A DNA stretch of 64,000 nucleotides from an uncultured bacterium (GTDB lineage: Bacteria > Patescibacteriota > Minisyncoccia > Phycocordibacterales > UBA6065): assembly GCA_966243015.1 (NCBI GenBank), contig CBIMES010000001.1:298076-362075 (forward strand), written 5' to 3'. Below, in pieces: positions 1 through 64,000 of this stretch (position 1 is the stretch's first letter; every line of letters begins with the position of its first letter). The notes under the pieces are model-generated. The model saw only the letters and a program-made list of their open reading frames with translations, did not search any database and had not been told where the DNA came from. The position numbers and the translations under genes are program-made.

Positions 1-826
1 ACCCCTCCTCTCTCGCACCGCCATTCTTCAACCTGTTAAACCCAAGCAACCCGAAAGTCATAAGAAACACACCAAGGGTGAAGGCGAGATCCCCGTAGTC
101 GCCGTTGTAGGACGTTCCCGCGGTGGTCGTGTAGGAGAAGATCGAGTCCGCCACGAACATGACAGCGAGGCCCGCGAGGATGCTGAAGATATCCAGTCGG
201 TAGCCGCCGGAAAGGTATCGAAACGAGAGGCCCGACACGATGATCGAGACCGACAGCGCCACGAAGTCGCCGAGCGGGTACGCAAGGTCGAGGACGTTCT
301 TGAGCACTGTGTTGCCCTCGGGGAAGAACTGGCCGTCGCGGCCGATGACAATGAGGAAATAGTACGTCACGAGCAGCACGACGACCGGGGCAATGACCGC
401 CAGAAACTTGCCGAAGGCCTTCTTGAGGCCCATGTCAGCGCCCGTAGTCTTGGCGAGGTAGATGGCGCCCAGCGCATAGAAGAACACGCTCGGGGCAAAG
501 AACAGGTCTGCCACCGACGGGTATGGCGCCTCGACGCCGACGAAGAAGTTGTAGTAAGCCCAGACGCTCTCGCCGATGCCCCACGCCACGAGACCGATGC
601 CCATGAAAACCACGGCCTTGCCGATGGCGTTGCCCGTGCCGCCCCAGAGGGGCGCGCCCCTGACGAGCGAGAGGGTGCCGCCGACGAGAGGGATGAGACC
701 GTAGAGGAAGACAAAGAGATAGTTATAAAAGCCTTCCGTAGTGCCCGAGGCGAACAGAACTGCCCAGAACGCGATGAGGGCGAGAAAGAATGCAAAGCAT
801 ACTTTCTGGTGAACGTTGAAGGTCAT
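1..826 (-). CDS. Polytopic membrane protein, partial (3' end runs off window edge); not in ORF track because it lacks an in-window stop
   Basis: Manual translation of the minus strand from ATG at 826 gives MTFNVHQKVCFAFFLALIAFWAVLF...GVFLMTFGLLGFNRLKNGGAREEG with no stop to position 1. It has multiple hydrophobic helices and GC3-rich codons. Confidence 0.6.
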   Translation of the reverse strand, partial: MTFNVHQKVCFAFFLALIAFWAVLFASGTTEGFYNYLFVFLYGLIPLVGGTLSLVRGAPLWGGTGNAIGKAVVFMGIGLVAWGIGESVWAYYNFFVGVEAPYPSVADLFFAPSVFFYALGAIYLAKTTGADMGLKKAFGKFLAVIAPVVVLLVTYYFLIVIGRDGQFFPEGNTVLKNVLDLAYPLGDFVALSVSIIVSGLSFRYLSGGYRLDIFSILAGLAVMFVADSIFSYTTTAGTSYNGDYGDLAFTLGVFLMTFGLLGFNRLKNGGAREEG

Positions 827-884
827 GTGATTGTGTGTCTATGTAAAGCATTATACGGCCTGTGTCTTTGGGGTCACAAGGCGG

Positions 885-912
885 GTAGGTGGATAAAAGC
901 CCCGCCACCTTG
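885..912 (-). terminator. Hairpin followed by a T-run on the minus strand, downstream of the 935..1438 gene
   Basis: gccccgcc...ggcggggc stem; the minus-strand reading continues with ttttatcc. Confidence 0.3.
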
Positions 913-934
913 TCAGTGACGGGGCCGAGTAACC

Positions 935-1438
935 CTAGCGTTCGACGGGTGTTGCGATTACGCTCGCGTAAAGAGACGCAATCTCATCGGCAACGAGAGC
1001 CACGCTGTCCGCGGACAGCTTTGCCGCCACGGCGTGGACAAAGGCCTTGCCCGACAGGGCAGGCCTGCCAGAAAGCGGCGCGGACGGTCCGAGATCGGCT
1101 ACAAACAGGTCGTGGCCAAACTCAAGCTCGAGCGCCGGGGCGTGTTCGAGGGGCCAGTCCATGACCGGCCACCTGCCCTCGGAGACCAGTTGGCGGACAA
1201 GCGCCATAGACACGACCTGTCTCGACCCGTCGCAGCCTGTCGCCGCCACGAATCCGGGATTCGTGGCGAGGGACTCGGCCGCGCTCTTCGAGACCGATAT
1301 CTTCCCCCGCTCGCCCGGGGCAAGCGGCCGATTGACGTAGCTCGTGACGACGACGAAGTTACCCTTTGCCCTGCTGAGCTCTTGGGCAACCGCGTTCGCG
1401 AGGCCATCCCCGCCGACGATGATAAGAAGCTTCCCCAT
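935..1438 (-). CDS. Hypothetical Rossmann-like protein (MGKLLIIVGGDGLANAV... N-terminus)
   Basis: ORF 935..1636 trimmed to the internal ATG at 1438 (MGKLLIIVGGDG). Glycine-rich N-terminal beta-alpha motif. No family confidently recognised. Confidence 0.5.
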   Translation of the reverse strand: MGKLLIIVGGDGLANAVAQELSRAKGNFVVVTSYVNRPLAPGERGKISVSKSAAESLATNPGFVAATGCDGSRQVVSMALVRQLVSEGRWPVMDWPLEHAPALELEFGHDLFVADLGPSAPLSGRPALSGKAFVHAVAAKLSADSVALVADEIASLYASVIATPVER

Positions 1439-1570
1439 GGTACCCTTTCTGCCGCGCCGCACGAAGCGGCGCGGCCCGTGTGTTACTGTGCGTGGTTTAT
1501 GCGAAGAACAAGTTCCTCTATCCAAAAGCTTATAAAAAGAGAGTAAAGATAAAGTAAAGAAATAATAAAA

Positions 1571-1592
1571 AGGCACCTTCGAAAAGGTGCCT
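1571..1592 (-). terminator. Rho-independent terminator candidate (aggcaccttcgaaaaggtgcct) with an A-run upstream, giving a T-run on the minus strand
   Basis: Perfect 9-bp stem. Preceded by aataataaaa on plus, which reads as a U-tract after the hairpin on minus. Sits just downstream of minus gene 1612..1956. Confidence 0.4.
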
Positions 1593-1611
1593 GTGGTGCG
1601 ACGAACTTTTC

Positions 1612-1956
1612 TCAGGGAGAAAAGACCGTGGCGCACCAGACGATTCTGAGCGACGCGGTCGCCGATTCAAGCGGTATTCCCAGCTCTTCGGAGAAGATCT
1701 CGGCGTTTCCCTGTATGCAGGGTTCCGCGAGCTCTCGTTTCCTGAAGGAGCGGAGGATGCTTACCCTCGATGCAAGGCGCCGTGCGAACTCAAAGAGGTC
1801 GTTACGCAGGGCGAGAGCTTCGGAGGGCCCGAGATGGGCGTCGTCGACAATGGAATCGACCACGGCTTCACAGCTGAGGCGACCGGACATTGTCCGTCCG
1901 CCGACCGTGGCCGCGAGGCGCTGAAACGCCTCTGAGGAGACAGTGGCAAGGATCAT
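1612..1956 (-). CDS. Hypothetical protein
   Basis: 114-aa ORF with protein-like composition. The opposite-strand ORF is Arg/Ser-rich, as expected for antisense. Confidence 0.4.
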   Translation of the reverse strand: MILATVSSEAFQRLAATVGGRTMSGRLSCEAVVDSIVDDAHLGPSEALALRNDLFEFARRLASRVSILRSFRKRELAEPCIQGNAEIFSEELGIPLESATASLRIVWCATVFSP

Positions 1957-2010
1957 ATAATTTACCTTACTCTACCTACGATAGAGAATCGTGTCAATAA
2001 AGCATAAAAA

Positions 2011-2034
2011 AGGGGCGGCCTTGCGACCGCCCCT
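2011..2034 (-). terminator. Rho-independent terminator candidate (aggggcggccttgcgaccgcccct) preceded by aaaaa on plus
   Basis: GC stem with a T-run on the minus strand. Lies between minus genes 2050..2499 and 1612..1956. Confidence 0.45.
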
Positions 2035-2049
2035 TGACGCAGGGACCTC

Positions 2050-2499
2050 TCAGCTGGACTTGGTCCGTGGGTTTGGGAACATGACCTTCATGGCGGCCCA
2101 GTAAGCCTCAGTGAGAAGCTCTCTGATTTGCTCCATGTCAGCCTCTTCGCTCACCAGCCCGCTTATCGTGCCAGGATCGATTCTCATTCCCGATTCTCGG
2201 GCACTCATAGCAGCCCCGAAGAACATGCACCTGAGGATGAAGACTTCCCTTTCCACGTCCGTGGTCTGGGCGCCCTCAGGCTCCTTCAGGCACATTCGAC
2301 TGCATACCGCGTCAATCTCGGGGTCCGAGACGCCCGCGGCGTAGTCACGGAACCACCTTCGCACCTCGGCGTGACCCTCGACCGTGCTCGCCAAGCGGCT
2401 GTAGGCCTGCCTGAGAAGCGTGATCTCGAGCTCCGTGGAAAGGAGCTTCGTCACCCCTGCTGCGACTGCGAATCCTTGTTCTAACTCTCTGGTGTGCAT
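2050..2499 (-). CDS. Hypothetical protein
   Basis: ORF 2050..2538; start trimmed to the ATG at 2499 (MHTRELEQGF...). Confidence 0.45.
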   Translation of the reverse strand: MHTRELEQGFAVAAGVTKLLSTELEITLLRQAYSRLASTVEGHAEVRRWFRDYAAGVSDPEIDAVCSRMCLKEPEGAQTTDVEREVFILRCMFFGAAMSARESGMRIDPGTISGLVSEEADMEQIRELLTEAYWAAMKVMFPNPRTKSS

Positions 2500-2566
2500 T
2501 CGGTTCCGCCGGGGAAACTGGTCCGGCGGAAAGTGCATATTATCACGAAAATAGCAAAAGTCAATA

Positions 2567-3103
2567 TTAGACCCGCGGCCCGACGGGATCCTTTATTAGC
2601 TCCGTCTCAGTAAAGATTGCGCCGCTCTTCATGCGGAACCTCTCTTCGGTAAAGGTCTTCCCTGTCTCCCGAAAGCCCAGCTTCTTGTAAAAGGCAATCG
2701 CCCTGGCGTTATAGTTCACCACGTGGACAATCGTCGGCTTGAGTGGGTCAAGATTTTCCCTCGCCGCCTCCCAGAGCGCCTTGGCCACACCCCTCCCCTG
2801 AAATTCCGGCAAGACGTACATGGCCTGAAGCTGATTGTGCTCGGGCCGGACGAAGACCCGACACAGGCCGACAGCCCTTCCGTCGATCTCCGCGACGAAA
2901 TACCAGCCGCCCTTTGAGCGAGTGTCGGCAATGCTCTTCTGAGACCTCTCGATGCTCGCGGGAGACTTCCTCTCGCCGAAATGCGCCTCGATGTCCTCGA
3001 GGGTTATGCCGTGCTCGGCGTTCGGGTACGTGGCGACCCAGGTGATATAGAAGATGTCGCTGAGCTGGGATGCATCTTCGGGTCGCGCTTCTCGGATGTT
3101 CAT
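2567..3103 (-). CDS. GNAT family N-acetyltransferase
   Basis: 178-aa protein with a GNAT core pattern (..VAEIDGRAVGLCRV..; QGRGVAKAL acetyl-CoA binding motif). Confidence 0.8.
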   Translation of the reverse strand: MNIREARPEDASQLSDIFYITWVATYPNAEHGITLEDIEAHFGERKSPASIERSQKSIADTRSKGGWYFVAEIDGRAVGLCRVFVRPEHNQLQAMYVLPEFQGRGVAKALWEAARENLDPLKPTIVHVVNYNARAIAFYKKLGFRETGKTFTEERFRMKSGAIFTETELIKDPVGPRV

Positions 3104-3112
3104 AGTTTTGAA

Positions 3113-4918
3113 TTATTTATAGTCCTCGGCCTGAAGCGCGAAGAGTCGGGCGTAGGTTCCCTTTCGGGCAATGAGCTCATCGTGCGATCCCAACTCTTCG
3201 ACGGCGCCGTCTTTGAACACGCAGATTCTGTCCGCCTTACGCACGGTTGAGAACTTGTGCGAGATGAGCACGACGGTCTGGCCGCCCGTGAGGGATTCTA
3301 TCTTCTCGAAGATGCGCATCTCGGCCTCTGCGTCGATTGCGGCAGTTGGCTCATCGAGAATCATGAGGCCCGCCTTGCGGTGGAAGAGTCGCGCAATGGC
3401 AAGGCGCTGCTTTTGGCCTTTTGACGGGTCAATACCGCCGTCGAACTCGACGCCGAGCATCTGGTCGTACTTGTCCTTCCATTCCAATATAAAGCTCTCG
3501 GAGTCGCTCGACTGCGCGGCCTCGACGACGCGCTCGAGGCTCATCGGTTCGCCTGATCTCCCGAGGGAAATCGCCTCTTTTACCGGGAAATTGTACGAGG
3601 CGTATTCCTGGAAGAGGACGCCGAGGTTCCTGTACCACTCGTCGAGGTCGATCTCCCTCAGATCAACCCCGTCCACGAGAATGCGGCCCTCGGTCGGGTC
3701 ATAGACGCGACAGAGCAATTTCACGAACGTCGTCTTGCCCGCGCCGTTCTCACCCACCAGGGCGAACTTCTCGCCAGGATTGAGGGTCAGGGATATGTTC
3801 CTGAGAATCATCTTTCCAGAGCCGGGATACGCGAAAGAGACGTTCTCGAAGGTGATGGTCGGGGTCTTGTTCTTGTTGATCGCGACAGGGTGCGCCGAGC
3901 GATACAGAGTATTCTCCGTATCCAAAATCTGGAAGAGGTTGTCCGCGTAGGTGCTGCGGTCCTGCTGATGCGAGAGCTGGTTCAGGAAGCCTATGAGCGC
4001 AGACTGGAAGCGATCCATGGACGAGAGCAGGAAGAGCATGGTTCCGACCTCAATCAGGCCAATGGATACGCGATAGACGATGAAGATGACGGTTCCGCCG
4101 ACAATCGCGCCCAAGATGAGTGTCGAGCCCGCCTCGAAGGCGAGCTTTTTCTTCTCGACGACCTTCTGCCTGTCGCCGAAAGTTCCCAGTATACGTGAAA
4201 TATGAGCAAAGAAGTGCCCCACGTTCTGGAAGAGCTTGAGCTCCACGAGCCACGTTCGACTGTTGAAGTACGATCTGATATCCTCGTAGCGTCTGCGCAC
4301 GGCCGTATCCGCGTCCCAGATGCCCCAGGCCTCCTTGCCGTACTTTATTTGGGTGATGAATCGCGGAATCACGGCAAGGGCAACCAAGAGGCATACGACC
4401 CAGTTGAAGCTCGCGAGGATGACCATGGCCGTAACGACCTGGGTAAGATCCCTCAGGATGTTGAACTGGATCTCCGACATGTTCACGATCGGCCACACGT
4501 CCCGATCCTCGGCCTTGTTTATCAAGTCCTGGAAGGCTGGGTTCTCGAACTGTTGAATGTCCATCGACGCCTTCTTCTTGAGATAGAGGAGCTGGAACGC
4601 CTTACCCAGGTCGATGTAGTTTCGCTTCTCGAAGTACTCTCGCAGGCTCGACACGATGTCGGGCAGGAAGAGCGTCAGGGCAAATGCTCCGGCGAGCAGA
4701 AGAATCAGGCGCGGCGCATAGTCGCCCGCCACGAGCGAATTCACGAGCGCGGCAGAGATGCCCGACTGCGCAAAGGGGAAAAGCGCCAGGAGAATCGACG
4801 TTGTGACCATGCCGATGACGACAGGCTTGTCATGCTCCCAGGCGAACAGGGCGACCCTCCAGCTCGTCACGAGAACCTTCTTGAAGGAGGCGTATTTTGA
4901 GGTGGTTGTGGTGCTCAT
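3113..4918 (-). CDS. ABC transporter, fused permease/ATP-binding protein (type I exporter)
   Basis: 601 aa with an N-terminal 6-TM domain. Walker A GENGAGKTT, ABC signature LSKGQKQRLAIAR, Walker B LMILDEPTAAID. Confidence 0.85.
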   Translation of the reverse strand: MSTTTTSKYASFKKVLVTSWRVALFAWEHDKPVVIGMVTTSILLALFPFAQSGISAALVNSLVAGDYAPRLILLLAGAFALTLFLPDIVSSLREYFEKRNYIDLGKAFQLLYLKKKASMDIQQFENPAFQDLINKAEDRDVWPIVNMSEIQFNILRDLTQVVTAMVILASFNWVVCLLVALAVIPRFITQIKYGKEAWGIWDADTAVRRRYEDIRSYFNSRTWLVELKLFQNVGHFFAHISRILGTFGDRQKVVEKKKLAFEAGSTLILGAIVGGTVIFIVYRVSIGLIEVGTMLFLLSSMDRFQSALIGFLNQLSHQQDRSTYADNLFQILDTENTLYRSAHPVAINKNKTPTITFENVSFAYPGSGKMILRNISLTLNPGEKFALVGENGAGKTTFVKLLCRVYDPTEGRILVDGVDLREIDLDEWYRNLGVLFQEYASYNFPVKEAISLGRSGEPMSLERVVEAAQSSDSESFILEWKDKYDQMLGVEFDGGIDPSKGQKQRLAIARLFHRKAGLMILDEPTAAIDAEAEMRIFEKIESLTGGQTVVLISHKFSTVRKADRICVFKDGAVEELGSHDELIARKGTYARLFALQAEDYK

Positions 4919-5010
4919 AGAGGCAGTTTGTTTGGTGCCCTTAAGTATACGCTGGACTTTCCATTCTGGACAATTGATGTTTAAATTGCGGTCACGCCGA
5001 CCACACTCCC

Positions 5011-6015
5011 ATGAAAAAGAAGCGCCCCAATCCCCTCCTCCCGAAAATGCTCCGTAAAATCGCCCCGCGCATCGGTGCGAAGGTTACGATCGAGCCTGAA
5101 TGGGGCGTCGTGGGCCAGATAACCTTCAAGAGTGGGAAGAAAAGCTATTTCAGATACTCGACCCTCGACCTCAACCCCGTCGGCTCGTCAGATATCGCCA
5201 AGGACAAGGACTATGCCAACTTCTTCATGAAAAAGCTCGGGTACCCTACCGTTCCCGGCAAGGCGTTCTATTCGCCCGACTGGGCACGGGCAATCGGCTC
5301 ACACCAGTCCACGAAGCCCGCGGCGACATACGCACAGAAACTCGGCTTCCCCGTCATCATCAAACCGAACAGTGGCAGCCAGGGGTCAGGAGTGCGCCTG
5401 GTACACAACAAGAAGGAATTCTTCTCGGGACTCCGTGACATATTCAGGAAAGACCGCGTCGCCCTCGTGCAGACGCCCGTTCGAGGCAAGGACTATCGCA
5501 TCGTGGTACTCGATGACAAAGTGATATCAGCATACGAGCGCGTGCCGCTGAGCGTCATGGGCGACGACAGGACAACGATCCTCGGCCTCCTCAAGAGGAA
5601 ACAGGCATCGTTCGTCGCATCGAGCAGGGACACCGTACTTAACATACGCGACAGGCGCATCGCCGCGAAGCTCAAGCGGGCCGGACTAACCGTGAAATCA
5701 ATTCCGGCCAAGGGCGAGCAGATCTTCCTGCTCGACAACGCGAACCTCTCTACGGGTGGCGACTCAATCGACGTCACGAAAGTGATTCACCCCGAATTCA
5801 GGGACATCGCCGTGCGCCTGACCAGAGACATGGGCCTACGTATCTGCGGCGTCGATCTCATGGTATCGGGCGATATCTCGGAAAAGCCCGTCACGTACTG
5901 GGTGCTCGAAATAAACGCGGCACCAGGCCTCGACCATTACGCAAAATCAGGAAAGGCCCAAGAGAAGATCGTAGAGGAGTTGTACCTGGAGGTTTTGAGG
6001 AGTTTGAATAAATAA
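5011..6015 (+). CDS. Stand-alone ATP-grasp ligase related to the cyanophycin synthetase (CphA) ATP-grasp domain
   Basis: KDYRIVVLDDKVISAYERVP, DNANLSTGGDSIDVTKVIHPEF and LEINAAPG closely parallel the CphA ATP-grasp motifs KGNDYRVLVV, RATANLSTGGTAIDRTDDIHPEN and EVNAAPG. There is no Mur-ligase domain. Confidence 0.75.
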   Translation: MKKKRPNPLLPKMLRKIAPRIGAKVTIEPEWGVVGQITFKSGKKSYFRYSTLDLNPVGSSDIAKDKDYANFFMKKLGYPTVPGKAFYSPDWARAIGSHQSTKPAATYAQKLGFPVIIKPNSGSQGSGVRLVHNKKEFFSGLRDIFRKDRVALVQTPVRGKDYRIVVLDDKVISAYERVPLSVMGDDRTTILGLLKRKQASFVASSRDTVLNIRDRRIAAKLKRAGLTVKSIPAKGEQIFLLDNANLSTGGDSIDVTKVIHPEFRDIAVRLTRDMGLRICGVDLMVSGDISEKPVTYWVLEINAAPGLDHYAKSGKAQEKIVEELYLEVLRSLNK

Positions 6016-6146
6016 GAACACGACCTTGGAAGAGATGAGGACCTTGATTCGGCCCATAAAAGCTAGCGTGGAACCACCTTCGAGCGAAACACTTCCCCGG
6101 CTCTAAACGGTTATACTACGACGCACAGAAGTCCGAGCTGACAAAA

Positions 6147-6171
6147 AATCGGCCCAACTAGTGGGCCGATT
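6147..6171 (-). terminator. Terminator hairpin (aatcggcccaactagtgggccgatt) flanked by an A-run and TTT; bidirectional candidate
   Basis: 8-9 bp GC stem. The a6 run before it gives a U-tract on minus, immediately after the small minus ORF that ends at 6182. Confidence 0.4.
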
Positions 6172-6181
6172 TGAAACGAGC

Positions 6182-6385
6182 TTAAGAGCGAGCAATCAAG
6201 ACACAAGCCACAAAAACAAGAATCGCTAATGCATCAATCAGGACGAGGAAGCGAATAAGCCTCTTCCCCTCCGAAGATTGATAAAAGGCAATCTTGTCTT
6301 CCGCATATTTCTTGAATCCGCCCGGATAATTTTGAGCAACGACGAGCTCAAGCCGCATCGTTGCAAGAGCCATATTGGTTATCAT
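6182..6385 (-). CDS. Small tail-anchored membrane protein (67 aa), hypothetical
   Basis: ORF with a C-terminal TM helix (LIRFLVLIDALAILVFVACVLIA) and a terminator directly downstream. Lies in the transition zone to the low-GC island. Confidence 0.35.
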   Translation of the reverse strand: MITNMALATMRLELVVAQNYPGGFKKYAEDKIAFYQSSEGKRLIRFLVLIDALAILVFVACVLIARS

Positions 6386-6546
6386 GGTACAAAGAATTTA
6401 GCATCAAAATAACACTTAAAGTAAATAACGGCAACTCTTTGACATAATTATGAAAAATACGTAAGGTTATGCAGAATCAGTTCTTTCACATCGTAGGATA
6501 GGTATCCATACAATCAGGAAGAGCAACAAAACCCAATCCGTCCCCA

Positions 6547-7677
6547 GTGACGCCAATAACCATGAATCAGGAAATTATGTCATCGGAGCGGCTGAAAGCC
6601 TCTCTTGCTATTCCGGACCTAACGGATCCACGGAATGGAATTCACGCGATAAACATTATTATAGAAAAAATCGTGACTGCCATGAAAAAAGGCAATCCCG
6701 ATTCCTCTATTGAAGAAATCCGGGGGGATCCGAGAGTGTCGATCAAGGATAATTTCGACGACCTCTTGTTTCCAAAAGACAACGCGGGCCGATCCTCCCG
6801 ATACACTCGATACGTATCTGAAGACACTGTCCTCAGAACCCACATGTCATCCGCAGCGCCCTCATGGCTCAGAAAAAGATCAGCAGACCGAGCCCAAGAC
6901 ACAATCGCCATTTTTCCAGGGATGTGCTACCGCCGCGATGTTGTCGACAGGACGCATTGCGGAGAACCTCATCAAATGGATATATGGCGTATCAAAAGAG
7001 GAGGTCGGCGCTGTGACAGAAAGGCGTTGATAAAGACAATAGAAACAGTCCTTGGCGCCGTCGTTCCTCAGTTCCAATATCGAGCCAACGAAGTCAGACA
7101 CCCTTACACGATTAACGGCCTCGAGGTCGAGATTCTTGTAAATGATACGTGGCTTGAAATTCTAGAGTGCGGTGAAATACACCCAACCGTGCTCATGAAC
7201 GCAGGTCTTGATCCTGATGAATATTCAGGGCTCGCTCTGGGAATGGGTCTCGACAGACTGGTGATGGCCCTTAAGAGAATCGACGATATCAGAATCCTCA
7301 GGTCTCAAAACCCGAGAATTAAGAAACAGCTGATGAACCTTGAGCCATTTGTCGTCACGTCAAATCAACCAGCCGCAAAACGGGTTATCTCCTATTCAAC
7401 CTCTGTTAAAGAAACAGAGGAAGATACATGCGAGAAAATTCGAGACGGCCTTGGAAAAGATGCCGTCTTCCTGGAGCAGATAGAATACGCGGAAACCCCC
7501 TACGAGGAACTGCCGGAGAAAGCCCGCCTTAACCTCGGCATCAAGCCCGACCAAAAGAACGTGGTGGCCACGATCACGTTTCGATCAATAGACGGTTCCC
7601 TGGCCCGCCCCATGGTAAACAATTGGATAGAGACGCTCTACCCAAAACTCAACCAAGGCAGCAAAGGCTACATCTAA
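6547..7677 (+). CDS. Monomeric phenylalanyl-tRNA synthetase-like class II aaRS (PheS-type catalytic core plus C-terminal FDX-ACB-like domain, mitochondrial-type architecture)
   Basis: FDDLLFPKDN...VLRTHMSS...FPGMCYRRD...HQMD...WLEILECGEIHPTVLMNAGLDPDEYSGLALGMGLDRLVMAL matches the PheRS-alpha motif 2/3 region (RTHTS, PGRVYR.D, WLEVLGCGMVHPNVL..GIDPEVYSGFAFGMGMERL). The C-terminal ~100 aa (..NVVATITFRSIDGS..) resembles the ferredoxin-fold anticodon-binding domain. Low-GC gene. Confidence 0.7.
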   Translation: MTPITMNQEIMSSERLKASLAIPDLTDPRNGIHAINIIIEKIVTAMKKGNPDSSIEEIRGDPRVSIKDNFDDLLFPKDNAGRSSRYTRYVSEDTVLRTHMSSAAPSWLRKRSADRAQDTIAIFPGMCYRRDVVDRTHCGEPHQMDIWRIKRGGRRCDRKALIKTIETVLGAVVPQFQYRANEVRHPYTINGLEVEILVNDTWLEILECGEIHPTVLMNAGLDPDEYSGLALGMGLDRLVMALKRIDDIRILRSQNPRIKKQLMNLEPFVVTSNQPAAKRVISYSTSVKETEEDTCEKIRDGLGKDAVFLEQIEYAETPYEELPEKARLNLGIKPDQKNVVATITFRSIDGSLARPMVNNWIETLYPKLNQGSKGYI

Positions 7678-7691
7678 AACCCCTGGCAGCA

Positions 7692-7729
7692 AAGGGTCGC
7701 ACAGAATTATTCTGAGCGACCCTTTTTTA
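7692..7729 (+). terminator. Rho-independent terminator for the PheRS-like gene
   Basis: aagggtcgc...gcgaccctt stem followed by ttttttat. Confidence 0.55.
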
Positions 7730-7738
7730 TCATATGAA

Positions 7739-7761
7739 AGCCCCTCACTTTCATGAGGGGC
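7739..7761 (-). terminator. Terminator hairpin for the convergent minus-strand operon (after the LysRS-like gene)
   Basis: gcccctca cttt catgaggggc; the minus-strand reading continues with tttcatatgataaaaaa. Confidence 0.45.
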
Positions 7762-7780
7762 CGATTGATTTGCGAAAAAC

Positions 7781-9226
7781 TTAAAAAACAGGAAAAAGTT
7801 CCACGTCCCTAATATCTCTCGCATTGAGAAGAAGCATGAGAAGTCGCTCAATCCCCATGCCGATACCTCGGCACGGCGGCAGTCCAAATTCCATGGCACG
7901 AATTATGCTTTCGTTAACATGTCCTTGTTCTGCCTTTCCGTATTTAGCCTGTTCCTCCATGCTGCGACGGATAATAACAGGGTCACGCTCCGGATTCACG
8001 ATGTCAGCAACGAGCATGCCGTTGATGACAAGCAGAGTCTCGTCAACGGTTGAGCCGTCGCCGTTCCCCTTGAAAAGGGGCGACTGAGCCGCGGGCAGCC
8101 CCCTCAAGAACGTGGGGGTCGTGATGCCCGACACGATGTGAGCATACAAAGAAGTCGATACGGTATACCTGTTTACCTTAGCGGGACGAGGTATACCGAT
8201 TGCATCAAGCAAGACAGCCAGCTCTTCGACCGGACGAGATTCGTCATATCGAAAACCTGTCAACCTTTCAATCTCCTCAGCATAATCGCACACAGTCCAA
8301 CTACCAGAACAGTCAATCACCCCATCCGCCACAGGCAAACTTGCCGAACCATACAGCTCACGAAGGATTTCACACAGCAGATCCTTTATAAGCCCCTCCA
8401 TCTCTTCCCGGCTCGCATATGCGCGATACAGTTCAAGAATAGTGAAGTGCGGCAAGGTGCTCGATGTCGCCCCTTGGTTTCTAAACGATTTTCCAATTTC
8501 AAAGACCCTTGATAAACCACCCACCATGAGCTTGCGGAGAAGAATCTCAGACGTAAGCCTGAGATACATGTCCCCGGTTTGATCAACGGAACGAGTGACA
8601 AACGGATCCGCAAGACCTGCCTCAAAACTATTTTGAAGTAGGCCCATATTGAGCTCCTCGTAACCACGAGCGTAGAGAAACTGTCTAAGCACCCTAAATA
8701 TCGTGGAGCACCTGCGAAAGTGCAGAACCATTTTCGGGTCCCGAATAAGCTGAAGATATCTATATTCGCTTACATTTGATTTCTTTCGAAAATCAATGTT
8801 TGAATCGTAAACATCACCCGTCGCCTTTGAAAGCAGACTTATTCGGTTGGCGAAAAAGATCGAGGTTCCAAGATATTTTTTCTTAACCCCGCACAACGCA
8901 ACCACATCTCCGTAATGAATCAGCGAATTAACAACATCGATATTGTCTTGATTTCGCACAAGGAAAGCGGCAACCGAGCAGCCGTTCCCCTCAAGCCTCT
9001 CCAAAACGATAGCATCAACACCATCAACCGCCTCAAACACACCCAGTCGTGATTTTTTTGTAAGCGGGTCAGAAAGCATAATTCTCCCCACTATAGTTAT
9101 TTCGCTTTCAAAAGGCGCCCGCTCAAAGTCGGAGGCCTCGATACAACCCATTGGCGCATCTTTTTGATACACAAACGGGTCCTTTTCTAAGGCACGAAGC
9201 CTCTTTCCATTGCTATTTTTAGCCAC
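7781..9226 (-). CDS. Lysyl-tRNA synthetase-like class II aaRS (divergent; last gene of the island operon)
   Basis: YLRLTSEILLRKLMVGGLSRVFEIGKSFRNQG (LysRS motif 2, compare [34 protein letters not shown]) and C-terminal GIGMGIERLLMLLLNARDIRDVELFP (motif 3). AAGGAG SD 6 nt upstream and a TTGACA -35-like hexamer. Low GC. Confidence 0.85.
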   Translation of the reverse strand: MAKNSNGKRLRALEKDPFVYQKDAPMGCIEASDFERAPFESEITIVGRIMLSDPLTKKSRLGVFEAVDGVDAIVLERLEGNGCSVAAFLVRNQDNIDVVNSLIHYGDVVALCGVKKKYLGTSIFFANRISLLSKATGDVYDSNIDFRKKSNVSEYRYLQLIRDPKMVLHFRRCSTIFRVLRQFLYARGYEELNMGLLQNSFEAGLADPFVTRSVDQTGDMYLRLTSEILLRKLMVGGLSRVFEIGKSFRNQGATSSTLPHFTILELYRAYASREEMEGLIKDLLCEILRELYGSASLPVADGVIDCSGSWTVCDYAEEIERLTGFRYDESRPVEELAVLLDAIGIPRPAKVNRYTVSTSLYAHIVSGITTPTFLRGLPAAQSPLFKGNGDGSTVDETLLVINGMLVADIVNPERDPVIIRRSMEEQAKYGKAEQGHVNESIIRAMEFGLPPCRGIGMGIERLLMLLLNARDIRDVELFPVF

Positions 9227-9299
9227 AATGACTCCTTTTCTTGTTTTTTATGTTAATGAACTAAGGTTTCCGTAACATTGATACAAAACAATAAAAGTG

Positions 9300-9842
9300 T
9301 CAATTACCCTTCTTGAAGATATCGTACTTAAAATCCTTGTGTGTCATTGACGGCCGAGGACCAATGCTGTTCTGATACTTCCCCTTGTAGAGAGAGATCT
9401 CGCCAAAAGGAACCCAGAAGCTTACCTGCGCGATAGACATTCCTGGATAGATACGAACAGGAAGGGTTGCGTAGAGTTGAAAGGTCGTAACCCCATGAGA
9501 TCCTATATCAATCAAATCAGCGGTAACGTGAACAAAGAGACCCATCCTAGCCGTGCCGGACTTTCCGTGTATCAACGGAACATAAAAATCGCTACCGATA
9601 CGCTCCCTGGAGTGCCCCAGAACAAAGTCACCTGCCTTAAGAACCAACCCATCTTCAGGTATTCGTATCTCTTCGTAAACTGCCTCGTGCTTAGGATCAA
9701 TGACACCCGGTCCATATCGGATGACAGTGTCGCCAAGCGACAAATCATAAGAATTGGTCGTGACCGACTCTTCATTAAACGGAACTATCTCTATCTTGTC
9801 ACCCCGAACTTCCTCGAGGATTTTTTTACCCGTAAGTATCAT
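9300..9842 (-). CDS. dCTP deaminase/dUTPase-family protein, paralog 2 (Gln at the position aligning with the catalytic Glu)
   Basis: GKSGTARMGLFVHVTADLIDIG...PGMSIAQVSF aligns with Dcd GRSSLARLGLMVHVTA...PGMLIGALSF. It has ..TTFQLY.. where the upstream paralog has ..TLEIV... The start ATG overlaps the upstream stop (ATGA). Confidence 0.8.
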   Translation of the reverse strand: MILTGKKILEEVRGDKIEIVPFNEESVTTNSYDLSLGDTVIRYGPGVIDPKHEAVYEEIRIPEDGLVLKAGDFVLGHSRERIGSDFYVPLIHGKSGTARMGLFVHVTADLIDIGSHGVTTFQLYATLPVRIYPGMSIAQVSFWVPFGEISLYKGKYQNSIGPRPSMTHKDFKYDIFKKGN

Positions 9843-10357
9843 GGGGCTTTTTGTTTAGCGGTTGGTACATATGACTCCTGGGGATGATTCAGACGACCGT
9901 ACACTCCCACGTAAGAATCAATAGGCCCGAAGTTTTTCCAGAATGAAACTTGGCCAATCACCATTCCAGGATAGACCCTTATTGGCAAGGCGGCCACAAT
10001 CTCAAGGGTCCACCTATGCATTGAGGTGGTGTGGCCAAGATTTGCAGAGACCTGCAAAAACAAGCCGTATCTGCCCATCGAGCTTCTACCAATAAGAGAC
10101 ATGGCGTATTCCGAGCTCCCGATAATCTCTTGAGTGTTCGCGAGATACATCCGGCCCGGCTCTAGTACATACCCCTCTTGGGGAATGGACAACTCTTTAA
10201 AGACGGACTTGCCACCATCGAAGAAAACAAACTCTTTCAAAGTGGGACCCAGGCGGTAATTGTAGCTATTGGGATTAATTTGTTCAGGCAAAAACGGCTC
10301 AATGACTATCCTTTTGCCAGCAATCTCTTCTTTTATTTTTGCCCCAGTCAGAATCAT
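9839..10357 (-). CDS. dcd: dCTP deaminase-family protein, paralog 1
   Basis: MILTGAKIKEEI..., GRSSMGRYGLFLQVSA, WTLEIV (catalytic Glu context), PGMVIGQVSF. Confidence 0.8.
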   Translation of the reverse strand: MILTGAKIKEEIAGKRIVIEPFLPEQINPNSYNYRLGPTLKEFVFFDGGKSVFKELSIPQEGYVLEPGRMYLANTQEIIGSSEYAMSLIGRSSMGRYGLFLQVSANLGHTTSMHRWTLEIVAALPIRVYPGMVIGQVSFWKNFGPIDSYVGVYGRLNHPQESYVPTAKQKAP

Positions 10358-10360
10358 AAC

Positions 10361-11182
10361 TTAGAATAGTTCCACGAAACGATTCGGATAGATGTCTTTC
10401 CTATACCTTAAGACAAGCGTACTGTATCTCTGATAAGGCCTCAATTCATTGGACATCTTTTTGATATCGTAGAGCCGGTTATAAATCGCCTTACGGACCC
10501 CGGCATCATGGATGCCGAGCATAATGCAAGCTCTGTCCGTCGTGCACTTACAATAATAATCGAGCTCTTCCTTTGTTTCTGGAATAAGATCGTTTCGATC
10601 CTCGAATATGATCTCAAGCTTATTGTAGAGTTTCATAATTTCCTTGTAGGACACGGACGTCGGCGTAATCCCAAAAACCTTTCTAGCTTTTTTAATTAAG
10701 GTGGCCGGGATTGTCTTGGTTACGTAGAAAGGTGAGGCGAGTATATAACCACCGTCATCAAGCATACCAATACACTTTTCAAGCATCTTTGATGGATCAG
10801 GGAAAAAGCCGAGCGAGGCTCCCACGACGATATGACTGAAAGGCTCATTCGTCGAAAATTCATACCCATTCGCAACTCTGTATGAAAATTTTACACCAGG
10901 AGCGTATTGATCCTTATTGTAATTTGCCATTTTTACAGAATTTTCCGACAGATCGAAACCCTCCCCGCTGCAACCAGACATAATAGCAAGTTCCCGAGAG
11001 GAAAAACCCGTTGTACACGCAACCTCAAGAAGTCGTGAGGTTTTTTTCAACCCCGAAAACTGAGCCCACTTAGAAAGTGTGACGTATGATCCCGGCAAAA
11101 CATTCCACTGATTAATCAATCCGACAAAATCAGTGTAGGAGAGATTTTTTACATAGTCTGAGGTAATCGTGTTATTTTTCAT
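10361..11182 (-). CDS. Class I SAM-dependent methyltransferase
   Basis: Motif I LEVACTTGF and an acidic motif II. 273 aa. AGGAA upstream. Confidence 0.8.
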   Translation of the reverse strand: MKNNTITSDYVKNLSYTDFVGLINQWNVLPGSYVTLSKWAQFSGLKKTSRLLEVACTTGFSSRELAIMSGCSGEGFDLSENSVKMANYNKDQYAPGVKFSYRVANGYEFSTNEPFSHIVVGASLGFFPDPSKMLEKCIGMLDDGGYILASPFYVTKTIPATLIKKARKVFGITPTSVSYKEIMKLYNKLEIIFEDRNDLIPETKEELDYYCKCTTDRACIMLGIHDAGVRKAIYNRLYDIKKMSNELRPYQRYSTLVLRYRKDIYPNRFVELF

Positions 11183-11194
11183 GTTTCCTTTACC

Positions 11195-12400
11195 CTAAAA
11201 TTCGTATACAGGCGGTATTGAGCTTATAAAATTCTGCGCCAAAGAATAAGTTAAGGCACCTTGATTCGGCACCACAATAACATCCCCCTCCCTCAGTCGA
11301 TCAGCATAGCAGAGATAGCCCCAAATATCCCAAGTGGTACAAAGGTTGCCCCACACGCGACAGCTAATCTCACTTTTTGCCGGCATCGATATATTTACCA
11401 ACGGAAAATACTCGTGCTCGAAGCGCTGCCAACCAACCATGTTAACGCCTGCGTCCAGGATAATATTTGACTCATCCTTTTTATCAGCAACGCGAGCGAC
11501 TATAAGCATAGAGTTGTTGCATATAAAACGACCAGGTTCCGCACGATATTGGGCGTCGATTAAGGGCTCAAGATCCTTCTTTATTGCATCGCCTATCTTT
11601 TGAGCGTACTCAGCGATCTCCAGACTTTCCCTAACTCGATAAGAACCCTCAACGCCCTTTACATCGCCAGAAGAATAATAACCCTCCGATCGAGAAACCT
11701 CGAATCCGCCACCAAAATCAACGTACTTGATAGAACGAAGGTCCTCGACACTAAAATTCAGCTTAATAAAAAGCCCTATTTTTGAAATAGCGTCCTCATA
11801 AGAGGATGCATCCTTGTTTCTTGAGGTGTGAAAATGAATGCCTTCAAGCTCAATAAACGGATGTCGTTTTGCCGCATCCCAAAACTCGCCAAGCCTCTCA
11901 AGGGGGATGCCGTATTTTTTCCAATCGCCGAAAAGATCCACGTGAACCCTAACTCCCGCCTTTATCTTTAAACCCGAGGCCGACGTCAATGATCCAAGCG
12001 TCTCCAGTTCACTAAAACTATCCATGTTAACAGTCACCATATCAGAATACTTGAGTGCATGCGCAAGATCCGCTCTTGTCTTGCCTGGACTGAAATACAT
12101 AATATCCTTACAGCCCGCCGCAACAGCGAGGTCTATTTCTCGGACACTACCGACATCGAGACCCATACCCCGCTCAACAACACGAGCAATCACTTTGGGA
12201 TGATGATTGAGTTTAAGCGCATAATAAGCCCTAAAAGAGGCAACCTCCTTGTTGAAAGCATCTAAAAAAGAGCTTATGGAAGCATCGAGGGCCTTCATAT
12301 CAAGAGCATAGAAAGGCGTTCCGTGCTTCTCAACAAGCTCAAGCAACGAATCTCGCTTCTCGAGCACATCTTCTACGATATGATACAGTCCGGTACTCAT
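11195..12400 (-). CDS. Fold-III PLP-dependent decarboxylase (Orn/DAP/Arg decarboxylase family; LysA-like or MccE-N-like)
   Basis: YALKLN (PLP-lysine motif), DFGGGF, EPGR. The start overlaps the upstream stop by ATGA. Confidence 0.85.
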   Translation of the reverse strand: MSTGLYHIVEDVLEKRDSLLELVEKHGTPFYALDMKALDASISSFLDAFNKEVASFRAYYALKLNHHPKVIARVVERGMGLDVGSVREIDLAVAAGCKDIMYFSPGKTRADLAHALKYSDMVTVNMDSFSELETLGSLTSASGLKIKAGVRVHVDLFGDWKKYGIPLERLGEFWDAAKRHPFIELEGIHFHTSRNKDASSYEDAISKIGLFIKLNFSVEDLRSIKYVDFGGGFEVSRSEGYYSSGDVKGVEGSYRVRESLEIAEYAQKIGDAIKKDLEPLIDAQYRAEPGRFICNNSMLIVARVADKKDESNIILDAGVNMVGWQRFEHEYFPLVNISMPAKSEISCRVWGNLCTTWDIWGYLCYADRLREGDVIVVPNQGALTYSLAQNFISSIPPVYEF

Positions 12401-13416
12401 ATAACGGATTTCTCAAATACGATCGACGCCTCTTCGGTATCGATAGCGACCGTGCCGCCGTTCGGTATGGTAATAAGCGGATCCGAGTGTCCAAAATCAG
12501 CGTTGTACATAACAGGAAAAGTGGAAGAGCCGAGATTCTCCCCGAGAATCTCTTCGAACGAGTCGTCTCGAGAGAAGCCAGACTGTTCCGTAAACCTACC
12601 GAAGACAAGACCCGATATGGCCTCAAACCACCCCAGCTGCTTACACTGGCAAAGGAATCTATCGACGTGGGCAGGGGTGCTTGTCTCGTCCTCTTCCAGA
12701 AAAAGAATCTTACCTTTCAAATCGGGCATATATTCCGTCCCCTGAAGCAGAAGCAGGGTTTGAAGATTTCCAACGAGAACCTCTCCCGCTGCGCTTCCGG
12801 CCCTGAAGACCTTAACGCCCTCATTGGCCTTTTTAATCCTGTGGTCATTGTCTTCCCTGAGAAAGTATAAATCGTCAGCGTATTCCCCCGATGACTCAAT
12901 GGCAACCCTCTCTTTTGGAGAGACGCACATTTCTTCAAAGTACTTCCAGGTGTACCCAAAAGGCTCAGGCTTGGCGAAAGATATGACTCCGGGACCAGAG
13001 AAAGTAACGAGCCCGGTCTTGGTTGTGATAGCGGTAGTGAGGGCAGTTACATCAGAATAGCCGATAAATACCTTCGGATGCTTGCTAATTAGACCATAAT
13101 CAAGGCGATCGAGAATCTGATTGGTATTGAAACCTCCCCAGAAAGCCATAATGCATCCCACGTCTTCCCTTTCGAGGAACCTGTGTATGTCCTGAACCCG
13201 AAGATCAACAGACCCTGCAACATGCTTGTTGGTAAGGTTTTTAACAGACTCACCCTCAGCGATAACGAAACCTCTTTCTTCGAGATACTTGTAACCTCGC
13301 TGAATAGTCTCTTCTGGGCAGACGCCCGCAACCGGATCAGCAGGTGCAATAATTCCAATGGTCATGCCCTTTTTGAGCCTTGGCGGGAGTACTTTTCCTG
13401 ATTGATTTGACGACAT
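12397..13416 (-). CDS. S66 family LD-carboxypeptidase (LdcA/MccF-like serine peptidase)
   Basis: IGIIAPADPV N-terminus, nucleophile context FIGYSDVTAL, length 339 aa. First gene of the operon. Confidence 0.85.
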   Translation of the reverse strand: MSSNQSGKVLPPRLKKGMTIGIIAPADPVAGVCPEETIQRGYKYLEERGFVIAEGESVKNLTNKHVAGSVDLRVQDIHRFLEREDVGCIMAFWGGFNTNQILDRLDYGLISKHPKVFIGYSDVTALTTAITTKTGLVTFSGPGVISFAKPEPFGYTWKYFEEMCVSPKERVAIESSGEYADDLYFLREDNDHRIKKANEGVKVFRAGSAAGEVLVGNLQTLLLLQGTEYMPDLKGKILFLEEDETSTPAHVDRFLCQCKQLGWFEAISGLVFGRFTEQSGFSRDDSFEEILGENLGSSTFPVMYNADFGHSDPLITIPNGGTVAIDTEEASIVFEKSVI

Positions 13417-13794
13417 GAATTAAGGATAACCATAATTAACCAAAACCACAATAATAGCCGTCTCGAAACAAAAAAAACGGAACGATGTCCCGTCTCGCAA
13501 GCTCAATCTTGACCCATTTCCCCGTAGTCATGCCCGATCCCGTGCTAGAAAGAGCTCACGGTTCGATCATCATTGCCCAAACAGGTGTAGTCCACAGTCC
13601 CAGAAAGAGAATCAACTCCCCGCTTTTGATACCGCCCGCAGGCAATGATTACGAGAAGGAAGGCAATTTCAGCGGGTGCGATAATGCACAATAAATACAT
13701 TGTACTCATCGGTTGAAGGTGCGTTTTGTTTTCAAAAAGAATAACAAATAGACGTTCAAGAAGTTATAAAGATCTAATAAAAAAACTCTTGGCC

Positions 13795-15456
13795 CTATTT
13801 AACCTCCGGCACCTCCACAATGAAGGCGCTTCCCTTGCCCTCTCCCTCTGACTCGGCCCAGAGCCTGCCGCCGTGCGCGGTGACGACCTCCTTGGCGATG
13901 AAGAGACCGAGGCCGGTTCCGTGGATGTTGGCCTCGCTCGCGTTCTTGGCGCGCGAGAATTTGCGGAAGAGCTTTGGCATGACCTCAGGCGCGATACCCA
14001 CCCCGGTGTCCACGACCTTGAAGCGGATCATGTGACGAGCGGTGTCCTTCTCGAGAGAGATTGATATCGAGCCCTTGAGCGTGTACTTAACCGAATTGTC
14101 GACGACATTCATGAGAACCTGCTTGAACTTGTCGAGGTCGGCCTTGATTGGATACGGCTGCGCCTGATCGATCGAGACGTTGAACGCGAGGCCCTTCGCC
14201 TCAATGTTTGGCTTCTGCTCGGCGACGACCTCAGCAACGAGGCCCTTGAGATCTATCTCCTTGAGGTCGTACCGCATGGTTCCGAGCTCTATGCGGGTTA
14301 TGTTGAGATAATCCTCAACAACGCTTGAGAGCGTGTTGACCGACGTAAGTATGGTCTGCACAATCTTCCTCATGCCATCGGAGACGGGCCCCGCATCGCC
14401 TTCGAGAATAATTGAGGTGTATCCCCTTATAGACGTAAGAGGGCTCCTGATTTGATGCGTGGCAAAGGAAAGGAACTCTGTTTTCTGTGTATCGAGCTCC
14501 TTGAGGCGGGCGTTTGCCTTTTCAAGCTGATCTTTTTGCGCCTCAATAAGCTGCCTCGCCTCGACTTCTTTTTTCACGCTTCTAACAAGAATTGTTCCGA
14601 GAATCGCGGTAAGAATGAGCGTAAGTACCGTTACGATACGGATATTCTCTATCCTCCTTATGAAAAGAATTGCGAATATGAGGAACAGAAGGGTTCCCAC
14701 GAGTACCTGTGCACTGAACAGCCTGACATCAAAAGCTTTAAACCTAACAATCATGTACGAGAGGAAAGCGATAAAAAGCGCCATGCCGAGGGGCCCGACG
14801 AGATTGAACTCGTAGATGAGAGTCGCGTCGCCAACGACATTCGTAGTCACAAAGGTTCCCAGGAGAATGAGGGTCCCCAGTATAAGCGAGAGTACTTTTT
14901 TCTTCTCTGGTGATGATTCGGACTTTCTGCGCTTCGAAACGCAGAGGAGAATCGCAAAGAGGGCCAACACCACCTGCAGGATATACACATAGACCCAAAG
15001 AGGACCGTTGTAGCTCTGGCACTCCACCAGGTCAAAATAGGTCATGTTCAGAGTCGTTGGCAAAAGCACCAGGATCGGCAGGAGCGAGACGAAGCCGAGA
15101 AGCCTTAGGGAGAACGGAGGGATCCTGTCGTGAAGGAAGACGTAGACAAAGTGGACAACAGACAGGACGAGGCCAACCTGGAGCAGGGCGGAAACTTGCC
15201 AGCCAAAATGAACAAACCACGCGTCGACGGCAACCCACTGCAGAAGCTCGTTAATAATCCAAAGCGAGAACGAGGCAGCGATGGCGAGAAGTGACCTTGT
15301 CTGCAACGACCTGTTCTTAATAAAGAGGAATATGGAGAAGAAAAGAGAGAGAAATACTATCGGTATGTAGGAATAGTAGAGAAGCGTCGGGGCAATCGAT
15401 GTATCGATGATGCCGAAAAGGTTGGGGGCAGCGTCTAGACACAGAAACGGGTCCAT
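13795..15456 (-). CDS. Membrane sensor histidine kinase (multi-TM sensor + HisKA + HATPase_c), orphan
   Basis: About eight N-terminal TM helices. H-box FLSFATHQIRSPLTSI, N box, G boxes (VVDTGVGI, GTGLGLFIAKE). No response regulator adjacent. Confidence 0.85.
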   Translation of the reverse strand: MDPFLCLDAAPNLFGIIDTSIAPTLLYYSYIPIVFLSLFFSIFLFIKNRSLQTRSLLAIAASFSLWIINELLQWVAVDAWFVHFGWQVSALLQVGLVLSVVHFVYVFLHDRIPPFSLRLLGFVSLLPILVLLPTTLNMTYFDLVECQSYNGPLWVYVYILQVVLALFAILLCVSKRRKSESSPEKKKVLSLILGTLILLGTFVTTNVVGDATLIYEFNLVGPLGMALFIAFLSYMIVRFKAFDVRLFSAQVLVGTLLFLIFAILFIRRIENIRIVTVLTLILTAILGTILVRSVKKEVEARQLIEAQKDQLEKANARLKELDTQKTEFLSFATHQIRSPLTSIRGYTSIILEGDAGPVSDGMRKIVQTILTSVNTLSSVVEDYLNITRIELGTMRYDLKEIDLKGLVAEVVAEQKPNIEAKGLAFNVSIDQAQPYPIKADLDKFKQVLMNVVDNSVKYTLKGSISISLEKDTARHMIRFKVVDTGVGIAPEVMPKLFRKFSRAKNASEANIHGTGLGLFIAKEVVTAHGGRLWAESEGEGKGSAFIVEVPEVK

Positions 15457-15458
15457 GA

Positions 15459-15490
15459 GCTACAGTATATTAAGATACCCGACAAGGAGC
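15459..15490 (-). promoter_or_regulatory. Candidate sigma70-type promoter for the histidine kinase (TTGCTC-17-TATACT on the minus strand), leaderless or near-leaderless
   Basis: On the minus-strand reading: TTGCTCcttgtcgggtatcttaaTATACTgtagctcATG. Confidence 0.25.
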
Positions 15491-15508
15491 AAGGCATCTG
15501 AATAAAAA

Positions 15509-15536
15509 AGCCGCGTGCCCTAGGGGTACGCGGCTT
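15509..15536 (-). terminator. Terminator hairpin for the DMT transporter gene
   Basis: agccgcgt gcccctagggg t acgcggct, preceded by aataaaaa on plus (T-run on minus). Confidence 0.45.
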
Positions 15537-15543
15537 GAACTAA

Positions 15544-16455
15544 TTACGTGGTTATACTGAGAATCGAACCTCCGACGACCACAAGGACGATGCCCGCCAG
15601 CTTCTTCCAGAAGGCAGACCCCTGATCTTCCGAGATCAGATGGGGTAGGAACTTCGTGAGAAGCGCCGCACCCACAAGAACGAAGAGGGGCTGACTGCAG
15701 GCGAGGCCCTGGACTATCGCCACGGGAGCGAAGAGCTTTGCCCGGTCGAACAAGAAATCCGCGACGATCGCGAGGACTTCCGACAGCGACTGGAGGCCAA
15801 GCTTTGTCCGAAGGCCGATGACGAAACCCTGACGGGTCTTCGGTCCGGCGAGGAGGACGAGCCCCCAGAACGCCTTTCCGCCGACATCAAAGGCAATCGC
15901 CGGGACGGTGTCGAGCTCGCGACCAAACTTTGCGAACACGACGTCGTTGACGGCCAGGAGAAGCGAGGCAACGAGCATTAGGACGATCGCCTGACCCTTC
16001 GCCCTGCCGCTCGACTTGAGCACCCAGCCACCGACAGCCAGAACCACAATCGCCGCCACGTGATACCACTCCAGACTTTCGCCGATGAAGGCGAATGCCA
16101 GAATGATGCCAAATGCCGGTATGGTCTGAAACCAAGGATCGACTCGGGATGCCTCGTCGATGCTCAACGCCTTAAGGAACAGAATCATGGCGACGACATA
16201 CGTGACGCCGTTCGCCATGAGAGGGAGCGCGACTGACAGCTCCACTAACTGACCCTTGAAGAGCATAAGCGGACCGAGGATCACGATGCCGAAGACGAGG
16301 TTGAAGAATCCAGAGATCGCCATAAGCGCCGCCGGCTTCGAGTCCTCGCCATCGCCCTTAACCAGTATCTTGTCTGTGAGAATCGCCGCTGCCCAGAGCA
16401 TCGGCGGGATGAGATTCAGGAAGAATTCCACATGGACCTTTCTGTTTCTTCGCAT
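15544..16455 (-). CDS. DMT superfamily (EamA-like) transporter
   Basis: 303 aa, about 10 TM segments, two-repeat EamA-like topology. Confidence 0.7.
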   Translation of the reverse strand: MRRNRKVHVEFFLNLIPPMLWAAAILTDKILVKGDGEDSKPAALMAISGFFNLVFGIVILGPLMLFKGQLVELSVALPLMANGVTYVVAMILFLKALSIDEASRVDPWFQTIPAFGIILAFAFIGESLEWYHVAAIVVLAVGGWVLKSSGRAKGQAIVLMLVASLLLAVNDVVFAKFGRELDTVPAIAFDVGGKAFWGLVLLAGPKTRQGFVIGLRTKLGLQSLSEVLAIVADFLFDRAKLFAPVAIVQGLACSQPLFVLVGAALLTKFLPHLISEDQGSAFWKKLAGIVLVVVGGSILSITT

Positions 16456-16508
16456 CTCGCCCCGGTGTTACCCGAGTACGAACGAGATGCACGTCGATGC
16501 TTTTGGAT

Positions 16509-16562
16509 GTTGCGACGTTTTAGAGACGCTCGCGCGGGCAAATGCCTCTAAAACGTCGCAAC
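16509..16562. promoter_or_regulatory. Perfect 17-bp inverted repeat (gttgcgacgttttagag N20 ctctaaaacgtcgcaac) upstream of the transporter gene
   Basis: Seen directly in the sequence. No flanking U-tract, so it is not a canonical terminator. Candidate operator or structured element. Confidence 0.3.
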
Positions 16563-16629
16563 GGGTATAACCACTTTCAATGAACCTTTACTTCTATATT
16601 ATAGCACGATATTTATACAAAAGTCAAGT

Positions 16630-17016
16630 CTATGCAAGGTTGAGGCCGTCTGAGGCCTTGGAATACGCGTCCCAGTCGACGCCCAGCTCCCGAGCGAGCT
16701 CCCTTTCGATAAATGAGGCAAATGCGTGTTCCTTGTGATACGGCGCGTCTTCCCTGTCCCCCGGCTCGCTCGCGTCGCCCTCCGCCCTGCCCTTGTTGAA
16801 CTTAATGTCATAGGCATCTATGACGTCGTCACCTATGCCTCGATGCCTGCAAAGCGACAACTCCACGAGCTCGTGAATCGCGGTAAGCATCTCATACCTC
16901 CAATCGCCCATGTCAGACACAGACACTACCTCCCTGTCCCTTTCAACGTGATAGTCGGCGACAGTGTTGTATCGCTGAGCCGAGTCCGGGATGGTGCGTA
17001 TCTCTATGTTGAGCAC
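16630..17016 (-). CDS. Hypothetical acidic protein
   Basis: ORF 16630..17064 trimmed to the GTG at 17016 so that it does not overlap the upstream small gene. Confidence 0.4.
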   Translation of the reverse strand: MLNIEIRTIPDSAQRYNTVADYHVERDREVVSVSDMGDWRYEMLTAIHELVELSLCRHRGIGDDVIDAYDIKFNKGRAEGDASEPGDREDAPYHKEHAFASFIERELARELGVDWDAYSKASDGLNLA

Positions 17017-17020
17017 AGGT

Positions 17021-17194
17021 TTATTCTTCGATGATCTCTCCGAGTGATTCCTCCCCAGCCTCATCTGCAGCCTGGACCTCCTCGCCCGTCATGACGAAGT
17101 CCTTGGCAATAATAGTCCTATAGTAGGTAATGCTGATCGACGCGATGACGGCGATGGCTATTACCCAGGAAAGGACCTTTGATTTTCTATCCAT
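17021..17194 (-). CDS. Small membrane protein (57 aa) with an acidic C-terminus
   Basis: MDRKSKVLSWVIAIAVIASISITYYRTIIAKDFVMTGEEVQAADEAGEESLGEIIEE, found by manual translation. Below the ORF-track length cutoff. Confidence 0.35.
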   Translation of the reverse strand: MDRKSKVLSWVIAIAVIASISITYYRTIIAKDFVMTGEEVQAADEAGEESLGEIIEE

Positions 17195-17246
17195 AAATGA
17201 TTAGAATGGCACTGTTTACCCGACCGATCAAAACCTCACACTGCCC

Positions 17247-18611
17247 GTGAATATACTATTTATATCAAAGGATCTCATAGCGGGCAACGTTGCCCGGCTG
17301 CTCGTGCAGGAAGGCCACTCGGTCAAACTCTACATAGAGAACAGAAAGAGCCGACACAACTTCGACAACATGGTACCAAGGGTGACCAACTGGAAGGCGG
17401 AGCTATCCTGGGTTGGGAAGGACGGCCTCATCGTCTTTGACGATGTCGGGTACGGAGCCACCCAGGACAAACTCAGGAAACAGGGCTACACGGTATTCGG
17501 CGGCTCGGAAAAGGGAGAGAGAATAGAGACCGACAGGGAGTACGGCCAAGAGATATTTAGGATGTGCGGGATGAAGACCGTCGAGCTCAAGGACTTCGAG
17601 AATCTCGATGACGCCACCATGTTCGTCAAGGAAAACCCCGGCGAGTGGGTCATAAAAACCGACAATAGCAACGGCAAGTTCTACAGTTACGTGGGAGAGA
17701 TGCCGAATGGAGAGGACGTATTGTCCCTTCTCAGGAACTATCTGCTCCACAGCCCGATGAACAGGGAGCCTGTCACCCTCCACAAGAGAGTTCGCGGCGT
17801 CGAGATCGGCGTGGGCAGGTATTTTAACGGAACGGATTGGGTCGGACCCATCGAGTTTAATGTTGAGCATGTCCGGTTCCTCCCCGGGGATATAGGCCCC
17901 ACCACGAGCGAGATGGGAACGCTCGCATGGTATGACACCGACGAGACCAACAGGCTCTACACGGAGACGCTGGCACGAATAAAGCCCTTCCTCATCGAAT
18001 CAGGGTTCCGCGGGGACTTTGAGATAAACAGCATCGTGAACGAGACGGGAGCCTACCCGCTCGAGGCAACGGCCCGATTCGGCTCACCCATCGTGCACCT
18101 TCACTCAGAACTTCACGAGTCGCCCTGGGGCGAGCTTCTCTACGCGGTCGCGTCGGGAAGGCAGTACGACCTTAAATGGAAAAAAGGGTACGGCCTCGTC
18201 GCGCTTCTCGCCGTACCCCCATTCCCTTTCGCCAAGACCTCAAAGGAACACGACAACTACGGGATCAGGATTCACTTCAACGGCATGACGGATAAGGAGT
18301 TCAAGCATATCCATTTCGAGGAGGCATCGCTCTCGTCATTCGAGAAAGACCAGTACTACATCGCGGACAGGCAGGGGTACGTTCTTTATGTCACCTCATC
18401 CGCCCCATCAGTTAAGGAAGCCCAAGAAAAACTATACTCTCTGGCGAAGAAGGTAATTATTCCGAAGGTAATGTACCGAAACGATATTGGAACCAGGTTC
18501 GTAAATGAGAGCCAGGCTAAACTCAAATCCTGGGGTTATCTCGCCAATGAAGAAACCACAATTGACGTACTACCAGTAAAGGAGAGAGTTAACACGACCT
18601 TCGAAAGATAG
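17247..18611 (+). CDS. ATP-grasp protein related to phosphoribosylamine-glycine ligase (PurD-like)
   Basis: GPTTSEMGTLAW and ARFGSP resemble PurD GPNTGGMGAYS and CRFGDPE. GTG start. Confidence 0.6.
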   Translation: MNILFISKDLIAGNVARLLVQEGHSVKLYIENRKSRHNFDNMVPRVTNWKAELSWVGKDGLIVFDDVGYGATQDKLRKQGYTVFGGSEKGERIETDREYGQEIFRMCGMKTVELKDFENLDDATMFVKENPGEWVIKTDNSNGKFYSYVGEMPNGEDVLSLLRNYLLHSPMNREPVTLHKRVRGVEIGVGRYFNGTDWVGPIEFNVEHVRFLPGDIGPTTSEMGTLAWYDTDETNRLYTETLARIKPFLIESGFRGDFEINSIVNETGAYPLEATARFGSPIVHLHSELHESPWGELLYAVASGRQYDLKWKKGYGLVALLAVPPFPFAKTSKEHDNYGIRIHFNGMTDKEFKHIHFEEASLSSFEKDQYYIADRQGYVLYVTSSAPSVKEAQEKLYSLAKKVIIPKVMYRNDIGTRFVNESQAKLKSWGYLANEETTIDVLPVKERVNTTFER

Positions 18612-18642
18612 GCCCTTTTCTGCCCGGCTACCCGATCGACTC

Positions 18643-19110
18643 TCAGACATGCCTCCTCTCCGCCATCTTTATAAATAGCTCTTGCACTCCTTCAGGAAAC
18701 CCGTTTTTATAATCACCCAGGAACAGATCTCTAACCTCAAGCTGATAGAGCTTGAGTCCCGAGAGCTTATCGACACCGATCCACATCGGCTCATAGATCT
18801 GATTTCCCTCCTTGGCCTTCTCGAATTCCTCAGAACCCTCGCGAAGGGTCGGCTCGCCCGACACGTAGTCGCAGAGGTAGAAAAAATTCTCCTCGCCCGT
18901 ATCCCAGGTAATGTGATACACGAGCCTCCCCGCCTTGACCGCAACCGTTGTCTCCTCGTCAATCTCGCGTACGGCAGTCTGGTCCGGAGTCTCACCTTCC
19001 TCCTGCCCGCCTCCGGGAAACACCCAATACTCGTCGCCATTGTTAACACGGCGCATTACGAGAACCTTACCGTCCCTTATGACTATGCCTGCGGATCGAT
19101 TTCTTTTCAT
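18643..19110 (-). CDS. NUDIX hydrolase
   Basis: Nudix box GGGQEEGETPDQTAVREIDEETTV. Confidence 0.75.
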   Translation of the reverse strand: MKRNRSAGIVIRDGKVLVMRRVNNGDEYWVFPGGGQEEGETPDQTAVREIDEETTVAVKAGRLVYHITWDTGEENFFYLCDYVSGEPTLREGSEEFEKAKEGNQIYEPMWIGVDKLSGLKLYQLEVRDLFLGDYKNGFPEGVQELFIKMAERRHV

Positions 19111-19146
19111 GGTTTTGATATGGCAAAACATTTCTTCAGTCACGCA

Positions 19147-19494
19147 TTATAAACCCCTCACCCTCCTCAGCTCCCCAACCACCCTCTCCCACTCCCTCTT
19201 CTTGAGCTTCGCGGCGACGTCCTCCTGCCACTCTCCTATCGGCTGCCTGTACGAGACCTCCCGGGGAATCTGCGCGTCGGCGACGGCGTCCGAAAGCGCC
19301 TCAAACTCGCGGCCACCCGAGACACCCTCCCTCATGAGAAGGTCGGCGATGGCATAGGAGGCCTGCTCCTCGGTCATGGTTCCGAGGTCGACGGCCGAGA
19401 CCCACGCCTCGCAGCGAGAGATGATGTCGCTTTTGGTCATGGAGACATCATACCCTAGAGCGTCCTGATTTTCCCCTTCGATTACCTGGACCAT
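19147..19494 (-). CDS. Hypothetical protein
   Basis: 115-aa ORF with coding-like composition. Confidence 0.4.
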   Translation of the reverse strand: MVQVIEGENQDALGYDVSMTKSDIISRCEAWVSAVDLGTMTEEQASYAIADLLMREGVSGGREFEALSDAVADAQIPREVSYRQPIGEWQEDVAAKLKKREWERVVGELRRVRGL

Positions 19495-19538
19495 ATTTTT
19501 ATAAAGATTTTATCCCCTCTTTGCTATACTGGTGCCAC

Positions 19539-20765
19539 ATGATACATCACGGCCAGTGCCCAAACGGTCTTAAAGTTACCATCGTCCCCATGGAAGCGCG
19601 CAGCGTAGGGGTGTGCCTTATCGGAAACGCGGGAGGACTTCAAGCGTCGCCCGGCCTGGCGCACTTTCTTGAGCACACCGTCCTCTGCGCGACGATAAAG
19701 TACCCGGACTTCGTCTCCCTGGCAAATACCGTAGACACTACGGGTGCCTGGCGCAATGCCATGACGAGCCAGGAGGACATGCGCTTTGTCTTCAAATGCC
19801 TACCCGAACACCTCCCCCGAGCTCTCGACTTCCTCGCCGAGGTTGTCGTGAATCCCCTCCTCCTCGAATCTGACGTATCAAAACAGAAGGATATCATCAC
19901 CCAAGAGATCAACGGGGACCGCAATGACCTCATGTCGAGCGCGTTCAAAGCGGCGCTGAATGGCCTCTATGACGGAAAGGGGCCAGGCGTGCCCGTGCTC
20001 GGCACGGAATCTGACGTCAGAGCGCTCTCGAGGGACGATCTCGTCGCCTTTCACCGAAATGCATTCGTGGCGGGCAATTTCCGTCTCGTAATCTGCGGCA
20101 AGGTACGTCCCGAGGACGCCATGCCTGTCATCGAATCAACCCTGGGCCGCATGCCCCAGGGAGAATCATTGGCCCTTTCGCCTTCCGAGGCGTGGATGAG
20201 CGACCTTGGAGTTGCCCGAAGCGTCGAAAGGCGCGAAAGCGCCCGTCAGGCTGTCGTGGCAGTCGCGTGGAAGGCGCCGAACGCAAACGGCAGGCTCGCT
20301 CGGGCAACCTATCTCCTCAAAATTTTGATAGCTGATGGCAGGCTTTCGCGCCTCTGGCAGTCTCTGCGCCAGGAGAATCCGCTGACCTACTCGACGCGCT
20401 GCATGTACAATCGATACCGCAGCTTCGGCTATTTCATCGTCGGAGCGGGCCTCGCTGAAGGCAATATAGACCGAGCGCTAGAAGAGGTTCGTGGAATAAT
20501 GAAAGACCTTTCGGAACGGCTCGTGAGCGACGATGACCTCGAGCGGGCCAAAAACCTTGCGAGAGCATACCTCCTGTTCGAGTCCGATTCACCCTTCGAA
20601 ATGGCGACATACTACGCGTCGAAACTCCTCTACGAAGACTCGTTCGTTAGCCTCGAGGACGAGCTCGAACAGTATCGCCTCGTCACCAAGGAGGACGTTC
20701 GGGAGGCGGCGGCGTACATTATGAGCCAGAACGAGTCCGTCGCCGTCATCACACCGACGAAATAA
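19539..20765 (+). CDS. M16 family zinc peptidase (pitrilysin/insulinase-like)
   Basis: Inverted zinc motif HFLEHTV (HxxEH) and an N-terminal PNGLKV. Start placed at the ATG at 19539. Confidence 0.8.
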   Translation: MIHHGQCPNGLKVTIVPMEARSVGVCLIGNAGGLQASPGLAHFLEHTVLCATIKYPDFVSLANTVDTTGAWRNAMTSQEDMRFVFKCLPEHLPRALDFLAEVVVNPLLLESDVSKQKDIITQEINGDRNDLMSSAFKAALNGLYDGKGPGVPVLGTESDVRALSRDDLVAFHRNAFVAGNFRLVICGKVRPEDAMPVIESTLGRMPQGESLALSPSEAWMSDLGVARSVERRESARQAVVAVAWKAPNANGRLARATYLLKILIADGRLSRLWQSLRQENPLTYSTRCMYNRYRSFGYFIVGAGLAEGNIDRALEEVRGIMKDLSERLVSDDDLERAKNLARAYLLFESDSPFEMATYYASKLLYEDSFVSLEDELEQYRLVTKEDVREAAAYIMSQNESVAVITPTK

Positions 20766-20788
20766 CAGACTGTTTTACCGCCAAAGAA

Positions 20789-20818
20789 AAGGCGTGTAAT
20801 CGAGAGATTACACGCCTG
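20789..20818. terminator. Hairpin (ggcgtgtaatc gagag gattacacgcc) between convergent genes
   Basis: 11-bp perfect stem. On minus it is followed by tttctttggcgg. Sits downstream of the M16 peptidase on plus and of the small ORFs on minus. Confidence 0.4.
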
Positions 20819-20849
20819 AATGCGATTGAAGGAAAAGCCGACCCGAAGG

Positions 20850-21011
20850 TCACTTATCGCTTCCACCGCCGCAGTCTCCGTCGCAGGGAGCGCCGCCGGA
20901 ACCGCAGTTCCCGTCGCACTCCTCGTTCTGGAGGGGCTGAATAGTAGACAAGGGATTCATGAAGAAGTCCTCGATCAAGGGTTGTGGTCTTACGATGCTG
21001 TGTCCGCTCAT
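20850..21011 (-). CDS. Small Cys/Gly/Asp-rich protein (53 aa), hypothetical
   Basis: MSGHSIVRPQPLIEDFFMNPLSTIQPLQNEECDGNCGSGGAPCDGDCGGGSDK by manual translation. Same frame as the upstream acidic ORF, separated from it by one TGA and 9 codons. Confidence 0.25.
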   Translation of the reverse strand: MSGHSIVRPQPLIEDFFMNPLSTIQPLQNEECDGNCGSGGAPCDGDCGGGSDK

Positions 21012-21038
21012 CGGGTCGAGCGGAAGACGCCAAAGGAA

Positions 21039-21269
21039 TCAGAGGGGTTCGTCGCGCCAGTCGATGTCCAGGCGATGCGATGTCTCGAAGTTCCAGTCGT
21101 CGCGTGCGGTTACGGGCGCTTCCGCGCCGTTACCGCCCTCAAGGTCTGGCTCCGGCCCCTCTTCCTCGTCCTCTAGGGCGCGCCTCGGATAGACCGGGCG
21201 TCCCGTATGTGATGTCTTTCTCATAAGGTGCTCCTCAAAAGTGATACTAGGAGCAACGGGCGAAAACAC
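21039..21269 (-). CDS. Small acidic protein, hypothetical
   Basis: 76-aa ORF with GC3-rich codons. AT-rich putative promoter region upstream and a terminator context downstream. Confidence 0.3.
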   Translation of the reverse strand: MFSPVAPSITFEEHLMRKTSHTGRPVYPRRALEDEEEGPEPDLEGGNGAEAPVTARDDWNFETSHRLDIDWRDEPL

Positions 21270-21322
21270 CTATAAATTAAAAATAAAAACACCTTAAAAC
21301 TTTGCATAAGAAAATATAAAAA

Positions 21323-21359
21323 CTTTCCGCGGCGAGTCATTGCGATTCGCCGCGGAAAG
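21323..21359. terminator. Strong bidirectional rho-independent terminator (ctttccgcggcga...tcgccgcggaaag + TTTTT)
   Basis: 13-bp stem. T-run after it on plus and an A-run before it. Confidence 0.5.
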
Positions 21360-21455
21360 TTTTTGAATAAAGAACGACACCGCCCCTGGGCGGCTCTGTA
21401 TCAAGTTTAAAAGGGATTGAATTAAGATTTGATAAAGAATAAATAAAGAAACGAT

Positions 21456-21481
21456 AAAGCCCCACCACGGGATGGGGCTTT
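21456..21481 (-). terminator. Terminator for the secreted-protein gene 21525..22082
   Basis: aaagcccca ccacgggat ggggcttt; on minus it is followed by a long T-rich tract. Confidence 0.45.
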
Positions 21482-21524
21482 ACGAACCCGGTGGGAGGTG
21501 TCCACAGACACCCTTCCACCGAGT

Positions 21525-22082
21525 CTACCTGTCGAGCGTATTGATGCCCTCGAGATTATCCTTCATCACGAGCCTGAGTGCGGAGATGATTCGGGCCTTG
21601 ACCTCGGCCGACGCCGCGGACTCAAACTTCGCGATCCTGCCGGCAAAGACCCTCGCGTTGCTTTCAAGCGCCGCGTGGTCCTTCGAGGCGAGGAAGCCGT
21701 ACCACGGATACGCAAGCGTAGTGGAGCCCGTTGAAGACACCGTCACCGTCGTGCCGATCGTTCCGGGAATAAACCACAGGTACTTTGCCGGCTCGCGGTA
21801 GGTAAGAGAGACGCTGTCGTCCGTGCCAAGGAAGATGCGCGAGGCGTTCTCGTCCTGTTCGATGATCGAGGCAACATACGCATCGAGATCGGGTGCCGTC
21901 TTAACCCCTCCAAATGCCAAGGTCAGCTCGTCGAGCGGGGCCAACTCAACCGTCTCGGCGGACACCGTAGTGCTTGCTGCGACCGCGGCGGTCGCAGGAA
22001 GGGCCTCTGCCACCTGGGCAGACGCAGGTGCCGCGGACACGAGGAAGGTCATAATAGTGAGAACCGTAAGAGTGTATTTCAT
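21525..22082 (-). CDS. Secreted hypothetical protein (signal peptide)
   Basis: N-terminal MKYTLTVLTIMTFLVSAAPASA signal; Ala/Thr-rich mature part. Confidence 0.6.
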   Translation of the reverse strand: MKYTLTVLTIMTFLVSAAPASAQVAEALPATAAVAASTTVSAETVELAPLDELTLAFGGVKTAPDLDAYVASIIEQDENASRIFLGTDDSVSLTYREPAKYLWFIPGTIGTTVTVSSTGSTTLAYPWYGFLASKDHAALESNARVFAGRIAKFESAASAEVKARIISALRLVMKDNLEGINTLDR

Positions 22083-22105
22083 GATGTGTGATTGATAAGC
22101 CTCAA

Positions 22106-24325
22106 TTATTCCTCGTTATAAACAGGCGTGACACCCCTCTGGTTTACGCGCAGCACGAGTATGTCTGCCGGGAGAACGCCGCTTGGGTCAGTTCCTCTCA
22201 GGGTAATGTAATAATTCTGGCACGAACCCATTCCACAAGCACCCCGAATCTGCTCTGAAATGCTGAAGGCGAACGAGACCGATGAGCCCGTCACCGGGAC
22301 CGAAGGAGCCGCGGAGAACGATCCGCCGCCCAGGGAGAATGTCATGACCGTGCTCGTAGGAAGCGCCGGCGCGATTGATTGGACGCTGATGTTAACAGGG
22401 CCGGTGAATGAGCCCGTTCTGTTAATGGGTATATTGATCTGCTCGGACACGGCAGATCCCCGAGAGAAAGCCGTGACGCTCACATCTCGATCCGCGCCGA
22501 GAGTGAATCCGTCAGGATTAGGGCACGACGGAGGGCAGCCTGCCTCTGGCGGGGCGACAGCGTCGGTTACCGTTACAAAGGCCTGGGCCGACGAAAAGCC
22601 GACACCGTTAGAGCAGCTCACGGAATAATACTTGGTACCCGTGGTCGTCGGCGTCACGGAACGCGATCCAGAGCCCGTGCTCGAACCACTCCAGCTACCC
22701 GCGCCCGCAGATGCCGTTGACGCAGAGCAGACGGCATTCAAATCGTTGGTTGTCCACGTAAGGGTCGATGAATTGCCCAGGGTTACGCTTGTAGGCGATG
22801 CGGACAGCGAAACCGTCGGAACAGGCGAACACGTAGGGAAATCCACGGCACCATTTCCACACTGGTTAACCCCCACGACGGCGCTCGCCCTCACCCAGTC
22901 TACTGAATTCCAGCACTCCATCTCGTAAGTCTTGATGCCCGATGTCGTCGGAGTCACGCTCTGGCTTCCGTTGACGATTTTATTTCCGTTCCAAGATCCA
23001 GATCCTGATGAGATAGGAGGGAGCGCCATGCAGCTTACGCCCGATCCCGTAGTCGTCCACGTGAGAGTTGTGGGCGAACCGAGATAGATGTTCTGCGGAG
23101 AAGCCGTAATGGTAAGCGTAGGGCCCTCGGTAGGCAGATCCTCGGTACACGTTGGGTAGTCTGACGCGCCATTGGCACAGGTTTCGGGACCCCAGAACTG
23201 TATGAGAACAGCACCGGGACCCCCGATGCTCGTAGGAGACTGGAAAGGCTTCGCTACGCCCTCTGCCTGGAAGGAAGTCCAGGCGCCATTAATATTGAGC
23301 TGCGCGGAGTAATCAGAATCACCGTTTCGGGAAAGGTACTCATAGTCAGCGTTCAGGAAAGGAACCTCGACAAACGAGCTTCCTCCTCCGCCACCGTTGC
23401 CCATGGTATCGCCGGTCACGACCGATCCGCCCGAACCGCCCTTGTGACCACCGCCACCACCGCCGCCGCCTCCCTTTCGCCCAGAAGTCGGGGTGCTTCC
23501 ACCTCCGCCGCCTCCGCCGTTAAAACCTCCGGAACCGCTTGAGTACGTAGGCGTGAGAGAGCCGTTGGTGTTTCCGGTTCCATAACCACCCTGCTCGTAG
23601 ACGCCGGTCTGCGTTGCCGTACAAGAAGAGCCTATCGGACCGAACGAGTTAATGCAGCCTGAGAACGCGAAAGTGTCGACGCCCCCGGCGCCGCCGCCGC
23701 TTCCGCCACCGTTGCCACCATTTGGAGTTCCTCCGGCGCCGCCGCCGTTACCGCCATAAGGACTGTCTTCCTGTGCGTCGACACCCTCACCACCCCCTCC
23801 ACCCGCCCAGACAGCGCCGCCGCTCGAGAGAGTGACCTTGCTAAATCCGCCTCCTCCGGCCGCAGGGTCAGAGAATCGAGTCTGTCCGCCCCCATAACCT
23901 CCCCCACCCACGACAGCGGAAACACCAACCCCTGGTGATACAGGAAAAGTCGCCCTGACGAGGGCGCCTGAACCTCCTGAGTTTGAGTTTCCCACGGAGC
24001 CTCCGGCTGCGCCCCAAGCCTTTATAGTGACAGAGTTCGCGCCCTGTGGAGTGGCCGTATACCCCGTGGCCGCCGTAAGGCCATACACGAGCGCAAACTC
24101 TTGGATAAGACATACGGGGCCGAAAAGAAGGCCGCCGTCCTTACACATGCCAGACCTCCCCGTATCCACCATGCCAGTGCCAAATGGGCCACTCGGAATA
24201 AGAGGGCCCGAGAACCCTCCCGGACTGCTCGGAACGACAAACTGCGCGCTCGTCGACAGCGGATAAAGATATGGACTCACCACGAACGCAAGGACGAGCG
24301 CAATCGATGTCAATTTTTTAGTCAT
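22106..24325 (-). CDS. Large secreted glycine-rich protein with two tandem ~100-aa Ig-like repeats
   Basis: Start set at MTKKLTSIALVLAFVV (signal peptide). Long Gly runs (GGGGGGGGGHKGGSGG). Repeats ..TLTWTT..SVTPTT.G.K.Y...C.N.. occur twice. Perfect TATAAT 7 nt upstream of the ATG. Confidence 0.7.
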   Translation of the reverse strand: MTKKLTSIALVLAFVVSPYLYPLSTSAQFVVPSSPGGFSGPLIPSGPFGTGMVDTGRSGMCKDGGLLFGPVCLIQEFALVYGLTAATGYTATPQGANSVTIKAWGAAGGSVGNSNSGGSGALVRATFPVSPGVGVSAVVGGGGYGGGQTRFSDPAAGGGGFSKVTLSSGGAVWAGGGGGEGVDAQEDSPYGGNGGGAGGTPNGGNGGGSGGGAGGVDTFAFSGCINSFGPIGSSCTATQTGVYEQGGYGTGNTNGSLTPTYSSGSGGFNGGGGGGGSTPTSGRKGGGGGGGGGHKGGSGGSVVTGDTMGNGGGGGSSFVEVPFLNADYEYLSRNGDSDYSAQLNINGAWTSFQAEGVAKPFQSPTSIGGPGAVLIQFWGPETCANGASDYPTCTEDLPTEGPTLTITASPQNIYLGSPTTLTWTTTGSGVSCMALPPISSGSGSWNGNKIVNGSQSVTPTTSGIKTYEMECWNSVDWVRASAVVGVNQCGNGAVDFPTCSPVPTVSLSASPTSVTLGNSSTLTWTTNDLNAVCSASTASAGAGSWSGSSTGSGSRSVTPTTTGTKYYSVSCSNGVGFSSAQAFVTVTDAVAPPEAGCPPSCPNPDGFTLGADRDVSVTAFSRGSAVSEQINIPINRTGSFTGPVNISVQSIAPALPTSTVMTFSLGGGSFSAAPSVPVTGSSVSFAFSISEQIRGACGMGSCQNYYITLRGTDPSGVLPADILVLRVNQRGVTPVYNEE

Positions 24326-24418
24326 GGGAATATTATAGCAAGGCACGAGAAGATGCGAAGGGCCCAATGCACAAGAAAAAGGAGCCTCGTCAGGGCCCCT
24401 TGAAATATTTAACGACGT

Positions 24419-26218
24419 CTAGCACGCAGCAATCTCGTGCTCCACGAGACCACGATACACCTCACAACGTCCAAGAAGCTCGTCATGAGTTCCCGTATCG
24501 ACAATCCTGCCCTTGTCGAACACGGCTATCTTGTCGGCGTTGCGAATGGTCGAGAGTCGGTGGGCAATGATGATGCCCGTCCTCCCCTCGAGTGCCTTCC
24601 GAATCGCCGCATGCACATGTTTTTCGTTTGCAGGATCAAGGGCGTTGGTTGCCTCGTCGAGAATGAGCAGGCTCGGGTTCTTGATAATCGCGCGGGCAAT
24701 TGCCACCCGTTGCCTCTGGCCTCCCGATAACTTGATCCCCGCCTCGCCTATAAGGGTGTCAAACCCGTCAGGCTCAAGGCGTGGACGAAACTCGTCTATG
24801 CGGGCGATTTTCGCCACACGCTCGAGCTCCTCGTCACTCACCACGACATCGGGATTTAACCCGTAGGTGATGTTGTAGCGAAGCGTCCCATCCCAGAGCT
24901 GGGGTTCCTGGTGAACGATGCCTATCTTGCCCCTCCAATGGTCGGGATCGAGTTCGGTCAACCGATGACCACCGACGACTATCTCCCCTGAATCAGGGTC
25001 ATAGGCACGTTGGAGAAGGTTGACAAGTGTCGATTTTCCAGACCCAGATGCCCCCACAAGAGCGACCACCGAACCTTTGGGGACGGTGAGACTCACATTG
25101 TGAAGCGCCGCAGGCTTTTCAACCCGCTCCTTGGCAGAAACATCGTCAGACCTGACACTTTCGCCCAGATCGGGATAGACGAAGGAAACCCCTCGAATCT
25201 CTATACCAGACCCAAGCGATTCAATGCGAATCGGATTAGAGGGGCTGACGATGGCCGGAGGTATGTCCAAAAGGTCGAAATATCGACCTACTAGATTGAA
25301 GTTCCGTATCAGCCTCCTCTGAATCGAGCCAATGTAGTTGAGTGCTCCGAAGGCGATTCCGCACCAGCCGATGACAATCACCAACGTTCCGAGAGGCATT
25401 TTTTCGTGCATAACAAGCCATGCGGCCGTGCCGTATGCGCCAATCTGCCCCACGAAAGCGAACTGCTCCCGGAAGCAAATCGATCTGAACACGTAGCCCG
25501 TCCATATCGCCTTTCCTTCCAGTCCGTATTCGGCATATTTGCCATCGAACTCGGTCTGGGCTCTTCGTTGCTGCCCGCTTGATATAACGAGCCTGAGGTT
25601 TTTGATGACCTCCCAGTAGGCAGTGCTGATCTTTGCCTCCTTCTTGCGATTTTCCTTGACCGACGGCATGAGCCTGTTTGTCATGAGTATGCTCACGAAT
25701 ACGAAGGACGAGATGCACGCCAGGACAATGAGACCGACCTGCCAACTCACGAAGAAAAGCGCCCCAACGGTCGTAACCATGCGAACGAGCGACGGGACCA
25801 GTTCCATAAACACCGTCTGCATGAGTTCGGATATCGCGGCCTCTCCCTTTTTGAGCGTCTCCTGCTTGAAGCCGGAGTTCTCGTTCGTGACCTGGCCCAG
25901 GGAGAACCTTGTTATCCTGTCGAGGGTCACGGTCGACATGTGGCCGTCAAGATCGAATATAATCTCGTTTATGTGAAGCCTCGCCATAAGCCACTGAAGC
26001 AACTGCCCGATGAACACGAACAGCCCGACGTAGCAGAGGTTATGCCACACCGACGAAGCGTCTTTCACGGACACGCTCTCGACGAACTTACCCGTCCAGA
26101 ATGTAGCGCCGAGAAGCGTTACCTGAACGCAGATGACGAGGAACGAAAGGAATGCGAAGGGCCTGATGAAAGGCCCACACATCTTTCGGAGCTGACTGAG
26201 TCTGTTTCTTAATTTCAC
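24419..26218 (-). CDS. ABC transporter, fused permease/ATPase (exporter)
   Basis: Walker A GASGSGKST, signature LSGGQRQRVAIAR, Walker B LLILDEATNALD. GTG start with an AGGAG SD. Confidence 0.85.
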   Translation of the reverse strand: MKLRNRLSQLRKMCGPFIRPFAFLSFLVICVQVTLLGATFWTGKFVESVSVKDASSVWHNLCYVGLFVFIGQLLQWLMARLHINEIIFDLDGHMSTVTLDRITRFSLGQVTNENSGFKQETLKKGEAAISELMQTVFMELVPSLVRMVTTVGALFFVSWQVGLIVLACISSFVFVSILMTNRLMPSVKENRKKEAKISTAYWEVIKNLRLVISSGQQRRAQTEFDGKYAEYGLEGKAIWTGYVFRSICFREQFAFVGQIGAYGTAAWLVMHEKMPLGTLVIVIGWCGIAFGALNYIGSIQRRLIRNFNLVGRYFDLLDIPPAIVSPSNPIRIESLGSGIEIRGVSFVYPDLGESVRSDDVSAKERVEKPAALHNVSLTVPKGSVVALVGASGSGKSTLVNLLQRAYDPDSGEIVVGGHRLTELDPDHWRGKIGIVHQEPQLWDGTLRYNITYGLNPDVVVSDEELERVAKIARIDEFRPRLEPDGFDTLIGEAGIKLSGGQRQRVAIARAIIKNPSLLILDEATNALDPANEKHVHAAIRKALEGRTGIIIAHRLSTIRNADKIAVFDKGRIVDTGTHDELLGRCEVYRGLVEHEIAAC

Positions 26219-26276
26219 CTTGTTACTCCTTGTGTGTTGTTTGATTTGTGTATGTGGTTGTGTGAAAGATCAAAAA

Positions 26277-26300
26277 AATCTGGCGTGTGTTTGCCAGATT
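26277..26300 (-). terminator. Terminator after dnaJ (aatctggc gtgtgttt gccagatt), flanked by A-run and T-run
   Basis: 8-bp stem. a7 run before and ctttt after, so it could act in both directions. Confidence 0.45.
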
Positions 26301-26342
26301 CTTTTGTTATTATAACACAAATAATCAATGTGTCTACTGTGC

Positions 26343-27236
26343 CTAGGCGCCCTGCTCCTTGAGCGCTTCGACCGCCTTTTTCATATCCTTCGAAAGCCTC
26401 TTCGGCATAACGATGTTCACGACGACGAGAATGTCGCCGCGATGCCCGTCCCTTCCGCGCGAGGTCGTCGGCACTCCCTTGCCCTTCACACGCAGAACCT
26501 CGCCAAAGGCGATGCCCTCGGGAATCTTTATCTCGATCTCACCGTCGAGCGTCTTGAGCGCGTATTTGGCGCCCAAGAGAGCGTCAGAAAGCTTCACGTC
26601 GAGGCGAGCCACGAGATTGTGGCCCTCCTTGCGAAGAACGGGATGAGGCTTCACATGGACGCGGATATACAAATCGCCCGGCACGCCACCCTCGATTGGC
26701 TCGCCCGCCCCCGCAAGCTTCACCATCTCGCCGTTCTCGAGGCCACCCGGAATCTTGACCTTGAGGCCTTTGCGGACGCTCACCTCGCGCTCAACGCCGA
26801 AAATCGCCTCCTCGAACGCGAGCTCAACATCCACCTGGATGTTCCTGCCGCGCTTCTGGCGAGGTCGGCCGCCGCCGAAGATGCCGCCGAACAAATCATT
26901 GAGATCGAACTCGATATTGCCGTTCTGTCCAAAGCCGCCGAAGCCGCCCTGCTGGAAGCCCGAGAAGTCGAACCCGAAGTCGTTCGGGTTGAAGCCTTGC
27001 CCTCCGAAGCCCGACCCGCCCATATTCGCGCCCGCGTGGCCGAATTGGTCGTACTGGGCGCGCTTCTTGTCGTCAGAAAGCACGGAGTACGCCTCGTTCG
27101 CCTCTTTGAACTTGTCCGCGTTGCCGCCCTGCTTGTCGGGATGATGCGCGTGAGCCATCTTTCGGAACGCCTTCTTTATCTCGTCCTGCGACGCGTCCTT
27201 CTTTACACCGAGTATTTCGTAATAGTCTTTTTTCAT
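26343..27236 (-). CDS. dnaJ: DnaJ-family co-chaperone lacking the Cys-rich zinc-finger domain (type II, CbpA-like)
   Basis: J-domain with HPD (AHAHHPDK), a G/F region and C-terminal substrate-binding domains. No CxxCxGxG repeats. Confidence 0.85.
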   Translation of the reverse strand: MKKDYYEILGVKKDASQDEIKKAFRKMAHAHHPDKQGGNADKFKEANEAYSVLSDDKKRAQYDQFGHAGANMGGSGFGGQGFNPNDFGFDFSGFQQGGFGGFGQNGNIEFDLNDLFGGIFGGGRPRQKRGRNIQVDVELAFEEAIFGVEREVSVRKGLKVKIPGGLENGEMVKLAGAGEPIEGGVPGDLYIRVHVKPHPVLRKEGHNLVARLDVKLSDALLGAKYALKTLDGEIEIKIPEGIAFGEVLRVKGKGVPTTSRGRDGHRGDILVVVNIVMPKRLSKDMKKAVEALKEQGA

Positions 27237-27484
27237 ATATAGTTACCAACGGAACAGAAACCTCAACCCACCACTCGCCATGAGCGAAATTTGACCATGG
27301 ACGGCTACTAGCAATGGACCAATAGAACTGGCACGTTAAATCCAGCGATCACCCACAAGCAGTCACTATGTCCCCCACGACCCAACGGTCATGAGGGATA
27401 AGTGCCTGCTTTTTTCTTACCTTTCAGAGATCTTTCCCGCAACCAGCGCGCCCTGGTGCGCGCAACCGTGAGGCCGTGACGGTA

Positions 27485-29389
<1,905 letters not shown>

Positions 29390-29438
29390 AGTTGTGAGTG
29401 TTAGCTAAACGAATAGTGCGCGCGAAAGGCGCGTTCGG

Positions 29439-29741
29439 TTAGCAAACACTCGGGGCCCGGGCAAGCTGATTGGCGAAGAGGTCGAGAGAGAAATACGGAG
29501 AGAAGACCGAGCGGGCGCCGATAGTGGCAGGAACCTCGGCGCAGAGTTCGCAGGCAGGAGACGAGAGGAGAACAACGGCCTCTGAAGCGGCCTGGGTTGC
29601 CTCAAGAGGCTTGGTGCCGAGGAATCGCACCTCTACCCTACCCTCGATGTTCATGACGGCAAAAAAGGCGCGTACAACCTCGCCTGTCGCCAGGGTTACG
29701 TCCTTCGAAACTATGCGGATTTCAGGGCGTTTTATAAGCAT
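29439..29741 (-). CDS. Hypothetical protein between the coiled-coil gene and dnaK
   Basis: ORF 29439..29873 trimmed to the ATG at 29741 (MLIKRPEIRIV...). Confidence 0.4.
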   Translation of the reverse strand: MLIKRPEIRIVSKDVTLATGEVVRAFFAVMNIEGRVEVRFLGTKPLEATQAASEAVVLLSSPACELCAEVPATIGARSVFSPYFSLDLFANQLARAPSVC

Positions 29742-29778
29742 ATCGTTCGGTTGAGCCTTACCGTCTTGTATTTCTATT

Positions 29779-30051
29779 TTACGACGTTTGTGGGGAGGTT
29801 TCAAGTGCCTCGACTCGACCATCCAACTTGTCGAATTCGACGCGGGAAACCTTGCGAGTTTCCTGATCATCAAGACGAGCGATAACTATATCGAATCGAT
29901 TATTCATCTTTCGCTCAAGATTATCGATCTTTGCATCGAGCCTCTTTTCAATTCCCTCTATTTTTACATTCAGATGCGCAAAGCCATTCATCGTCATCCC
30001 AGCGAGTCTCTCCAGGGTCATACCCTCAAAATTTCCAGTCTCATGTGTCAT
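29779..30051 (-). CDS. Small coiled-coil protein, paralog A of a four-member family; lies inside the grpE-dnaK operon
   Basis: N-terminal MTHETGNFEGMTLERL and heptad region GFAHLNVKIEGIEKRLDAKIDNLERK shared with paralogs B, C and D. Confidence 0.5.
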   Translation of the reverse strand: MTHETGNFEGMTLERLAGMTMNGFAHLNVKIEGIEKRLDAKIDNLERKMNNRFDIVIARLDDQETRKVSRVEFDKLDGRVEALETSPQTS

Positions 30052-30189
30052 GGTTTTTCGGTGTTATGTGATTCTGATAACGCTAATGTAGATTAAGCAT
30101 ATCAGCGACCAACACCACGAGGAACAATCACCCTGTCCCCATTTTGAGAGTCTCTTTATTCGTCTCGAAACCGACCAGCAGCGTGGCGC

Positions 30190-30735
30190 TTACGCAGCCT
30201 TTGCCTCACCCACCCTTACCTTCGGCGCGCGAATAGTCTTGCCATTGAGGCCATACCCCTTGGAGATGACGGATATGACTTTGTTGGCCTGAGAAGCATC
30301 GTCGACAGGCACAAACTCAATTGCCTCGTCCCGATTCGGGTCAAAGGCCTGGCCCAGAGGATTCACCTCGGTGAGGCCGTTCTGCTCGAGAACAGACCTG
30401 AGCTGGGTGTGAATGTGCTCCACGCCGGCTCGCCAGTTCTTGTCCGCCTTCTCCCAGGCCTCCTTGTTGGCAAAGGCCATCTCGAAGCTCTGGAGGACAG
30501 GAATGAGCTCCTCGACAAGCCCTTCGGTGGCGAGCTTGCGGTACTCAATCAGACTCTCATCCATGCGCTTCTTGGCGTTGGCAAAGTCGGCCTTGGCGCG
30601 CTGCCAACCCGCGAGATACTCGTCTCGCTCGGCCCTTACCTTATCAAGCTCGAAAACAGGCGCGGCCGCTTCCGCTGCGACAGGAGCCGCGGCGTCAGCC
30701 TGAGTGTCGGGATTCTTGTTCTCGTTTTCGTTCAT
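30190..30735 (-). CDS. grpE: Nucleotide exchange factor GrpE
   Basis: Typical GrpE coiled-coil plus C-terminal beta domain (FDPNRDEAIEFVP...). Confidence 0.9.
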   Translation of the reverse strand: MNENENKNPDTQADAAAPVAAEAAAPVFELDKVRAERDEYLAGWQRAKADFANAKKRMDESLIEYRKLATEGLVEELIPVLQSFEMAFANKEAWEKADKNWRAGVEHIHTQLRSVLEQNGLTEVNPLGQAFDPNRDEAIEFVPVDDASQANKVISVISKGYGLNGKTIRAPKVRVGEAKAA

Positions 30736-30812
30736 GGCTTTCGTGGTGGTTACTGCCTTCTAATGTGCAGACATCATAAATAAAAAATCGTTCATAATCA
30801 ACAAGCGAGAGA

Positions 30813-30898
30813 CCCTCTCTGGAAAAGCCTATTGAAGCGCGACGGCGCGTAAATGAGAAAATCCCCACCAGGGGATTTTCGTGCTTTTCCAGAGAGGG
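30813..30898. promoter_or_regulatory. Nested inverted repeats upstream of grpE and downstream of rpsI: an outer 16-bp perfect IR enclosing a terminator-like hairpin
   Basis: ccctctctggaaaagc ... gcttttccagagaggg, with an inner gaaaatcccc acca ggggattttc. Confidence 0.3.
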
Positions 30899-30909
30899 CC
30901 TCGAGCGTC

Positions 30910-31320
30910 TTATCGCTTCGACCACTGTGGGCTCTTTCGCGCCTTGACCTTTCCGAACTTCTTTCGCTCCTTCGCGCGAGGGTCTCGCTTGAGGAAGGTG
31001 AGCTTCTTGAGCTTCTTTCGGAGCTCAGCGTCGTAGTCGAGGAGGGCTCGAGAGATAGCGTGTCGGAGAGACTCAGCCTGAGAGTGGATGCCGCCGCCCG
31101 AGAGGACTGCGGTGACCTTGAACTTCTGGGCGATCTTCGACTTAGTGAAGGCGTCAGTCGCGATGCCGCGGAGCTCCTCGGTAGCGAAGTAGCCCTCGAG
31201 GGTCTTGCCGTTGAGCTCGAACGACTCTTTGGTCGCAGGGGTGATGCGGGCTCGTGCTCGAGCGGTCTTTCGTCGGCCGATGGCCTCGAAGTATTTGGTC
31301 TTGGTCTCTGCGGTAGTCAT
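30910..31320 (-). CDS. rpsI: 30S ribosomal protein S9
   Basis: C-terminal ...RDPRAKERKKFGKVKARKSPQWSKR and overall S9 similarity. Confidence 0.9.
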   Translation of the reverse strand: MTTAETKTKYFEAIGRRKTARARARITPATKESFELNGKTLEGYFATEELRGIATDAFTKSKIAQKFKVTAVLSGGGIHSQAESLRHAISRALLDYDAELRKKLKKLTFLKRDPRAKERKKFGKVKARKSPQWSKR

Positions 31321-31342
31321 AGTAAAAAGTTTCTTTTAAATA

Positions 31343-31693
31343 TTATTCGGTAACGATGAGATTCTTCATCATGCGGTCCTGAAGCTTGTTCTTCGGGAGC
31401 ATTCCTCGGACGGCGATGCGGAAGGCCTCTGACATGCCCTTCTTGGCGACGAGCGCCTTCATCGTCCTCTGGATGAGGCCGCCTGGGTAACCAGAGTAGG
31501 TCGAGTAGACCTTCTCGTCGAGCTTCTTGCTCGAGACGTCCGCCTTTGCGGCGTTGACGATGCGAACCTCAACGTCTGCCACGACGTTTGACTGGTAGTC
31601 AGCCGAGGTCTTGCCCATGAGGATCTTGGCGGCCTCCGAAGAGATGCGGCCGAGCTTCTTTCCCTGTGCGTCTATGGTGTGAGTAGTTCTCAT
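31343..31693 (-). CDS. rplM: 50S ribosomal protein L13
   Basis: L13 family pattern; lies directly upstream of rpsI. Confidence 0.9.
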   Translation of the reverse strand: MRTTHTIDAQGKKLGRISSEAAKILMGKTSADYQSNVVADVEVRIVNAAKADVSSKKLDEKVYSTYSGYPGGLIQRTMKALVAKKGMSEAFRIAVRGMLPKNKLQDRMMKNLIVTE

Positions 31694-31698
31694 GGTAA

Positions 31699-32052
31699 TT
31701 ATTTAACAAACTGGATATGAGCCATCTTCGCTCCGTCAGACTTTCGGAGAGGAAGCTTGACGACGCGGGTATATCCGCCCTTTCGAGCAGCATGCGCGGG
31801 AGCGATGACCTCGATGAGCTTCTTTGCAGCTCGGTAGTCGCCCACCTTGGTGGTGATGAGTCGTCGGGTGGCGAGAGTGTCGGTCTTCGCCTTGGTGACG
31901 AGCTTCTCGACAGACGATCGGATCTCCTTGGCCTTAGCCTCGGTAGTAGTGATGCCCTCGTGGATGACGAGAGATCGCAGGAGAGAGCGAATCAGCGCGC
32001 CTCGCTGATTCTTCTCTCGTCCGAATTTTCGTGTTGAATCGTGATGTCTCAT
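31699..32052 (-). CDS. rplQ: 50S ribosomal protein L17
   Basis: MRHHDSTRKFGREKNQRGALIRSL.. matches the L17 N-terminus. Confidence 0.9.
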   Translation of the reverse strand: MRHHDSTRKFGREKNQRGALIRSLLRSLVIHEGITTTEAKAKEIRSSVEKLVTKAKTDTLATRRLITTKVGDYRAAKKLIEVIAPAHAARKGGYTRVVKLPLRKSDGAKMAHIQFVK

Positions 32053-32110
32053 GTTCTTGGGTGAGCTCCTAGATTAGCTGTTTTTGCTTTATTTGTCCAG
32101 TTAAACGGTA

Positions 32111-33070
32111 TTACTTGAGGACGATGCCGTACTCAGAGAGTGCCTTTCGGATCTCCTGGAGGCCCTTTGGCCCGAGACCCTCGATGTTCTCGACGTCAAC
32201 CTCCTTCTTTCGCACGAGACCTCCGACGGTGCGGATGTTCGCGCCGGTGAGGGCGTTCGTGGTTCGCTGAGAGAGGTTGAGGCTCTCGATGCGGGTCTTG
32301 AGGAACTCGGTGTCGAGCTCTTTCTTGGGCGCAGGCGCCTCTACCTTCTCGACAGGGGCTGGAGCGATAATCTCCTCCTCCTTGAAGCCGACGATGGCTT
32401 TGAGCTGGTTGATCATGATGGCGATCGATCGCTCGAGGGCCTCGTGAGGGGTGATGGTGCCGTCGGTCTCGACGGTGATCTTGAGTCGGTTGAAGTCAGT
32501 TCGGTCGCCCACTCGCATGTTCTCCACCTCGTAGTTCACGCGGCGGATTGGGGTGAACGTGGCGTCGAGAGCAATGGTGCCAATGTCGACGCGCTCCTTC
32601 TGGAGGACGTCCTTTGAAACGTAGCCGAGACCCTGGGCAACGGTGATGTCGATGGCGAGCTCGGTAGTCTTGTCGGTGACGGACGCGATGTGAAGCTCTG
32701 GGTTGAGGATCTCAACCTGGCCAGGGACGGTGATGTCCGCGCCGGTAACGTCCTTAACGCCCTTTACCTTGATGGAAAGGGTCTGAGGCTCCGAAGTGAG
32801 CATCTTGATGCGGAGTCGCTTGAGGTTGAGGATAAGGGTAATGACGTCCTCCTTCACGCCCTGGATGGTCGAGAACTCGTGCGAAACACCGTCGATCTTG
32901 ATGTGGGTAATGGCAGCTCCCGGAAGAGACGAGAGGATGATGCGTCGGAGGCTGTTTCCGAGGGTGTGGCCGTATCCAGGGTAGAGACCGTCGATCTCGT
33001 ACACGCCGAGGAAGTCCTTCTCGAGGACAATCTTTGGCTTTGATGGAAGCACTACGTTGGTTTCGGTCAT
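32111..33070 (-). CDS. rpoA: DNA-directed RNA polymerase subunit alpha
   Basis: N-terminal dimerisation domain and C-terminal domain (..LNLSQRTTNALTGANIRTVGGL..). Confidence 0.9.
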   Translation of the reverse strand: MTETNVVLPSKPKIVLEKDFLGVYEIDGLYPGYGHTLGNSLRRIILSSLPGAAITHIKIDGVSHEFSTIQGVKEDVITLILNLKRLRIKMLTSEPQTLSIKVKGVKDVTGADITVPGQVEILNPELHIASVTDKTTELAIDITVAQGLGYVSKDVLQKERVDIGTIALDATFTPIRRVNYEVENMRVGDRTDFNRLKITVETDGTITPHEALERSIAIMINQLKAIVGFKEEEIIAPAPVEKVEAPAPKKELDTEFLKTRIESLNLSQRTTNALTGANIRTVGGLVRKKEVDVENIEGLGPKGLQEIRKALSEYGIVLK

Positions 33071-33110
33071 AGTTTTTATGTTAAAAACGCTCCTAATTCC
33101 CTTCTAATTA

Positions 33111-33713
33111 CTATCGGCTGTAGAACTCGATAACCTGGCCAAGGTTGAAAAGGTGCTCGGTCGGAACGTACTTCGGTGCGGCCTCAACGGTAGCGATCCT
33201 CTTGTCGGCGTCGTACGAGAGCCATGAAGGAATCTTCACGGTCTTCATCTTGTCGTCGAGGCTGACGAAGAGGGCCTTGTTCTGGCTGCCGGCTCGGACG
33301 GAGATCTTCTCGCCGACGACGGTCGAGTACGAAGGGATGGTTACCTTCTTGCCGTCAACGGTGATGTGTCCGTGAGAGACCATCTGTCGTGCCGCGAGGC
33401 GGGTCGCAGCGAAGCCGAGTCGGTAGACGACGTTGTCGAGTCGAGACTCGAGGCGGAGGAAGAGAGCCTGGGTGGTGTTACCCTTCTTGGCGGCAGACTC
33501 CTTGACGTACTTCTTGAACTGTCGCTCCGCGACGCCGTACGAGAGGCGCGCCTTCTGCTTCTCGAGCATCTGGGTGGCGAACTGACCCTTAGGTCGCTGA
33601 GGTCCCTTGCCTGCCTTTCGCTCCTGCCTCAGGGCGAACTTGGCGCTCTGGGTCTTCTCGAAGATGTTTGCTCCGAGTCGGCGGGCGATCTTGTATTTTG
33701 GTCCGATGATCAT
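33111..33713 (-). CDS. rpsD: 30S ribosomal protein S4
   Basis: MIIGPKYKIARRLG.. N-terminus and S4 domain. Confidence 0.9.
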   Translation of the reverse strand: MIIGPKYKIARRLGANIFEKTQSAKFALRQERKAGKGPQRPKGQFATQMLEKQKARLSYGVAERQFKKYVKESAAKKGNTTQALFLRLESRLDNVVYRLGFAATRLAARQMVSHGHITVDGKKVTIPSYSTVVGEKISVRAGSQNKALFVSLDDKMKTVKIPSWLSYDADKRIATVEAAPKYVPTEHLFNLGQVIEFYSR

Positions 33714-33737
33714 AGTGCTGCTGTTATATTAAAAGGC

Positions 33738-34163
33738 TTATACGCGTCGAGCTCGAGGCGGTCGAGGGCCGTTGTGAGGGACAGGGGTAACGTCCTTCAC
33801 CGAAGAGATGTTGATTCCCTTGGTGATAAAGCTTCGGACGGCTGACTCTCGGCCAGATCCGGTACCCTTGATAACTACCGCAACCTCCTTGAGGCCCATG
33901 GCCTGAACCTTGGTCGCGAGAACCTCACCCACCTTCGCAGCCGCGAACGGGGTTCCCTTCTTCGCACCCTTGAATCCGAGGGCGCCGGCAGACGATGACG
34001 CTACGGCGTTACCCGATGCGTCGGTGACGAGGCACATCGTGTTGTTGTAGGTCGACTGGACATAGAGGATGCCCGACTCAACCTTCTTCTTCGAAGACGA
34101 GGTCTTTGCGGGAGCTGCCGCTACCTTTACCTCTCCTTCTGCTGCTTTCGTGGTCTTAGCCAT
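33738..34163 (-). CDS. rpsK: 30S ribosomal protein S11
   Basis: ..GILYVQSTYNNTMCLVTDASGNAV.. S11 signature. Confidence 0.9.
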   Translation of the reverse strand: MAKTTKAAEGEVKVAAAPAKTSSSKKKVESGILYVQSTYNNTMCLVTDASGNAVASSSAGALGFKGAKKGTPFAAAKVGEVLATKVQAMGLKEVAVVIKGTGSGRESAVRSFITKGINISSVKDVTPVPHNGPRPPRARRV

Positions 34164-34190
34164 AATTAGGGAAATTCTTGGGATTAATTA

Positions 34191-34571
34191 TTACTTCTTA
34201 GCCTCTACCTTTCGTCCGGTACCCATGGTCTTTCGGGTGTTTCCGCGTCGGGTTCGAGAGTTGGTCTTGGTCCTCTGGCCGTTTACCGGGAGGCTTCGAG
34301 CGTGCCTTACGCCTCGGTATGCCTTGATGTCCTTGAGTCGCTTGATGTTAGCGGAAACCTCTCGCTTGAGGTCACCCTCGATCTTGAAGGTCTCGATGAT
34401 CTTTCGGATCGCGTTCTCCTCGTCGGCAGTCACCTCCTTCGCCTTCTTGTCGAAAGCAACCTTCGCCTCGGCGAGGATTTTCTGGGCGCGCGAGCGACCG
34501 ATACCGTAGAGAGTCGTGAGAGCGATCTCTATCTTCTTTTCGTCTGGGAGGGTGATACCGAGGATACGCAT
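34191..34571 (-). CDS. rpsM: 30S ribosomal protein S13
   Basis: MRILGITLPDEKKIEIALTTLYGIGRSRAQ.. S13 signature. Confidence 0.9.
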   Translation of the reverse strand: MRILGITLPDEKKIEIALTTLYGIGRSRAQKILAEAKVAFDKKAKEVTADEENAIRKIIETFKIEGDLKREVSANIKRLKDIKAYRGVRHARSLPVNGQRTKTNSRTRRGNTRKTMGTGRKVEAKK

Positions 34572-34660
34572 GTCGTTGGCTTTTTTATATAAGAATTAAG
34601 AGTTTTCCATACTAGCACAGAATAAAGTTACTGTAAACTCCTGAGAGTTTACAGCATCCT

Positions 34661-34777
34661 TTAGCCCTGTCGCTGCTTGTGGCGGGGGTTCGATTTGCAG
34701 ATGACGTACACGTAGCCCTTTCGTCGGACGACCTTGCACGTTGCGCACTTCTTCTTTACTGATGATTTTACTCTCAT
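34661..34777 (-). CDS. rpmJ: 50S ribosomal protein L36
   Basis: Manual translation gives [38 protein letters not shown] (38 aa). Below the ORF-track cutoff. Confidence 0.8.
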
Positions 34778-34804
34778 GGTATTGCTGTTACGAAAACCTG
34801 ATGA

Positions 34805-35017
34805 TTACAAACGCTGAATAATTCGTCCCTTCCCGCCGTACGGCTCAAGCTCGAGCTTCACTTTGTCACCCACGAGCACCCTGATGCGGTTCATCCTCAT
34901 CTTGCCCGCGAGGTAGGTGAGCAATTCCGTGTCATCCTCGAGCCTCACTCGAAAGAAGGTGTTGGGAAGTGCCTCCGTAACGACGCCGATAACGCTTGTC
35001 TTGTTTGTATCAGTCAT
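34805..35017 (-). CDS. infA: Translation initiation factor IF-1
   Basis: S1-like 70-aa protein, ...[39 protein letters not shown].. Confidence 0.9.
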
Positions 35018-35082
35018 GTATTAGAACGTCTGGATAGATTAAACCAAAGCGCGACGGTTGTCAAACGTCGCGCCCCACCCTG

Positions 35083-36438
35083 CTAGATGGCTTTCTTGAC
35101 GGTTATGTCCGAGACGTCCGTCGGGAAGGTCTTTCGCCAGAACGGTCGGATAGAGACCTCGACTTTCTCGATCATCGGGAAGCCCTGGGTAATGGTTGGG
35201 ACCTCGGCGGACTTTGCCCCGGCGAGCTTCTGCTTGAAGGTCGCCTCGTCATAGAGCCACTCGAACTGGGCGTCACCTTGGAGGGTGAATGCGACGCCCT
35301 CTGCCGCAGGGTCAAAGCCGTCGCGAGGGGTAAAGGTGAGGCTGCGGATGTCCTTGATGGTGATCGGCTCGTTCTGGTAGCCGTTTACCTTGATGGCCGC
35401 GAGCTTCTCGCTGAGCTTCTGGATGTCGAAGAAGGCCGCCGAGAGGGTGCACTCCATCTTGATAAGCACCTCGGTCGACGAGACGTTCTCCTGAGGGAGG
35501 GTCGCGCAGCCGATGGTGTGGGCGCCCGAGAAGAAGACCGAACCCTCGGGAACCTGGGCCTCCGCCTGCTTGAGAAGCTCGACGGTCGCCTTGGTCTTGA
35601 TGTCTGCCTGGGCCTTGGTCATGTCAGCATCAGAAACGACCCTGACGGTACCCGCAAAGCCGCCCGCGAGCGGGCTCGACGGCTTTGACTTTGCATAGAA
35701 CGCGTTGTAGCGAGGATCGCCCTTGAAGCCAGGGATAGTGAAGTCCTTGAGGCCAACGTTGTATTTGTCCCCCGCCTCGTCCGCGTAGACGACGGCTTCG
35801 ACTGATCCCGGGGTCGACCCGTTCTTTCCCGGAACGGTCACCGAGTCCGCGATGCGGAAGATGAGGCCCTCGGGGGTCTCGAATCGGGTGTTCTTCACAA
35901 GCCGCTGGGCGGTCGCGTTGTAGTTGTTGTAGATGATGATGGTTCCCGAGGCCTGCGTGGTCACCTGCTTTTCGCCGGTGGCCTTGAGCTGAACGGAGCC
36001 GGTCTGCTTGATAACCTTGGGCTGGAACGAGAGGCCTGCCGCGGCGCTCGATTTTGTCGCCGTAACCGCATCGTTGAGAGTGGCAGCCTGGATTCGAGGG
36101 GTGACCGTCACGGTTGCACCGTGGAATACGGTCGAAACGACGAAGACGAGGGCAAGGGCCGCCAGAACGACGCCTGCAAAAACCCATTTTTTCTTGCCGC
36201 CCTCGCTTACGGACTCCTCCTCGCTGTAGTCGAACTCCTCGTGCACGTCGTGCGCGTGGACACGCGACTCGTGTCGCGTCTCCTGGCGAGACTCATAGCG
36301 AATCTCCTGCTCGGTCTCAGGCTCCTCGACGACGGTCTCCTTGACTCGGACCTCGGTTCGGGTGCGATGAGACGGGAGGGGCACGTTTCTGATCGATCGG
36401 CCCTTCGGCACGATGTCTTGGATTGGATTTCGTGGCAT
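35083..36438 (-). CDS. Membrane-anchored hypothetical protein (single N-terminal TM, large extracytoplasmic domain)
   Basis: Start at MPRNPIQ (36438). Basic/acidic N-terminal region, a TM segment WVFAGVVLAALALVFVV, then a long soluble domain. Confidence 0.55.
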   Translation of the reverse strand: MPRNPIQDIVPKGRSIRNVPLPSHRTRTEVRVKETVVEEPETEQEIRYESRQETRHESRVHAHDVHEEFDYSEEESVSEGGKKKWVFAGVVLAALALVFVVSTVFHGATVTVTPRIQAATLNDAVTATKSSAAAGLSFQPKVIKQTGSVQLKATGEKQVTTQASGTIIIYNNYNATAQRLVKNTRFETPEGLIFRIADSVTVPGKNGSTPGSVEAVVYADEAGDKYNVGLKDFTIPGFKGDPRYNAFYAKSKPSSPLAGGFAGTVRVVSDADMTKAQADIKTKATVELLKQAEAQVPEGSVFFSGAHTIGCATLPQENVSSTEVLIKMECTLSAAFFDIQKLSEKLAAIKVNGYQNEPITIKDIRSLTFTPRDGFDPAAEGVAFTLQGDAQFEWLYDEATFKQKLAGAKSAEVPTITQGFPMIEKVEVSIRPFWRKTFPTDVSDITVKKAI

Positions 36439-36499
36439 ATGTGGTGAAATTATACTATATGAACCCAAAGACCGTCAGCTGTTAATAACTGGAAATGAG

Positions 36500-37708
36500 C
36501 TAGTTCGAGCCGTTTCTGCCGACAAAGGCCGCCGCGAGTGCGAGCGAAACGTCCTTGCGCGCGTGCGGCGCGAAGGAGACAGCGCCCTTCAGACTGTCAG
36601 GGGTAAGAAGGTTGACGCAGAACGGGCCGCCGTCATCGCCGAAGTGGTCGGCCTTCTGCTCCTTGATGCTTGATATGAAGAAATGAACGAGGTCACTGTC
36701 GGCGCTGACGAAGAGCTCGCGCGGAAGAGAGGATTTATGGGCAAGTCGGGAAAGAGCCATTTGAAGAGCCACCGCCCACTCGTCAGACGCCGCTTTCAGT
36801 GCCTCAGCGAGCCTGCCCTTCACGGCTGAACCCGCATGGCCATCGGAGTGAATCCTCAGAAGGGACTCAGCCTCGCCGTACGTGGTCTGAAGCGTCCAGG
36901 CGACCGTCCTCACGAGCGACCTGAAGCCCGCCGGGAAGCTCACCGTCTCCAGAATAAGGCCGCCTTTTACGACCGATACCTCGGAAATCTCGCCGCCAAG
37001 GTCGAGGAAGGTGAAGTCGTCGATGTCGTGGAACGAGTCACGGACCATCGAGAACGCCACGAGCGGAGACGAGAACATCTTGGTGTCCTTCGGGTGGAAG
37101 GTCGTAAGGGAGACCTCAGAGATGCGGTCAATCACCGGCTTCGGCGCAAGGCTCATAAAGAGCGAGATCTCCGCCTGCTTCGCCTTCTTGTCATAAGGCT
37201 GGGCGACGTGATAGCCGTCGAGGGAAACGTGCACCACGCGCTTTTCGAGGACCGCGAGCCTGTCAGCGAGGTCAGACGAGCGAGCGTGTATCGTCGCGAG
37301 GCCAAAGCGCTTCTCGTGCTCTGAAACAATACGGGCAACAAAGCTCTTGGTAAAGGAGAATGACTTCTTTCGGTCGATGCCGATGATCTTGGTCTGGGTC
37401 ACGCACCACGGAGACGAGAAAACGTAGGCGACGTGCCTGATGCGATGCGAGCTGCGCTTTCTCGGGAGGTGAATGTGCCGAAAGCCGTCTTTAAGCACCG
37501 CGGCGTTGACCCGAGCGAGAGCCGCGAGCATGTCGCGGAAAAATCGCTCCGGCTCAGGCGTCTCGGCGAATGAGATTGTCTCGCGGACGGTATAGAAGAC
37601 GCGGGTCGGGACACCCTTCTCGAGGAGAGCGAGCGCCGCGCCGACGGACGACGATCCGATGTCGAATATGAGAGCAAGGTCCGTTTTAGGTCTGCCAAAA
37701 GAGAACAT
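36500..37708 (-). CDS. Actin-like ATPase (ASKHA) superfamily protein (FtsA/PilM/Ppx-like fold), hypothetical
   Basis: LALIFDIGSSSVGAAL (phosphate-1-like) and FLDLGGEISEVSV (phosphate-2-like). Start trimmed to the ATG at 37708. Confidence 0.5.
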   Translation of the reverse strand: MFSFGRPKTDLALIFDIGSSSVGAALALLEKGVPTRVFYTVRETISFAETPEPERFFRDMLAALARVNAAVLKDGFRHIHLPRKRSSHRIRHVAYVFSSPWCVTQTKIIGIDRKKSFSFTKSFVARIVSEHEKRFGLATIHARSSDLADRLAVLEKRVVHVSLDGYHVAQPYDKKAKQAEISLFMSLAPKPVIDRISEVSLTTFHPKDTKMFSSPLVAFSMVRDSFHDIDDFTFLDLGGEISEVSVVKGGLILETVSFPAGFRSLVRTVAWTLQTTYGEAESLLRIHSDGHAGSAVKGRLAEALKAASDEWAVALQMALSRLAHKSSLPRELFVSADSDLVHFFISSIKEQKADHFGDDGGPFCVNLLTPDSLKGAVSFAPHARKDVSLALAAAFVGRNGSN

Positions 37709-37845
37709 GTGAATAGTATACACCGTCCCTCTCGGACTGGCACGCATATCCGCCTGCTGGCGGATTGCTCCGCTCGCGCCGTCGCGCTGCGCGAGGCCAG
37801 CCGAGAGGGACGTGTAAATACTTTTGAAGATTCCAAACGCATATA

Positions 37846-37869
37846 AACGGCTCAATGCCGTGAGCCGTT
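37846..37869 (-). terminator. Terminator hairpin after gene 37878..38618
   Basis: aacggctca atgccg tgagccgtt. Confidence 0.35.
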
Positions 37870-37877
37870 TAATACGG

Positions 37878-38618
37878 CTAGAGATAGCGTTCGATTACGG
37901 CAAGTTCTTCGGGTGAGTTTGCGCCCATACCCTCGACGGTCGGGAATATGACAGGCACGACCGTCTCTCCCCTGTCCCGCGCAATCTTCACGAGGTCAGT
38001 CAGATAGTACTCACCCGACGCATTGGCGTTGCGGATTTCAGAGAGATTGCGCCAAAGCCATGCCGGATCAAAGCAATATGCGCTGATATTCACTTCCTTG
38101 AGGGCCCGAATGTCATCAGAGGCGTCCTTGTACTCGACGATCGCGTCGACAGAGCCATCCGCACCGCGCACGATGCGGCCATTGCGCTCGAAGACCTTGA
38201 AATCGCCTTCGTGATGCTCGGGCGAGACGGTCGCCATCGAGAACGCGGCGCCGTCGACACGTGCCTCGACGAGCTTTTTGAGGGAATCAGGGCTGATAAG
38301 GGGTTGGTCAGCGAAGAGAACGACAACATGCTTTGAATTTGACGCGGAAAGAGCATCACGGGCAACCATGACGGCGTGACCGGTACCCTTCTGCTCGTTC
38401 TGCCAGACGGGACGAGCCTTGTCGCCAAAAAACGCGATGACCTCCTCGCCTCGATGCCCCACAACCACGTGTGGCAGAGCCGTGGCGACACCCGAACGCT
38501 CAAGGACAGAGAGGACATAGCCAAGCATGGGCGTGCCCTTCGCCTCGACGAGGGCCTTGGGCCTCTCAGTTTTCATGCGGGTCCCCTTTCCTGCGGCCAG
38601 AATAATTATGTCTGTCAT
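37878..38618 (-). CDS. Sugar-phosphate nucleotidyltransferase (GlmU N-terminal-domain-like; no LbH acetyltransferase domain)
   Basis: IILAAGKGTRMK nucleotide-binding motif. 246 aa. Confidence 0.75.
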   Translation of the reverse strand: MTDIIILAAGKGTRMKTERPKALVEAKGTPMLGYVLSVLERSGVATALPHVVVGHRGEEVIAFFGDKARPVWQNEQKGTGHAVMVARDALSASNSKHVVVLFADQPLISPDSLKKLVEARVDGAAFSMATVSPEHHEGDFKVFERNGRIVRGADGSVDAIVEYKDASDDIRALKEVNISAYCFDPAWLWRNLSEIRNANASGEYYLTDLVKIARDRGETVVPVIFPTVEGMGANSPEELAVIERYL

Positions 38619-38777
38619 GGAAAAGAATTATACCGCATCGAACCCATAAGCCCACGCTTTTTGACCATTTGACCACACTCATGACCGACTCTGTTTATTT
38701 ATATTTAGTTGAACCTTCCAAACGAACAGCTGTGCGAAAATAGGGGAACAAACATTATAAAACCACCAACACATACC

Positions 38778-39044
38778 ATGAACTACCCACCAGATCAGAT
38801 TGTAACCGTCAGCATACTCACAAGGGTTCTCGACGATAGATTTGGGGCCTTCGAATCAAAGATGATGGAGGGATTCGAGGCGCTCGAAAGGAAAATCGAT
38901 ATCGTTGACACCTCATCAATGGAAAGGCACGAAGCCCTCCTCAAGAAAATCGAAGCGGTCGGCAAAGAATCAGAACAACGAGACAAGTTGCTCAGCGCCC
39001 AGATAATGCACCTAACCATCACGAAAATGGACAAGGAGGATTAA
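38778..39044 (+). CDS. Small coiled-coil protein, paralog B
   Basis: RFGAFESKMMEGFEALERKIDIVD and C-terminal LSAQIMHLTITKMD. The ORF track gives 38709 as start; the internal ATG at 38778 is more likely. Confidence 0.5.
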   Translation: MNYPPDQIVTVSILTRVLDDRFGAFESKMMEGFEALERKIDIVDTSSMERHEALLKKIEAVGKESEQRDKLLSAQIMHLTITKMDKED

Positions 39045-39322
39045 TCCTCCCACGCATCCTCGAGGCGCGTTGTGGCGCCTGTCGCATCCTTGGTGTAAAT
39101 AAAGAAATCCTGCTGCGCAGTCCTTCCCCGCACAACACATTTGATCCCCGCCTGAATGGGCAGGATTTTAAGACGCGGGTTCCCCGTCTTTACGGGCACG
39201 ATGACTGACAGGACGATCTTGGTGACGGAATCGAGGTCTTTGGCGACCTTAAGCACGCCTTCGGCCTCGGGTATGTAGGTCTGATGAGAGTCGCTGAACT
39301 TGTTGCCGCGCAGGAGGCTCAC
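39041..39322 (-). CDS. Hypothetical protein (93 aa); its stop overlaps the paralog-B stop within the palindrome ggaggattaatcctcc
   Basis: GC3-rich coding pattern. Convergent 4-nt overlap with the coiled-coil paralog B gene. Confidence 0.5.
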   Translation of the reverse strand: MSLLRGNKFSDSHQTYIPEAEGVLKVAKDLDSVTKIVLSVIVPVKTGNPRLKILPIQAGIKCVVRGRTAQQDFFIYTKDATGATTRLEDAWED

Positions 39323-39346
39323 GATGGCCGTTAAATTATGATGCGA

Positions 39347-41161
39347 TTACGAGAGCGTCGCCTTGATGCGTCGCACGCCAGCTGACACGGCCTCCTCCTT
39401 CTGGATCTTGAAGGTTCCGAGGGTTCCCGTGTTCTCGACATGAGGACCGCCGCAGAACTCTTTCGAAACAGCTGAACCCAGGTCATTGCCGATGTAATAG
39501 ACAGAGACGATGTCGCCGTACTTGTCGCCGAAGAAGTGAAGGGCGCCCGTCTGCTCGGCCTCTGCCTTTGGCATCTCGACGCGATGCACCGGAAGCTTCG
39601 CCTGAATGTTTGCGTTCACGATGTCCTCAACCCTCTTCTTCTCCTCGTCGGTCATTTTGGCGCCATGAGTGAAGTCAAAGCGAAGTCGCTCGGGAGTAAT
39701 GTTCGAACCCTTCTGCGATACGTGGGTACCAAGCACCTGGCGAAGGGCCTGATGGAGGAGATGCGTTGCAGTGTGGTACCTGAGAGACATCTCGGAGGTG
39801 TCACCAAGGCCGCCCTTGAACTTCTGCTCCGCGCCCGCGCGAGAGAGGTCCTGGTGCTTCTTAAACTCGGCGTCGAACGACTCACGATCAACGGCAAGGC
39901 CCCTCGCCTTGGCGAGCTCGATGGTCATGTCGATAGGAAATCCGTAGCTCGAGAACAGGGTGAATGCGTCTACACCTGAGACAGAGCCCGATACCTTTGA
40001 CACTATCTTGTCGAACTCCTTAACGCCCTGTTCGAGAGTCCTGCCAAACTTTTCAGACTCCTTGGCAATCTCATCGACGATAAAGGCTCGCTGCGCGTCC
40101 ACGTTCGGATATGCCTCCTTGAAGGTCTCGGCGAGATGGCTCACGAGCCTCTCGATCGACGATCGCTCGAACTTCTTCGCGTCGGTATTGAACACCATGC
40201 GCCTGATAATGCGGCGCAGGACGTATCCCTGGTCGGTGTTCGCCGGCACGACGCCGTCCGCAATCATGAAGGTCGCGGTGCGGATATGGTCGGAGATGAT
40301 GCGCTGTCGGCGGAGGTCGGACGCGAGGGTCGCGGCAATGGCCATAATCGGCGCGAAGATATCGGTATCAAAAACATTCGTCTTGCCCTGAAGGACTGTG
40401 CAGATACGCTCGTATCCCGAGCCGGTGTCGACGTTCTTGGTGGCGAGCTTGCCGATGATTTTGCCGTCGCGCTTCTCGAACTCCATGAACACGTCGTTCC
40501 ACACCTCCACGACCTTCTGAGCGTCGTCGGCAGCCTTGTACTCGGCCAGCGTCATGCCCTCGGTGAGAGTACCAGTGAGATCATAGAACATCTCCGAGCA
40601 CGGGCCCGTAGGTCCGGTCCAGGTGTCCTTGCCCTTCACTGCCGGCCACCAGTTCGAGTCGGCGCCGAGATAGTAGATGCGCTCGCCCGCCACGCCGTCC
40701 TTGGCGAAGAGATCCGCCCACACTTTCGCGGCCTCATCGTCGCGAGGGACGCCGTTTGCCTCGTCGCCGGCGAAGACCGTGACGTAAAGACGTCGTGGGT
40801 CAAGACCAAAGCCCTCGGTCTTTGAGGTGAGGAGCTCGTAGCTCCAGGTGATCGCCTCTTTCTTGAAGTATGATCCAAGCGACCAATTGCCCATCATCTC
40901 GAAAAAGGTCAGATGCGTGTTGTCGCCGATATCGTCGATGTCGCCGGTGCGAACGCACTTCTGGAAGTCGGCGAGCTTGTCGCCCTGGGGATGCGGTCGA
41001 CCCATGAGGTACGGCACAAGCGGCTGCATGCCGGCCGTGTTGAAGAGCACGGTCGGGTCGTTCTCGGGCACGAGAGGGGCCGATGGCAGGATGGCGTGGC
41101 CGCGCGCCGCGAAGAAGGCCAGGAATCGCTTGCGTACTTCTGCTGATGTCATAGTGAGCAC
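39347..41161 (-). CDS. alaS: Alanyl-tRNA synthetase, short form (catalytic + tRNA-recognition + editing domains; no C-Ala domain)
   Basis: N-terminal FNTAGMQPLVPY.., editing motifs HTATHLLH and FCGGPHV. 604 aa against about 870 aa for the full-length bacterial enzyme. Confidence 0.9.
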   Translation of the reverse strand: MLTMTSAEVRKRFLAFFAARGHAILPSAPLVPENDPTVLFNTAGMQPLVPYLMGRPHPQGDKLADFQKCVRTGDIDDIGDNTHLTFFEMMGNWSLGSYFKKEAITWSYELLTSKTEGFGLDPRRLYVTVFAGDEANGVPRDDEAAKVWADLFAKDGVAGERIYYLGADSNWWPAVKGKDTWTGPTGPCSEMFYDLTGTLTEGMTLAEYKAADDAQKVVEVWNDVFMEFEKRDGKIIGKLATKNVDTGSGYERICTVLQGKTNVFDTDIFAPIMAIAATLASDLRRQRIISDHIRTATFMIADGVVPANTDQGYVLRRIIRRMVFNTDAKKFERSSIERLVSHLAETFKEAYPNVDAQRAFIVDEIAKESEKFGRTLEQGVKEFDKIVSKVSGSVSGVDAFTLFSSYGFPIDMTIELAKARGLAVDRESFDAEFKKHQDLSRAGAEQKFKGGLGDTSEMSLRYHTATHLLHQALRQVLGTHVSQKGSNITPERLRFDFTHGAKMTDEEKKRVEDIVNANIQAKLPVHRVEMPKAEAEQTGALHFFGDKYGDIVSVYYIGNDLGSAVSKEFCGGPHVENTGTLGTFKIQKEEAVSAGVRRIKATLS

Positions 41162-41204
41162 ATACTATCGCAAAACGGTTTTTTTTCAAAAAGCCCCAAA
41201 GAAA

Positions 41205-41226
41205 AGCCCCGTCGCTGGACGGGGCT
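41205..41226 (-). terminator. Terminator for gene 41239..41787
   Basis: gccccgtc gctg gacggggc; on minus it is followed by ttttctttggggctttttgaaaaaaaa. Confidence 0.45.
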
Positions 41227-41238
41227 CGAGACAATCAG

Positions 41239-41787
41239 TCACATGAAGAAGATGAACCGGGACCTCGGCCAAGGCGCCCGAAACACCTTCCTGTACATGG
41301 ACCTGACAACGCATTCCTGCCGGGGCGACGGGACGCACGATTTGAGATACACGCAGCAGAGCATGCCGAAGGCAAACACAGACGTGATGACAGGGACAAT
41401 GCTGAGGGTAAGTATCCCAGGCACCATAAGGAGAAGGTAGGTCATGAGCCACATGAGCCTTTTCTGGAAGGCCCGCGCCTCGCTGTCCATCCGTTCCCGG
41501 TGAGTCTGCTTTTCCTGCGGCTTGTGCCGCATCGCCATCGAATCCCTAATCTCGCCGAGGATCGCCGCGCTGAAGATCATGGTCCCACACATAAACAGCG
41601 GAAACGTGACCCGGACCATTCCCGTCCTTGCCGCTGCCATAAGAAGGCCGTAATAGGTCAGAAAACCGACACATGCGCAGAGGGACGAGAGCGTGACGCA
41701 GTTAATGCCCGTGAACCGATAGACCTGATTCGAAAAACACTGTGCGCAGTGTCGCAGATAGTCGTCAACGTAGTCGATGATGTTCAA
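41239..41787 (-). CDS. Hypothetical membrane protein
   Basis: 182 aa with several hydrophobic helices. Confidence 0.45.
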   Translation of the reverse strand: MNIIDYVDDYLRHCAQCFSNQVYRFTGINCVTLSSLCACVGFLTYYGLLMAAARTGMVRVTFPLFMCGTMIFSAAILGEIRDSMAMRHKPQEKQTHRERMDSEARAFQKRLMWLMTYLLLMVPGILTLSIVPVITSVFAFGMLCCVYLKSCVPSPRQECVVRSMYRKVFRAPWPRSRFIFFM

Positions 41788-41875
41788 GGAACACCTCCTT
41801 TCTTAAGTTATATGGGTTGTGGTTGAGAGGTTTGATACCAAAGTACACCCGACTTCCCTTCCCGTCAAAGCCCGC

Positions 41876-43648
41876 CTACGGCCTCTTGGCGGCAAGCCTC
41901 TCCAGCCGCTCAATGTCGGCCTCTATCGAGGCAATTCCCGCCTTCCAGAACTCTGGCTTGGTGACGTCGATGCCGACCGACTTGAAGATAGCCTCGGGCG
42001 AGGCCGAGCTTCCCGCGGACATGAACGCGTTGATCTTGGCGAGATATGATGGGTCTTTCTTATAGTTGGCGTAGAGGGCCTTGGATACGAGCTGGCCAAA
42101 GGCGTACGAGTACACGTAGAAGAAGCGGCGAATGTGACTCCAGTACGTAAAGAAGTCTCCGTCCTCAGGCCTGAGGTCGAAAATTGGCCCCAGATACGCG
42201 CCCAGGTGGAGATTCATGGCATCGCGGAGCTCTTCGCGGGTCATAGCCCCCTTCTCGCGAATAGTCTTGTGCATTTCCACCTCAAAGTTGAAGCACGCAA
42301 TCTGCCTGAAGATGGTCATCACATCGTCATTGATCTTGTTGTGGAGGGCCGCAGCCTTCTCCTTGTCCGACATTTTCTCGAAAAGGGCGTCGAAGACAAA
42401 GGCCTCGAAGAGGGTGCTCGCGACTTCCGCGGTTGAGGTGGAGTAACCCTGATACAAGGCGCCCTGCGATTTCGAGAGCTCCGTGTGAATGGCGTGACCC
42501 ATCTCGTGCGCGAAGGTCGAGACCTGGTCCATGGTGTCAGTATAGTTCAAGAGAACGTAGGTCGGGGTGTTGAGATTGCCCGAGCAATAGGCGCCGCCGG
42601 TCTTTCCCTTCCTGGGAAGAACGTCTATCTGGCCGTTCTCGAGATATGAGTCGAGGATGTCGAGGTACCTCTTGTCGACGCAGCCGAACACCTCGCGGAG
42701 TATCTTGACCGCCTCGTCGAACGAAACCTTCTTAACGTTCGACTCGATGCCCGCGTTTCGGTCTGGATAGCGGAGGACTTTAAGGCCGAGCAGTTTTGCC
42801 TTCACCTTATGGAAACGATGGGCGACGGGAAACGCCTTGGTCACGGCGTCGACGAGGGCCAGGACGCTCTTGCGATCGTTCTGATAGCTCAGGATAGTGG
42901 CATCGTAGACCTCCTTGTAGCCGCGAAGCTCGTCATTGATCTTCTTGTCAGTCACCACGGCATTGAGCTCGTTCGTGGCGATTTCGGCAAACGAGCCGAG
43001 CGTCTTCATGAGCGACTCGTGTAGCTGATGCCTCTCTGGAATCGGAAGGTCCCCGATGAGATTCATCGCCCGCGAGACGGGAATGCCCTCCCCCTTCCAC
43101 TCGACCGACGCCTTGCTTATGAGCCTGTCAGTGCCGCTCACCCACTGCTCGTACGACGGTATGCCCTTGAGCTTCAGGATTGACTCCTCGGCCTCGGACA
43201 GATTGTGTCGGGCGCGGTCAAAGACGGTCTTAAGGAAATACCTGAAAGAACCAAGCCTCTTCGAGGCAAGAAACCTCCTCTGGGTCTCCACGGGAATCTT
43301 GGCGAGGGCGAGCTCGAAGAAGATGATGTGCCTGTCGTTCTTCGCGTAACGCTCGGAGAGCTGGGTTGAGCGCGCCTGGGCGACAGAGTCATCGCTGTTG
43401 AGGTCCTTGGCGTAATAGAAGTACATGATGGGACGGGCGATGCGCGTCTCGGCGAACAGCGCCTCATAGTCAGAAAGCGCCGCGAGAAGCTTCCCCTCGC
43501 TCTTGAGCCAGTCAGTCTTGCCCCGGTACTTCTTCTCGAACGCGGCAAAGGCTCGCTCGCCGGCGCGAACGTCCTTCTCTATCTGCGGGTCGTCGTATCC
43601 TTTGTACAGCAGGCCGAGGTTCCAGGTCGTTTTCATATACGTATGCAA
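41876..43648 (-). CDS. pepF: Oligoendopeptidase F (M3B family)
   Basis: HEMGHAIH zinc motif. 590 aa. Confidence 0.85.
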   Translation of the reverse strand: MHTYMKTTWNLGLLYKGYDDPQIEKDVRAGERAFAAFEKKYRGKTDWLKSEGKLLAALSDYEALFAETRIARPIMYFYYAKDLNSDDSVAQARSTQLSERYAKNDRHIIFFELALAKIPVETQRRFLASKRLGSFRYFLKTVFDRARHNLSEAEESILKLKGIPSYEQWVSGTDRLISKASVEWKGEGIPVSRAMNLIGDLPIPERHQLHESLMKTLGSFAEIATNELNAVVTDKKINDELRGYKEVYDATILSYQNDRKSVLALVDAVTKAFPVAHRFHKVKAKLLGLKVLRYPDRNAGIESNVKKVSFDEAVKILREVFGCVDKRYLDILDSYLENGQIDVLPRKGKTGGAYCSGNLNTPTYVLLNYTDTMDQVSTFAHEMGHAIHTELSKSQGALYQGYSTSTAEVASTLFEAFVFDALFEKMSDKEKAAALHNKINDDVMTIFRQIACFNFEVEMHKTIREKGAMTREELRDAMNLHLGAYLGPIFDLRPEDGDFFTYWSHIRRFFYVYSYAFGQLVSKALYANYKKDPSYLAKINAFMSAGSSASPEAIFKSVGIDVTKPEFWKAGIASIEADIERLERLAAKRP

Positions 43649-43666
43649 TGCGGTTAATCTGGCGAT

Positions 43667-44269
43667 TTACTTGTAAGGGATCAGGGCCTTGAAGTCCTCG
43701 ATCAGCGCAGGCTTCATGGAACCATTGTAGAGCGCGACGGCGGGATGGTACAAGGCGACGACCGTCACGGGACCGTAGGACGCCTGGCCCTGGAACGTCT
43801 TGCCGTGGATCTTCGAGACGGGCTGAAGCACGGCCGAAAGACCATACTTCTCGAAGATGAATTTCATCGAATGCCTGCCGAGCGTGGCAATGACCCGAGG
43901 CTTGATGATGTCTATCTGACGCTCGAGAAAGGGCGCGTAGAGGGCGATTTCAGACGGCTCTGGGTCACGATTGCCCGGTGGCCTGTCTTTGACCAGATTG
44001 GTGATATAGACGGACGGTCGGTCCATGCCAATCGAGACAAGCAGCTCGTCGAGCAGCTTTCCCGAGCGCCCGCAGAACGGCCGCGCTGTTTTCGCCTCAG
44101 TCTCGCCCGGGGCCTCGCCGACGAACATGATATGGGCGGAGTGACTCCCCTCGCCTATGACGGGAAAGTACTTGTTCTCGGTGCGGTAGCCGTAGAGTGG
44201 CGAGTCTGCGAGGGCGAGAAGCTCGTCTCTGATTGCCTTGAGCCGTTCCGTGTTCTCGGATGTGTCCAT
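43667..44269 (-). CDS. Uracil-DNA glycosylase, family 4
   Basis: GEAPGETEAKTARPFCGRSGKLL motif. Start trimmed to the ATG at 44269. Confidence 0.8.
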   Translation of the reverse strand: MDTSENTERLKAIRDELLALADSPLYGYRTENKYFPVIGEGSHSAHIMFVGEAPGETEAKTARPFCGRSGKLLDELLVSIGMDRPSVYITNLVKDRPPGNRDPEPSEIALYAPFLERQIDIIKPRVIATLGRHSMKFIFEKYGLSAVLQPVSKIHGKTFQGQASYGPVTVVALYHPAVALYNGSMKPALIEDFKALIPYK

Positions 44270-44285
44270 CGCCTTAGGAAAAAGG

Positions 44286-45119
44286 TTACGAGCAGACCGA
44301 CTCAATCTCCTCCATGACGGCGGGGATCTTCTTGGCATCGATGCCAAGAGTGGTCAGGACGTCGGCGCGGGCCTTCACGTCCTTGCAGAGGATGAGGCCC
44401 GCGCCGAGAAGGGCGTGCTTCTCTACCTGCGAGAGCGTCGTGAGAGCGGTCAAAGGGTGAAGGTTTGCGTCGGCGATGAGCTCTTCGAGATTTCCCTTCT
44501 CAGGATAGTTCCAGCCAACAAGGCCGAGACCCTGGCACTTGGCGTAGCGAATGGCGTGATCCGTGAACTTGGTGTTAGTGAAGAGGTGCCACGAGGTGAG
44601 TTTCCTCTTCTTGCCGCCGAACTCGAAGGTCTCCGTCTTTAGGTCATCGAAGCGGGCCTTCACATAGAGGGCAACCTTGAGGTCCGACTTGAGACCGGGC
44701 TCGTTGTGGAACTTCGCCTCGACCATGACGAGCTCGTCGCCCTTCCAGGCGACCACGTCCATCTCGTGCTCGACGCACTTGCCGTACACGACCTGACCGG
44801 TCAGGGCCTCGTAGCCCTGAGCCTTGAAGATCTCGGCGACGAACTTCTCGAAGGGAAAGCCGTTGGGACCAAGATCTGAGACCGCGCGCTTCATCGAGTA
44901 CCTGACGGCCATCGGCTTCGACGAGGTGCGGAGGAGGTCAAAGGCGTGTCGGTAGATGTCGTTGGTCGTGATGCCGTCGACGAGCTCGGCCTCGATATGG
45001 TTGGTGATGTGGCTCGCCTGCTCGGTGGTCGCACCGGCGCCGCGAAGCGAGCTGACGAGCTTGGATGGGTCAAACGGCTCTCGCTGGCCGTTGAGCTTGG
45101 TTACCAGTATCTGTGACAT
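44286..45119 (-). CDS. ATP-cone domain protein fused to a PD-(D/E)xK (Mrr-like) nuclease domain
   Basis: N-terminal ATP-cone (MSQILVTKLNGQREPFDPSKL..). Central ..EMDVVAWKGDELVMVEAKFH.. (D...E.K). Confidence 0.55.
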   Translation of the reverse strand: MSQILVTKLNGQREPFDPSKLVSSLRGAGATTEQASHITNHIEAELVDGITTNDIYRHAFDLLRTSSKPMAVRYSMKRAVSDLGPNGFPFEKFVAEIFKAQGYEALTGQVVYGKCVEHEMDVVAWKGDELVMVEAKFHNEPGLKSDLKVALYVKARFDDLKTETFEFGGKKRKLTSWHLFTNTKFTDHAIRYAKCQGLGLVGWNYPEKGNLEELIADANLHPLTALTTLSQVEKHALLGAGLILCKDVKARADVLTTLGIDAKKIPAVMEEIESVCS

Positions 45120-45190
45120 GGGGCTAGTATATCAAATGTGGGAAAAGAAAAAGGCCGCACCTTACGGTGCGGCCTGAACCGAGAGAAGAC

Positions 45191-45886
45191 CTATCCAGCC
45201 TCCGAAACGCTGGGAGACGCCAATACCATGAGCATCTCCTCGTCCTCTGTTACGAGGCCAAACGATCCGAGAAGACGGAGGTCACCCCTGAACTCCCGCA
45301 GGGCCTCCGTGTGCGCGGCCTTGATACCAGAGAGCTGGGTCTCAATCCCAAAGAGCTCATGCCCCTGAGCGCCGCCCGCGCGACGCTCGTCATACTGAGC
45401 CTGAAGCCTGTCGACCCCGTCTTTGAGCACGACGATCTTGCCTGCCGCGGCCAGCATCCTGTCGCGACAGTCCTCCTTCAGGTAATGGAGGCTCGTCTTC
45501 GCAGGGATCAGGTAACCAGACTCCCTAAGGGCGTCGAGGCGCTCGAGCTCGTCCTCCGTCCTCTCGTCGAGGAACACGAACGGCTTGAAGAACGCCGTCC
45601 TGAGATACACCGCGATTCCCAGGGTCAGGCACGAGAACATGGCAACAAGTATCAGAACAATATCGAGCCATCGTATGTCGACGACTTTCGCCCACAGGAA
45701 CACCGAGCCCGACGCGAGGGCGCCGAGGGCCAGCGCCACGAGGAGATATCTGCGACGCTCCTCAATAGTCTCGTGGGCCTCCTTGACGAAGGCCCTGAGC
45801 TGATCGCTGAAAAGATAGTCCGGAAAGAGGACTACCAGAGAGACGAATTCGCTAACGTGCATTCTTCCTTGGCTTGCATCCTTCAT
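45191..45886 (-). CDS. Hypothetical membrane protein
   Basis: Two clear TM helices. The overlapping plus-strand ORF 45167..45994 looks like an antisense artefact (Arg/Glu-rich). Confidence 0.4.
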   Translation of the reverse strand: MKDASQGRMHVSEFVSLVVLFPDYLFSDQLRAFVKEAHETIEERRRYLLVALALGALASGSVFLWAKVVDIRWLDIVLILVAMFSCLTLGIAVYLRTAFFKPFVFLDERTEDELERLDALRESGYLIPAKTSLHYLKEDCRDRMLAAAGKIVVLKDGVDRLQAQYDERRAGGAQGHELFGIETQLSGIKAAHTEALREFRGDLRLLGSFGLVTEDEEMLMVLASPSVSEAG

Positions 45887-46025
45887 GTGTGTGAACCTTC
45901 TCCGGCAACGCCGGATTCTGCCTTCCTCGGACGATCTGGACGAATCGCCTCAAAGAAAACAGCGCCGTACTTGGGATGTTCGGGCGCAGAATGACTATTC
46001 TTACTATATTATATCACAAATTACC

Positions 46026-47126
46026 TTAGTTTACAATACCTCCGCCCACACAGACCTCGCCGTCGTAGACCACGACGGACTGACCCGCCTGGGCGACGAC
46101 GGGGGCATCGAAGGAGAGCTCGGCGCCGTGAATCGACACGGAGGCGAATGAGCACGGGAGCAGGTCCCCGAGATGCCTGACTCTCGCCGCATACTTCTTC
46201 CCCACATGAGGAACCTCCCCCATCCAGTTTGCCGCCACGAGCGAGACGGTGAATCTCTCGGCGGACAGGGTTCCGTCTGGCGCCCTGTGCGACACCGTGA
46301 CGGTATTCGCGCCGATGTCCCGATCGACGACATAGTACGGCGTATCCCCAGGCGACTTCTCGGTCACGGTGAAGCCTCGCCTCTCGCCCATCGTCAGGAA
46401 CACGGCACCGTCATGATGGCCGATGACCTTACCAGCCTCGTCGAGCACGTCACCGCGCCGAGACTCGATATAGTGACCGAGGAACTCCTTCATGTCCACC
46501 TTGCCGACGAAGCACAGTCCCTGGCTGTCACGCTTTTCGGCAACGGGCAGCCTGAACTTCCGCGCCAGCCTGCGGGTCTCGCCCTTATCCATGTCACCCA
46601 CGGGAAACATGACCTTCGCAAACCTCTCGGCAGAGAGCTGCCAAAGGAAATACGACTGATCTTTGCCCTGATCGCGACCGACAAGCAGCCTGGCGCCAGA
46701 AACGCCATGAGGTTCGGTCTCAACGCGCGCGTAATGACCCGTCGCGACAAAGTCAGCGCCCTGTGCCATGGCCCAGTCATAGAAGCCGCCGAACTTCACG
46801 TGACGATTACACATCACGTCGGGGTTCGGAGTCCTTCCCGCCCTGTACTCGGCGATCATGTAGTCAACAACCTCCCTCTTGTACTCAGCCTCAAGGTCGA
46901 TAGTCACGAAGGGAATGTCCAGGACGGCGGCGACCCGCATGGCGTCGAGCCTATCCTCGCGCCAAGTGCATTCCATCCAGTCCGGCTGCCAGACCTTGAT
47001 GAACACCCCCGTCACGTCAAAGCCTCGCTCCTTGAGGAGAGCCGCGGAAACCGATGAGTCAACCCCGCCGGACATGCCGACGAAGACTTTTTTTCGCGAT
47101 GGCTTCATGGCCTCTGTATACACCAA
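46026..47126 (-). CDS. mnmA: tRNA-specific 2-thiouridylase MnmA
   Basis: PP-loop VFVGMSGGVDSSVSA and the MnmA C-terminal domains. Confidence 0.9.
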   Translation of the reverse strand: MVYTEAMKPSRKKVFVGMSGGVDSSVSAALLKERGFDVTGVFIKVWQPDWMECTWREDRLDAMRVAAVLDIPFVTIDLEAEYKREVVDYMIAEYRAGRTPNPDVMCNRHVKFGGFYDWAMAQGADFVATGHYARVETEPHGVSGARLLVGRDQGKDQSYFLWQLSAERFAKVMFPVGDMDKGETRRLARKFRLPVAEKRDSQGLCFVGKVDMKEFLGHYIESRRGDVLDEAGKVIGHHDGAVFLTMGERRGFTVTEKSPGDTPYYVVDRDIGANTVTVSHRAPDGTLSAERFTVSLVAANWMGEVPHVGKKYAARVRHLGDLLPCSFASVSIHGAELSFDAPVVAQAGQSVVVYDGEVCVGGGIVN

Positions 47127-47134
47127 AAGAACCC

Positions 47135-48232
47135 CTATCTCAAATACCTTTCCTTGTTCGCCACGTGCCCGTCATGGGTCGCGGCATAGCGCATGACGCC
47201 GTCATTATCCGTCAGATAGTAGAAATACTGCGAGGCAACAGGCGTAACGGTTGCCCTAATCGAATCAAGCCCGGGATTCGAGATCGGCCCCGGCGGAAGC
47301 CCCCTGTTCACGTACGTGTTGTACGGGTTCTCAATCTTGAGATCGTCGAGGGTGAGGTCAGAGCTCGCCGACTTTCCATTCACCTTGGCAAAGGCAGCGT
47401 CCACCTGCAGAGGCATGTCGATCGAGAGACGCTTCCAGAGTATGCCCGCGATCATGCGGCGCGACTCCTCGGTGCGAGCCTCGTCCTCGATGATCGACGC
47501 CATGGTAATGACATCCTTGATGGGCTTGCCGAAAGCCTTGATCTCAGACTCGAGGGCGACGATACGACGCTGGTAGTTGTCAGTCATGGCCTTGAGCACC
47601 TGCTCGGGCGCGACGTTCGGCAGGAAGAGATACGTGTCGGGGAAAAGGTAACCCTCGTACGGCGAGGCAATCCTCAGGAACTCGTCTGCGTCAAAGGTGT
47701 TAAACGTCTCGCCGAGGCGCACGGCGATCTCCTCCACGTTCAGACCCTCGGGAATGGTCACGCGCACGTTCTCGAGTCCATATTGGCCGCGAGAGAGCCT
47801 CCAGGCGATGCCGATGACGCCCTGCTTCTCGGGAAGATAATAGTCTCCGGCGGCAAGACCCTTGCTGCCGGCAAAGAAGGTCAGGAATGCCTTGAAGAGG
47901 AACGGGGACCTGATGATCTCCTGGGCGTCGAGTCCTCGGGCCGCCCCCGAGAGCGTCTCCCCCTTCTCCACGACAAACACCTCTCCGACGGGAAAACCTC
48001 CCGGCGCAGAAGCCGCGAAGCCGAAAGACGCGAGGGCAAGAGCAAAAAGGGCGAGACCCGCGACGATAACACGTCGCGGAGACAGGGACGAAGGCAGTCG
48101 ATGCCACCACTTCGGCGCGGGAAGCTCGAGGTGTCGCTCCGCCTCGGCGGGCATCGCGGGAGCGACCGAGTCCGAGACGCGAGGAGGAATCGGATCTGGG
48201 CTCTCCGGTATGTAGTTCAGAGGTTCGTCCAT
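47135..48232 (-). CDS. mltG: Endolytic murein transglycosylase MltG (YceG-like)
   Basis: N-terminal TM, then YceG domain (..IIEDEARTEESRRMIAGILWKRL..). Confidence 0.85.
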   Translation of the reverse strand: MDEPLNYIPESPDPIPPRVSDSVAPAMPAEAERHLELPAPKWWHRLPSSLSPRRVIVAGLALFALALASFGFAASAPGGFPVGEVFVVEKGETLSGAARGLDAQEIIRSPFLFKAFLTFFAGSKGLAAGDYYLPEKQGVIGIAWRLSRGQYGLENVRVTIPEGLNVEEIAVRLGETFNTFDADEFLRIASPYEGYLFPDTYLFLPNVAPEQVLKAMTDNYQRRIVALESEIKAFGKPIKDVITMASIIEDEARTEESRRMIAGILWKRLSIDMPLQVDAAFAKVNGKSASSDLTLDDLKIENPYNTYVNRGLPPGPISNPGLDSIRATVTPVASQYFYYLTDNDGVMRYAATHDGHVANKERYLR

Positions 48233-48237
48233 GGTGG

Positions 48238-49512
48238 TTATACGGGAAGGTTCGAAGGCGCGTCCGCTCGCTTCGATGGGATGCGCTTGAGGCTTGGGGT
48301 CCTGACGGCGCTGCCTGGGAAGTGGAAGAGGGTCGCGAGCTCCTCGGTGTTGAGAACGGTCACCTCGGCCTCGTCGTCGTGCGGATAGTGGAAGAAGCCG
48401 CGCGCGCAGTACGCCGCGAAGTGCTCCATCTTACGCTTGAGGAGTTTCTTGCCGGTCCAGTCCTGCCACTTGTAGTCAAAGGCCATGGGCTTGTGCGGCT
48501 TGAAGCCGTTGAGGTGCGGCGCGTTGAACTGCTTGAAGGATCCGGTGAGGCCTCCGCCGTTGCCCTTGTCAAAGATGTCCTTCGGGGCGATGTAGATGAT
48601 GCGGATGCCCGCGTCGAAGGCGTACTTCGACACGCTGCGCTCGATTGCCTCGATGCGCTCTTTCTGAGCGGTGGTGAGCTTCACCGAGTTCGGGATCTTG
48701 TTTCCGTCGGCGTCCTCAACGGCAGCCTCCTCGATGACCTTCTTGATGAGCTCCTTCGCCTCGTCCTTCCACTCGTCGGGATACTTTCCGCCCGCGATTT
48801 CGATCGGCGCTCCGCCCGTCGGATTCTTCTCGGCGGTGTGGGCGCGAATGACGAACTGCACCCATGCCTGATGACCCTTCTTGAGGGTTCCCATGAACTC
48901 GATGAGCGGCGCGAGAGGGTCAACCTTGAACTCCTCGTCGGGATCCTTGTCGAGGCCGTAGTCGACATACGTCTTGATCGGCAGAGGGTCTGGGCCCGTC
49001 GGCGCGAACTGACAGCCGGCAAGGTCGTACTTGGCAGGGTCAAAGAACACCTTCTCGGTATAGTCGTCGACCTGATGGATCTCGACGTCGGGATACTGGG
49101 CGTAGATGTTCGCCTCGACGACCGAGCGCTGGCTCTTGAAGGTCCAGATATAGAAATGAATCTCGCCGTCGATTGACGCTATCTCGAGCGAGAACCAGAC
49201 GCGGGACTTTCCGTCCCAGTATCGGTCGATAGGAGTGCCCTCGCCTCCGGTCTGGTAGAGGCTGAGAAGCACCAGCTCCATGGCCTTCGGCGACTTGGTC
49301 GTCTCCGCGGGCAGCTTGATTTCAAGAAGAACCTTCTCCTGCTTCATGTCCCAGGCGTAGCGGACGTACCTGACCCACATGTGCCAAGCGTACTGGAAGA
49401 TGATGAGGGGAATCCATATCGCGGCAAAGAGAAACAGCCAGCGCGAGACCTCAGGTATGGCGACGTTCGCCAAAAATTCGACAAAGGCCTGAATGTAGAT
49501 TGAGTCCATCAC
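48238..49512 (-). CDS. Hypothetical membrane-anchored protein
   Basis: 424 aa with an N-terminal TM pair. No recognised domain. Confidence 0.5.
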   Translation of the reverse strand: MMDSIYIQAFVEFLANVAIPEVSRWLFLFAAIWIPLIIFQYAWHMWVRYVRYAWDMKQEKVLLEIKLPAETTKSPKAMELVLLSLYQTGGEGTPIDRYWDGKSRVWFSLEIASIDGEIHFYIWTFKSQRSVVEANIYAQYPDVEIHQVDDYTEKVFFDPAKYDLAGCQFAPTGPDPLPIKTYVDYGLDKDPDEEFKVDPLAPLIEFMGTLKKGHQAWVQFVIRAHTAEKNPTGGAPIEIAGGKYPDEWKDEAKELIKKVIEEAAVEDADGNKIPNSVKLTTAQKERIEAIERSVSKYAFDAGIRIIYIAPKDIFDKGNGGGLTGSFKQFNAPHLNGFKPHKPMAFDYKWQDWTGKKLLKRKMEHFAAYCARGFFHYPHDDEAEVTVLNTEELATLFHFPGSAVRTPSLKRIPSKRADAPSNLPV

Positions 49513-49569
49513 GACGTAAAGTATACCACAATGAAAAAACCGCCGAGATTTCTCTCGGCGGTTTTTTGT

Positions 49570-50598
49570 TTAGGCGATCGAGTACTTCCCCTCCTTGTCC
49601 TTCTTGAAATACTTCGGGTTCTGGAGATTGACGAGGATGGTGTTCTCCTTGACGTATCGCTCCTTGAGCACCTTCTCGATAACCTCCTTCTTGGTGAGGG
49701 GGCCGTTCTTCTCGATGACGTTCCTGATGACGTCCTTCACCACTCCCGACATGTAACCCCACTCGGAGAGGGCGTAGAGGCCGCGGCCGACGAGCACGAA
49801 GCGAGGATCCTTGATGAGCTCATTGTGAGTCGTCGCGACGTGGGCCGTCTTGCCGAACATCTTCTGGATCTGCTTCGCGACCTCGCGGAAGTGAATCGGC
49901 GATCCGTGCTTGCGGATGACGAGGAAGGCATAGTCTCGCATGCCCTTGGCCTTGATATTCGATGAGTGTGACACTCCCCACTCGCCCAAAGGATTCTTAC
50001 CGACCTTCTTCGAGACCGAGAGCCATCGCTTGAGGATCTCCTCGTTCCTGAACTGGTCATTCATGTCCTCGATGTGGTTGAGGAAGGTGTCGATCATCTC
50101 AGACTCAGGGATGATGTCGTCGTCCTTGAGGTTCTTGTAGAGCTTTCGGAGGGCCTCCTCGATCTTCTTCGAGTGATTGTCGTCGATGTGCCACCTGTGC
50201 TTGAAATGCTCGTCCTCCTTCTGCCACTTGAACGCCCGTCCGAGGACCAGGAGGAAGTAAACGTGGTTCTGGGTGCTCTTGTCCTTTGAGACTACGTCGA
50301 GAAGATCCTCCTCGGCGATGAGACCGCCCATAGAGTGGACCATGGTCTCGAGCTCCTTAAAGGCGGGGGCCTGAGCCTCGTACTCCTTCGACTTCTGAAT
50401 GTTCGAGATAGCGTAGTTCTCGATCTGGCGAACGCGCTCTCGCGTGATGCCGTACGACTTTCCAATAGCTTCGAGCGTCATCTTCTCGGTGTCCTTGCCG
50501 AGGCCGTAGCGTCGGGTGATTACTTCCTGCGCTCGGTCAGGGAGGCTCTTGAGAAGTGCTTTGACGATCTGCTTTGGTTTAATCGTGAGAGAATTCAT
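49570..50598 (-). CDS. Sigma-70 region-4-like HTH domain protein
   Basis: N-terminal TLEAIGKSYGITRERVRQIENYAI resembles sigma70 region 4. Confidence 0.55.
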   Translation of the reverse strand: MNSLTIKPKQIVKALLKSLPDRAQEVITRRYGLGKDTEKMTLEAIGKSYGITRERVRQIENYAISNIQKSKEYEAQAPAFKELETMVHSMGGLIAEEDLLDVVSKDKSTQNHVYFLLVLGRAFKWQKEDEHFKHRWHIDDNHSKKIEEALRKLYKNLKDDDIIPESEMIDTFLNHIEDMNDQFRNEEILKRWLSVSKKVGKNPLGEWGVSHSSNIKAKGMRDYAFLVIRKHGSPIHFREVAKQIQKMFGKTAHVATTHNELIKDPRFVLVGRGLYALSEWGYMSGVVKDVIRNVIEKNGPLTKKEVIEKVLKERYVKENTILVNLQNPKYFKKDKEGKYSIA

Positions 50599-50669
50599 AC
50601 TTATTCTTTTATCATTGGTTCCATGTTACGTCAAGGACACACCCGTGTCAAGGGTCGTGTCAATGTTCT

Positions 50670-53549
<2,880 letters not shown>

Positions 53550-53558
53550 GGACGGAAA

Positions 53559-54533
53559 TTAGCGGACGGGCGACACGGGAACAGCGACGCCCTTCTCGCG
53601 GAGGACTGGGTAAATCTGAGGGTCGATAGTTCGCTCGAAGCAGTGCTCCCCTGCTGGGTGTCGCCAGTTAGACTCGCCCGAGATTCCGTACTCGCGGTAC
53701 GAGACCATGCTTTCGACGGCCCGCGCCTCATCATCGGTCGTGTCACGGGCAAACGTCGCGCAGAGTTTGAAAGACTGGGGACCCTGCTTCTGGTAGATAT
53801 ACGCCGCGCCAGTCTCTGGATCCGCCGGAAGCTCGAAGTACGAAATCGTGTCATTGAGCTCAGAGAGCTGAGTCGGGAGCAGACCCTTCTGCTGCCACAC
53901 ATTCACGAGCTGCCACTGAATGTTCTGGAGATCATTCACGCGAGTCTGGTCGAAGCGAATATTGCGAGCGGTCGCCGGAGAGCCCATGACGGCAAAGCCC
54001 CAGACGAGCGAGCCCAGTACGAGGGCAATCGCCGCCGAGATAATGGACCAGGAAACCTTCTTGTTGTCCTCCGTCGGCCTCCTGATGTCATAGATATAGT
54101 AGCCAAAGACCGCGCCTGACACGACGAGAGTCGCGATGACCTTGGCGATAAAGCGGGCGGTAAGCTCGCCCCCGAGGAATACGTTAAGGACCGCGATGAG
54201 GTCGCCTACGACGACGATACCAGCCGCAAAGAGCGTGAGGTATACAAGCCACTTGCGAACCGCCACGTCTTTCTTGGCGGGATTCCTGGCGATATCAACG
54301 CGAATATAGCGCGAGAGAGCAACGTAGATCGGGAAGACGATGATGAGGGACGCAATGGCAAACCTCATGCCACCCGTGTAGCCGTAGGAGTAAACAAGGT
54401 TCACCGCGTCGGGAAAGGTTGCGTTGATAATGGCAAAGAGAAGCGCGAGAAGGCTGCCGGCGCTGACATAAAGGGCAATCATTGCCCCTACCGATACGAA
54501 GAAATCCTTTGGCGTGGTATGTGGTTTGTCCAT
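53559..54533 (-). CDS. Hypothetical polytopic membrane protein
   Basis: About six TM helices plus a C-terminal soluble region. Lies directly downstream of leuS. Confidence 0.5.
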   Translation of the reverse strand: MDKPHTTPKDFFVSVGAMIALYVSAGSLLALLFAIINATFPDAVNLVYSYGYTGGMRFAIASLIIVFPIYVALSRYIRVDIARNPAKKDVAVRKWLVYLTLFAAGIVVVGDLIAVLNVFLGGELTARFIAKVIATLVVSGAVFGYYIYDIRRPTEDNKKVSWSIISAAIALVLGSLVWGFAVMGSPATARNIRFDQTRVNDLQNIQWQLVNVWQQKGLLPTQLSELNDTISYFELPADPETGAAYIYQKQGPQSFKLCATFARDTTDDEARAVESMVSYREYGISGESNWRHPAGEHCFERTIDPQIYPVLREKGVAVPVSPVR

Positions 54534-54685
54534 AGTACGTTTGTATTATGTGATTTGACCATCATACGCCCAAAATGAGAATGGCTCAACCTTTAGCTTT
54601 CTTTTATCAAATTGCAAGCCGTCACATGCTACGATTTTCTCACAGACAGAGAACGCATCATTTATCAGACTAACGAAACAAAAGC

Positions 54686-55003
54686 ATGGATGAATCATCG
54701 CAGACGCTGACGGTAGGGGTATTCAAGGAGATTCTCGCGACGGAACTCAAGGCCGGGCTCGACGCGCTCGAAGCGAGGACTGATAGGAAATTCGAGAGAC
54801 TGGAGTCAAAGATGATGGAGGGATTCGATGCTCTCGATAAGAAAATTGACTTCGTTGACGCGAACCTGAGCGGCAGAATAGACAAGGTTGAGATAGAGCT
54901 CAAGTCCGTGAAGACAGGCGCCGACCGCCAGTATCGCGCTCTCACGTCACAAATCCAGCACCTGGCCCTGACCAAAGCCGACTGGCCTCACGAATCTGCA
55001 TAG
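54686..55003 (+). CDS. Small coiled-coil protein, paralog C
   Basis: KFERLESKMMEGFDALDKKIDFVD and C-terminal LTSQIQHLALTKADW. Confidence 0.55.
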   Translation: MDESSQTLTVGVFKEILATELKAGLDALEARTDRKFERLESKMMEGFDALDKKIDFVDANLSGRIDKVEIELKSVKTGADRQYRALTSQIQHLALTKADWPHESA

Positions 55004-55038
55004 AACGCAAAAGGCCCCTTTCGGGGCCTTTTCTACTT

Positions 55039-55287
55039 TTAGGCGATCGGAGCGGCGTCCGAAGAGCCAGACTCGCACTCCTTGCAGTGCTTTCGGTGGG
55101 TGACGACGAGGTACACCGCCGACACTCCCACGAGAACGTATACAGCGAGCTCGACGATTGGCCACCTATAGAGAATGAGGTCGACCACGTTCCAGTTCTT
55201 TGCGAAGAAGCCGCTGAGTCCGACGAGACCCCAGTTGAGGGCACCAATCCAGACGAGAATCGAGGCAATCTTGTGAAGGATTTTCAT
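55039..55287 (-). CDS. DUF378-like small membrane protein
   Basis: IGALNWGLVGLSGFF motif typical of the DUF378 family. Confidence 0.55.
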   Translation of the reverse strand: MKILHKIASILVWIGALNWGLVGLSGFFAKNWNVVDLILYRWPIVELAVYVLVGVSAVYLVVTHRKHCKECESGSSDAAPIA

Positions 55288-55411
55288 AAAAGTATGGTTA
55301 CGATGATTAAAATATAACTACTTCGGTTACCCATTAAGTATATCAACTTGGCAAGAGTCAACGAGCAAGTTATCCACCATGCAAAAGCCGCCCCTCGGCG
55401 GCCTTTTGGTA

Positions 55412-56506
55412 TTAGATTTTGAATTCGATTACTTCCCCATCCTTCACGACGTACTCCTTGCCCTCGGTCCTGATGAGGCCCTTTTCGCGGGCGGCGCCGT
55501 GGGAGCCGGCGGCAATAAGCTTGTCCCACTCTATGACCTCGGCGCGGACGAACTTGTCCTTGAAATCACCGTGGATGGCGGTTCCCGCCATCGGCGCGGT
55601 CCAGCCCCTCTGGATGGTCCAGCCGCGGGTCTCCTGCTCGCCGGTGGTGAAATAGGTAATGAGACCCAGCATCTCGTAGCTCTTCCTGATGAGGTTGTCG
55701 ATGCCGTTGTCGATGCCGCCGAGGTCTCGCATCTCCTTCTTCTCGTCCTCGGTCATGTCGCGCACGTCGTTCTCGATACCTGCGTCGACGATAACGTAGC
55801 TCGAGCCGCTTGAGGCGAGGAAATCCATGAGCTTCTGGAAGCGCTCATCCTTGGTCTCGTCGAGGTTCACGCCGCCCGACTTCTTGTTGAGCACGTAAAG
55901 GATCTTCTTGGAGGTGAGAAGGTGGAGCGACCTGAGGAACGGCACCTCGACCTCCTCGACAGACACCGACGTTGCCAACTGACCGGCCTCGAGGGCCTTC
56001 TGGAGCCTCTCGAGCAACCCCGCCTCGATGATTGCTTCTTTCTTGCCCGCCTTGATCTCCTTACCAAGGTTTGCGTGTCGCTTGGTGACGGTCTGAAGGT
56101 CCGCCATGATGAGCTCGAGATTGATGACCTCGATGTCCTTCATTGGGTCAATCTTGCCGTCGACGTGAATGATGTCGGTGTCCTCAAAGATGCGGACCAC
56201 CTCGGCTATGGCGTCTGTCTCTCGAATGTTTGAGAGAAATTTGTTTCCGAGGCCCTCTCCGTCGGAGGCGCCCTTCACGAGACCCGCGATGTCCACGAAC
56301 TCGACGGCCGCGGGGACGATCTTCTTGGTCTTGGAGAACTCAGCGAGCTTGTACAGGCGTTCGTCAGGCACGGCAACCACGCCCACCGACGGGTCGATGG
56401 TGGCGAACGGGTAGTTCGCGATGAGCACACCCTTCTTTGTCAGGGCGTTGAACAGGGTTGATTTGCCGACGTTAGGGAGACCGACGATGCCAATTGATAG
56501 TGCCAT
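55412..56506 (-). CDS. ychF: Ribosome-binding ATPase YchF
   Basis: [19 protein letters not shown]-loop and a TGS-like C-terminus. Confidence 0.9.
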
Positions 56507-56551
56507 AGGTTTCCTACGATAGCATTTTGCGACTGGATTTCAAAGGAAAGC

Positions 56552-57136
56552 CTACTTTCCCCTCCTTCCCAGCTTCCCCACCTTCTCCAGAAGCTTGAGT
56601 CGCTGACCGTCCGTCATTTTCTTCATGCCCGAGAACCAAGTCTTGCGTAGTGGCGCGAATCCCGAGAAGCGAAGCACGCCGCGGACATAACTGTTGATGT
56701 TACCGCCGAAGAGGGTCCACAAGAGAAACGGATGGGTGTCTGACGTGACAATGACGCGGGCTGACCTGCCCTTGAGCCGTCGGTACCAGCCCGGGATGAG
56801 GCCCTTCCTGAAGTTGAAGGCGAAACCCGGCATCCACGCACGGTCGATAAGGCCCTTCAAGATGGCTGGCACGTCAGACCACCAAATCGGGAACACCGTG
56901 ACAAAGTGATTCGACCACTTCACGTCCTCCTGAAATTTCACGAGGTCAGGCTCGTATGCCTGGATGACTTTGTAGCCCTTGTGAAGGATCGGATCGAACT
57001 TCATATCAGCGATCTTGGTGAGGCGCACCTCGTGGCCTGCGGCGCGAGCGCCGTCAGCGTACGACTGGGCGAGCGCCGCCGTGAACGAGTCGTTATCCGG
57101 GTTCGCCATGAGGATGAAGATGTTTTTCTTTTTCAT
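56552..57136 (-). CDS. Flavodoxin-like fold NAD(P)H-dependent oxidoreductase
   Basis: MKKKNIFILMANPDNDSF.. N-terminus and overall NAD(P)H dehydrogenase (quinone)-like pattern. Confidence 0.7.
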   Translation of the reverse strand: MKKKNIFILMANPDNDSFTAALAQSYADGARAAGHEVRLTKIADMKFDPILHKGYKVIQAYEPDLVKFQEDVKWSNHFVTVFPIWWSDVPAILKGLIDRAWMPGFAFNFRKGLIPGWYRRLKGRSARVIVTSDTHPFLLWTLFGGNINSYVRGVLRFSGFAPLRKTWFSGMKKMTDGQRLKLLEKVGKLGRRGK

Positions 57137-57215
57137 TGGGTGTGCGCGTGACGAATATTAAGAGAGGGATAAACGCAGAGCGCGCCCTCGGGCGCGCGTC
57201 GTGCGGATGCGAGGG

Positions 57216-57446
57216 CTACTTGCCGCCCATGAGCCTCGAGAGCTCGTCCTTGTGCTTTGCCATGATCTCCATGGCGACCGTCTGCTGGTCCCTGCCAGAC
57301 TTGAGGCCCTCCTGAAGCTCCTTGGCGAGATTCTCGAAGAACTCCGGGTTTCGCTCGACGAGGTCGAGGATCTTCTCCTGCTCAGCCTGAGGGACGTTCT
57401 TGAGCTGAGACTTCATTGCCTGCTTCATGAGAAATCGTTTGAACAT
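57216..57446 (-). CDS. Small hypothetical protein (76 aa)
   Basis: Helical composition. Lies between zwf and the oxidoreductase gene. Confidence 0.4.
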   Translation of the reverse strand: MFKRFLMKQAMKSQLKNVPQAEQEKILDLVERNPEFFENLAKELQEGLKSGRDQQTVAMEIMAKHKDELSRLMGGK

Positions 57447-57497
57447 GGGTGTTTGTGTGGTTATTACGGGTACGGCCAGGGCGCCGGTTTCGTCCTG

Positions 57498-58763
57498 CTA
57501 CTCTACCAAAAACGGCCTCTCGTCGCCATAGGTCTCGAGCGGCACCACGTCAAAGCAGTCCACGACGTGGTCAGCGTAGCGCCAGAGATGCTGAATCTCC
57601 TCGGATCCGACGAAGTCGCGCATCCTGCCGGCAAAGGCGTCAGAGAGAATGTTCGCGTAGGCGTCGCGGGTCCTCGGTATCTCGTTGACCTCGACACTTC
57701 CGTCACGCTCGGTCGTTACGATCTCCTGTCGCGGCTGGACGCTGACGCGAATGCTCTTGGGCACATCCGGCCTGTCCTTAAACACAACCTCCATGAACAC
57801 GTCAGGGCGAGGCATCCTCTTTCCGCCTTGAAGGGTCACGGGCACGCCCGCGAGCCTGCCGGACGCAAACGAGGTGATGACCTCGAAAGCAGTCTCGGTC
57901 TGAGAGCCCTCCCGCACGCCGGCCTCAGAGAGGTATCCCTCGTACTGGCCGCGACGCATGAGGTCGCACGTGTCCCGGGGGGCCGACAGCTTCGCAAGGG
58001 CGCTCGCCCGGGCGACCTGCCACATGTGACCTCTCGACTCAAGGGCCGTCGCCTCGGGTATGTCCGCGACGAGCACGGCGAGCATCTCGAGGACATGGTT
58101 CTGGCCCGTATCACGGAACGCGCCAACCTGCTCGTACGAGGCGCCCCGACCAAAGATACCGATACTCTCGAACATGGCGACGCGAATCGAGGCGACGTTC
58201 TCGGCCGTAAGGAGCTCGTCAAAGCCGGGAGTCCGCTCGTGAATGTCCATGAGGGCACGGAGCGCATCCTTGCCGAGGTAGTGGTCGATGCGGTACACCT
58301 GCTCCTCGTTGAGAAAATCGAAAAGGAGGTCATTGAGGGCGGCCGCGGACCCCTCGTCAGTGCCGAATGGCTTCTCAATAAGCAGTTTACCCTTGCCCTG
58401 CGAGATGACGAACTCCTCCTGAAGGTTCTCGATGACGGCCTTGTGCAACTGAGGCGCGAGCGAGAGATACACGATGGCCTCGCCCTCGACGCGCTCGGCA
58501 AGGTCGCCGTAGCCGCTGTGATCAGCGATATCCACCTGCGCGTACTCGACGCGGGAAAGGAAACCGGGATCATACGGCCTGAAACCCTGGATGAACGCGG
58601 CGAAATCGCCGTCACTCCAGTCTCGCCGGGAGACGGCGATGATCTTGGTCGGCATATGCGAGTCGCCCGAAAGGAAAAGGTCCTCGAGCGCGGGAAATAT
58701 CTTCTTTACGGCAAGGTCGCCGGTCGCGCCGAAGAGTATGAAAGTTGATGGATTCGAGTCCAT
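57498..58763 (-). CDS. zwf: Glucose-6-phosphate 1-dehydrogenase
   Basis: ILFGATGDLA, EKPFG and RIDHYLGK motifs. Confidence 0.9.
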   Translation of the reverse strand: MDSNPSTFILFGATGDLAVKKIFPALEDLFLSGDSHMPTKIIAVSRRDWSDGDFAAFIQGFRPYDPGFLSRVEYAQVDIADHSGYGDLAERVEGEAIVYLSLAPQLHKAVIENLQEEFVISQGKGKLLIEKPFGTDEGSAAALNDLLFDFLNEEQVYRIDHYLGKDALRALMDIHERTPGFDELLTAENVASIRVAMFESIGIFGRGASYEQVGAFRDTGQNHVLEMLAVLVADIPEATALESRGHMWQVARASALAKLSAPRDTCDLMRRGQYEGYLSEAGVREGSQTETAFEVITSFASGRLAGVPVTLQGGKRMPRPDVFMEVVFKDRPDVPKSIRVSVQPRQEIVTTERDGSVEVNEIPRTRDAYANILSDAFAGRMRDFVGSEEIQHLWRYADHVVDCFDVVPLETYGDERPFLVE

Positions 58764-58767
58764 GGAT

Positions 58768-59514
58768 TTAAAAAGAGTCGATATCGGTGAAGACGGCGGC
58801 CTTCTTCATCTCGTGCATGACGCGGGCGGGAGTCTCGTACACAGAACCGTCTGTGGCGAGAGCTCTCTTGAGCGCCGACTCCTTCGCCTTGCCCGAGGCA
58901 AAGAAGACGGCGACGTCGACACAGTCACGCATGAACGAGAGAGTCGTGGTGACGCGGGACGGGAACGTTCCCCTGTCGAGGGCCTCAAGCTCCTCGGCCC
59001 AACGCGCCCCCTGATAGCGCCCGTCGAACTCCTTGTCGGAATAGACGCCGGGGATGATTCCCGCAGTGTGCCCATCCTCGCCGATTCCATAGAGGCCGAT
59101 GACGATACCCTTGGGGAAGTCCTCGCGCCACTTCTTGAGCGCGGCGTCGTAGGAATCGCGAAGCTCGGCCGAGGTGCGACCAAGAAGCTCCGTCGGGATC
59201 GAGAAGGCGTCGTGCCTCACGAGCTTGTTCCAGAACGGGGTCGCCTGAAGCTGTGCGTAGTTGTTGATGTCGAGCTCGTCAGACACCCGCTCGTCAGTCA
59301 CGACCACGGTCATCTCCGAACTCAGGTTCTCCTCAGAGACGTGGTCGAGCACGCCGAGAGACGAACCGCCCGCCACGACAAAGAGCATCTCGGTTCCCGC
59401 GTACCTTTCGAAAAGGTCCGAGATCGCCTTACCGGCAGCCTCGCGCGGATTGTCGGAGACAATGACCTCGACGGCTCCGCGCGACCCGCCCTTGTGGTTC
59501 TGAGAGTCTTTCAT
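58768..59514 (-). CDS. pgl: 6-phosphogluconolactonase (NagB/Pgl family)
   Basis: Start trimmed to the ATG at 59514 so that it does not overlap the tRNA. Lies directly upstream of zwf. Confidence 0.75.
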   Translation of the reverse strand: MKDSQNHKGGSRGAVEVIVSDNPREAAGKAISDLFERYAGTEMLFVVAGGSSLGVLDHVSEENLSSEMTVVVTDERVSDELDINNYAQLQATPFWNKLVRHDAFSIPTELLGRTSAELRDSYDAALKKWREDFPKGIVIGLYGIGEDGHTAGIIPGVYSDKEFDGRYQGARWAEELEALDRGTFPSRVTTTLSFMRDCVDVAVFFASGKAKESALKRALATDGSVYETPARVMHEMKKAAVFTDIDSF

Positions 59515-59517
59515 GTG

Positions 59518-59590
59518 TGGACCATACCGGAATCGAACCGGTCGCCTCATCCATGCCATGGATGCGCTCTACCAAATGAGCTAATGGCCC
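59518..59590 (-). tRNA. tRNA-Ala (anticodon GGC)
   Basis: Manual fold gives a 7-bp acceptor stem with G3:U70, anticodon loop auGGCau and T-loop ttcgatt. CCA is not encoded. Confidence 0.8.
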
Positions 59591-59648
59591 GTGTTCCCAA
59601 GATCGGGATGCACATTAATGTAGCACAGCATCGGGGAAAAATACAAAA

Positions 59649-59674
59649 GGCCCGTTCGCGCAAGCGAACGGGCC
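59649..59674 (-). terminator. Hairpin (ggcccgttcgc gcaa gcgaacgggcc) with a T-run on the minus strand
   Basis: 11-bp perfect stem. Located between the D-paralog promoter region and tRNA-Ala(GGC). Confidence 0.35.
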
Positions 59675-59851
59675 GTATCAACCAACCAAAACAACTGACC
59701 AGGGTCCGAAACGGTAACCAGCCGTTAACCCTCTAGATAAATATTATACACCTAAATCGATAAAAAATCAATGACGCTTTTTATGAGAGCTTTATCACTG
59801 AAATGATACGTTTATGCCGCACGAAATTACAAACGATAGCAGAGAAAATAT

Positions 59852-60259
59852 ATGGCCCACGATACAGGACACACAATCACTATCGACACACTCAAGGAAA
59901 CCGTCGACGAAGCTTTCTCCAAGCTCTCGAGTGAAATATCATTCCAGGCTGAAGAGTCGAGACGGAGAGACGAGGAGCTGACCCGGTCGATTTCGAACCT
60001 TTCTAAAGAAATGAAAACTGGGTTTAATAAATTGGAAGAAAAGGACGAAAAACTCGCTGAAGCGATCTCGACTCTCTCCAAAGAGACGGCGGAAGGATTT
60101 GAAAAATCCAGACAAAAGGACGAGGAACTCGCACAGGCAATTCTCAACCTATCCAAGGAGATATCAGCCAGCTCCGAAAGATCGGAGCGAAGGGACCGGT
60201 CGCTTTCCGCGCAGATCCAGCACCTCGCGCTGACAAAGGCGGACGCGCAGCATGAGTAA
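59852..60259 (+). CDS. Small coiled-coil protein, paralog D (contains 3 x 25-aa repeats)
   Basis: C-terminal LSAQIQHLALTKADAQHE. Internal repeats DEELTRSISNLSKEMKTGFNKLEEK, DEKLAEAISTLSKETAEGFEKSRQK and DEELAQAILNLSKEISASSERSERR. Confidence 0.6.
   Translation: MAHDTGHTITIDTLKETVDEAFSKLSSEISFQAEESRRRDEELTRSISNLSKEMKTGFNKLEEKDEKLAEAISTLSKETAEGFEKSRQKDEELAQAILNLSKEISASSERSERRDRSLSAQIQHLALTKADAQHE
59969..60193 (+). repeat. Three imperfect 75-bp tandem repeats inside the paralog-D coding sequence
   Basis: gacgaggagctgacc... / gacgaaaaactcgct... / gacgaggaactcgca..., each 75 nt. Confidence 0.6.
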
Positions 60260-60260
60260 A

Positions 60261-60294
60261 AACAGAAAGAGAGGCTTTGGCCTCTCTTTCTGTT
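60261..60294. terminator. Bidirectional terminator between paralog D and tRNA-Ala(UGC)
   Basis: aacagaaagagaggc tttg gcctctctttctgtt; 14-15 bp stem. Confidence 0.5.
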
Positions 60295-60302
60295 ATCTTG
60301 GG

Positions 60303-60375
60303 TGGACCTGACAGGATTTGAACCTGCGACCTTCGCTTTGCAAAAGCGCTGCTCTACCAACTGAGCTACAGGCCC
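60303..60375 (-). tRNA. tRNA-Ala (anticodon UGC)
   Basis: gggcctgtagctcagttggtagagc... with anticodon loop ttTGCaa, G3:U70 and T-loop ttcaaat. Confidence 0.8.
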
Positions 60376-60461
60376 GTATACCGTTCTACGGGTCAGCACA
60401 TAATAAACCAAAAGGGCAAAAGTATCAACCCCTGCCCCGCCAAGACCTTTTTCTGGACAAT

Positions 60462-61451
60462 CTAGGCGTCCCGCCGGCCCAGAGAGTCCTTAATCACGTG
60501 ATCAAGGAACTCGGGCAGAGAGGAGCCGACGGCCGCGACAGACTTTGGGAACAGGGACTCCGAAGTGAGACCCGGCAGGGTGTTCACCTCGAGGAAGTAA
60601 ACCCCTCGCTTTGGGTGGACGATGAAGTCGGAGCGAGAGTAGTGCCTGAGACCCAGCTCCTCGTGAACGGCCAGAGTCGCCTCCTGTATGGCCCGCTTGG
60701 TCGCCTCATCGAAGTTGCCCGGGCAGATCTCGCGGGACTTGCCCGAATACTTTGCCTCGTAGTCAAAGAAAGGTGCCTCGTCGTGAGGGATAATCTCCAC
60801 CGGCAAAAGGGCGTAGCGGTCCTGGCCACGGAAGCCGTCTATGACGCCGCAGGTCGCCTCCCTTCCGTCGATGAACTCCTCTATCATCACCTCGTCGCCA
60901 TGCTCGAGGGCTTTCTCGAGGGCTTTCTCGAGGTCAAGAAACGAGTTCACCACGGTGATGCCGACCGACGAGCCTGTCGACAAAGGCTTCACGACTGACG
61001 GGTGGAATATCTCGCGGAAGATCGCGTGCGGCCCCTTCTCCTTTATTTCCTCGCGAGTAAAGATCCTGTGCGCAGCCATTTTTACCTTGTCCTTGATCTT
61101 GGCGAGCGCGCCCTTGGTCGCGTGCTTGTTCATGGACACGGCAGAGGCGAGGGCTCCCGAGCCAACGAACGGTACGCCGAGGCTCTCGAGCACCCTCTGT
61201 ACCTTACCATCCTCCCCGTACGGGCCGTGCAGGGCGATGAAGGCGACGTCAACGTTGCGAAGCGCCTCCTCGGGAGTCTTCTGAAGGCCAGCGACGTGCC
61301 ATGTCCCGTCCTGACCAACGAGAACGTCAATGCCCTCGTACATCGAAGGAAGCGCCTTCAATACCTCGCCTCCCGTTTTGAGTGAGACGTCGTACTCGCT
61401 TGATGGGCCGCCGCGGAGGACGGCTACGCGTGTCTTGTGCGCGAATGACAT
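60462..61451 (-). CDS. ddl: D-alanine--D-alanine ligase
   Basis: ATP-grasp Ddl pattern (..VAVLRGGPSSEYDVSLKTG.., ..EVNTLPGLT..). Confidence 0.9.
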   Translation of the reverse strand: MSFAHKTRVAVLRGGPSSEYDVSLKTGGEVLKALPSMYEGIDVLVGQDGTWHVAGLQKTPEEALRNVDVAFIALHGPYGEDGKVQRVLESLGVPFVGSGALASAVSMNKHATKGALAKIKDKVKMAAHRIFTREEIKEKGPHAIFREIFHPSVVKPLSTGSSVGITVVNSFLDLEKALEKALEHGDEVMIEEFIDGREATCGVIDGFRGQDRYALLPVEIIPHDEAPFFDYEAKYSGKSREICPGNFDEATKRAIQEATLAVHEELGLRHYSRSDFIVHPKRGVYFLEVNTLPGLTSESLFPKSVAAVGSSLPEFLDHVIKDSLGRRDA

Positions 61452-61493
61452 GCCGAAATTATACTACGAAAAGCCGCCCCGTGGCGGCCTTGG

Positions 61494-62762
61494 CTAGAGT
61501 TTCCCCCTGAGCGTGTTCTTGATGCGACGAAGCTTGCGATGATACGCGATCGCGAAACGGTGAGCCTCGACGTTGGCGAGGAGAACGGCCTTGCCGTGTT
61601 GCGCGACAAGCGCCGCGTCACCAAGGATTTCGCGCGCCTTGTGCCGGTCGTCCTTCACGATTGACACGACAGGCACATTGATACCCCTCTCGGCAAGCAG
61701 CGCCTCGGCGGCGTTCTTCTGGCCAACGCCTCCGTCGACGGCGATGAGGTCAGGCATGCGCCACTCGGGGTGCCTCAGGCGACGCTCGAGGATTTCGCGC
61801 AGGCTCGCCACGTCGTTGTTGCCAATGTCGGCAGAGAGCTTGAACTTGCGATACTCCGCCTTCGCCGCCTCGCCGTCGTGCACGACCGTCATGACGCCCA
61901 CGCTCTCCTTTCCGGACATATGGGCGACGTCATAGGCCTCGATGCGGAACTCAGCCGCGAGCGCGCCCAGAGACTGGCCGTCCGAAAGCGCCTCGGCGAA
62001 CGACTTCACGTCCTCCTTGATGAGGGCGATGTCCTGGATATGGTCGAGGGCGAACAGCTTTCGCTTCACGAGATCAGCCTTCTCAAACTCCCGGGCCTTG
62101 GCGTAGGCGCCCATCTCCCTCTCGAGCTCTCGCACGAGCTCCTTTTTCTTTCCCTCGAAAAACAAGGTGATGTGACGAACCGTGTTTGCGTAGTCGTGGC
62201 GGGCCTCGGCTGATGACACATCAGGGGTAAGACCAAGCTGCCGGTAGAACTGGTACTTGTCCTTGCCGAGCGAGCCCTTGTCGACGTACGGGAACATCTT
62301 GCGGATGATCTTGAGCGCCTCGCGCAACGCGGAGCCGTTCGGGAACGGGCCGAAGGTTTTCTTTACCTTGAGCTCTTTCTTGGCAAGCTCCACGTCGAGC
62401 GTCCTGCCACGGATAGTCATGATGCGCGGAAACTCCTCGTCGGTGATGACGACGTAGTTGAAGCTCTTGTCGTCCTTCTCCTGCACGTTGTAGTGCGGCC
62501 AGTGCTTCTTGATGAGGTTTGCCTCGGCAATCATGGCCTCGAGCACGGAGTCAGTCTCGGTCCACTCGAGTGAGTCCGCTTTGAACACCATGTCGACGAT
62601 GCGCGCGCCGCGCGTGGCGATAAGGTCAGACGCGAAATAGCTCCTCACCCGGTCGCGGAGCGAGGTTGCCTTGCCTATATACAGAATATCCTTCCCCTGC
62701 TTGAAGAAGTAGACGCCCGGATTCTCGGGAAGCTGGTATTTTGAGAGGTCGTCGACGGTCAT
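61494..62762 (-). CDS. uvrC: Excinuclease ABC subunit C, short form (GIY-YIG + UvrBC + RNase-H-like endonuclease domain; no C-terminal (HhH)2)
   Basis: GIY-YIG (PGVYFFKQGKDILYIGKA), C-terminal ..EAHRFAIAYHRKLR. 422 aa. Confidence 0.8.
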   Translation of the reverse strand: MTVDDLSKYQLPENPGVYFFKQGKDILYIGKATSLRDRVRSYFASDLIATRGARIVDMVFKADSLEWTETDSVLEAMIAEANLIKKHWPHYNVQEKDDKSFNYVVITDEEFPRIMTIRGRTLDVELAKKELKVKKTFGPFPNGSALREALKIIRKMFPYVDKGSLGKDKYQFYRQLGLTPDVSSAEARHDYANTVRHITLFFEGKKKELVRELEREMGAYAKAREFEKADLVKRKLFALDHIQDIALIKEDVKSFAEALSDGQSLGALAAEFRIEAYDVAHMSGKESVGVMTVVHDGEAAKAEYRKFKLSADIGNNDVASLREILERRLRHPEWRMPDLIAVDGGVGQKNAAEALLAERGINVPVVSIVKDDRHKAREILGDAALVAQHGKAVLLANVEAHRFAIAYHRKLRRIKNTLRGKL

Positions 62763-62861
62763 GCGTTTAATATTGAGTCTTCGGGTGACATAAGTAAAGC
62801 GAGGCGATTTGATTCGGGGAAAACAAAAGCCGTCGAAAAAATCGACGGCCCAACGAGACGC

Positions 62862-63233
62862 TCAGCGCGCGGGCATCTCGGAATGCATAAGCTCGGCCTC
62901 CTCGTAGAACGTTCCCTTGCGCAGGAAACGATGCTGGCCAAAGAGACTCAGTCCCTTGATGACTACCCCGTGATCCTTTTCGAATCGCTTGGCAGCGTCA
63001 AAGAAATAGTCACTCGGCTTGACCCCTCGGATCTTTGTCCCTGGTATGTTCTCGCACACCAGGCGACTCAGATAAGGGTTCACATACTTCGGAAGAAGCG
63101 CAAGTTTCTCGCAGGCCTCAAGGAAGTTTCGGCTCACCGTAAAACTTTCAAGGATTGACCGAAGGTAGAAAGCGATGAGAACGAGCGGAACGAGCGAGAG
63201 GAAGCTCGGTAGATTCGACACGAAGTAATTCAT
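62862..63233 (-). CDS. Hypothetical protein
   Basis: 123-aa ORF with a hydrophobic N-terminal segment. Confidence 0.4.
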   Translation of the reverse strand: MNYFVSNLPSFLSLVPLVLIAFYLRSILESFTVSRNFLEACEKLALLPKYVNPYLSRLVCENIPGTKIRGVKPSDYFFDAAKRFEKDHGVVIKGLSLFGQHRFLRKGTFYEEAELMHSEMPAR

Positions 63234-63391
63234 ATAAGGAACAAACAGGGTTGGAGTGGTTCATTTGCACTCTAGGACAAAAATATAGATTTGTAAAGAT
63301 AATAGGAGGTATTTGACATACAGAATTAAACAATGTACTCTTATGGACGGGAATTCCTCCCGATCCTCCAAAACCAAAATACCTGTTCGCT

Positions 63392-63709
63392 ATGATTCAG
63401 ACTCAGAATGGTCAGCGTGCACACAAGCGGACTCCCCTTCAAACGGGCGTCATCGTGTTCAACGGTAAGCGTGGTCAGGAAACGTTCAAGGCATCGAGCG
63501 AGCGCACCGCGCCGCTCGAGGTCCAGAAAAAACTCAGAATCGGCGGTTTTACGGATAGCCTCCTCAAAAAAGCGGGCGTCCTGTCCGTCAGCCTGGGAAC
63601 CAAGGTCCTCTACGACGCCGGAAAGCGCGGACACTCCAACAAACCCTTCGCCAGCGACAAGGTCCTCAAGCGTCACCGCCCGCAGCGTCCCGCCACGGCG
63701 AGCCGCTAA
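63392..63709 (+). CDS. Small basic hypothetical protein (105 aa), possibly RNA- or ribosome-associated
   Basis: C-ending codon bias that matches the backbone. A strong terminator lies immediately downstream. The opposite-strand ORF has weaker codon bias. Confidence 0.45.
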   Translation: MIQTQNGQRAHKRTPLQTGVIVFNGKRGQETFKASSERTAPLEVQKKLRIGGFTDSLLKKAGVLSVSLGTKVLYDAGKRGHSNKPFASDKVLKRHRPQRPATASR

Positions 63710-63735
63710 GGCCCGACAGCGTGTTTTAAAGCACA

Positions 63736-63761
63736 GGCCCCGACTCTATAGAGTCGGGGCC
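63736..63761 (+). terminator. Rho-independent terminator (ggccccgactc tata gagtcggggcc + TTTTC)
   Basis: 11-bp stem plus a T-run. Lies between the small plus gene and the convergent uvrA. Confidence 0.5.
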
Positions 63762-63769
63762 TTTTCATA

Positions 63770-64000
63770 TTATCTCCTTCCGAGCAGCTTCTTCAGATAC
63801 TTGCCCGTATGTGACTTGGCGTTCATGGCAACGTCCTCTGGGGTTCCCTTCGCCACGACATGTCCCCCGCCCTCGCCGCCCTCGGGACCCATGTCGATGA
63901 TGTAATCAGAGCACTTGATGAGGTCGAGGTTGTGCTCGATGACGATGACCGTGTTGCCGTGATCGACGAGCTTCTGGAGAATCTCGACGAGCTTGCGCAC
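63770..64000 (-). CDS. uvrA: Excinuclease ABC subunit A, C-terminal fragment (gene continues beyond the window end)
   Basis: ..[40 protein letters not shown].. is the canonical UvrA C-terminus. Confidence 0.85.

What the first reader, a model, noticed from the sequence alone, without database searches (positions are those of the whole stretch)
6016..14450. Low-GC island (~8.5 kb) carrying a six-gene ATGA-coupled operon plus a PheRS-like gene
Sampled 60-bp stretches inside 6.0-14.5 kb run about 32-57% GC (mean about 45-50%). The flanking backbone is about 60-65%. Inside the island, six minus-strand genes are packed with 3-70 bp gaps, and two junctions overlap by ATGA (ldcA-like/PLP decarboxylase and dcd1/dcd2). 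The order is S66 LD-carboxypeptidase, fold-III PLP decarboxylase, SAM methyltransferase, dCTP-deaminase paralog, dCTP-deaminase paralog, LysRS-like. A convergent monomeric PheRS-like gene sits at the left edge, with back-to-back terminators between it and the operon. The LysRS-like gene has an AAGGAG SD, whereas backbone genes mostly lack SD. Compositional contrast plus operon compactness suggest a horizontally acquired functional module. The combination of an aaRS gene with nucleotide- and amino-acid-modifying enzymes is not a standard housekeeping arrangement. No integrase or tRNA anchor is visible in the window.
Basis: partly seen in the sequence, partly recalled or inferred. Interest (0 to 1): 0.85.

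Follow-up and report, generated by a model that had tools for sequence, protein, structure and literature searches.

The report
Mobile aminoacyl-nucleotide antibiotic gene cassette
The low-GC island is a horizontally acquired seven-gene cassette, widespread in ultrasmall Patescibacteria, that most likely makes and self-protects against a microcin-C-like "fake aminoacyl-adenylate" toxin, using remodelled copies of tRNA synthetases and a split dCTP-deaminase pair instead of the known microcin machinery.

Summary
Bases 6016-13794 have 46.4% GC against 56.9% elsewhere, and GC3 of 45-53% against 68-79%. The island carries a tight six-gene minus-strand operon and a convergent PheRS-like gene.

None of the seven genes is housekeeping:
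- The "methyltransferase" is a full-length homologue of MccD.
- The S66 peptidase falls in the MccF (microcin C immunity) clade.
- The PheRS-like gene is NCBIfam's "PheS-related mystery ligase SrmL".
- The LysRS-like protein belongs to a sharply separate family. It keeps the lysine pocket and the OB fold but has lost the ATP/Mg residues, as the tRNA-dependent transferase AcmF of ascamycin has.
- The two dCTP-deaminase paralogs are complementarily crippled. One keeps only the deaminase Glu; the other keeps only the dUTPase-type Asp.

About 100 related loci share the chassis S66-decarboxylase-MccD-like-DCD1-DCD2. It is joined either to LysRS-like plus SrmL or to an AlaRS-like protein. No MccA, MccB or precursor peptide is present.

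Best reading: a biosynthesis-plus-immunity cassette for an aminopropylated aminoacyl-pyrimidine-nucleotide antimetabolite. The product and the chemistry of the DCD pair are inferred, not shown. I found no description of it in the literature I could search.

The parts
6016..13794 (.). Compositional island carrying the whole cassette: 7.8 kb, 46.4% GC against 56.9% in the rest of the window.
   Evidence: The edges coincide with the stop codons of the flanking ATP-grasp gene (6015) and histidine-kinase gene (13795).
6562..7677 (+). SrmL, the 'PheS-related mystery ligase' (371 aa; an alternative GTG start lies at 6547). It has the monomeric architecture of mitochondrial PheRS: a class II core plus a C-terminal FDX-ACB-like domain.
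   Evidence: It scores 388.9 bits against NCBIfam NF051887 (cut-off 300) and falls below the PheS cut-offs. The AF2 model has pLDDT 93, and its best PDB match is full-length human mitochondrial PheRS at TM 0.75. Family-invariant changes are FPFTEPS->HPYTING, the adenine-stacking Phe->Pro, and LGCGM->LECGE; the motif 2 and motif 3 Arg are kept.
7691..7761 (.). Two hairpins between the convergent genes, at 7691-7725 (followed by a T run) and 7740-7761. They are probable terminators.
   Evidence: I3: 17-nt arms, 94% complementary.
7781..9226 (-). LysRS-derived paralog, here called KRS-like (481 aa). It has a GTG start and an AAGGAG at 9232-9237. It is the proposed Lys-specific aminoacyl transferase acting on a nucleotide analogue.
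   Evidence: It scores 241 bits against a cut-off of 468 for LysRS. It belongs to a distinct family of about 75 members, with a gap to true LysRS. The OB fold is retained in the AF2 model (pLDDT 81). The equivalents of LysU E240, R262, F274, E278 and Y280 are kept. E264 becomes Q, H270 and N271 are lost, the Mg ligands E414 and E421 become Leu, and the motif 3 Arg becomes His in 3 of 12 members.
9300..9842 (-). DCD2 (180 aa), a dCTP-deaminase/dUTPase-fold protein. It lacks the deaminase Glu (Gln instead) but keeps the dUTPase-type Asp in 'IDIGS'. It is extremely conserved.
   Evidence: It scores 87.5 bits against TIGR02274 (cut-off 92.8). Residue mapping uses Mtb DCD-DUT. Mean column identity is 84%, with a 38-residue stretch in which all but one position (Thr or Ser) are invariant across 12 loci.
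9839..10357 (-). DCD1 (172 aa), a paralog that keeps the deaminase Glu, Ser and Arg but has His in place of the 'IDPGF' Asp. It overlaps DCD2 by 4 nt.
   Evidence: It scores 63 bits against a cut-off of 92.8. DCD1 lies directly upstream of DCD2 in 67 of 70 metagenome loci.
10361..11182 (-). MccD homologue (273 aa), a SAM-dependent 3-amino-3-carboxypropyl transferase family member rather than an ordinary methyltransferase.
   Evidence: Its best PDB hit is MccD 5fcd (E 3.6e-24); the next hit is at 4e-4. It is 26% identical to E. coli MccD over the full length (E 2e-29). The two proteins share the N-terminal 'N(L/M)xYxDFVxL' segment and the motif I sequence 'AC(T/S)TGFSSRE'.
11195..12400 (-). Fold-III PLP decarboxylase (401 aa). 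It is the proposed partner of the MccD-like enzyme, converting carboxy-aminopropyl to aminopropyl.
   Evidence: Pfam PF02784 and PF00278. It scores 157 bits against a cut-off of 298 for LysA. Its link to the MccE N-domain is only weak (22% identity over 189 aa). In type B loci an AdoMet decarboxylase takes its place.
12397..13416 (-). S66 serine peptidase of the MccF clade (339 aa). It is the first gene of the operon and overlaps the decarboxylase gene by 4 nt. It is the proposed self-immunity hydrolase.
   Evidence: PDB matches: MccF-like Lmo1638 and BA_5613 at E about 1e-63 to 1e-61, and E. coli MccF at about 1e-43 to 1e-48, against LdcA at 1e-28 to 1e-13. It is 32% identical to E. coli MccF over the full length, with the Ser/His/Glu triad aligned but W186 not conserved.
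13417..13794 (-). A 378-nt leader or promoter region upstream of the operon. No conserved small ORF and no known RNA element were found in it.

Best explanation
The island is a horizontally transferred biosynthesis-plus-immunity cassette. Its likely product is a small, aminopropyl-decorated aminoacyl-pyrimidine-nucleotide: a non-hydrolysable mimic of an aminoacyl-adenylate, like the 'warhead' of microcin C. It would be made without a ribosomal peptide and without MccB.

Proposed steps:
1. (Inferred.) The DCD1/DCD2 pair turns (d)CTP into the nucleotide scaffold. DCD1 can only deaminate and DCD2 can only attack the alpha-phosphate. The minimal reading is (d)UMP. The reading that fits the rest of the cassette is a nucleoside 5'-phosphoramidate, made with the ammonia released by DCD1.
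2. (Inferred from precedent.) The LysRS-derived paralog binds the scaffold in its former ATP pocket and transfers lysine to it. The donor is probably Lys-tRNA, as AcmF does for ascamycin and SbzA for SB-203208.
3. (Role unresolved.) SrmL either does the same with an aromatic amino acid or is a back-up synthetase.
4. (Homology shown, substrate inferred.) The MccD homologue and the PLP decarboxylase add an aminopropyl group, as in microcin C.
5. (Homology shown.) The MccF-clade S66 peptidase cleaves the aminoacyl-nucleotide bond and protects the producer.

The toxin would target an aminoacyl-tRNA synthetase, probably LysRS, of hosts or competitors.
For: Homology to the microcin C system:
- The MTase-fold protein is a full-length MccD homologue.
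- The S66 protein is in the MccF clade, with the catalytic triad aligned.
- The published roles of MccD, MccE1 and MccF are summarised in PMC8323819.

The LysRS-like protein looks like a transferase, not a synthetase:
- It keeps the Lys pocket, the alpha-phosphate Arg, the stacking Phe and the OB fold.
- It loses the Mg ligands and the residues that bind the ATP tail.
- AcmF and SbzA, aa-tRNA-dependent aaRS-like transferases that acylate an NH2 on a nucleoside analogue, are reported to lack key ATP-binding and amino-acid-activation residues in the same way (PMC12945691).

The DCD pair:
- DCD1 and DCD2 are complementarily degenerate in every ortholog.

Census of 80 metagenome loci:
- DCD1-DCD2 are adjacent in 67 of 70 loci, and the MccD-like gene lies directly upstream in 45 of 58.
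- 50 of 56 informative loci carry an aaRS paralog: 12 LysRS-like, 38 AlaRS-like.
- The five-gene chassis is equally similar to the window in both partner types (DCD2 80% against 79%), which points to a swap of the specificity partner.

Variant loci fit the same logic:
- Type B replaces the decarboxylase with AdoMet decarboxylase plus an MccD-like protein, and replaces the DCD pair with a carbamoyltransferase.
- L148 adds an ABC exporter and a genuine second LysRS.
- L137 has an MFS transporter.
- Elsewhere SrmL sits beside S66, or beside S51 (the MccG family, PMC9239234) plus a GNAT.

Evidence for horizontal transfer.
Against: - No product, activity or phenotype is known. Every substrate assignment is an inference.
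- The island in this window has no exporter.
- The PLP decarboxylase is closer to LysA than to the MccE N-domain.
- The adenine-stacking W186 of MccF is not conserved.
- The LysRS-like protein could still activate lysine with ATP through the relocated acidic residues D395, E396 and D408.
- The C84-type AlaRS-like partners keep most catalytic motifs.
- The role of SrmL is unresolved, and SrmL keeps the motif 2 and motif 3 Arg.
- The DCD function is assigned largely by elimination and could be plain (d)UMP supply. DCD pairs also occur next to an EPSP-synthase-like gene, which would fit plain UMP or dUMP supply.
- No dedicated tRNA is encoded nearby.
Confidence: 0.55

Rival explanations
1. Immunity-only island. 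The cassette makes nothing. It protects the cell against aminoacyl-nucleotide antibiotics made by hosts or neighbours: S66 hydrolyses them, and the LysRS-like and SrmL proteins are drug-insensitive back-up synthetases.
For: MccF-clade peptidases occur as stand-alone resistance genes (PMC8323819). Extra, resistant aaRS copies are a known self-resistance device; AcmD is an example. SrmL has a complete mitochondrial-PheRS architecture and keeps the motif 2 and motif 3 Arg. L148 carries a genuine second LysRS.
Against: This reading gives no role to the three most tightly linked genes (MccD-like, DCD1, DCD2) or to the decarboxylase. The LysRS-like protein has lost both Mg-ligand Glu, and some members have lost the motif 3 Arg, which is unlikely for a working synthetase. 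The exchange of LysRS-like and AlaRS-like partners on a constant chassis looks like a change of building block.
Confidence: 0.1
2. Macromolecule modification. The cassette modifies a tRNA, a protein (as EpmA lysylates EF-P) or DNA, using lysine, an aminopropyl group and a pyrimidine nucleotide, rather than making a diffusible toxin.
For: aaRS paralogs are known to modify macromolecules; from my own knowledge, EpmA/GenX acts on EF-P and GluQRS on tRNA. The LysRS-like protein gives weak EpmA hits (105 bits). Both aaRS paralogs keep tRNA-binding-type domains. The island has no exporter.
Against: The closest characterised relatives of two of the genes, MccD and MccF, act on a small aminoacyl-nucleotide. 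Variant loci carry exporters (an ABC transporter in L148, an MFS transporter in L137) and other natural-product enzymes. The distribution is patchy and island-like. There are no matches to known defence systems.
Confidence: 0.12
3. Salvage or housekeeping locus. In this reading the genes are LdcA (murein recycling), LysA (DAP to Lys), Dcd (dUMP supply), LysS and PheS, grouped together in a reduced genome.
For: Pfam and NCBIfam place each protein in these superfamilies. No other lysS or pheS gene lies in the 64-kb window. Patescibacteria depend on salvage (my own knowledge).
Against: All of these proteins score below the curated cut-offs for the housekeeping enzymes. The LysRS-like family is sharply separated from LysRS. 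Active-site residues are degenerate. Canonical PheS or PheT lie next to SrmL in L076 and L080. The composition is foreign and the flanks are not conserved. The partner is swapped for AlaRS-like in other loci.
Confidence: 0.04

Closest known systems
Microcin C (mcc) operon of E. coli and McC-like clusters (mccABCDEF)
   Same: It contains homologues of MccD (26% identity over the full length) and MccF (32% identity, triad aligned), together with a fold-III PLP decarboxylase like the MccE N-domain. This is the aminopropyl-decoration and self-immunity half of the pathway.
   Different: There is no MccA peptide, no MccB ThiF-like nucleotidyl transferase and no MccC pump, in the window or in any of roughly 150 related loci. 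aaRS paralogs and a DCD pair stand in their place. The decarboxylase is not an MccE ortholog.
Ascamycin (AcmF/AcmD/AcmE) and SB-203208 (SbzA): aaRS-like, aa-tRNA-dependent aminoacyl transferases
   Same: An aaRS-derived protein keeps its tRNA-binding and amino-acid-binding parts but has degenerate ATP-activation residues. It is clustered with genes for a nucleoside scaffold and with a hydrolase that removes the aminoacyl group. Sister loci carry truncated AlaRS-like proteins, as AcmF is.
   Different: The synthetase ancestors differ: class IIb LysRS and mitochondrial-type PheRS. The scaffold is presumably a phosphoramidate or phosphate rather than a sulfamate. The hosts are Patescibacteria rather than Streptomyces. 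tRNA dependence has not been tested here.
Bifunctional dCTP deaminase-dUTPase (DCD-DUT) and monofunctional Dcd
   Same: DCD1 and DCD2 have the same fold and motifs (PF22769), including the Ser/Arg motif and, in DCD2, the C-terminal lid.
   Different: The two catalytic functions are split between two always-adjacent paralogs, one Glu-only and one Asp-only. Both lack the aromatic residue after 'DPG' that, from my own knowledge, gates against ribose. Both score below the Dcd cut-off. They are embedded in secondary-metabolite-like clusters.
NCBIfam NF051887, 'PheS-related mystery ligase SrmL'
   Same: The PheRS-like gene is a member of this family: 388.9 bits against a cut-off of 300, matching positions 2-349 of the 349-position profile.
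   Different: The family has a name but no known function. I found no paper that uses the name. This work supplies its genomic partners.

Membership tests
Microcin C-type peptidyl-nucleotide RiPP cluster | A short precursor peptide gene (mccA) at the head of the operon. | tested here: not met
   No small ORF is conserved between loci in the leader or intergenic regions.
Microcin C-type peptidyl-nucleotide RiPP cluster | An MccB ThiF/E1-like nucleotidyl transferase. | tested here: not met
   tblastn with E. coli MccB found nothing in the window or in any fetched locus except the E. coli control. No ThiF domain appears in the Pfam results.
Microcin C-type peptidyl-nucleotide RiPP cluster | An MccD-type carboxy-aminopropyl transferase plus a decarboxylase. 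| tested here: inconclusive
   The MccD homology is clear. The decarboxylase belongs to the same fold but is closer to LysA. Activity has not been tested.
Microcin C-type peptidyl-nucleotide RiPP cluster | An MccF S66 immunity peptidase. | tested here: met
   Its best PDB relatives are MccF-like and MccF proteins, well ahead of LdcA. The Ser/His/Glu triad is aligned. The substrate has not been tested.
aaRS-like aa-tRNA-dependent aminoacyl transferases (AcmF/SbzA type) | An aaRS fold that keeps its tRNA-binding domain and amino-acid pocket. | tested here: met
   In the LysRS-like protein the OB fold and the equivalents of E240, E278 and Y280 are kept. SrmL has the full mitochondrial-PheRS architecture.
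aaRS-like aa-tRNA-dependent aminoacyl transferases (AcmF/SbzA type) | Loss of the residues needed for ATP-dependent amino-acid activation. | tested here: inconclusive
   In the LysRS-like protein both Mg-ligand Glu become Leu, E264 becomes Q, H270 and N271 are lost, and the motif 3 Arg is variable. In SrmL only the stacking Phe becomes Pro, and the Arg residues are kept.
aaRS-like aa-tRNA-dependent aminoacyl transferases (AcmF/SbzA type) | Use of aminoacyl-tRNA as the donor to acylate an NH2 group of a nucleoside analogue. | not testable with these tools
   This needs an enzyme assay. The precedent is described in PMC12945691.
Canonical class II lysyl-tRNA synthetase (LysS) | A score above the curated family cut-off and conserved catalytic motifs (motif 2 RNE, Mg-binding Glu residues). 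| tested here: not met
   It scores 241 bits against a cut-off of 468, and 213 against 428. The motif is RNQ and the Mg ligands are Leu. The family is separated from LysRS.
Canonical PheRS alpha subunit / mitochondrial PheRS | A score above the PheS cut-offs and the FPF(T/V)EPS phenylalanine pocket. | tested here: not met
   It scores 107 bits against a cut-off of 237, and 118 against 258. HPYTING is invariant in the family. The protein does meet the SrmL equivalog cut-off.
dCTP deaminase (Dcd) / DCD-DUT | The catalytic Glu together with the Ser/Arg motif, plus the Asp for the bifunctional enzyme, all in one polypeptide, and a score above the TIGR02274 cut-off. | tested here: not met
   DCD2 has Glu->Gln and DCD1 has Asp->His. 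They score 87.5 and 63 bits against a cut-off of 92.8.
Horizontally acquired genomic island | Deviant composition, patchy distribution and unrelated flanks. | tested here: met
Horizontally acquired genomic island | An integrase, a tRNA anchor or flanking direct repeats. | tested here: not met
   None is present in the window. IS elements lie next to the cassette only in other loci.

The most novel reading that the evidence does not exclude
The DCD1/DCD2 pair is a new kind of P-N bond-forming enzyme. The Glu-only paralog deaminates (d)CTP. The Asp-only, dUTPase-like paralog then uses the released ammonia, instead of water, to attack the alpha-phosphate. This gives a pyrimidine nucleoside 5'-phosphoramidate. 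A LysRS-derived, Lys-tRNA-dependent transferase (an AlaRS-derived one in sister loci) acylates that product, and the result is then aminopropylated. This would be a peptide-free, MccB-free route to microcin-C-type aaRS inhibitors, with the amino acid set by a swappable aaRS paralog. It would also make Patescibacteria producers of a family of such toxins.
Probability: 0.15. Interest if true: 0.9.

Novelty: new variant of a known kind. Interest (0 to 1): 0.8.

Why it matters
If this reading is right, it would matter in four ways.
- It would give a function to NCBI's "mystery ligase" SrmL and to three further uncharacterised protein families: the LysRS-like paralog, DCD1 and DCD2.
- It would show that the logic of aaRS-inhibiting "fake adenylates" has been assembled a third way. 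The known ways are the microcin C route and the ascamycin/SB-203208 route. This one would combine aaRS-derived transferases with microcin-type decoration and immunity.
- It would be an unusual candidate specialised-metabolite pathway for ultrasmall, host-dependent Patescibacteria, possibly a weapon against hosts or competitors.
- The swappable aaRS partner suggests a natural, programmable platform for making aminoacyl-nucleotide inhibitors of chosen synthetases.

Even the minimal result is a testable enzymological oddity: a dCTP-deaminase/dUTPase function split between two paralogs that are always adjacent.

Tried and rejected
- **Precursor peptide.** I looked for an MccA-like or other conserved small ORF. 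The 54-aa and 67-aa ORFs of the island have no counterpart in any other locus.
- **MccB and MccC.** Neither is present anywhere among the loci.
- **RNA leaders.** An Rfam scan of the island at E<=1 gave only a chance-level hit inside a coding region, so there is no T-box or riboswitch.
- **Dedicated tRNA.** No tRNA-Lys or tRNA-Phe lies near any locus.
- **Phage carriage.** A scan of viral contigs found no relative.
- **Anti-phage defence.** PADLOC gave only a generic MTase match.
- **Attachment sites.** There are no direct repeats flanking the island.
- **Literature.** I found nothing for 'SrmL' or 'mystery ligase', for MccF with Saccharibacteria, for microcin C with dCTP deaminase, or for Patescibacteria with aaRS-like enzymes.
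- **Organism.** The cluster look-up gave no names. The window comes from a metagenome assembly (ENA ERZ27393942; the longest contig carrying the same LysRS-like protein is 494 kb), and its taxon is inferred only from the company the cassette keeps.
- **A second lysS or pheS.** The 64-kb window holds none. That says nothing about the rest of the genome.
- **TrpRS genes near type C loci.** I considered them part of the system, but they look canonical (HIGH and KMSKS motifs intact), so I did not count them.
- **AcmF's D232E change as a universal mark of the AlaRS-like partners.** It holds for the C85 type and for some of the C84 type only.

Full report
**1. Observation**

A 1-kb GC profile shows one clear trough in the 64-kb window, at 6-14 kb (44-49% GC against about 55-60%). 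At 300-nt resolution the trough runs from 6016 to about 13800. It therefore starts exactly after the stop codon of the flanking ATP-grasp gene (6015) and ends before the stop of the histidine-kinase gene (13795).

The island has 46.4% GC and the rest of the window 56.9%. 212 other windows of the same length range from 54.3 to 58.9% (sd 1.0). GC3 is 45-53% for the seven island genes and 68-79% for their neighbours.

The gene order, the two 4-nt start/stop overlaps, the AAGGAG before the GTG start of the LysRS-like gene, and the two hairpins between the convergent genes are all present.

Three corrections apply. The backbone is about 57% GC, not 60-65%. The island ends near 13.8 kb, not 14.45 kb. 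The convergent PheRS-like gene is part of the unit, not just a neighbour.

**2. What the seven proteins are**

None reaches the curated cut-off of the housekeeping enzyme.

| Protein | Score (bits) | Cut-off (bits) | Family tested |
|---|---|---|---|
| LysRS-like | 241 | 468 | LysRS |
| DCD2 | 87.5 | 92.8 | Dcd |
| DCD1 | 63 | 92.8 | Dcd |
| PLP decarboxylase | 157 | 298 | LysA |
| S66 peptidase | 118 | 378 | LdcA |
| PheRS-like | 388.9 | 300 | NF051887, "PheS-related mystery ligase SrmL" |

The only family whose cut-off is met is SrmL, a family with a name but no function. I found no paper that uses the name.

Two assignments change the picture.
- **The methyltransferase-fold protein is an MccD homologue.** MccD (5fcd) is its best PDB relative by twenty orders of magnitude (E 3.6e-24 against 4e-4). 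The protein aligns with E. coli MccD over its full length (26% identity, E 2e-29). The alignment includes the N-terminal segment and the unusual motif I 'AC(T/S)TGFSSRE'.
- **The S66 peptidase belongs to the MccF clade.** MccF-like proteins and MccF itself give E 1e-63 to 1e-43, against 1e-28 to 1e-13 for LdcA. It is 32% identical to E. coli MccF, and the Ser/His/Glu triad is aligned.

In microcin C biosynthesis MccD transfers a carboxy-aminopropyl group from SAM to the phosphoramidate, and the MccE N-domain decarboxylates it. MccF protects the producer by cutting the aminoacyl-nucleotide amide (PMC8323819).

The island's fold-III decarboxylase sits between these two homologues. By sequence, however, it is nearer to LysA than to MccE.

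**3. The two synthetase paralogs**

*The LysRS-like protein.* It belongs to a family of about 75 sequences, 42-65% identical and all about 482 aa long. The next hits are true LysRS at about 30% identity, with the score dropping from 370 to 182 bits.

Its AlphaFold model (pLDDT 81) keeps an N-terminal OB fold and matches LysRS structures best. An alignment with true LysRS (residue names of E. coli LysU are from my own knowledge) gives this pattern:
- Kept: the lysine-binding residues (E240, E278, Y280), the motif 2 Arg that holds the alpha-phosphate, and the stacking Phe.
- Changed: E264 is Gln in every member. H270 and N271 are lost. Both Mg-ligand Glu (E414, E421) are Leu. The motif 3 Arg is His in 3 of 12 members.

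*SrmL.* It models at pLDDT 93 as a full mitochondrial-type monomeric PheRS, with a catalytic core plus an FDX-ACB-like domain. TM is 0.75 to human mitochondrial PheRS. Some relatives carry the Pfam FDX-ACB domain.

It keeps the motif 2 and motif 3 Arg. It has family-invariant changes in the pocket, using Thermus PheRS numbering from my own knowledge:
- FPFTEPS becomes HPYTING.
- The adenine-stacking Phe becomes Pro.
- LGCGM becomes LECGE.

*The published precedent.* The review PMC12945691 describes a matching case.
- AcmF of the ascamycin pathway is a truncated AlaRS-like protein that lacks the ATP-binding and alanine-activation residues. It uses Ala-tRNA to acylate the sulfamoyl NH2 of the nucleoside.
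- SbzA (IleRS-like) does the same in SB-203208 biosynthesis.
- AcmD is a resistant extra AlaRS.
- AcmE is a hydrolase that removes the alanine.

The residues kept and lost in the LysRS-like protein are what one expects for the reverse of the second aaRS half-reaction, in which an aminoacyl group passes from tRNA to an NMP analogue. That reaction needs no Mg-PPi chemistry. This is an inference.

**4. The DCD pair**

I mapped both proteins on M. tuberculosis DCD-DUT.
- DCD1 keeps the deaminase Glu, Ser and Arg, but has His in place of the Asp of 'IDPGF'.
- DCD2 keeps that Asp, which is the general base of dUTPases (my own knowledge), but has Gln in place of the Glu.

This complementary pattern is invariant in all orthologs.

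DCD2 is the most conserved protein of the cassette. Its mean column identity is 84%, and a 38-residue stretch is invariant at all but one position (Thr or Ser). Neither paralog has the aromatic residue after 'DPG' that, in this superfamily, excludes ribose (my own knowledge). Ribonucleotides may therefore be accepted.

**5. Conservation and modularity**

*Reference genomes.* The LysRS-like family is found in nine MAGs. Six are labelled Patescibacteria: two Saccharibacteria, one Andersenbacteria, one Uhrbacteria and two "Patescibacteria group". Three carry other labels that may reflect misbinning. Six of the nine have all seven genes in the window's order at 50-80% amino-acid identity. Nothing else is shared between their flanks.

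*Metagenome scan.* A scan with the DCD2 alignment gave 80 more loci. The census is as follows.
- DCD1 lies directly upstream of DCD2 in 67 of 70 loci.
- The MccD-like gene lies directly upstream of DCD1 in 45 of 58 loci.
- Of 56 informative loci, 12 carry the LysRS-like gene (11 of them with SrmL) and 38 carry a divergent, truncated AlaRS-like gene.
- In the remaining 6, three carry a class IIb synthetase gene near the DCD pair (L133, L137, L148), two of which (L137, L148) are clearly paralogs. Two (L130, L146) sit next to an EPSP-synthase-like gene, a beta-lactamase-fold gene, a Metallophos phosphoesterase gene and glycosyltransferase genes. One (L145) carries the Metallophos and glycosyltransferase genes plus a PIG-L deacetylase gene.

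The five-gene chassis S66-decarboxylase-MccD-like-DCD1-DCD2 is equally similar to the window whichever partner follows it (DCD2 80% against 79%; S66 70% against 69%). The synthetase paralog has therefore been exchanged on a constant chassis.

*Other variants.*
- Type B (L011, L083) keeps S66, the LysRS-like gene and SrmL. It replaces the decarboxylase with AdoMet decarboxylase plus a second kind of MccD-like protein. It replaces the DCD pair with a NodU/TobZ-type carbamoyltransferase, a CN hydrolase and an AsnA-like core.
- L148 adds an ABC exporter and a genuine LysRS copy.
- L137 has an MFS transporter.
- Elsewhere SrmL lies beside S66 plus a carbamoyltransferase (L080). In L076 it lies beside an S51 peptidase, a GNAT and a NUDIX protein. 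S51 peptidases of the MccG type and GNATs are both known microcin C immunity proteins.
- Canonical PheS (L076) and PheT (L080) lie on the same contigs as SrmL, so SrmL is an extra copy in those genomes.

**6. Mechanism**

*Shown:*
- the homologies described above;
- the pattern of active-site residues;
- the gene linkage;
- the partner swap;
- the foreign composition of the island.

*Inferred:* the cassette makes a small aminoacyl-nucleotide mimic of an aminoacyl-adenylate and protects its producer from it.

The MccD-like and MccF-like proteins both point to an N-acyl phosphoramidate nucleotide as the common substrate. The aaRS paralog would supply the aminoacyl group, which is lysine in this window.

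By elimination, the DCD pair must supply the nucleotide scaffold. The conservative reading is (d)CTP to (d)UTP to (d)UMP, carried out by two specialised paralogs.

The reading that closes the pathway is different. In it, DCD2 uses the ammonia released by DCD1 as the nucleophile at the alpha-phosphate, giving a nucleoside phosphoramidate whose NH2 group is then acylated.

The type B clusters lend indirect support. There a carbamoyltransferase could install an O-carbamoyl-NH2 group as an alternative linker in place of the DCD pair. A carbamoyltransferase homologue also occurs in some microcin C-like clusters.

I put about 0.55 on the general reading and about 0.15 on the phosphoramidate-synthase detail.

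The role of SrmL is unresolved. It could be a second transferase for an aromatic amino acid, or a back-up synthetase.

**7. Rivals**

An immunity-only island, a macromolecule-modification system and a housekeeping or salvage locus are each discussed in their own sections. The main arguments against them are these:
- the tight MccD-like-DCD1-DCD2 linkage;
- the loss of catalytic residues in the LysRS-like protein;
- the partner swap;
- the exporters and resistant-target-like copies in variant loci;
- the sub-threshold family scores.

**8. Novelty**

I found no paper that describes this cassette or any of its four unnamed families. It belongs to a known kind, the gene clusters for aaRS-inhibiting aminoacyl-nucleotide mimics. 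Its architecture is new in three respects.
- It joins ascamycin-type aaRS-derived enzymes to microcin-type decoration and immunity.
- It adds a split DCD pair.
- It occurs in Patescibacteria.

**9. Limits**
- There is no biochemical evidence.
- The organism of the window is not identified.
- The rest of its genome could not be searched for canonical lysS and pheST.
- The residue numbering of LysU, Thermus PheRS and dUTPase, and the E. coli AlaRS guide sequence used, come from my own knowledge.

Noticed in passing
window 5011-6015 (+), 3113-4918 (-), 2567-3103 (-): Three genes lie just left of the island. One is a cyanophycin-synthetase-like ATP-grasp ligase. One is a 601-aa ABC ATPase for which only ATPase domains (ABC_tran, AAA_21) were reported. 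One is a 178-aa GNAT with a faint Acetyltransf_3 (RimL/MccE-CTD-like) signal. They have backbone GC and are not conserved next to the cassette elsewhere, so they are probably unrelated. GNATs and ATP-grasp ligases do recur in variant clusters, however.
   Followed up: partly
window 6167-6370 (-) and 13545-13709 (-): Two small ORFs lie inside the island's non-coding stretches: 67 aa with a hydrophobic C-terminus, and 54 aa that is hydrophobic. Neither has a counterpart in any related locus.
   Followed up: yes
L007 7689-7958, L008 12669-12938, L009, L010, L014, L078 and many metagenome loci: A conserved 82-112-aa protein of unknown function lies immediately upstream of SrmL and overlaps its start. 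It occurs in most type A loci but is absent from the window.
   Followed up: partly
L148 79-11353: This variant cluster reads: ATP-grasp, a 740-aa unknown protein, MccD-like, DCD1, an IS110 fragment, DCD2, a class IIb aaRS paralog, an ABC exporter, and a genuine LysRS. It has the classic layout of an aaRS-inhibitor cluster that carries a resistant copy of the target.
   Followed up: partly
L130 142-6648, L146 5830-11624, L145 5270-11174: DCD1-DCD2 pairs also occur without any aaRS paralog. Here they sit between genes for an EPSP-synthase-family enzyme (L130 and L146 only), a beta-lactamase-fold enzyme (L130 and L146 only), a Metallophos phosphoesterase, GT4/GT28 glycosyltransferases, and an NTP transferase (L130) or PIG-L deacetylase (L145). 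From my own knowledge the EPSP-synthase family includes the UMP enolpyruvyl transferases of polyoxin and nikkomycin. This looks like a different nucleoside-type cluster.
   Followed up: partly
L076 8422-12220; L080 8682-14032; L082 8549-11113: SrmL occurs in other cluster types. In L076 it sits with an S51 peptidase, a NUDIX protein, a GNAT and a canonical PheS. In L080 it sits with S66, radical SAM enzymes and a carbamoyltransferase, and two adjacent GlyRS copies lie nearby. In L082 it sits next to a lone radical SAM enzyme.
   Followed up: partly
L078 17551-18693, L008 3579-4721: A second monomeric PheRS-like paralog of 380 aa, with an FDX-ACB domain and a near-canonical FPYTDPS pocket, lies next to some type A cassettes. 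It is about equally distant from SrmL and from PheS. It could be a resistant PheRS.
   Followed up: partly
L085 1140-4929 compared with window 13795-16455: A type C cassette in another metagenome also sits downstream of an EamA transporter gene and a histidine-kinase gene, as the window's cassette does. The proteins are only 24-34% identical. That cassette too has lower GC than its flanks, 33-36% against 45-50%.
   Followed up: partly
window 39902-41173 (-); 59517-59590 and 60301-60375 (-): A probable housekeeping alaS lies at about 39.9-41.2 kb; it was hit by the AlaRS-like query at 24% identity. Two tRNA-Ala genes, with anticodons GGC and TGC, lie about 0.7 kb apart.
   Followed up: no
L007, L010, L014 (record titles): Three carrier MAGs are labelled Thermotogota, Hyphomicrobium and Gammaproteobacteria. 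Their cassettes are 54-65% identical to those of Patescibacteria. This probably reflects misbinned contigs rather than true hosts.
   Followed up: no

Follow-up and report, generated by a model that had tools for sequence, protein, structure and literature searches.

A lysyl-tRNA synthetase paralog with a rebuilt active site, most likely a nontranslational component of a mobile aminoacyl-nucleotide cassette in Patescibacteria

INTRODUCTION

The tiny genomes of candidate-phyla-radiation bacteria contain very few recognized secondary-metabolite clusters. Class IIb aminoacyl-tRNA synthetase (aaRS) cores have been recruited for reactions other than tRNA charging, as in EpmA/PoxA, AsnA, and AgnA. 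These biosynthetic paralogs usually lack an anticodon-binding domain, and EpmA, a paralog of lysyl-tRNA synthetase (LysRS), aminoacylates EF-P. In class IIb synthetases, Arg, Phe, and Gln residues of the OB domain read U35. When a known cluster for an aaRS inhibitor contains a full-length aaRS gene, this normally encodes a resistant copy of the target, as for AgnB2 of agrocin 84 and AbmK of albomycin (PMC8323819). The roles of MccD, MccE1, MccF, MccH, AgnA, and AgnB2 referred to below follow the same source (PMC8323819).

Here, we describe a LysRS-like gene in a 64-kb stretch of DNA from an uncultured member of the Patescibacteria; the whole stretch is referred to as the window. An earlier note on this DNA had suggested that the gene was an extra, horizontally acquired aaRS copy in a biosynthetic or immunity-like cluster, serving either self-resistance or aminoacyl-nucleotide chemistry, or else that it was simply the only LysRS of the organism. 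The encoded protein shares an OB domain and a class II core with class II LysRS (LysS/LysU; PDB 1E1O, 3A74, and 5VL1), and it keeps the motif-2 Arg, the adenine-stacking Phe, the Glu that contacts the alpha-amino group, and the Glu and Tyr for the lysine side-chain amine. It differs in that it is only 22 to 30% identical to LysRS, has Leu or Pro in place of the Mg2+ ligands, and scores below every curated LysRS cutoff. As with AgnB2 and AbmK, an extra full-length aaRS-family gene lies inside a cluster that also encodes an MccF-like peptidase and an MccD/AgnB1-like SAM enzyme, together with an AgnA homologue in one of two cassette types (type B). Unlike AgnB2 and AbmK, the family no longer has catalytic and anticodon-reading residues that are otherwise conserved, and it is accompanied by a second aaRS-like gene, srmL. 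Homologues of MccD, the MccE N-terminal domain, and MccF are grouped in the cassette as in the microcin C (mcc) operon, but the cassette has no MccA precursor, ThiF-like MccB, or MFS exporter; it encodes two aaRS-like and two dCTP-deaminase-fold (DCD) proteins instead and resides in Patescibacteria. Finally, EpmA/PoxA, AsnA, and AgnA shed the anticodon-binding domain and kept the ATP/Mg2+ site, whereas the family described here kept the OB domain and changed the ATP/Mg2+ site.

RESULTS

The LysRS-like gene belongs to a mobile low-GC cassette

The LysRS-like gene has a GC content of 0.483 and lies in a low-GC block with a seven-gene cassette (Table 1), flanked on both sides by DNA with a GC content of 0.57. 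The closest relative found (L098) has no such block at its syntenic site, where the EamA, HisRS, and histidine kinase proteins are 90%, 81%, and 76% identical, respectively. Cassette flanks and gene order vary between genomes, and IS200 transposase or recombinase genes lie near some cassettes. Around the block itself, a search for direct repeats or att sites returned only short repeats at chance level. Of 185,579 species genomes, 8 carry a family member, and most of these belong to the Patescibacteria. Since no member was present in the viral (IMG/VR) or phage (INPHARED) records, carriage by phages or viruses was rejected. It is well supported that the cassette is horizontally mobile and found almost only in Patescibacteria, and equally well supported that its core consists of the LysRS-like protein, SrmL, an MccF-type S66 peptidase, an MccD-type transferase, and a decarboxylase. 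The low-GC block, the empty syntenic site, and the MccD-, MccE-N-, and MccF-type neighbors bear out the suggestion of an extra, horizontally acquired aaRS-like gene inside a biosynthetic or immunity-like cluster.

Table 1. Features of the low-GC block and its cassette (positions in the window)
Feature	Position	Strand	Details
Low-GC block with seven-gene cassette	6016–13794		GC 0.464; ends are the stop codons of the ATP-grasp and histidine kinase genes
SrmL ("PheS-related mystery ligase")	6547–7677	+	Likely true start 6562, 371 aa; convergent with LysS-like gene
Hairpin 1, between convergent LysS-like and SrmL genes	7691–7725		17-nt arms, 94% complementary
Hairpin 2, between convergent LysS-like and SrmL genes	7740–7761		8 bp, 6 GC
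LysRS-like paralog ("LysS-like")	7781–9226	−	481 aa, GTG start, ORF exact
Domains of LysRS-like protein			OB N-domain, approximately aa 40–135; class II catalytic core, aa 153–479
Shine-Dalgarno sequence GGAG	9235–9238	−	5 nt 5' of GTG start; sequence read
dCTP-deaminase-fold protein 2	9300–9842	−	ID.G motif kept; catalytic Glu is Gln (TTFQL)
dCTP-deaminase-fold protein 1	9839–10357	−	TLE kept, IDPGF motif lost
MccD/AgnB1-type SAM-dependent transferase	10361–11182	−	Candidate 3-amino-3-carboxypropyl transferase
PLP-dependent Orn/DAP/Arg-family decarboxylase	11195–12400	−	MccE N-domain-like
S66 serine peptidase, MccF type	12397–13416	−	First gene of operon

Several other candidate components were set aside. 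The ATP-grasp, ABC exporter, and GNAT genes (2567 to 6015) have backbone GC content and no counterpart elsewhere and are possibly local accessories only. A 67-aa ORF at 6182 to 6385, considered as a conserved precursor peptide, matches no Pfam family and is missing from the other loci. A search of the cassette and its relatives turned up no conserved small ORF, although very short ones may have escaped it. Pfam lists for the cassette and its relatives contained no ThiF-family or MccB-like gene, and the conserved cassette has no exporter. An orthogonal tRNA/aaRS pair of the pylS/pylT kind was rejected because no cassette contains a tRNA gene; Rfam returned nothing beyond two distant tRNA-Ala genes. 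A role in antiphage defense was likewise rejected: of the seven cassette proteins, PADLOC matched a single one, weakly and through a methyltransferase domain, and left the other six without a match.

Within the cassette, the LysRS-like gene is the last in a same-strand run comprising the genes for the S66 peptidase, the PLP decarboxylase, the methyltransferase-fold protein, and the two DCD proteins, from which it is separated by 73 nt between the DCD stop codon and its own start. This order, with the Shine-Dalgarno sequence listed in Table 1, agrees with the description in the earlier note of a terminal operon gene with its own ribosome binding site, cotranscribed with tailoring-like enzymes. 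The start codon matches the aligned N termini of the family. The proposed promoter-like elements held up in part: a perfect TTGACA is present at 9303 to 9298, overlapping the stop codon of the DCD gene, but the sole −10-like hexamer, TATCAA (9283 to 9278), lies 14 nt from it, and a sigma-70 scan found nothing on the minus strand in the gap from 9227 to 9299. A sigma-70 promoter of its own was therefore not retained. Independent transcription is nevertheless plausible, because loci L086 and L089 carry the gene apart from the operon. The two hairpins likely form a bidirectional terminator serving both convergent genes.

The protein defines a family distinct from LysRS

The LysRS-like protein matched the Pfam tRNA-synt_2 model with an E value of 4e-46. 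Against the NCBIfam LysRS models (TIGR00499 and NF001756), however, it reached 212.6 bits (cutoff, 427.6) and 241.1 bits (cutoff, 468), about half of each curated whole-protein cutoff, and the same was true of the homologue from locus L009. The EpmA models were the next-best family matches, with 105 and 93 bits; for EpmA/PoxA TIGR00462, the score was 104.8 bits against a cutoff of 286.9, and with its OB domain present the protein does not qualify as an EpmA. Homologue scores broke sharply between approximately 75 proteins of about 482 aa, which scored at least 370 bits (at least 42% identity), and true LysRS, which scored at most 182 bits. Family members are 42 to 65% identical to the query protein and 22 to 30% identical to true LysRS, while LysRS proteins across phyla share 31 to 91% identity. 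Literature searches on SrmL, on clusters with LysRS-like and PheRS-like genes, and on LysU residue numbers returned nothing relevant.

These data bear directly on the proposal that the gene is an ordinary, or the only, LysRS that diverged in a fast-evolving candidate-phyla-radiation host. The LysRS fold and the partly kept lysine pocket would suit such an enzyme, as would the absence of another class II lysS from the 64-kb window in tblastn searches with three canonical LysRS queries; a second lysS was also absent from the flanks of 14 related loci. Against this stand the halved model scores, the replacement of universally conserved catalytic residues (see below), the occurrence in so few species, the low GC content relative to the backbone, and the missing cassette at the syntenic site of L098. 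Moreover, the best non-self homologue is only 65% identical, although relatives with 90 to 98% identical DnaK are in the database, and AlaRS and LeuRS encoded in the window match their own Pfam models strongly. We consider this explanation extremely improbable, and the suggestion that the gene is simply the only LysRS is not supported. The protein is not a housekeeping LysRS; rather, it is well supported that it represents a previously uncharacterized family of LysRS paralogs with a full LysRS fold and no part in translation as an enzyme.

The synthetase fold is retained around a rebuilt active site

An AF2 model of the LysRS-like protein (pLDDT, 84.5) matched whole LysRS structures with a TM score of approximately 0.75 over about 500 columns. 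The OB fold was predicted with high confidence, but PF01336 gave no match. The domain is enlarged by approximately 15 inserted residues and keeps only a Gly-Arg; conservation is lost at the canonical Phe and Gln columns, so that the U35-reading set is incomplete. The N-terminal region is thus as divergent as the earlier note had described it.

We then compared the active sites of 39 family members with those of 20 and 44 canonical LysRS proteins (LysU numbering). E240, R262, E278, and Y280 were kept in all 39 family members and F274 in 38. In contrast, the motif-2 Glu E264 was replaced by Gln in 39 of 39, the His/Asn of the motif-2 loop were lost (H270 to Met or Thr), and the Mg2+ ligands E414 and E421 were replaced by Leu in 37 members and by Leu or Pro in 38 members, respectively. 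In the lysine site, E240, E278, and Y280 persist, while N424 is changed to Asp or Thr, F426 to Val, and E428 to Pro or Ala. The motif-3 Arg persists in 33 of 39 members, with His in its place in the type-B subgroup; the LysRS-like protein has also lost the motif-1 Pro. True LysRS proteins keep E264 in 44 of 44 and E421 in 43 of 44 cases, and E264, H270, E421, and E428, each present in 43 to 44 of the 44, are replaced throughout the family. The motifs 2 and 3, previously called clearly LysRS-type, deserve that name for the motif-2 Arg, the ELY signature, and the motif-3 Arg, but not for the Glu-to-Gln change, the loop His/Asn, or the Mg2+ Glu replaced by Leu. Human LysRS coordinates Mg2+ through two residues conserved in class II, Glu487 and Glu494, and binds adenosine through Arg323 and Glu325 (PMC9840234). 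The ATP-Mg2+ catalytic residue set of class II LysRS is therefore incomplete in the family. Instead, the family has its own invariant residues, D395, E396, E413, R414, C/S452, and R453, which indicates that the active site was remodeled under selection and did not decay. Acidic residues E396, D408, and E413 persist near the lost positions and, judging from the alignment, may bind metal or ATP.

The kept and lost residues weigh differently on two forms of self-immunity against a LysRS-directed toxin, in which the protein would be either a competent, drug-insensitive LysRS like AgnB2 or a noncatalytic decoy that sequesters a lysyl-nucleotide warhead. Both would account for the full LysRS architecture, including the conserved OB domain, and for the lysine- and adenylate-binding residues kept in 38 to 39 of 39 members. 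A competent enzyme is hard to reconcile with the replacement of E264, H270, E421, and E428, the His in place of the motif-3 Arg in type B, the loss of the OB Phe and Gln, the half-cutoff scores, and a motif-2 loop that is variable and modeled with low pLDDT; as far as sequence can tell, full catalytic competence is lacking. A working, resistant LysRS is thus an unlikely role. For the decoy, the new invariant polar residues (C/S452, R453, E396, E413, and R414) suggest catalysis and so argue against it. Nor is any catalytically dead aaRS known to serve as a sponge.

The neighboring genes resemble microcin C and agrocin 84 tailoring genes

In 13 of the 14 informative loci, srmL lies next to the LysS-like gene, and the two are nearly always convergent. 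The SrmL protein scored 389 bits on NCBIfam NF051887 (cutoff, 300) and has the architecture of a single-chain, mitochondrial-type PheRS; its AF2 model (pLDDT, 90.8) had human mitochondrial PheRS (3CMQ) as its top fold match, with a TM score of 0.76. Class II catalytic residues and an anticodon-binding-type C-terminal domain are retained.

The links of the remaining genes to MccD, MccE, MccF, and AgnA are homologies at 22 to 32% identity and not orthologies. The transferase is 26% identical to Escherichia coli MccD over 259 aa, end to end (E value, 2e-29). It matched 42 of 72,556 plasmid records, five of them from Agrobacterium, and the 25 matches listed are all genes in the MccD position of mcc operons; a direct comparison with the pAgK84 methyltransferase adjoining agnA gave an E value of 8e-22. 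The PLP decarboxylase is 22% identical to the MccE N-terminal domain over 189 aa (E value, 1e-7). The S66 peptidase scored 212 to 218 bits against MccF-like PDB chains, 168 against Bacillus anthracis MccF, and 150 against E. coli MccF, but only 30 to 103 bits against murein LD-carboxypeptidases. It is 32% identical to E. coli MccF over 335 aa, with the Ser/His/Glu triad aligned and an aromatic residue at or beside the W186 position. An aminopropylation pair (MccD plus PLP decarboxylase) and an MccF-type immunity peptidase are thus present by homology, which would imply aminopropylation and amide-bond hydrolysis on an aminoacyl-nucleotide.

A different reading of this gene set is a macromolecule modifier in place of a maker of a small-molecule toxin, for example an EpmA-like ligase that would join an aminopropylated, lysine-derived group to a tRNA or a protein, with the OB domain and the anticodon-binding-type domain of SrmL recognizing the RNA or protein. 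The rank of the EpmA models among the family matches, the nucleic acid-binding-type domains in both aaRS-like proteins, and the lack of a conserved exporter or precursor gene would be in keeping with it. However, the protein falls far short of the EpmA cutoff (105 against 287), and no cassette has a dedicated tRNA gene. The cassette is also rare, mobile, low in GC, and found beside transposase or recombinase genes, unlike a housekeeping system, and the MccF-type peptidase, the MccD and AgnA homologies, and a HIT hydrolase gene located after the L086 cassette all point toward small molecules linked to a nucleotide. We therefore regard a macromolecule modifier as quite improbable.

The substrate pocket covaries with the cassette type

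Two cassette types were distinguished. The decarboxylase of type A is PLP dependent, and type B carries AdoMetDC (PF02675) instead. Type B also encodes an AgnA homologue (32% identity over 340 aa; E value, 3e-47), and its layout resembles agn, with AgnA-like, MccD/AgnB1-like, and S66 peptidase genes followed by the aaRS-like gene. The signature E421P/N424T(M)/R480H fits the type-B loci L087 and L009, and it correctly foretold type-B cassettes for two members that were looked up later.

Such covariation of the pocket with the set of tailoring genes is expected if the LysRS-like protein binds the final product, as self-immunity would have it, although it could also reflect shared descent of two clades. 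Self-immunity further draws on the agn layout of type B, on the embedding among MccD-, MccE-N-, MccF-, and AgnA-type homologues, and on the precedents of AgnB2, AbmK, and the MetRS and AspRS genes in agn-like and mcc-like clusters (PMC8323819). The presence of Lys-type and Phe-type full-length aaRS-like genes in one cassette, however, would require two targets. Taken as a whole, self-immunity appears unlikely to us; sequestering immunity is the main rival to the explanation that we prefer.

DISCUSSION

The LysRS-like protein is most likely a dedicated, nontranslational component of a new microcin C- and agrocin-like aminoacyl-nucleotide cassette. Its grips on the amino acid, the alpha-phosphate, and the base are kept, and the residues for Mg2+, the beta- and gamma-phosphates, and tRNA reading are lost, which makes binding of an aminoacyl-nucleotide most likely. 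Of the two functions offered by the earlier note, recruitment for aminoacyl-nucleotide chemistry fits this pattern better, and a working, drug-insensitive LysRS copy fits it poorly, with E264, H270, E421, E428, and the OB residues replaced.

In the mechanism that we propose, the cassette would produce a microcin C- or agrocin 84-like aminoacyl-nucleotide bearing an aminopropyl group, would need neither a ribosomal peptide nor MccB to do so, and would protect its host from the product. The aminopropyl group would be installed by the transferase with the PLP decarboxylase in type A or by AdoMetDC with the transferase in type B, and the S66 peptidase would be the self-immunity hydrolase. The ATP-dependent activation and ligation steps would fall to SrmL, joined in type B by the AgnA-like core. 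The LysRS-like protein would bind a lysine-like aminoacyl-nucleotide rather than ATP-Mg and then perform or support aminoacyl transfer or tailoring on the nucleotide scaffold, with no charging of tRNA-Lys. The retained OB domain and the anticodon-binding-type C-terminal domain of SrmL would fit tRNA-binding or immunity roles better than this scheme, and the usual role of full-length aaRS genes in known inhibitor clusters, that of a resistant target copy, also speaks against it. We give the whole of this explanation, the nontranslational LysRS paralog together with the cassette mechanism, roughly even confidence.

A bolder version, which we put forward tentatively and hold to be doubtful, is that the LysRS-like protein and SrmL form a third, MccB-independent, nonribosomal route to aaRS-directed aminoacyl-nucleotide antibiotics, a hybrid of microcin C and agrocin 84 on a mobile cassette of Patescibacteria. 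The synthetase fold would have been rebuilt without canonical Mg2+ ligands to accept an aminoacyl-nucleotide in place of ATP. Lys-tRNA or the adenylate of the partner is a possible donor for the LysRS-like protein in that route.

For annotation, members of this family should not be scored as LysRS when genome completeness or the aaRS complement is assessed, and the protein named by NCBI as PheS-related mystery ligase SrmL gains a genomic context and testable partners. The LysRS-like protein is also a natural experiment in the re-engineering of a class II active site, in which contacts to the amino acid, alpha-phosphate, and base were kept and those to metal and triphosphate were swapped. A cassette of this kind would extend the Trojan-horse aaRS inhibitors of the microcin C, agrocin 84, and albomycin type with a new biosynthetic logic, and, as a conserved and mobile cassette with the look of an aaRS-directed system, it would point to chemical warfare or defense in these episymbionts.

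A rare family of LysRS paralogs

The LysS-like open reading frame lies at exactly the coordinates given in the earlier note, and its GTG start is correct, because the N-terminus aligns with those of 38 homologues. A Shine-Dalgarno sequence of its own (GGAG), also described there, is located 5 nt 5' of the start. The proposed promoter-like elements held up only in part: a perfect TTGACA overlies the stop codon of the preceding gene, yet only 14 nt separate it from the closest -10-like hexamer, and a sigma-70 scan of the 73-nt gap 5' of the gene detected no promoter-like site on this strand. The gene had rightly been described as the last of an operon with tailoring-like enzymes. It ends a same-strand run in which the S66 peptidase gene is followed by the PLP decarboxylase, methyltransferase-fold and two dCTP-deaminase-fold (DCD-fold) genes, and a GC-rich hairpin is common to its end and the convergent PheS-like gene, SrmL.

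Coordinates of the features discussed in the window and in other genomic loci (L numbers)
Feature	Locus	Coordinates	Strand	Remarks
GNAT acetyltransferase	window	2567-3103
ABC exporter	window	3113-4918
Cyanophycin-synthetase/GshAB-like ATP-grasp ligase	window	5011-6015
Low-GC block	window	6016-13794		GC 0.464; flanks 0.57
SrmL	window	6547-7677	+	single chain, mitochondrial-PheRS-like: catalytic core and anticodon-binding-type C-domain
GC-rich hairpin	window	7740-7761
LysS-like	window	7781-9226	-	GTG start, 481 aa; GC 0.483
DCD-fold 2	window	9300-9842	-	ID.G motif kept, catalytic Glu replaced by Gln
DCD-fold 1	window	9839-10357	-	TLE kept, IDPGF lost
Methyltransferase-fold (MccD-type)	window	10361-11182	-	aligns end to end with E. 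coli MccD
PLP decarboxylase	window	11195-12400	-	aligns with MccE N-domain, E 1e-7
S66 peptidase (MccF-type)	window	12397-13416	-	first in run
Alanyl-tRNA synthetase	window	39347-41161	-	604 aa
Leucyl-tRNA synthetase	window	50670-53549	-	NUDIX insertion
Different 6-kb insert	L098	4143-9892
SrmL cluster	L092	1-21125
PheRS-like protein	L096	17551-18693
Second SrmL copy	L012	2987-4099
Type-B cassette	L009	4139-12676
Type-B cassette	L087	3582-12154
Type-B cassette	L110	1319-10656
Type-B cassette	L111	470-7522		begins at transferase, at contig end

A Pfam search matched residues 153-479 to the class II (D, K, N) core (E 4e-46) and gave no anticodon-domain match. The AlphaFold2 model, built from 39 homologues (pLDDT 84.5, pTM 0.83), consists of an N-terminal OB domain of five strands and a core of class II type, and whole LysRS crystal structures match it with a TM of ~0.75 over ~500 columns. 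The protein has the LysRS fold at full length but scores below the cut-offs of the NCBIfam LysRS models (241 against 468 bits for NF001756 and 213 against 428 for TIGR00499), and thus is not a LysRS of the curated families; for EpmA (TIGR00462), it scored 105 bits against a cut-off of 287.

A search of 5.8 billion proteins yielded a family of ~75 members, nearly all of 481-486 aa and 42-65% identical to the window copy. After the family, scores fall from 370 to 182 bits, the level at which true LysRS, ~30% identical, start to appear. Family members share 22-30% identity with LysRS, compared with 31-91% among LysRS of unrelated phyla. NCBI names them "amino acid--tRNA ligase-related protein", and we found no curated family, paper or structure for them. 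Among 185,579 species, each represented by one genome, only eight loci carry the gene, in Saccharibacteria, Andersenbacteria, Uhrbacteria, "Patescibacteria group" and three MAG contigs binned elsewhere; the IMG/VR and phage records searched contained no member.

Horizontal acquisition of the cassette

Horizontal acquisition, suggested earlier together with low GC, is borne out by several observations. The gene sits within a sharply bounded low-GC block whose limits are exactly the stop codons of the flanking genes. In L098, the closest relative found, gene order is conserved (EamA 90%, purD-like 81%, HisRS 81% and histidine kinase 76% identical), and the kinase and HisRS genes are 1.5 kb apart, versus 14.8 kb in the window organism. 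The database holds relatives whose DnaK is 90-98% identical, yet LysS-like proteins there reach at most 65%. By its DnaK relatives, the window organism belongs to Candidatus Paceibacterota. An IS200 transposase adjoins the copy in locus L009, and a recombinase with defence-type genes the copy in L086.

L098 carries a different 6-kb insert between EamA and histidine kinase, the same neighbourhood as the window cassette. It contains two possibly class I aaRS-like ORFs, one TyrRS/TrpRS-like on visual inspection of its translation, which shows HVGH and KMSKS motifs, as well as a P-loop-like ORF and others. This neighbourhood may be a hotspot for aaRS-like cargo. Elsewhere in the 64-kb window, which contains no second class II lysS, the leucyl-tRNA synthetase has a NUDIX domain (PF00293, E 8e-12) inserted at approximately residues 390-511, just past the editing domain, and the alanyl-tRNA synthetase ends at tRNA_SAD, without the usual C-terminal part.

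A remodelled active site

For the active-site comparison proposed in the earlier note, we aligned 39 family members to E. coli LysU and then to 20 and 44 canonical LysRS. The site proved to be extensively altered.

Active-site residues (E. coli LysU numbering) in the LysS-like family and canonical LysRS
Residue	Role	LysS-like family	Canonical LysRS
E240	alpha-amino group	kept 39/39	44/44
R262	motif-2 Arg	kept 39/39	44/44
E264	binds adenosine	Q 39/39	E 44/44
H270	motif-2 loop	M/T	H 43/44
N271	motif-2 loop	L/H/I	N 32/44
F274	adenine stacking	kept 38/39	44/44
E278, Y280	side-chain amine	kept 39/39	44/44, 43/44
E414	Mg2+ ligand	L 37/39	E28, Q12, D3 of 44
E421	Mg2+ ligand	L/P 38/39	E 43/44
N424, F426	lysine pocket	D/T, V	N 38/44; F/Y 20/20
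E428	side-chain amine	P/A	E 43/44
R480	motif-3 Arg	R 33/39, H 5/39	R 44/44

Human LysRS binds Mg2+ through Glu487/Glu494 and adenosine through Arg323/Glu325 (PMC9840234); by motif position, these are LysU E414/E421 and R262/E264. Motifs 2 and 3 are LysRS-type, as first described, in their arginines but not in E264 or the motif-2 loop, which is variable in the family and has low pLDDT in the model. The motif-1 Pro is absent. Judged from the alignment, the changes form a consistent pattern: residues contacting the amino acid, alpha-phosphate and base appear to be kept, while those contacting Mg2+ and the beta/gamma-phosphates appear to be replaced. New invariant residues (D395, E396, E413, R414, C/S452 and R453) indicate that the site has been remodelled under purifying selection rather than decayed.

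In class IIb synthetases, Phe and Gln columns of the OB domain read U35. Here the domain is indeed divergent: the Gly-Arg of strand 1 alone survives, conservation is lost at the Phe and Gln columns, and ~15 residues are inserted. Half-cut-off scores, replaced catalytic residues, rarity and mobility effectively exclude the fallback reading that this is simply the organism's only, housekeeping LysRS.

A conserved cassette with microcin C-type genes

The same seven genes (type A) occur together in at least 10 independent loci with differing flanks. Gene order differs in L086 and L089, where the convergent LysS-like/SrmL pair lies 5' of the five-gene operon; the pair thus moves as a unit.

The best matches of the S66 peptidase are MccF-type (Lmo1638 and BA_5613, 212-218 bits; Bacillus anthracis MccF, 168; E. 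coli MccF, 150), versus 30-103 bits for murein LD-carboxypeptidases; its identity to E. coli MccF is 32% across 335 aa, and the catalytic triads of the two align. MccF cleaves the amide bond of the aminoacyl-nucleotide, and HIT hydrolases (MccH) provide an additional immunity route (PMC8323819); a HIT gene lies directly 3' of the cassette in L086. The methyltransferase-fold protein resembles MccD, the neighbour of MccF (26%, 259 aa, E 2e-29), and matched just 42 records among 72,556 plasmids. The 25 matches listed are MccD-position genes beside GNAT-annotated mccE in mcc operons of Escherichia, Yersinia and Salmonella, and the remainder include five Agrobacterium records; direct comparison with the pAgK84 methyltransferase beside agnA gave E 8e-22.

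SrmL passes the NCBIfam model NF051887, "PheS-related mystery ligase SrmL" (389 bits, cut-off 300). Its AlphaFold2 model (pLDDT 90.8) best matches human mitochondrial PheRS as a whole (TM 0.76); the class II catalytic residues are invariant, and the FPF of the Phe pocket is invariantly HPY. It adjoins the LysS-like gene in 13 of 14 informative loci, the exception being L013, and also occurs without it in L092 and in L094, there beside a radical-SAM gene. SrmL mostly lies convergent with another aaRS-like gene of class II (LysS-like or, in L092, an extra PheS), a possible sign of a heteromeric pair.

The L092 homologue, the best scorer of the SrmL model (455 bits), lies in a large cluster with the extra PheS, S51 peptidase, GNAT and NUDIX proteins, ATP-grasp ligases, Mur ligase, B12-radical-SAM enzyme, kinase and nucleotidyltransferase. 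The S51 family is reported as conferring microcin C resistance. Some type-A cassettes have another PheRS-like gene on their flank: in L096 that of a single-chain protein of the mitochondrial type, which scores slightly under the SrmL and pheS_mito cut-offs, and in L012 a second SrmL copy. XRE-type HTH genes lie 5' of the S66 gene in L096 and of the AgnA-like gene in L110.

The tandem, overlapping DCD-fold paralogs have complementary losses of the dCTP-deaminase motifs, a different half being missing from each. They could form a hetero-oligomer with composite sites or act other than as deaminases on a pyrimidine nucleotide. The cassette has no conserved exporter. Beside the window cassette, the GNAT, ABC exporter and ATP-grasp genes have backbone GC, are missing from L098 and were not found beside other cassettes; they may be unrelated, or may serve this cassette locally in export, immunity or ligation.

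A second cassette type resembles the agrocin 84 cluster

Four loci (L009, L087, L110 and L111) share a different order, type B: an AsnRS-core-only (AgnA-like) protein, AdoMet decarboxylase (PF02675), MccD-type transferase (29% over 261 aa to MccD, E 2e-36), CN-hydrolase, carbamoyltransferase, S66 peptidase, and the LysS-like gene convergent with SrmL. AdoMet decarboxylase plus transferase stand in for the transferase plus PLP decarboxylase of type A; as this would be the other way expected to supply the same aminopropyl group, aminopropylation is probably a conserved function of the cassette. Type-B LysS-like proteins have their own signature (E421P, N424T/M, R480H), from which the cassette type of two further members was correctly predicted.

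The AsnRS-core protein is 32% identical to AgnA of pAgK84 over 340 aa (E 3e-47), an aaRS-like enzyme proposed to make the phosphoramidate link between acyl moiety and nucleotide in agrocin 84 (PMC8323819). pAgK84 also encodes the MccF-like agnC5 and, directly after the MccD-like methyltransferase, the resistant LeuRS agnB2. The type-B layout links the Patescibacteria cassettes to the agn cluster.

Proposed function

The earlier suggestion of self-resistance or a recruited aaRS agrees with a cluster of MccD-, MccE-N- and MccF-type homologues. A classical resistant LysRS is unlikely, because three independent residue sets (Mg2+/ATP ligands, motif-2 loop and anticodon-reading residues) are all changed and the cassette holds a second, Phe-type aaRS-like gene. 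The chief rival, which we consider rather unlikely, is immunity by sequestration or through a heavily remodelled enzyme that is still active; the retained full aaRS architecture and the AgnB2 precedent speak for it. Our favoured reading, to which we give an even chance, is a dedicated, non-translational part in a microcin C/agrocin-like aminoacyl-nucleotide cassette. The LysS-like protein would bind a lysine-like aminoacyl-nucleotide and carry out or support a transfer or tailoring step; SrmL, joined by AgnA-like proteins in type B, would supply ATP-dependent activation, and the S66 peptidase immunity. The data show that the family is distinct and has its own residue pattern, that the cassette is conserved and mobile, and that its proteins are homologous to MccD, MccE-N, MccF and AgnA, whereas the nature of the product, aminopropylation and this division of labour are inferred.

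The components are of known kinds. Their combination is new, as is the rebuilt active site of the synthetase, and both bear on how aaRS evolve, on natural products and on the biology of the candidate phyla radiation.

Follow-up and report, generated by a model that had tools for sequence, protein, structure and literature searches.

In the 64-kb stretch of DNA that was analysed, hereafter called the window, we found a seven-gene cassette. At its conserved core stand an MccD-like gene, two divergent dCTP-deaminase-like (DCD) genes that form an obligate pair, and a class II aminoacyl-tRNA synthetase (aaRS)-like gene. On balance, and with modest assurance, we consider that this cassette makes, and guards against, an amino-acid-linked pyrimidine nucleotide, which would be decorated with an aminopropyl or a 3-amino-3-carboxypropyl (acp) group, aminoacylated, and produced independently of MccB. 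If this is correct, the product is an amino-acid-linked pyrimidine nucleotide of an undescribed kind. The homologies of the proteins, the linkage of the genes and their phyletic pattern were observed; from these we infer the chemistry.

Coordinates are reported in Table 1. The preliminary description had named three coupled ORFs, encoding an S66 peptidase, a fold-III decarboxylase and a methyltransferase, followed by two DCD-family genes and an aaRS paralogue. The three ORFs were confirmed at the positions given and lie on the minus strand, the two DCD-family genes and a LysRS-like class II gene do follow, and all of the motifs quoted were present, among them IGYSDVTAL in the S66 ORF and LEVACTTGF in the methyltransferase ORF. 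The order along the operon is S66, PLP decarboxylase, MccD-like, DCD1, DCD2 and LysRS-like. The S66 ORF shares 4 nt with that of the decarboxylase, 12 nt separate the decarboxylase from the MccD-like ORF downstream, 3 nt separate the latter from DCD1, and DCD1 and DCD2 overlap by 4 nt. The seventh gene, SrmL, is encoded on the opposite strand and runs towards the other six (3′ ends at 7677/7781). Between the two 3′ ends stand an inverted repeat with 17-nt arms that are 94% complementary (7691-7725) and a GC-rich stem (7740-7761) that leads into a T-rich tail, a pair of hairpins that is likely a bidirectional terminator.

Table 1. Positions in the window of the cassette genes and associated features
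Feature	Coordinates	Strand	Basis
S66 serine peptidase, MccF type, 339 aa	12397..13416	-	Pfam Peptidase_S66 + S66C
Fold-III PLP-dependent decarboxylase, 401 aa	11195..12400	-	Pfam Orn_Arg_deC_N + Orn_DAP_Arg_deC
MccD-family class I SAM-dependent alkyltransferase (putative), 273 aa	10361..11182	-	PDB, Foldseek, motifs
DCD1, dCTP-deaminase-like paralogue	9839..10357	-	Pfam DCD E 2.5e-28
DCD2, dCTP-deaminase-like paralogue	9300..9842	-	Pfam DCD E 3e-34
LysRS-like class IIb aaRS paralogue, 481 aa	7781..9226	-	PRK00484, PDB LysRS
Two hairpins between convergent SrmL and LysRS-like genes	7691..7761	.	inverted repeat, stem
SrmL, PheS-related ligase, 376 aa	6547..7677	+	NCBIfam NF051887
Low-GC island with the seven genes	about 6100..13800	.	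composition profiles

Searches with Pfam-type profiles returned generic methyltransferase domains for the 273-aa protein. Among PDB entries, 5fcd, labelled 'MccD', was matched over the full length at E 3.6e-24, the next methyltransferase being at 4e-4, and a Foldseek search with the AF2 model (pLDDT 89) also ranked 5fcd first (E 2.5e-20, TM 0.82). The protein is 26% identical to E. coli MccD over its full length, and 26% identical to AgnB1. It shares 34 invariant columns with the E. coli and Yersinia MccDs (including Y16, D18, F19, Q25, N27, P30 and G31), and both the N-terminal Y-x-DF...Q-x-N-xx-PG and the ACxTGxSSR motif are invariant in all of them. In fold, N-terminal extension and motifs it therefore agrees with MccD, which is its nearest characterised methyltransferase, and the MccD kinship first suggested for it was thereby strengthened. 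In a NJ tree of 122 members of the MccD superfamily, the window protein clustered with DCD-associated proteins and did not fall into the clade of E. coli MccD, standing apart from the EcMccD/YpMccD/MccB-C-terminal and AgnB1 groups. Sequence and predicted fold together place it in the small MccD/AgnB1/MccB-C-terminal superfamily. It probably transfers acp from SAM, and the decarboxylase next door supports acp as the group transferred. As the superfamily also takes in the C-terminal domains of MccB, which a review describes as carboxymethyltransferases (PMC8323819), homology does not by itself fix the transferred group or the acceptor.

The peptidase carries the N and C domains of Peptidase_S66 (E 1e-32 and 4e-31) and shares 32% identity with E. 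coli MccF (E 7e-48), and the same proportion with the S66 peptidase encoded on the agrocin 84 plasmid. MccF-like PDB chains were matched at 1e-43 to 1e-63, with the MccF-like Lmo1638 and BA_5613 at about 1e-63 and MccF itself at 1e-43 to 1e-48; LdcA chains were weaker (1e-13 to 1e-28), and the LdcA model NF008424 gave 118 bits, against a cutoff of 378. Both domains of the S66 fold are represented, and the alignment pairs the Ser of GYSD, the Glu of LEED and the His of GHSDP with the catalytic triad of MccF. We classify the protein by its sequence as MccF-type rather than LdcA-type, in line with its original annotation, and propose that it hydrolyses aminoacyl-nucleotide amides, in self-protection or de-aminoacylation. 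At the position of W186, the adenine-stacking Trp of E. coli MccF, it has a Leu, preceded one and two positions earlier by a Tyr and a Phe, and its substrate loop aligns without large gaps. The replacement would fit a different nucleobase, but is not decisive.

The assignment of the decarboxylase had to be revised. Its Orn_Arg_deC_N and Orn_DAP_Arg_deC domains (E 1e-28 and 1e-10) and the motifs YALKLN, HFH, DFGGGF, EPGR and GNLCTTWD provide the fold-III PLP-Lys, HxH, GGG, EPGR and catalytic Cys, next to an MccD-type gene, and to this extent the comparison with the N-terminal domain of MccE held. The closer relationship did not: identity to that domain was 22% over 137 aa (E 1e-6), PDB LysA chains outscored it (95 bits), and the protein contains no GNAT domain. 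Orthology with the MccE N-terminal domain was rejected on these values. The GNAT gene at 2567-3103, which had been mentioned alongside the trio, is indeed present, but it lies outside the island, does not resemble the MccE C-terminal domain and has no counterpart in related loci. The decarboxylase is not a LysA either. It scored 157 bits with the lysA model TIGR01048 (cutoff 297.9), and the DAP-binding residues RPxxY and CE(S/T)GD of LysA are replaced by 'GWQRFE' and 'CTTWD' in all cassette orthologues. We regard it, on sequence, as a distinct fold-III subfamily, and propose that it turns the acp group into aminopropyl. Fold-III decarboxylases of at least four lineages adjoin MccD-like genes.

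DCD1 and DCD2 are 43% identical to each other, and both match the fold and family of dCTP deaminase and bifunctional DCD-DUT (dUTPase superfamily). Neither reached the equivalog cutoff of TIGR02274 (63 and 87.5 bits, respectively, for a cutoff of 92.8), and neither has the full catalytic set of Dcd (Ser/Arg, His..IDPGF, Glu). Alignment of 46 DCD1 orthologues with the M. tuberculosis DCD showed that the catalytic Glu is kept and the H..TAGFIDPGF motif lost. In DCD2, at least 80% of 45 orthologues have a Gln where the catalytic Glu would stand, and a C-terminal motif resembling the triphosphate arm is retained. Unlike dCTP deaminases, the two proteins are obligate tandem paralogues with complementary losses, and their genes were always linked to MccD-like or aaRS-like genes instead of nucleotide-metabolism operons. 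In three related loci (L034, L037 and L044), the pair is replaced by a Zn-dependent dCMP/cytidine deaminase, a NUDIX protein and a thymidylate-kinase-like protein. Together with the census below, this comparative context bears out the link to cytosine nucleotides that the preliminary description had only hinted at.

The LysRS-like protein aligned with the LysRS model PRK00484 over residues 40-480, with 241 bits for a cutoff of 468, scored 213 bits with a second LysRS model (428 needed), and matched PDB LysRS chains at E 1e-51. Three changes are family-wide: FRNE to FRNQ, HNPEFT to LPQFT, and GGMELAPCYSELNDP to NGMLVADIVNPERDP (GGMEL...SELNDP to NGMLV...NPERDP). They fall in what we take to be the ATP/Mg-binding sites (motif 2 and the Mg/ATP strand). 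Both the score and the canonical motifs of a class II lysyl-tRNA synthetase are lacking. The protein is a candidate aminoacyl ligase or aminoacyl-tRNA-dependent transferase; a role as a spare target enzyme seems less likely. The convergent gene encodes a full-profile match to NCBIfam NF051887, 'PheS-related mystery ligase SrmL' (388.9 bits, cutoff 300), related to PDB PheRS alpha chains at E about 1e-20. SrmL adjoins the cassette in six loci (L010, L012, L013, L015, L020 and L022). Neither SrmL nor the low-GC island had been noticed in the preliminary description.

The island has a GC content of 42-50%, for 55-59% in the flanks, and its host is a tiny-genome Patescibacteria bacterium. Elsewhere the seven-gene unit was found in other flanking contexts, with serine recombinases or Fic genes nearby. 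Judging from the low GC and the variable flanks, the cassette is horizontally acquired and mobile. The order S66-decarboxylase-MTase-DCD-DCD recurs in at least 12 independent contigs, at 50-80% identity, and the arrangement of the trio is therefore not due to chance. The trio is nevertheless not the unit that is conserved, contrary to what had been assumed. In a census of 58 related GTDB loci, 46 combined an MccD-like gene with the DCD pair, and 43 of these also had a class II aaRS-like gene (34 of 35 among loci of at least 12 kb), of the AlaRS-core-like (29), LysRS/class IIb-like (14) or SrmL (8) type. The S66 peptidase was present in 32 of the 46 and absent from 14, and the fold-III decarboxylase was present in 20, so that aminopropylation is not universal. 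No MccB/ThiF gene was found in the 46 DCD-type loci, MccB being restricted in the census to the classical loci L061-L064; in the window, an MccB HMM likewise detected no MccB/ThiF-like ORF at E<=10, as previously noted. Full-length LeuRS, SerRS or class I LysRS genes adjoin 13 loci, and LeuRS genes flank 5 related loci. Related loci occur in Patescibacteria, DPANN archaea, Proteobacteria, Paenibacillus and actinomycetes. In the cultured bacteria Paenibacillus, Burkholderia and Streptomyces the core has a natural-product setting, with ABC or MFS exporters, P450s, a carbamoyltransferase and an ATP-grasp enzyme around it, and the Paenibacillus locus has a truncated AlaRS-like gene together with a 594-aa AlaRS. 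The seven-gene cassette itself contains no conserved exporter; the ABC exporter of the window adjoins the island from outside and is not conserved in related loci.

The pathway that we propose would run as follows. DCD1 and DCD2, probably as a heteromer, would make the nucleotide scaffold from a cytosine (deoxy)nucleoside triphosphate, and onto this scaffold the MccD-like enzyme would transfer the 3-amino-3-carboxypropyl group of SAM. The acceptor may be the phosphate, as for MccD, or the pyrimidine ring, as for the C-terminal domains of MccB. The decarboxylase would then trim acp to aminopropyl, and the LysRS-like protein and/or SrmL, itself class II aaRS-like, would add an amino acid, donated either by an adenylate, as proposed for AgnA, or by an aminoacyl-tRNA, as shown for AcmF. 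Cleavage of the aminoacyl-nucleotide amide by the MccF-type enzyme would provide self-immunity or make aminoacylation reversible. In favour of this pathway stand the homologies to MccD, AgnB1 and MccF, the gene linkage seen in the census, the natural-product setting in cultured bacteria, the cytosine-nucleotide enzymes of L034, L037 and L044, the mobility of the island, and the precedents of microcin C, agrocin 84 and ascamycin. Several observations count against it: the missing catalytic Glu of DCD2, the separate clade of the MccD-like protein, the loss of canonical ATP/Mg residues in the LysRS-like protein, the adenine-stacking Trp that the S66 protein has not kept, the lack of a conserved exporter in the cassette, and the absence of the decarboxylase from 26 of the 46 loci.

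Alternatively, the cassette may be an intracellular system making an acp- or aminopropyl-pyrimidine (deoxy)nucleotide for nucleic-acid modification, pool manipulation, or anti-phage or abortive defence, with no secreted aaRS inhibitor. The lack of a conserved exporter is also what such a system would lead one to expect, Fic/DOC and serine recombinase genes nearby are reminiscent of defence or mobile islands, the sister loci that combine an MccD-like gene with dCMP deaminase, NUDIX and thymidylate-kinase-like genes point to nucleotide-pool enzymology, and its hosts include tiny-genome Patescibacteria and DPANN archaea. We consider it rather unlikely all the same. PADLOC reported nothing except a methyltransferase-domain match for the MccD-like protein (mad2, E 4e-9), no relative came up when IMG/VR was scanned by pattern, and thymidylate-synthase-like and DNA-transferase genes are lacking. 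Nor would it account for a class II aaRS-like partner in nearly every locus, for the MccF-type peptidase and the adjacent spare aaRS genes, or for the exporters and tailoring enzymes in the loci of cultured bacteria.

That the island serves only immunity or detoxification, the S66 peptidase and its helpers acting on exogenous microcin C- or agrocin-like compounds while the cell makes no such product, is improbable. MccF homologues that stand alone and give resistance are common (PMC8323819), and the cassette has no MccB, precursor peptide or exporter, but MccD and the decarboxylase are biosynthetic in the known system, it is the MccD-like gene and the DCD pair that are best conserved whereas the S66 gene is missing from 14 of the 46 loci, and the versions found in cultured bacteria resemble full biosynthetic clusters. 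Salvage of murein peptides and lysine, the conservative option kept in the preliminary description, would have LdcA trim the tetrapeptide, LysA convert meso-DAP to Lys, and LysRS charge it. The families involved are the right ones (S66, Orn/DAP decarboxylase and class II LysRS), yet we find this reading barely credible: all three proteins fell far below their equivalog cutoffs, the DAP-binding residues of LysA and the ATP/Mg motifs of LysRS are replaced, and MccF, not LdcA, is the nearer relative of the S66 protein. Salvage also offers no explanation for the occurrence in DPANN archaea, which to our knowledge have no murein, nor for SrmL, the low-GC island, the MccD-like gene and the DCD pair. 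The production of an amino-acid-linked pyrimidine nucleotide remains our preferred reading. Of the Trojan-horse-type module suggested at the outset, the MccD and MccF homologies and the lack of MccB stood, and the MccE and GNAT assignments and the trio as a unit did not.

Among known systems, microcin C (E. coli plasmid MccC7-H22, L007), for which the functions of MccD, MccE and MccF have been described (PMC8323819, PMC10491745), likewise combines an MccD-family SAM enzyme, a fold-III PLP decarboxylase and an MccF-type S66 peptidase, and it supplies the best structural match of the cassette methyltransferase. Unlike microcin C, the cassette has no MccA precursor, MccB (ThiF) or MccC exporter. 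Its decarboxylase stands alone, comes from another lineage and has no GNAT domain, its methyltransferase lies in a separate clade, W186 of MccF is not kept, and it adds a DCD-like pair and class II aaRS-like genes.

Two further parallels had been missed in the preliminary description. In ascamycin biosynthesis (AcmD/AcmF/AcmE, Streptomyces sp. 80H647), AcmF, a truncated AlaRS-like protein without adenylation residues, moves Ala from tRNA to the amine of a nucleoside sulfamate, and a hydrolase reverses the reaction (PMC12945691). The truncated AlaRS-like genes of 29 of the 46 related loci are likened to AcmF by description only. The window has LysRS-like and PheS-like proteins instead, and ascamycin is built on a sulfamate scaffold, for which no MccD-like or DCD-like genes are reported, whereas the cassette has both.

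The agrocin 84 cluster (pAgK84-type plasmids, L069) is, like the cassette, non-ribosomal and MccB-independent. It encodes AgnA, a truncated class II aaRS, the MccD-family AgnB1 (30% identical to MccD), an S66 peptidase, and an extra aaRS, the immunity LeuRS AgnB2. Agrocin 84 is an adenine nucleotide without an aminopropyl group (PMC8323819). Its cluster has NUDIX proteins where the cassette has a DCD pair, and no fold-III decarboxylase beside AgnB1 where the cassette has one; AgnA lacks the anticodon-binding domain, whereas the LysRS-like protein of the window is full length. The aaRS-like, MccD-family and S66 components of agrocin 84 all have detectable homology in the window.

The S66 peptidase, the fold-III PLP decarboxylase and the MccD-like SAM enzyme were all present at the positions and in the operon described earlier, with every motif then cited, and their families were borne out by Pfam. 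They belong to a seven-gene cassette filling a low-GC island, together with two dCTP-deaminase-like paralogues (DCD1 and DCD2), a LysRS-like gene and SrmL. Coordinates are reported in the table.

Features of the cassette, of the rest of the window and of the compared pAgK84-type plasmid
Feature	Position	Strand	Remarks
S66 peptidase	12397-13416	minus	family confirmed by Pfam
Fold-III PLP decarboxylase	11195-12400	minus	4-nt overlap with S66 ORF; family confirmed by Pfam
MccD-like enzyme (class I SAM enzyme)	10361-11182	minus	family confirmed by Pfam
DCD1	9839-10357	minus	4-nt overlap with DCD2; DCD family by Pfam
DCD2	9300-9842	minus	4-nt overlap with DCD1; DCD family by Pfam
LysRS-like class II gene	7781-9226	minus	last gene of the tight operon
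Hairpins	7691-7761		between the convergent SrmL and LysRS-like genes
SrmL (PheS-related)	6547-7677	plus	converges on the operon; NCBIfam NF051887, 389 bits, cutoff 300
Low-GC island	~6100-13800		sharp edges; 42-50% GC, flanks 55-59%; filled by the seven genes
67-aa ORF	6182-6385	minus	left edge of the island
Cyanophycin-synthetase-like ATP-grasp ligase	5011-6015		beside the island; host-like GC
ABC exporter	3113-4918		host-like GC; matches include a cyanophycin-associated ABC model, below its cutoff
GNAT	2567-3103		host-like GC
Housekeeping AlaRS	39347-41161	minus	short form, ~600 aa (NF002436)
Canonical LeuRS	50670-53549	minus	
tRNA genes	59518-59590, 60303-60375	minus	only Rfam matches in the window; distant from the island, apparently unrelated
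AgnB1 and S66 peptidase of L069	11992-12813 and 19281-20339		pAgK84-type plasmid, NZ_CP048507

The GNAT, ABC exporter and ATP-grasp genes were ruled out as cassette members on account of their GC content and of their lack of conservation beside other cassettes; they may form a separate small peptide or polyamide system (2567-6015). The 67-aa ORF, whose C-terminus is hydrophobic, is annotated as a gene by public assemblies, matches nothing in Pfam and does not resemble c8, a small SrmL-linked ORF of other cassettes. A repeat search for att sites of the island gave only short repeats at chance level. Elsewhere, the window encodes DnaK, LeuRS and UvrC. Its short AlaRS shares 82% identity with one from 'Candidatus Paceibacterota', from which we place the host in Patescibacteria (Paceibacterota/Parcubacteria); the contig also turns up in public metagenome assemblies. 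The 64 kb showed neither a canonical LysRS nor a canonical PheRS.

The only strong PDB match of the MccD-like protein was 5fcd, deposited as MccD, over its full length (E 3.6e-24), the next methyltransferase appearing at 4e-4. MccD from the mcc operon of E. coli plasmid MccC7-H22 aligned over its full length with 26% identity (E 3e-29), and the invariant residues common to both proteins include an N-terminal extension that generic methyltransferases are without. With an AlphaFold model (pLDDT 89), 5fcd again ranked first, five orders of magnitude before other methyltransferases. Hundreds of relatives were found at 64-76% identity, the named ones being Patescibacteria. Exhaustive searching of 1.84 billion representatives showed the MccD superfamily, which also counts MccB-methyltransferase fusions among its members, to be small, with 343 clusters at E<=1e-3 and 23 at E<=1e-30. 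The window protein grouped in a rough tree with other DCD-associated proteins, in a clade of their own. IMG/VR, scanned with the MccD-like alignment, gave no relative. A seeming fusion of an N-terminal extension to an MccD-like domain (P0251) was set aside; it showed no informative domain and is possibly an ORF-calling artefact.

The S66 protein was far nearer to MccF-type chains than to LdcA, with 32% identity to MccF (E 7e-48). The catalytic Ser, Glu and His of MccF align in it, and the position of W186, which stacks the adenine in MccF (PMC8323819), is occupied by Leu. The microcin C-like reading of the preliminary description was supported in part. Its MccD-like and MccF-like members held, as did the absence of MccB, no ThiF/MccB-like ORF being found in the window with an MccB HMM and six-frame ORFs. 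Similarity of the decarboxylase to the MccE N-terminal domain proved marginal, and the GNAT that the description pointed to is unrelated to the MccE C-terminal domain.

DCD1 and DCD2 share 43% identity, and both fall under the dCTP deaminase equivalog cutoff. Alignment of 46 DCD1 and 45 DCD2 orthologues with the M. tuberculosis DCD as reference showed that DCD1 keeps the catalytic Glu and the GRSS.GR segment and has lost the 'H..TAGFIDPGF' segment. DCD2 keeps the latter and the C-terminal 'Y.GKYQ...GP..S' arm, with Gln replacing the Glu. Because these losses are complementary and family-conserved, and the two genes always adjacent, the alignment suggests that they may form a heteromer with composite active sites. 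Three loci without the pair (L034 at 2920-8053, L037 and L044) combine the MccD-like gene with a Zn dCMP/cytidine deaminase, a NUDIX protein, a thymidylate-kinase-like protein and an alanine-racemase-like PLP enzyme. We read this set as a non-orthologous replacement of the pair, which points to cytosine-nucleotide deamination and pyrophosphohydrolysis as the job of DCD1 and DCD2. The same three loci, found in some Patescibacteria, also carry a GFO/IDH-type oxidoreductase, and their MccD-like gene shares 55% identity with that of the window.

Plasmids of Rhizobium etli and of Streptomyces sp. NBC_00239 carry the pair with no MccD-like gene. On the former, it lies beside a cytidine-deaminase-domain protein and a NUDIX protein. 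On the latter (L068, 5864-18516), it sits in a nucleoside-antibiotic-like cluster coding for a ProRS-like protein (317 bits, cutoff 558), a HIT hydrolase, a TauD dioxygenase, glycosyltransferases, a PIG-L deacetylase, two radical SAM enzymes and an Erm-like methyltransferase.

The LysRS alignment of the LysRS-like protein spans residues 40-480. Family-conserved replacements were found in motif 2 and in the Mg- and ATP-binding strand (FRNQ, LPQFT, NGMLVAD...NPERDP); it is therefore no ordinary LysRS, and it may work as AgnA or AcmF do. SrmL, named 'PheS-related mystery ligase SrmL' by the NCBI curators, consists of a PheRS-alpha catalytic core and a C-terminal region of ~100 aa. Neither its C-terminal 116 aa nor the N-terminal 158 aa of the LysRS-like protein matched Pfam. 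In other cassettes the conserved c8 ORF (82-112 aa) overlaps the SrmL start; it is missing from the window, where a c8 HMM matched none of the six-frame ORFs.

Scanned with an alignment of MccD-like relatives, GTDB genomes yielded 58 loci, which were compared by tblastn, ORF clustering and HMMs; Streptomyces loci were read via targeted ORFs and HMMs, since GC3-based gene calling is unreliable there. These loci come from Patescibacteria, Saccharibacteria, DPANN archaea, Alpha- and Gammaproteobacteria, Burkholderia, Roseateles, Paenibacillus, Lachnospiraceae, Flavobacteriales, Paractinoplanes, Streptomyces and Kitasatospora. The MccD-like gene was found together with the DCD pair in 46 of the 58. 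At least one class II aaRS-like gene was present in 43 of these 46 core loci (34 of 35 when only loci of 12 kb or more are counted), the types being truncated AlaRS-core-like (29), LysRS/class IIb-like (14) and SrmL (8). An S66 peptidase was found in 32 core loci, a fold-III decarboxylase in 20, from at least four lineages, and MccB in none of the 46; classical MccB-MccD-MccE loci were solely distant matches (L061-L064, 26-32% identity). Full-length LeuRS, SerRS or class I LysRS genes adjoin 13/46.

Six loci (L010, L012, L013, L015, L020 and L022) contain the complete seven-gene cassette at 50-80% identity, each amid different flanks (serine recombinase, Fic/DOC, ArgRS, amidase, acetate kinase); the cassette thus behaves as a mobile, self-contained unit. 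Among cultured bacteria, the locus of Paenibacillus baekrokdamisoli has two ABC exporters, an adenylate-forming enzyme, a carbamoyltransferase and methyltransferases; that of Burkholderia lata has MFS transporters, a truncated AlaRS-like gene, a decarboxylase, an ATP-grasp enzyme and LeuRS. Actinomycete loci have a class IIb aaRS-like gene, a P450, a methyltransferase and a decarboxylase, with a class I LysRS in two.

We lean towards the view that the cassette makes, and guards the cell against, an amino-acid-linked pyrimidine nucleotide, without MccB. From the observed homology, linkage and phyletic pattern we infer each chemical step. The DCD pair would supply the nucleotide scaffold, to which the MccD-like enzyme would transfer the 3-amino-3-carboxypropyl (acp) group of SAM; the decarboxylase would convert it to aminopropyl, the class II aaRS-like enzyme would attach the amino acid, and the MccF-type peptidase would cut the amino-acid bond. 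Three observations count against such a pathway: the Patescibacteria cassette has no conserved exporter, more than half of the loci are missing the decarboxylase, and the S66 protein of the window has lost the adenine-stacking Trp.

An intracellular modified-nucleotide or defence system is an unlikely alternative; PADLOC gave nothing for eight island proteins beyond a generic methyltransferase-domain match. That the island serves immunity alone seems very improbable. The preliminary description had kept murein/lysine salvage as its conservative alternative. The decarboxylase does carry the fold-III catalytic motifs; salvage is contradicted by sub-threshold scores (for the decarboxylase with the lysA model, 157 bits, cutoff 298) and by its substrate residues, 'RPxxY' and 'CE(S/T)GD' of LysA, which bind the distal end of DAP, being replaced by 'GWQRFE' and 'CTTWD' in it and in all cassette orthologues. 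We consider salvage scarcely credible. Returning to the conjugate pathway, a bolder version, possible yet doubtful, is that the cassette represents a new class of nucleotide natural products, aminoacylated pyrimidine nucleotides with acp or aminopropyl decoration. As parts of this same tentative proposal, the heteromeric DCD-like pair and the class II aaRS-like enzyme would replace MccB/ThiF chemistry, possibly joining the amino acid through an N-P or amide bond by a novel route; the aaRS-like type (Lys, Ala, Phe, Pro or Asx-like) would fix warhead and target; and Patescibacteria and DPANN archaea would deploy the compounds as weapons or growth regulators in episymbiosis.

The searchable literature gave no account of a DCD pair combined with MccD-like and aaRS-like genes, and nothing relevant on SrmL, on MccF in Patescibacteria, or linking dCTP deaminase to MccD or to nucleoside antibiotic clusters. 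To our knowledge, few biosynthetic clusters have been reported from tiny-genome Patescibacteria or DPANN archaea. If the proposed pathway is true, a mobile cassette carries specialised-metabolite chemistry in these organisms, and adds a third way of making aaRS-inhibitor-type nucleotide-amino acid conjugates to the two known from MccB-dependent RiPPs and from agrocin 84, a single case. It would also be the first role of dCTP-deaminase-like proteins in such pathways, and, owing to its modular aaRS-like component, the family would readily supply new aaRS-directed scaffolds as well as resistance genes. A function would then be hinted at for the unexplained AgnB1 and for the curated, uncharacterised SrmL ligase family.

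The agrocin 84 plasmid resembles the cassette in its class II aaRS-derived AgnA, its MccD-family AgnB1 and its S66 peptidase. On L069, where agn names were assigned by gene order and from a review, AgnA (a truncated class II aaRS), AgnB1 and AgnB2 (the immunity LeuRS) stand in a row. AgnB1 shares 30% identity with the MccD of E. coli (E 3e-26) and 26% with the window protein; the MccF-type S66 peptidase, beyond AgnB2, is 32% identical to that of the window. AgnA is the proposed maker of the phosphoramide link in agrocin 84, AgnB1 has no defined role beyond a vague one in pentanamide synthesis, and deaminases are unmentioned in this review of Trojan-horse aaRS inhibitors (PMC8323819). In ascamycin biosynthesis, an AlaRS encoded in the cluster provides Ala-tRNA, from which AcmF, an AlaRS-like protein that is truncated and whose adenylation residues are lost, moves Ala to the nucleoside's sulfamate amine; a hydrolase reverses this step (PMC12945691). 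The P. baekrokdamisoli chromosome (L032, 13653-17918) encodes an AlaRS-like protein truncated to 373 aa and, on the other strand, an AlaRS of 594 aa that has the catalytic domain and the second additional domain (SAD, Pfam tRNA_SAD), a pair resembling AcmF/AcmD. We class the cassette as a variant of the pathways that, like those of microcin C, agrocin 84 and ascamycin, lead to nucleotide-amino acid conjugates.
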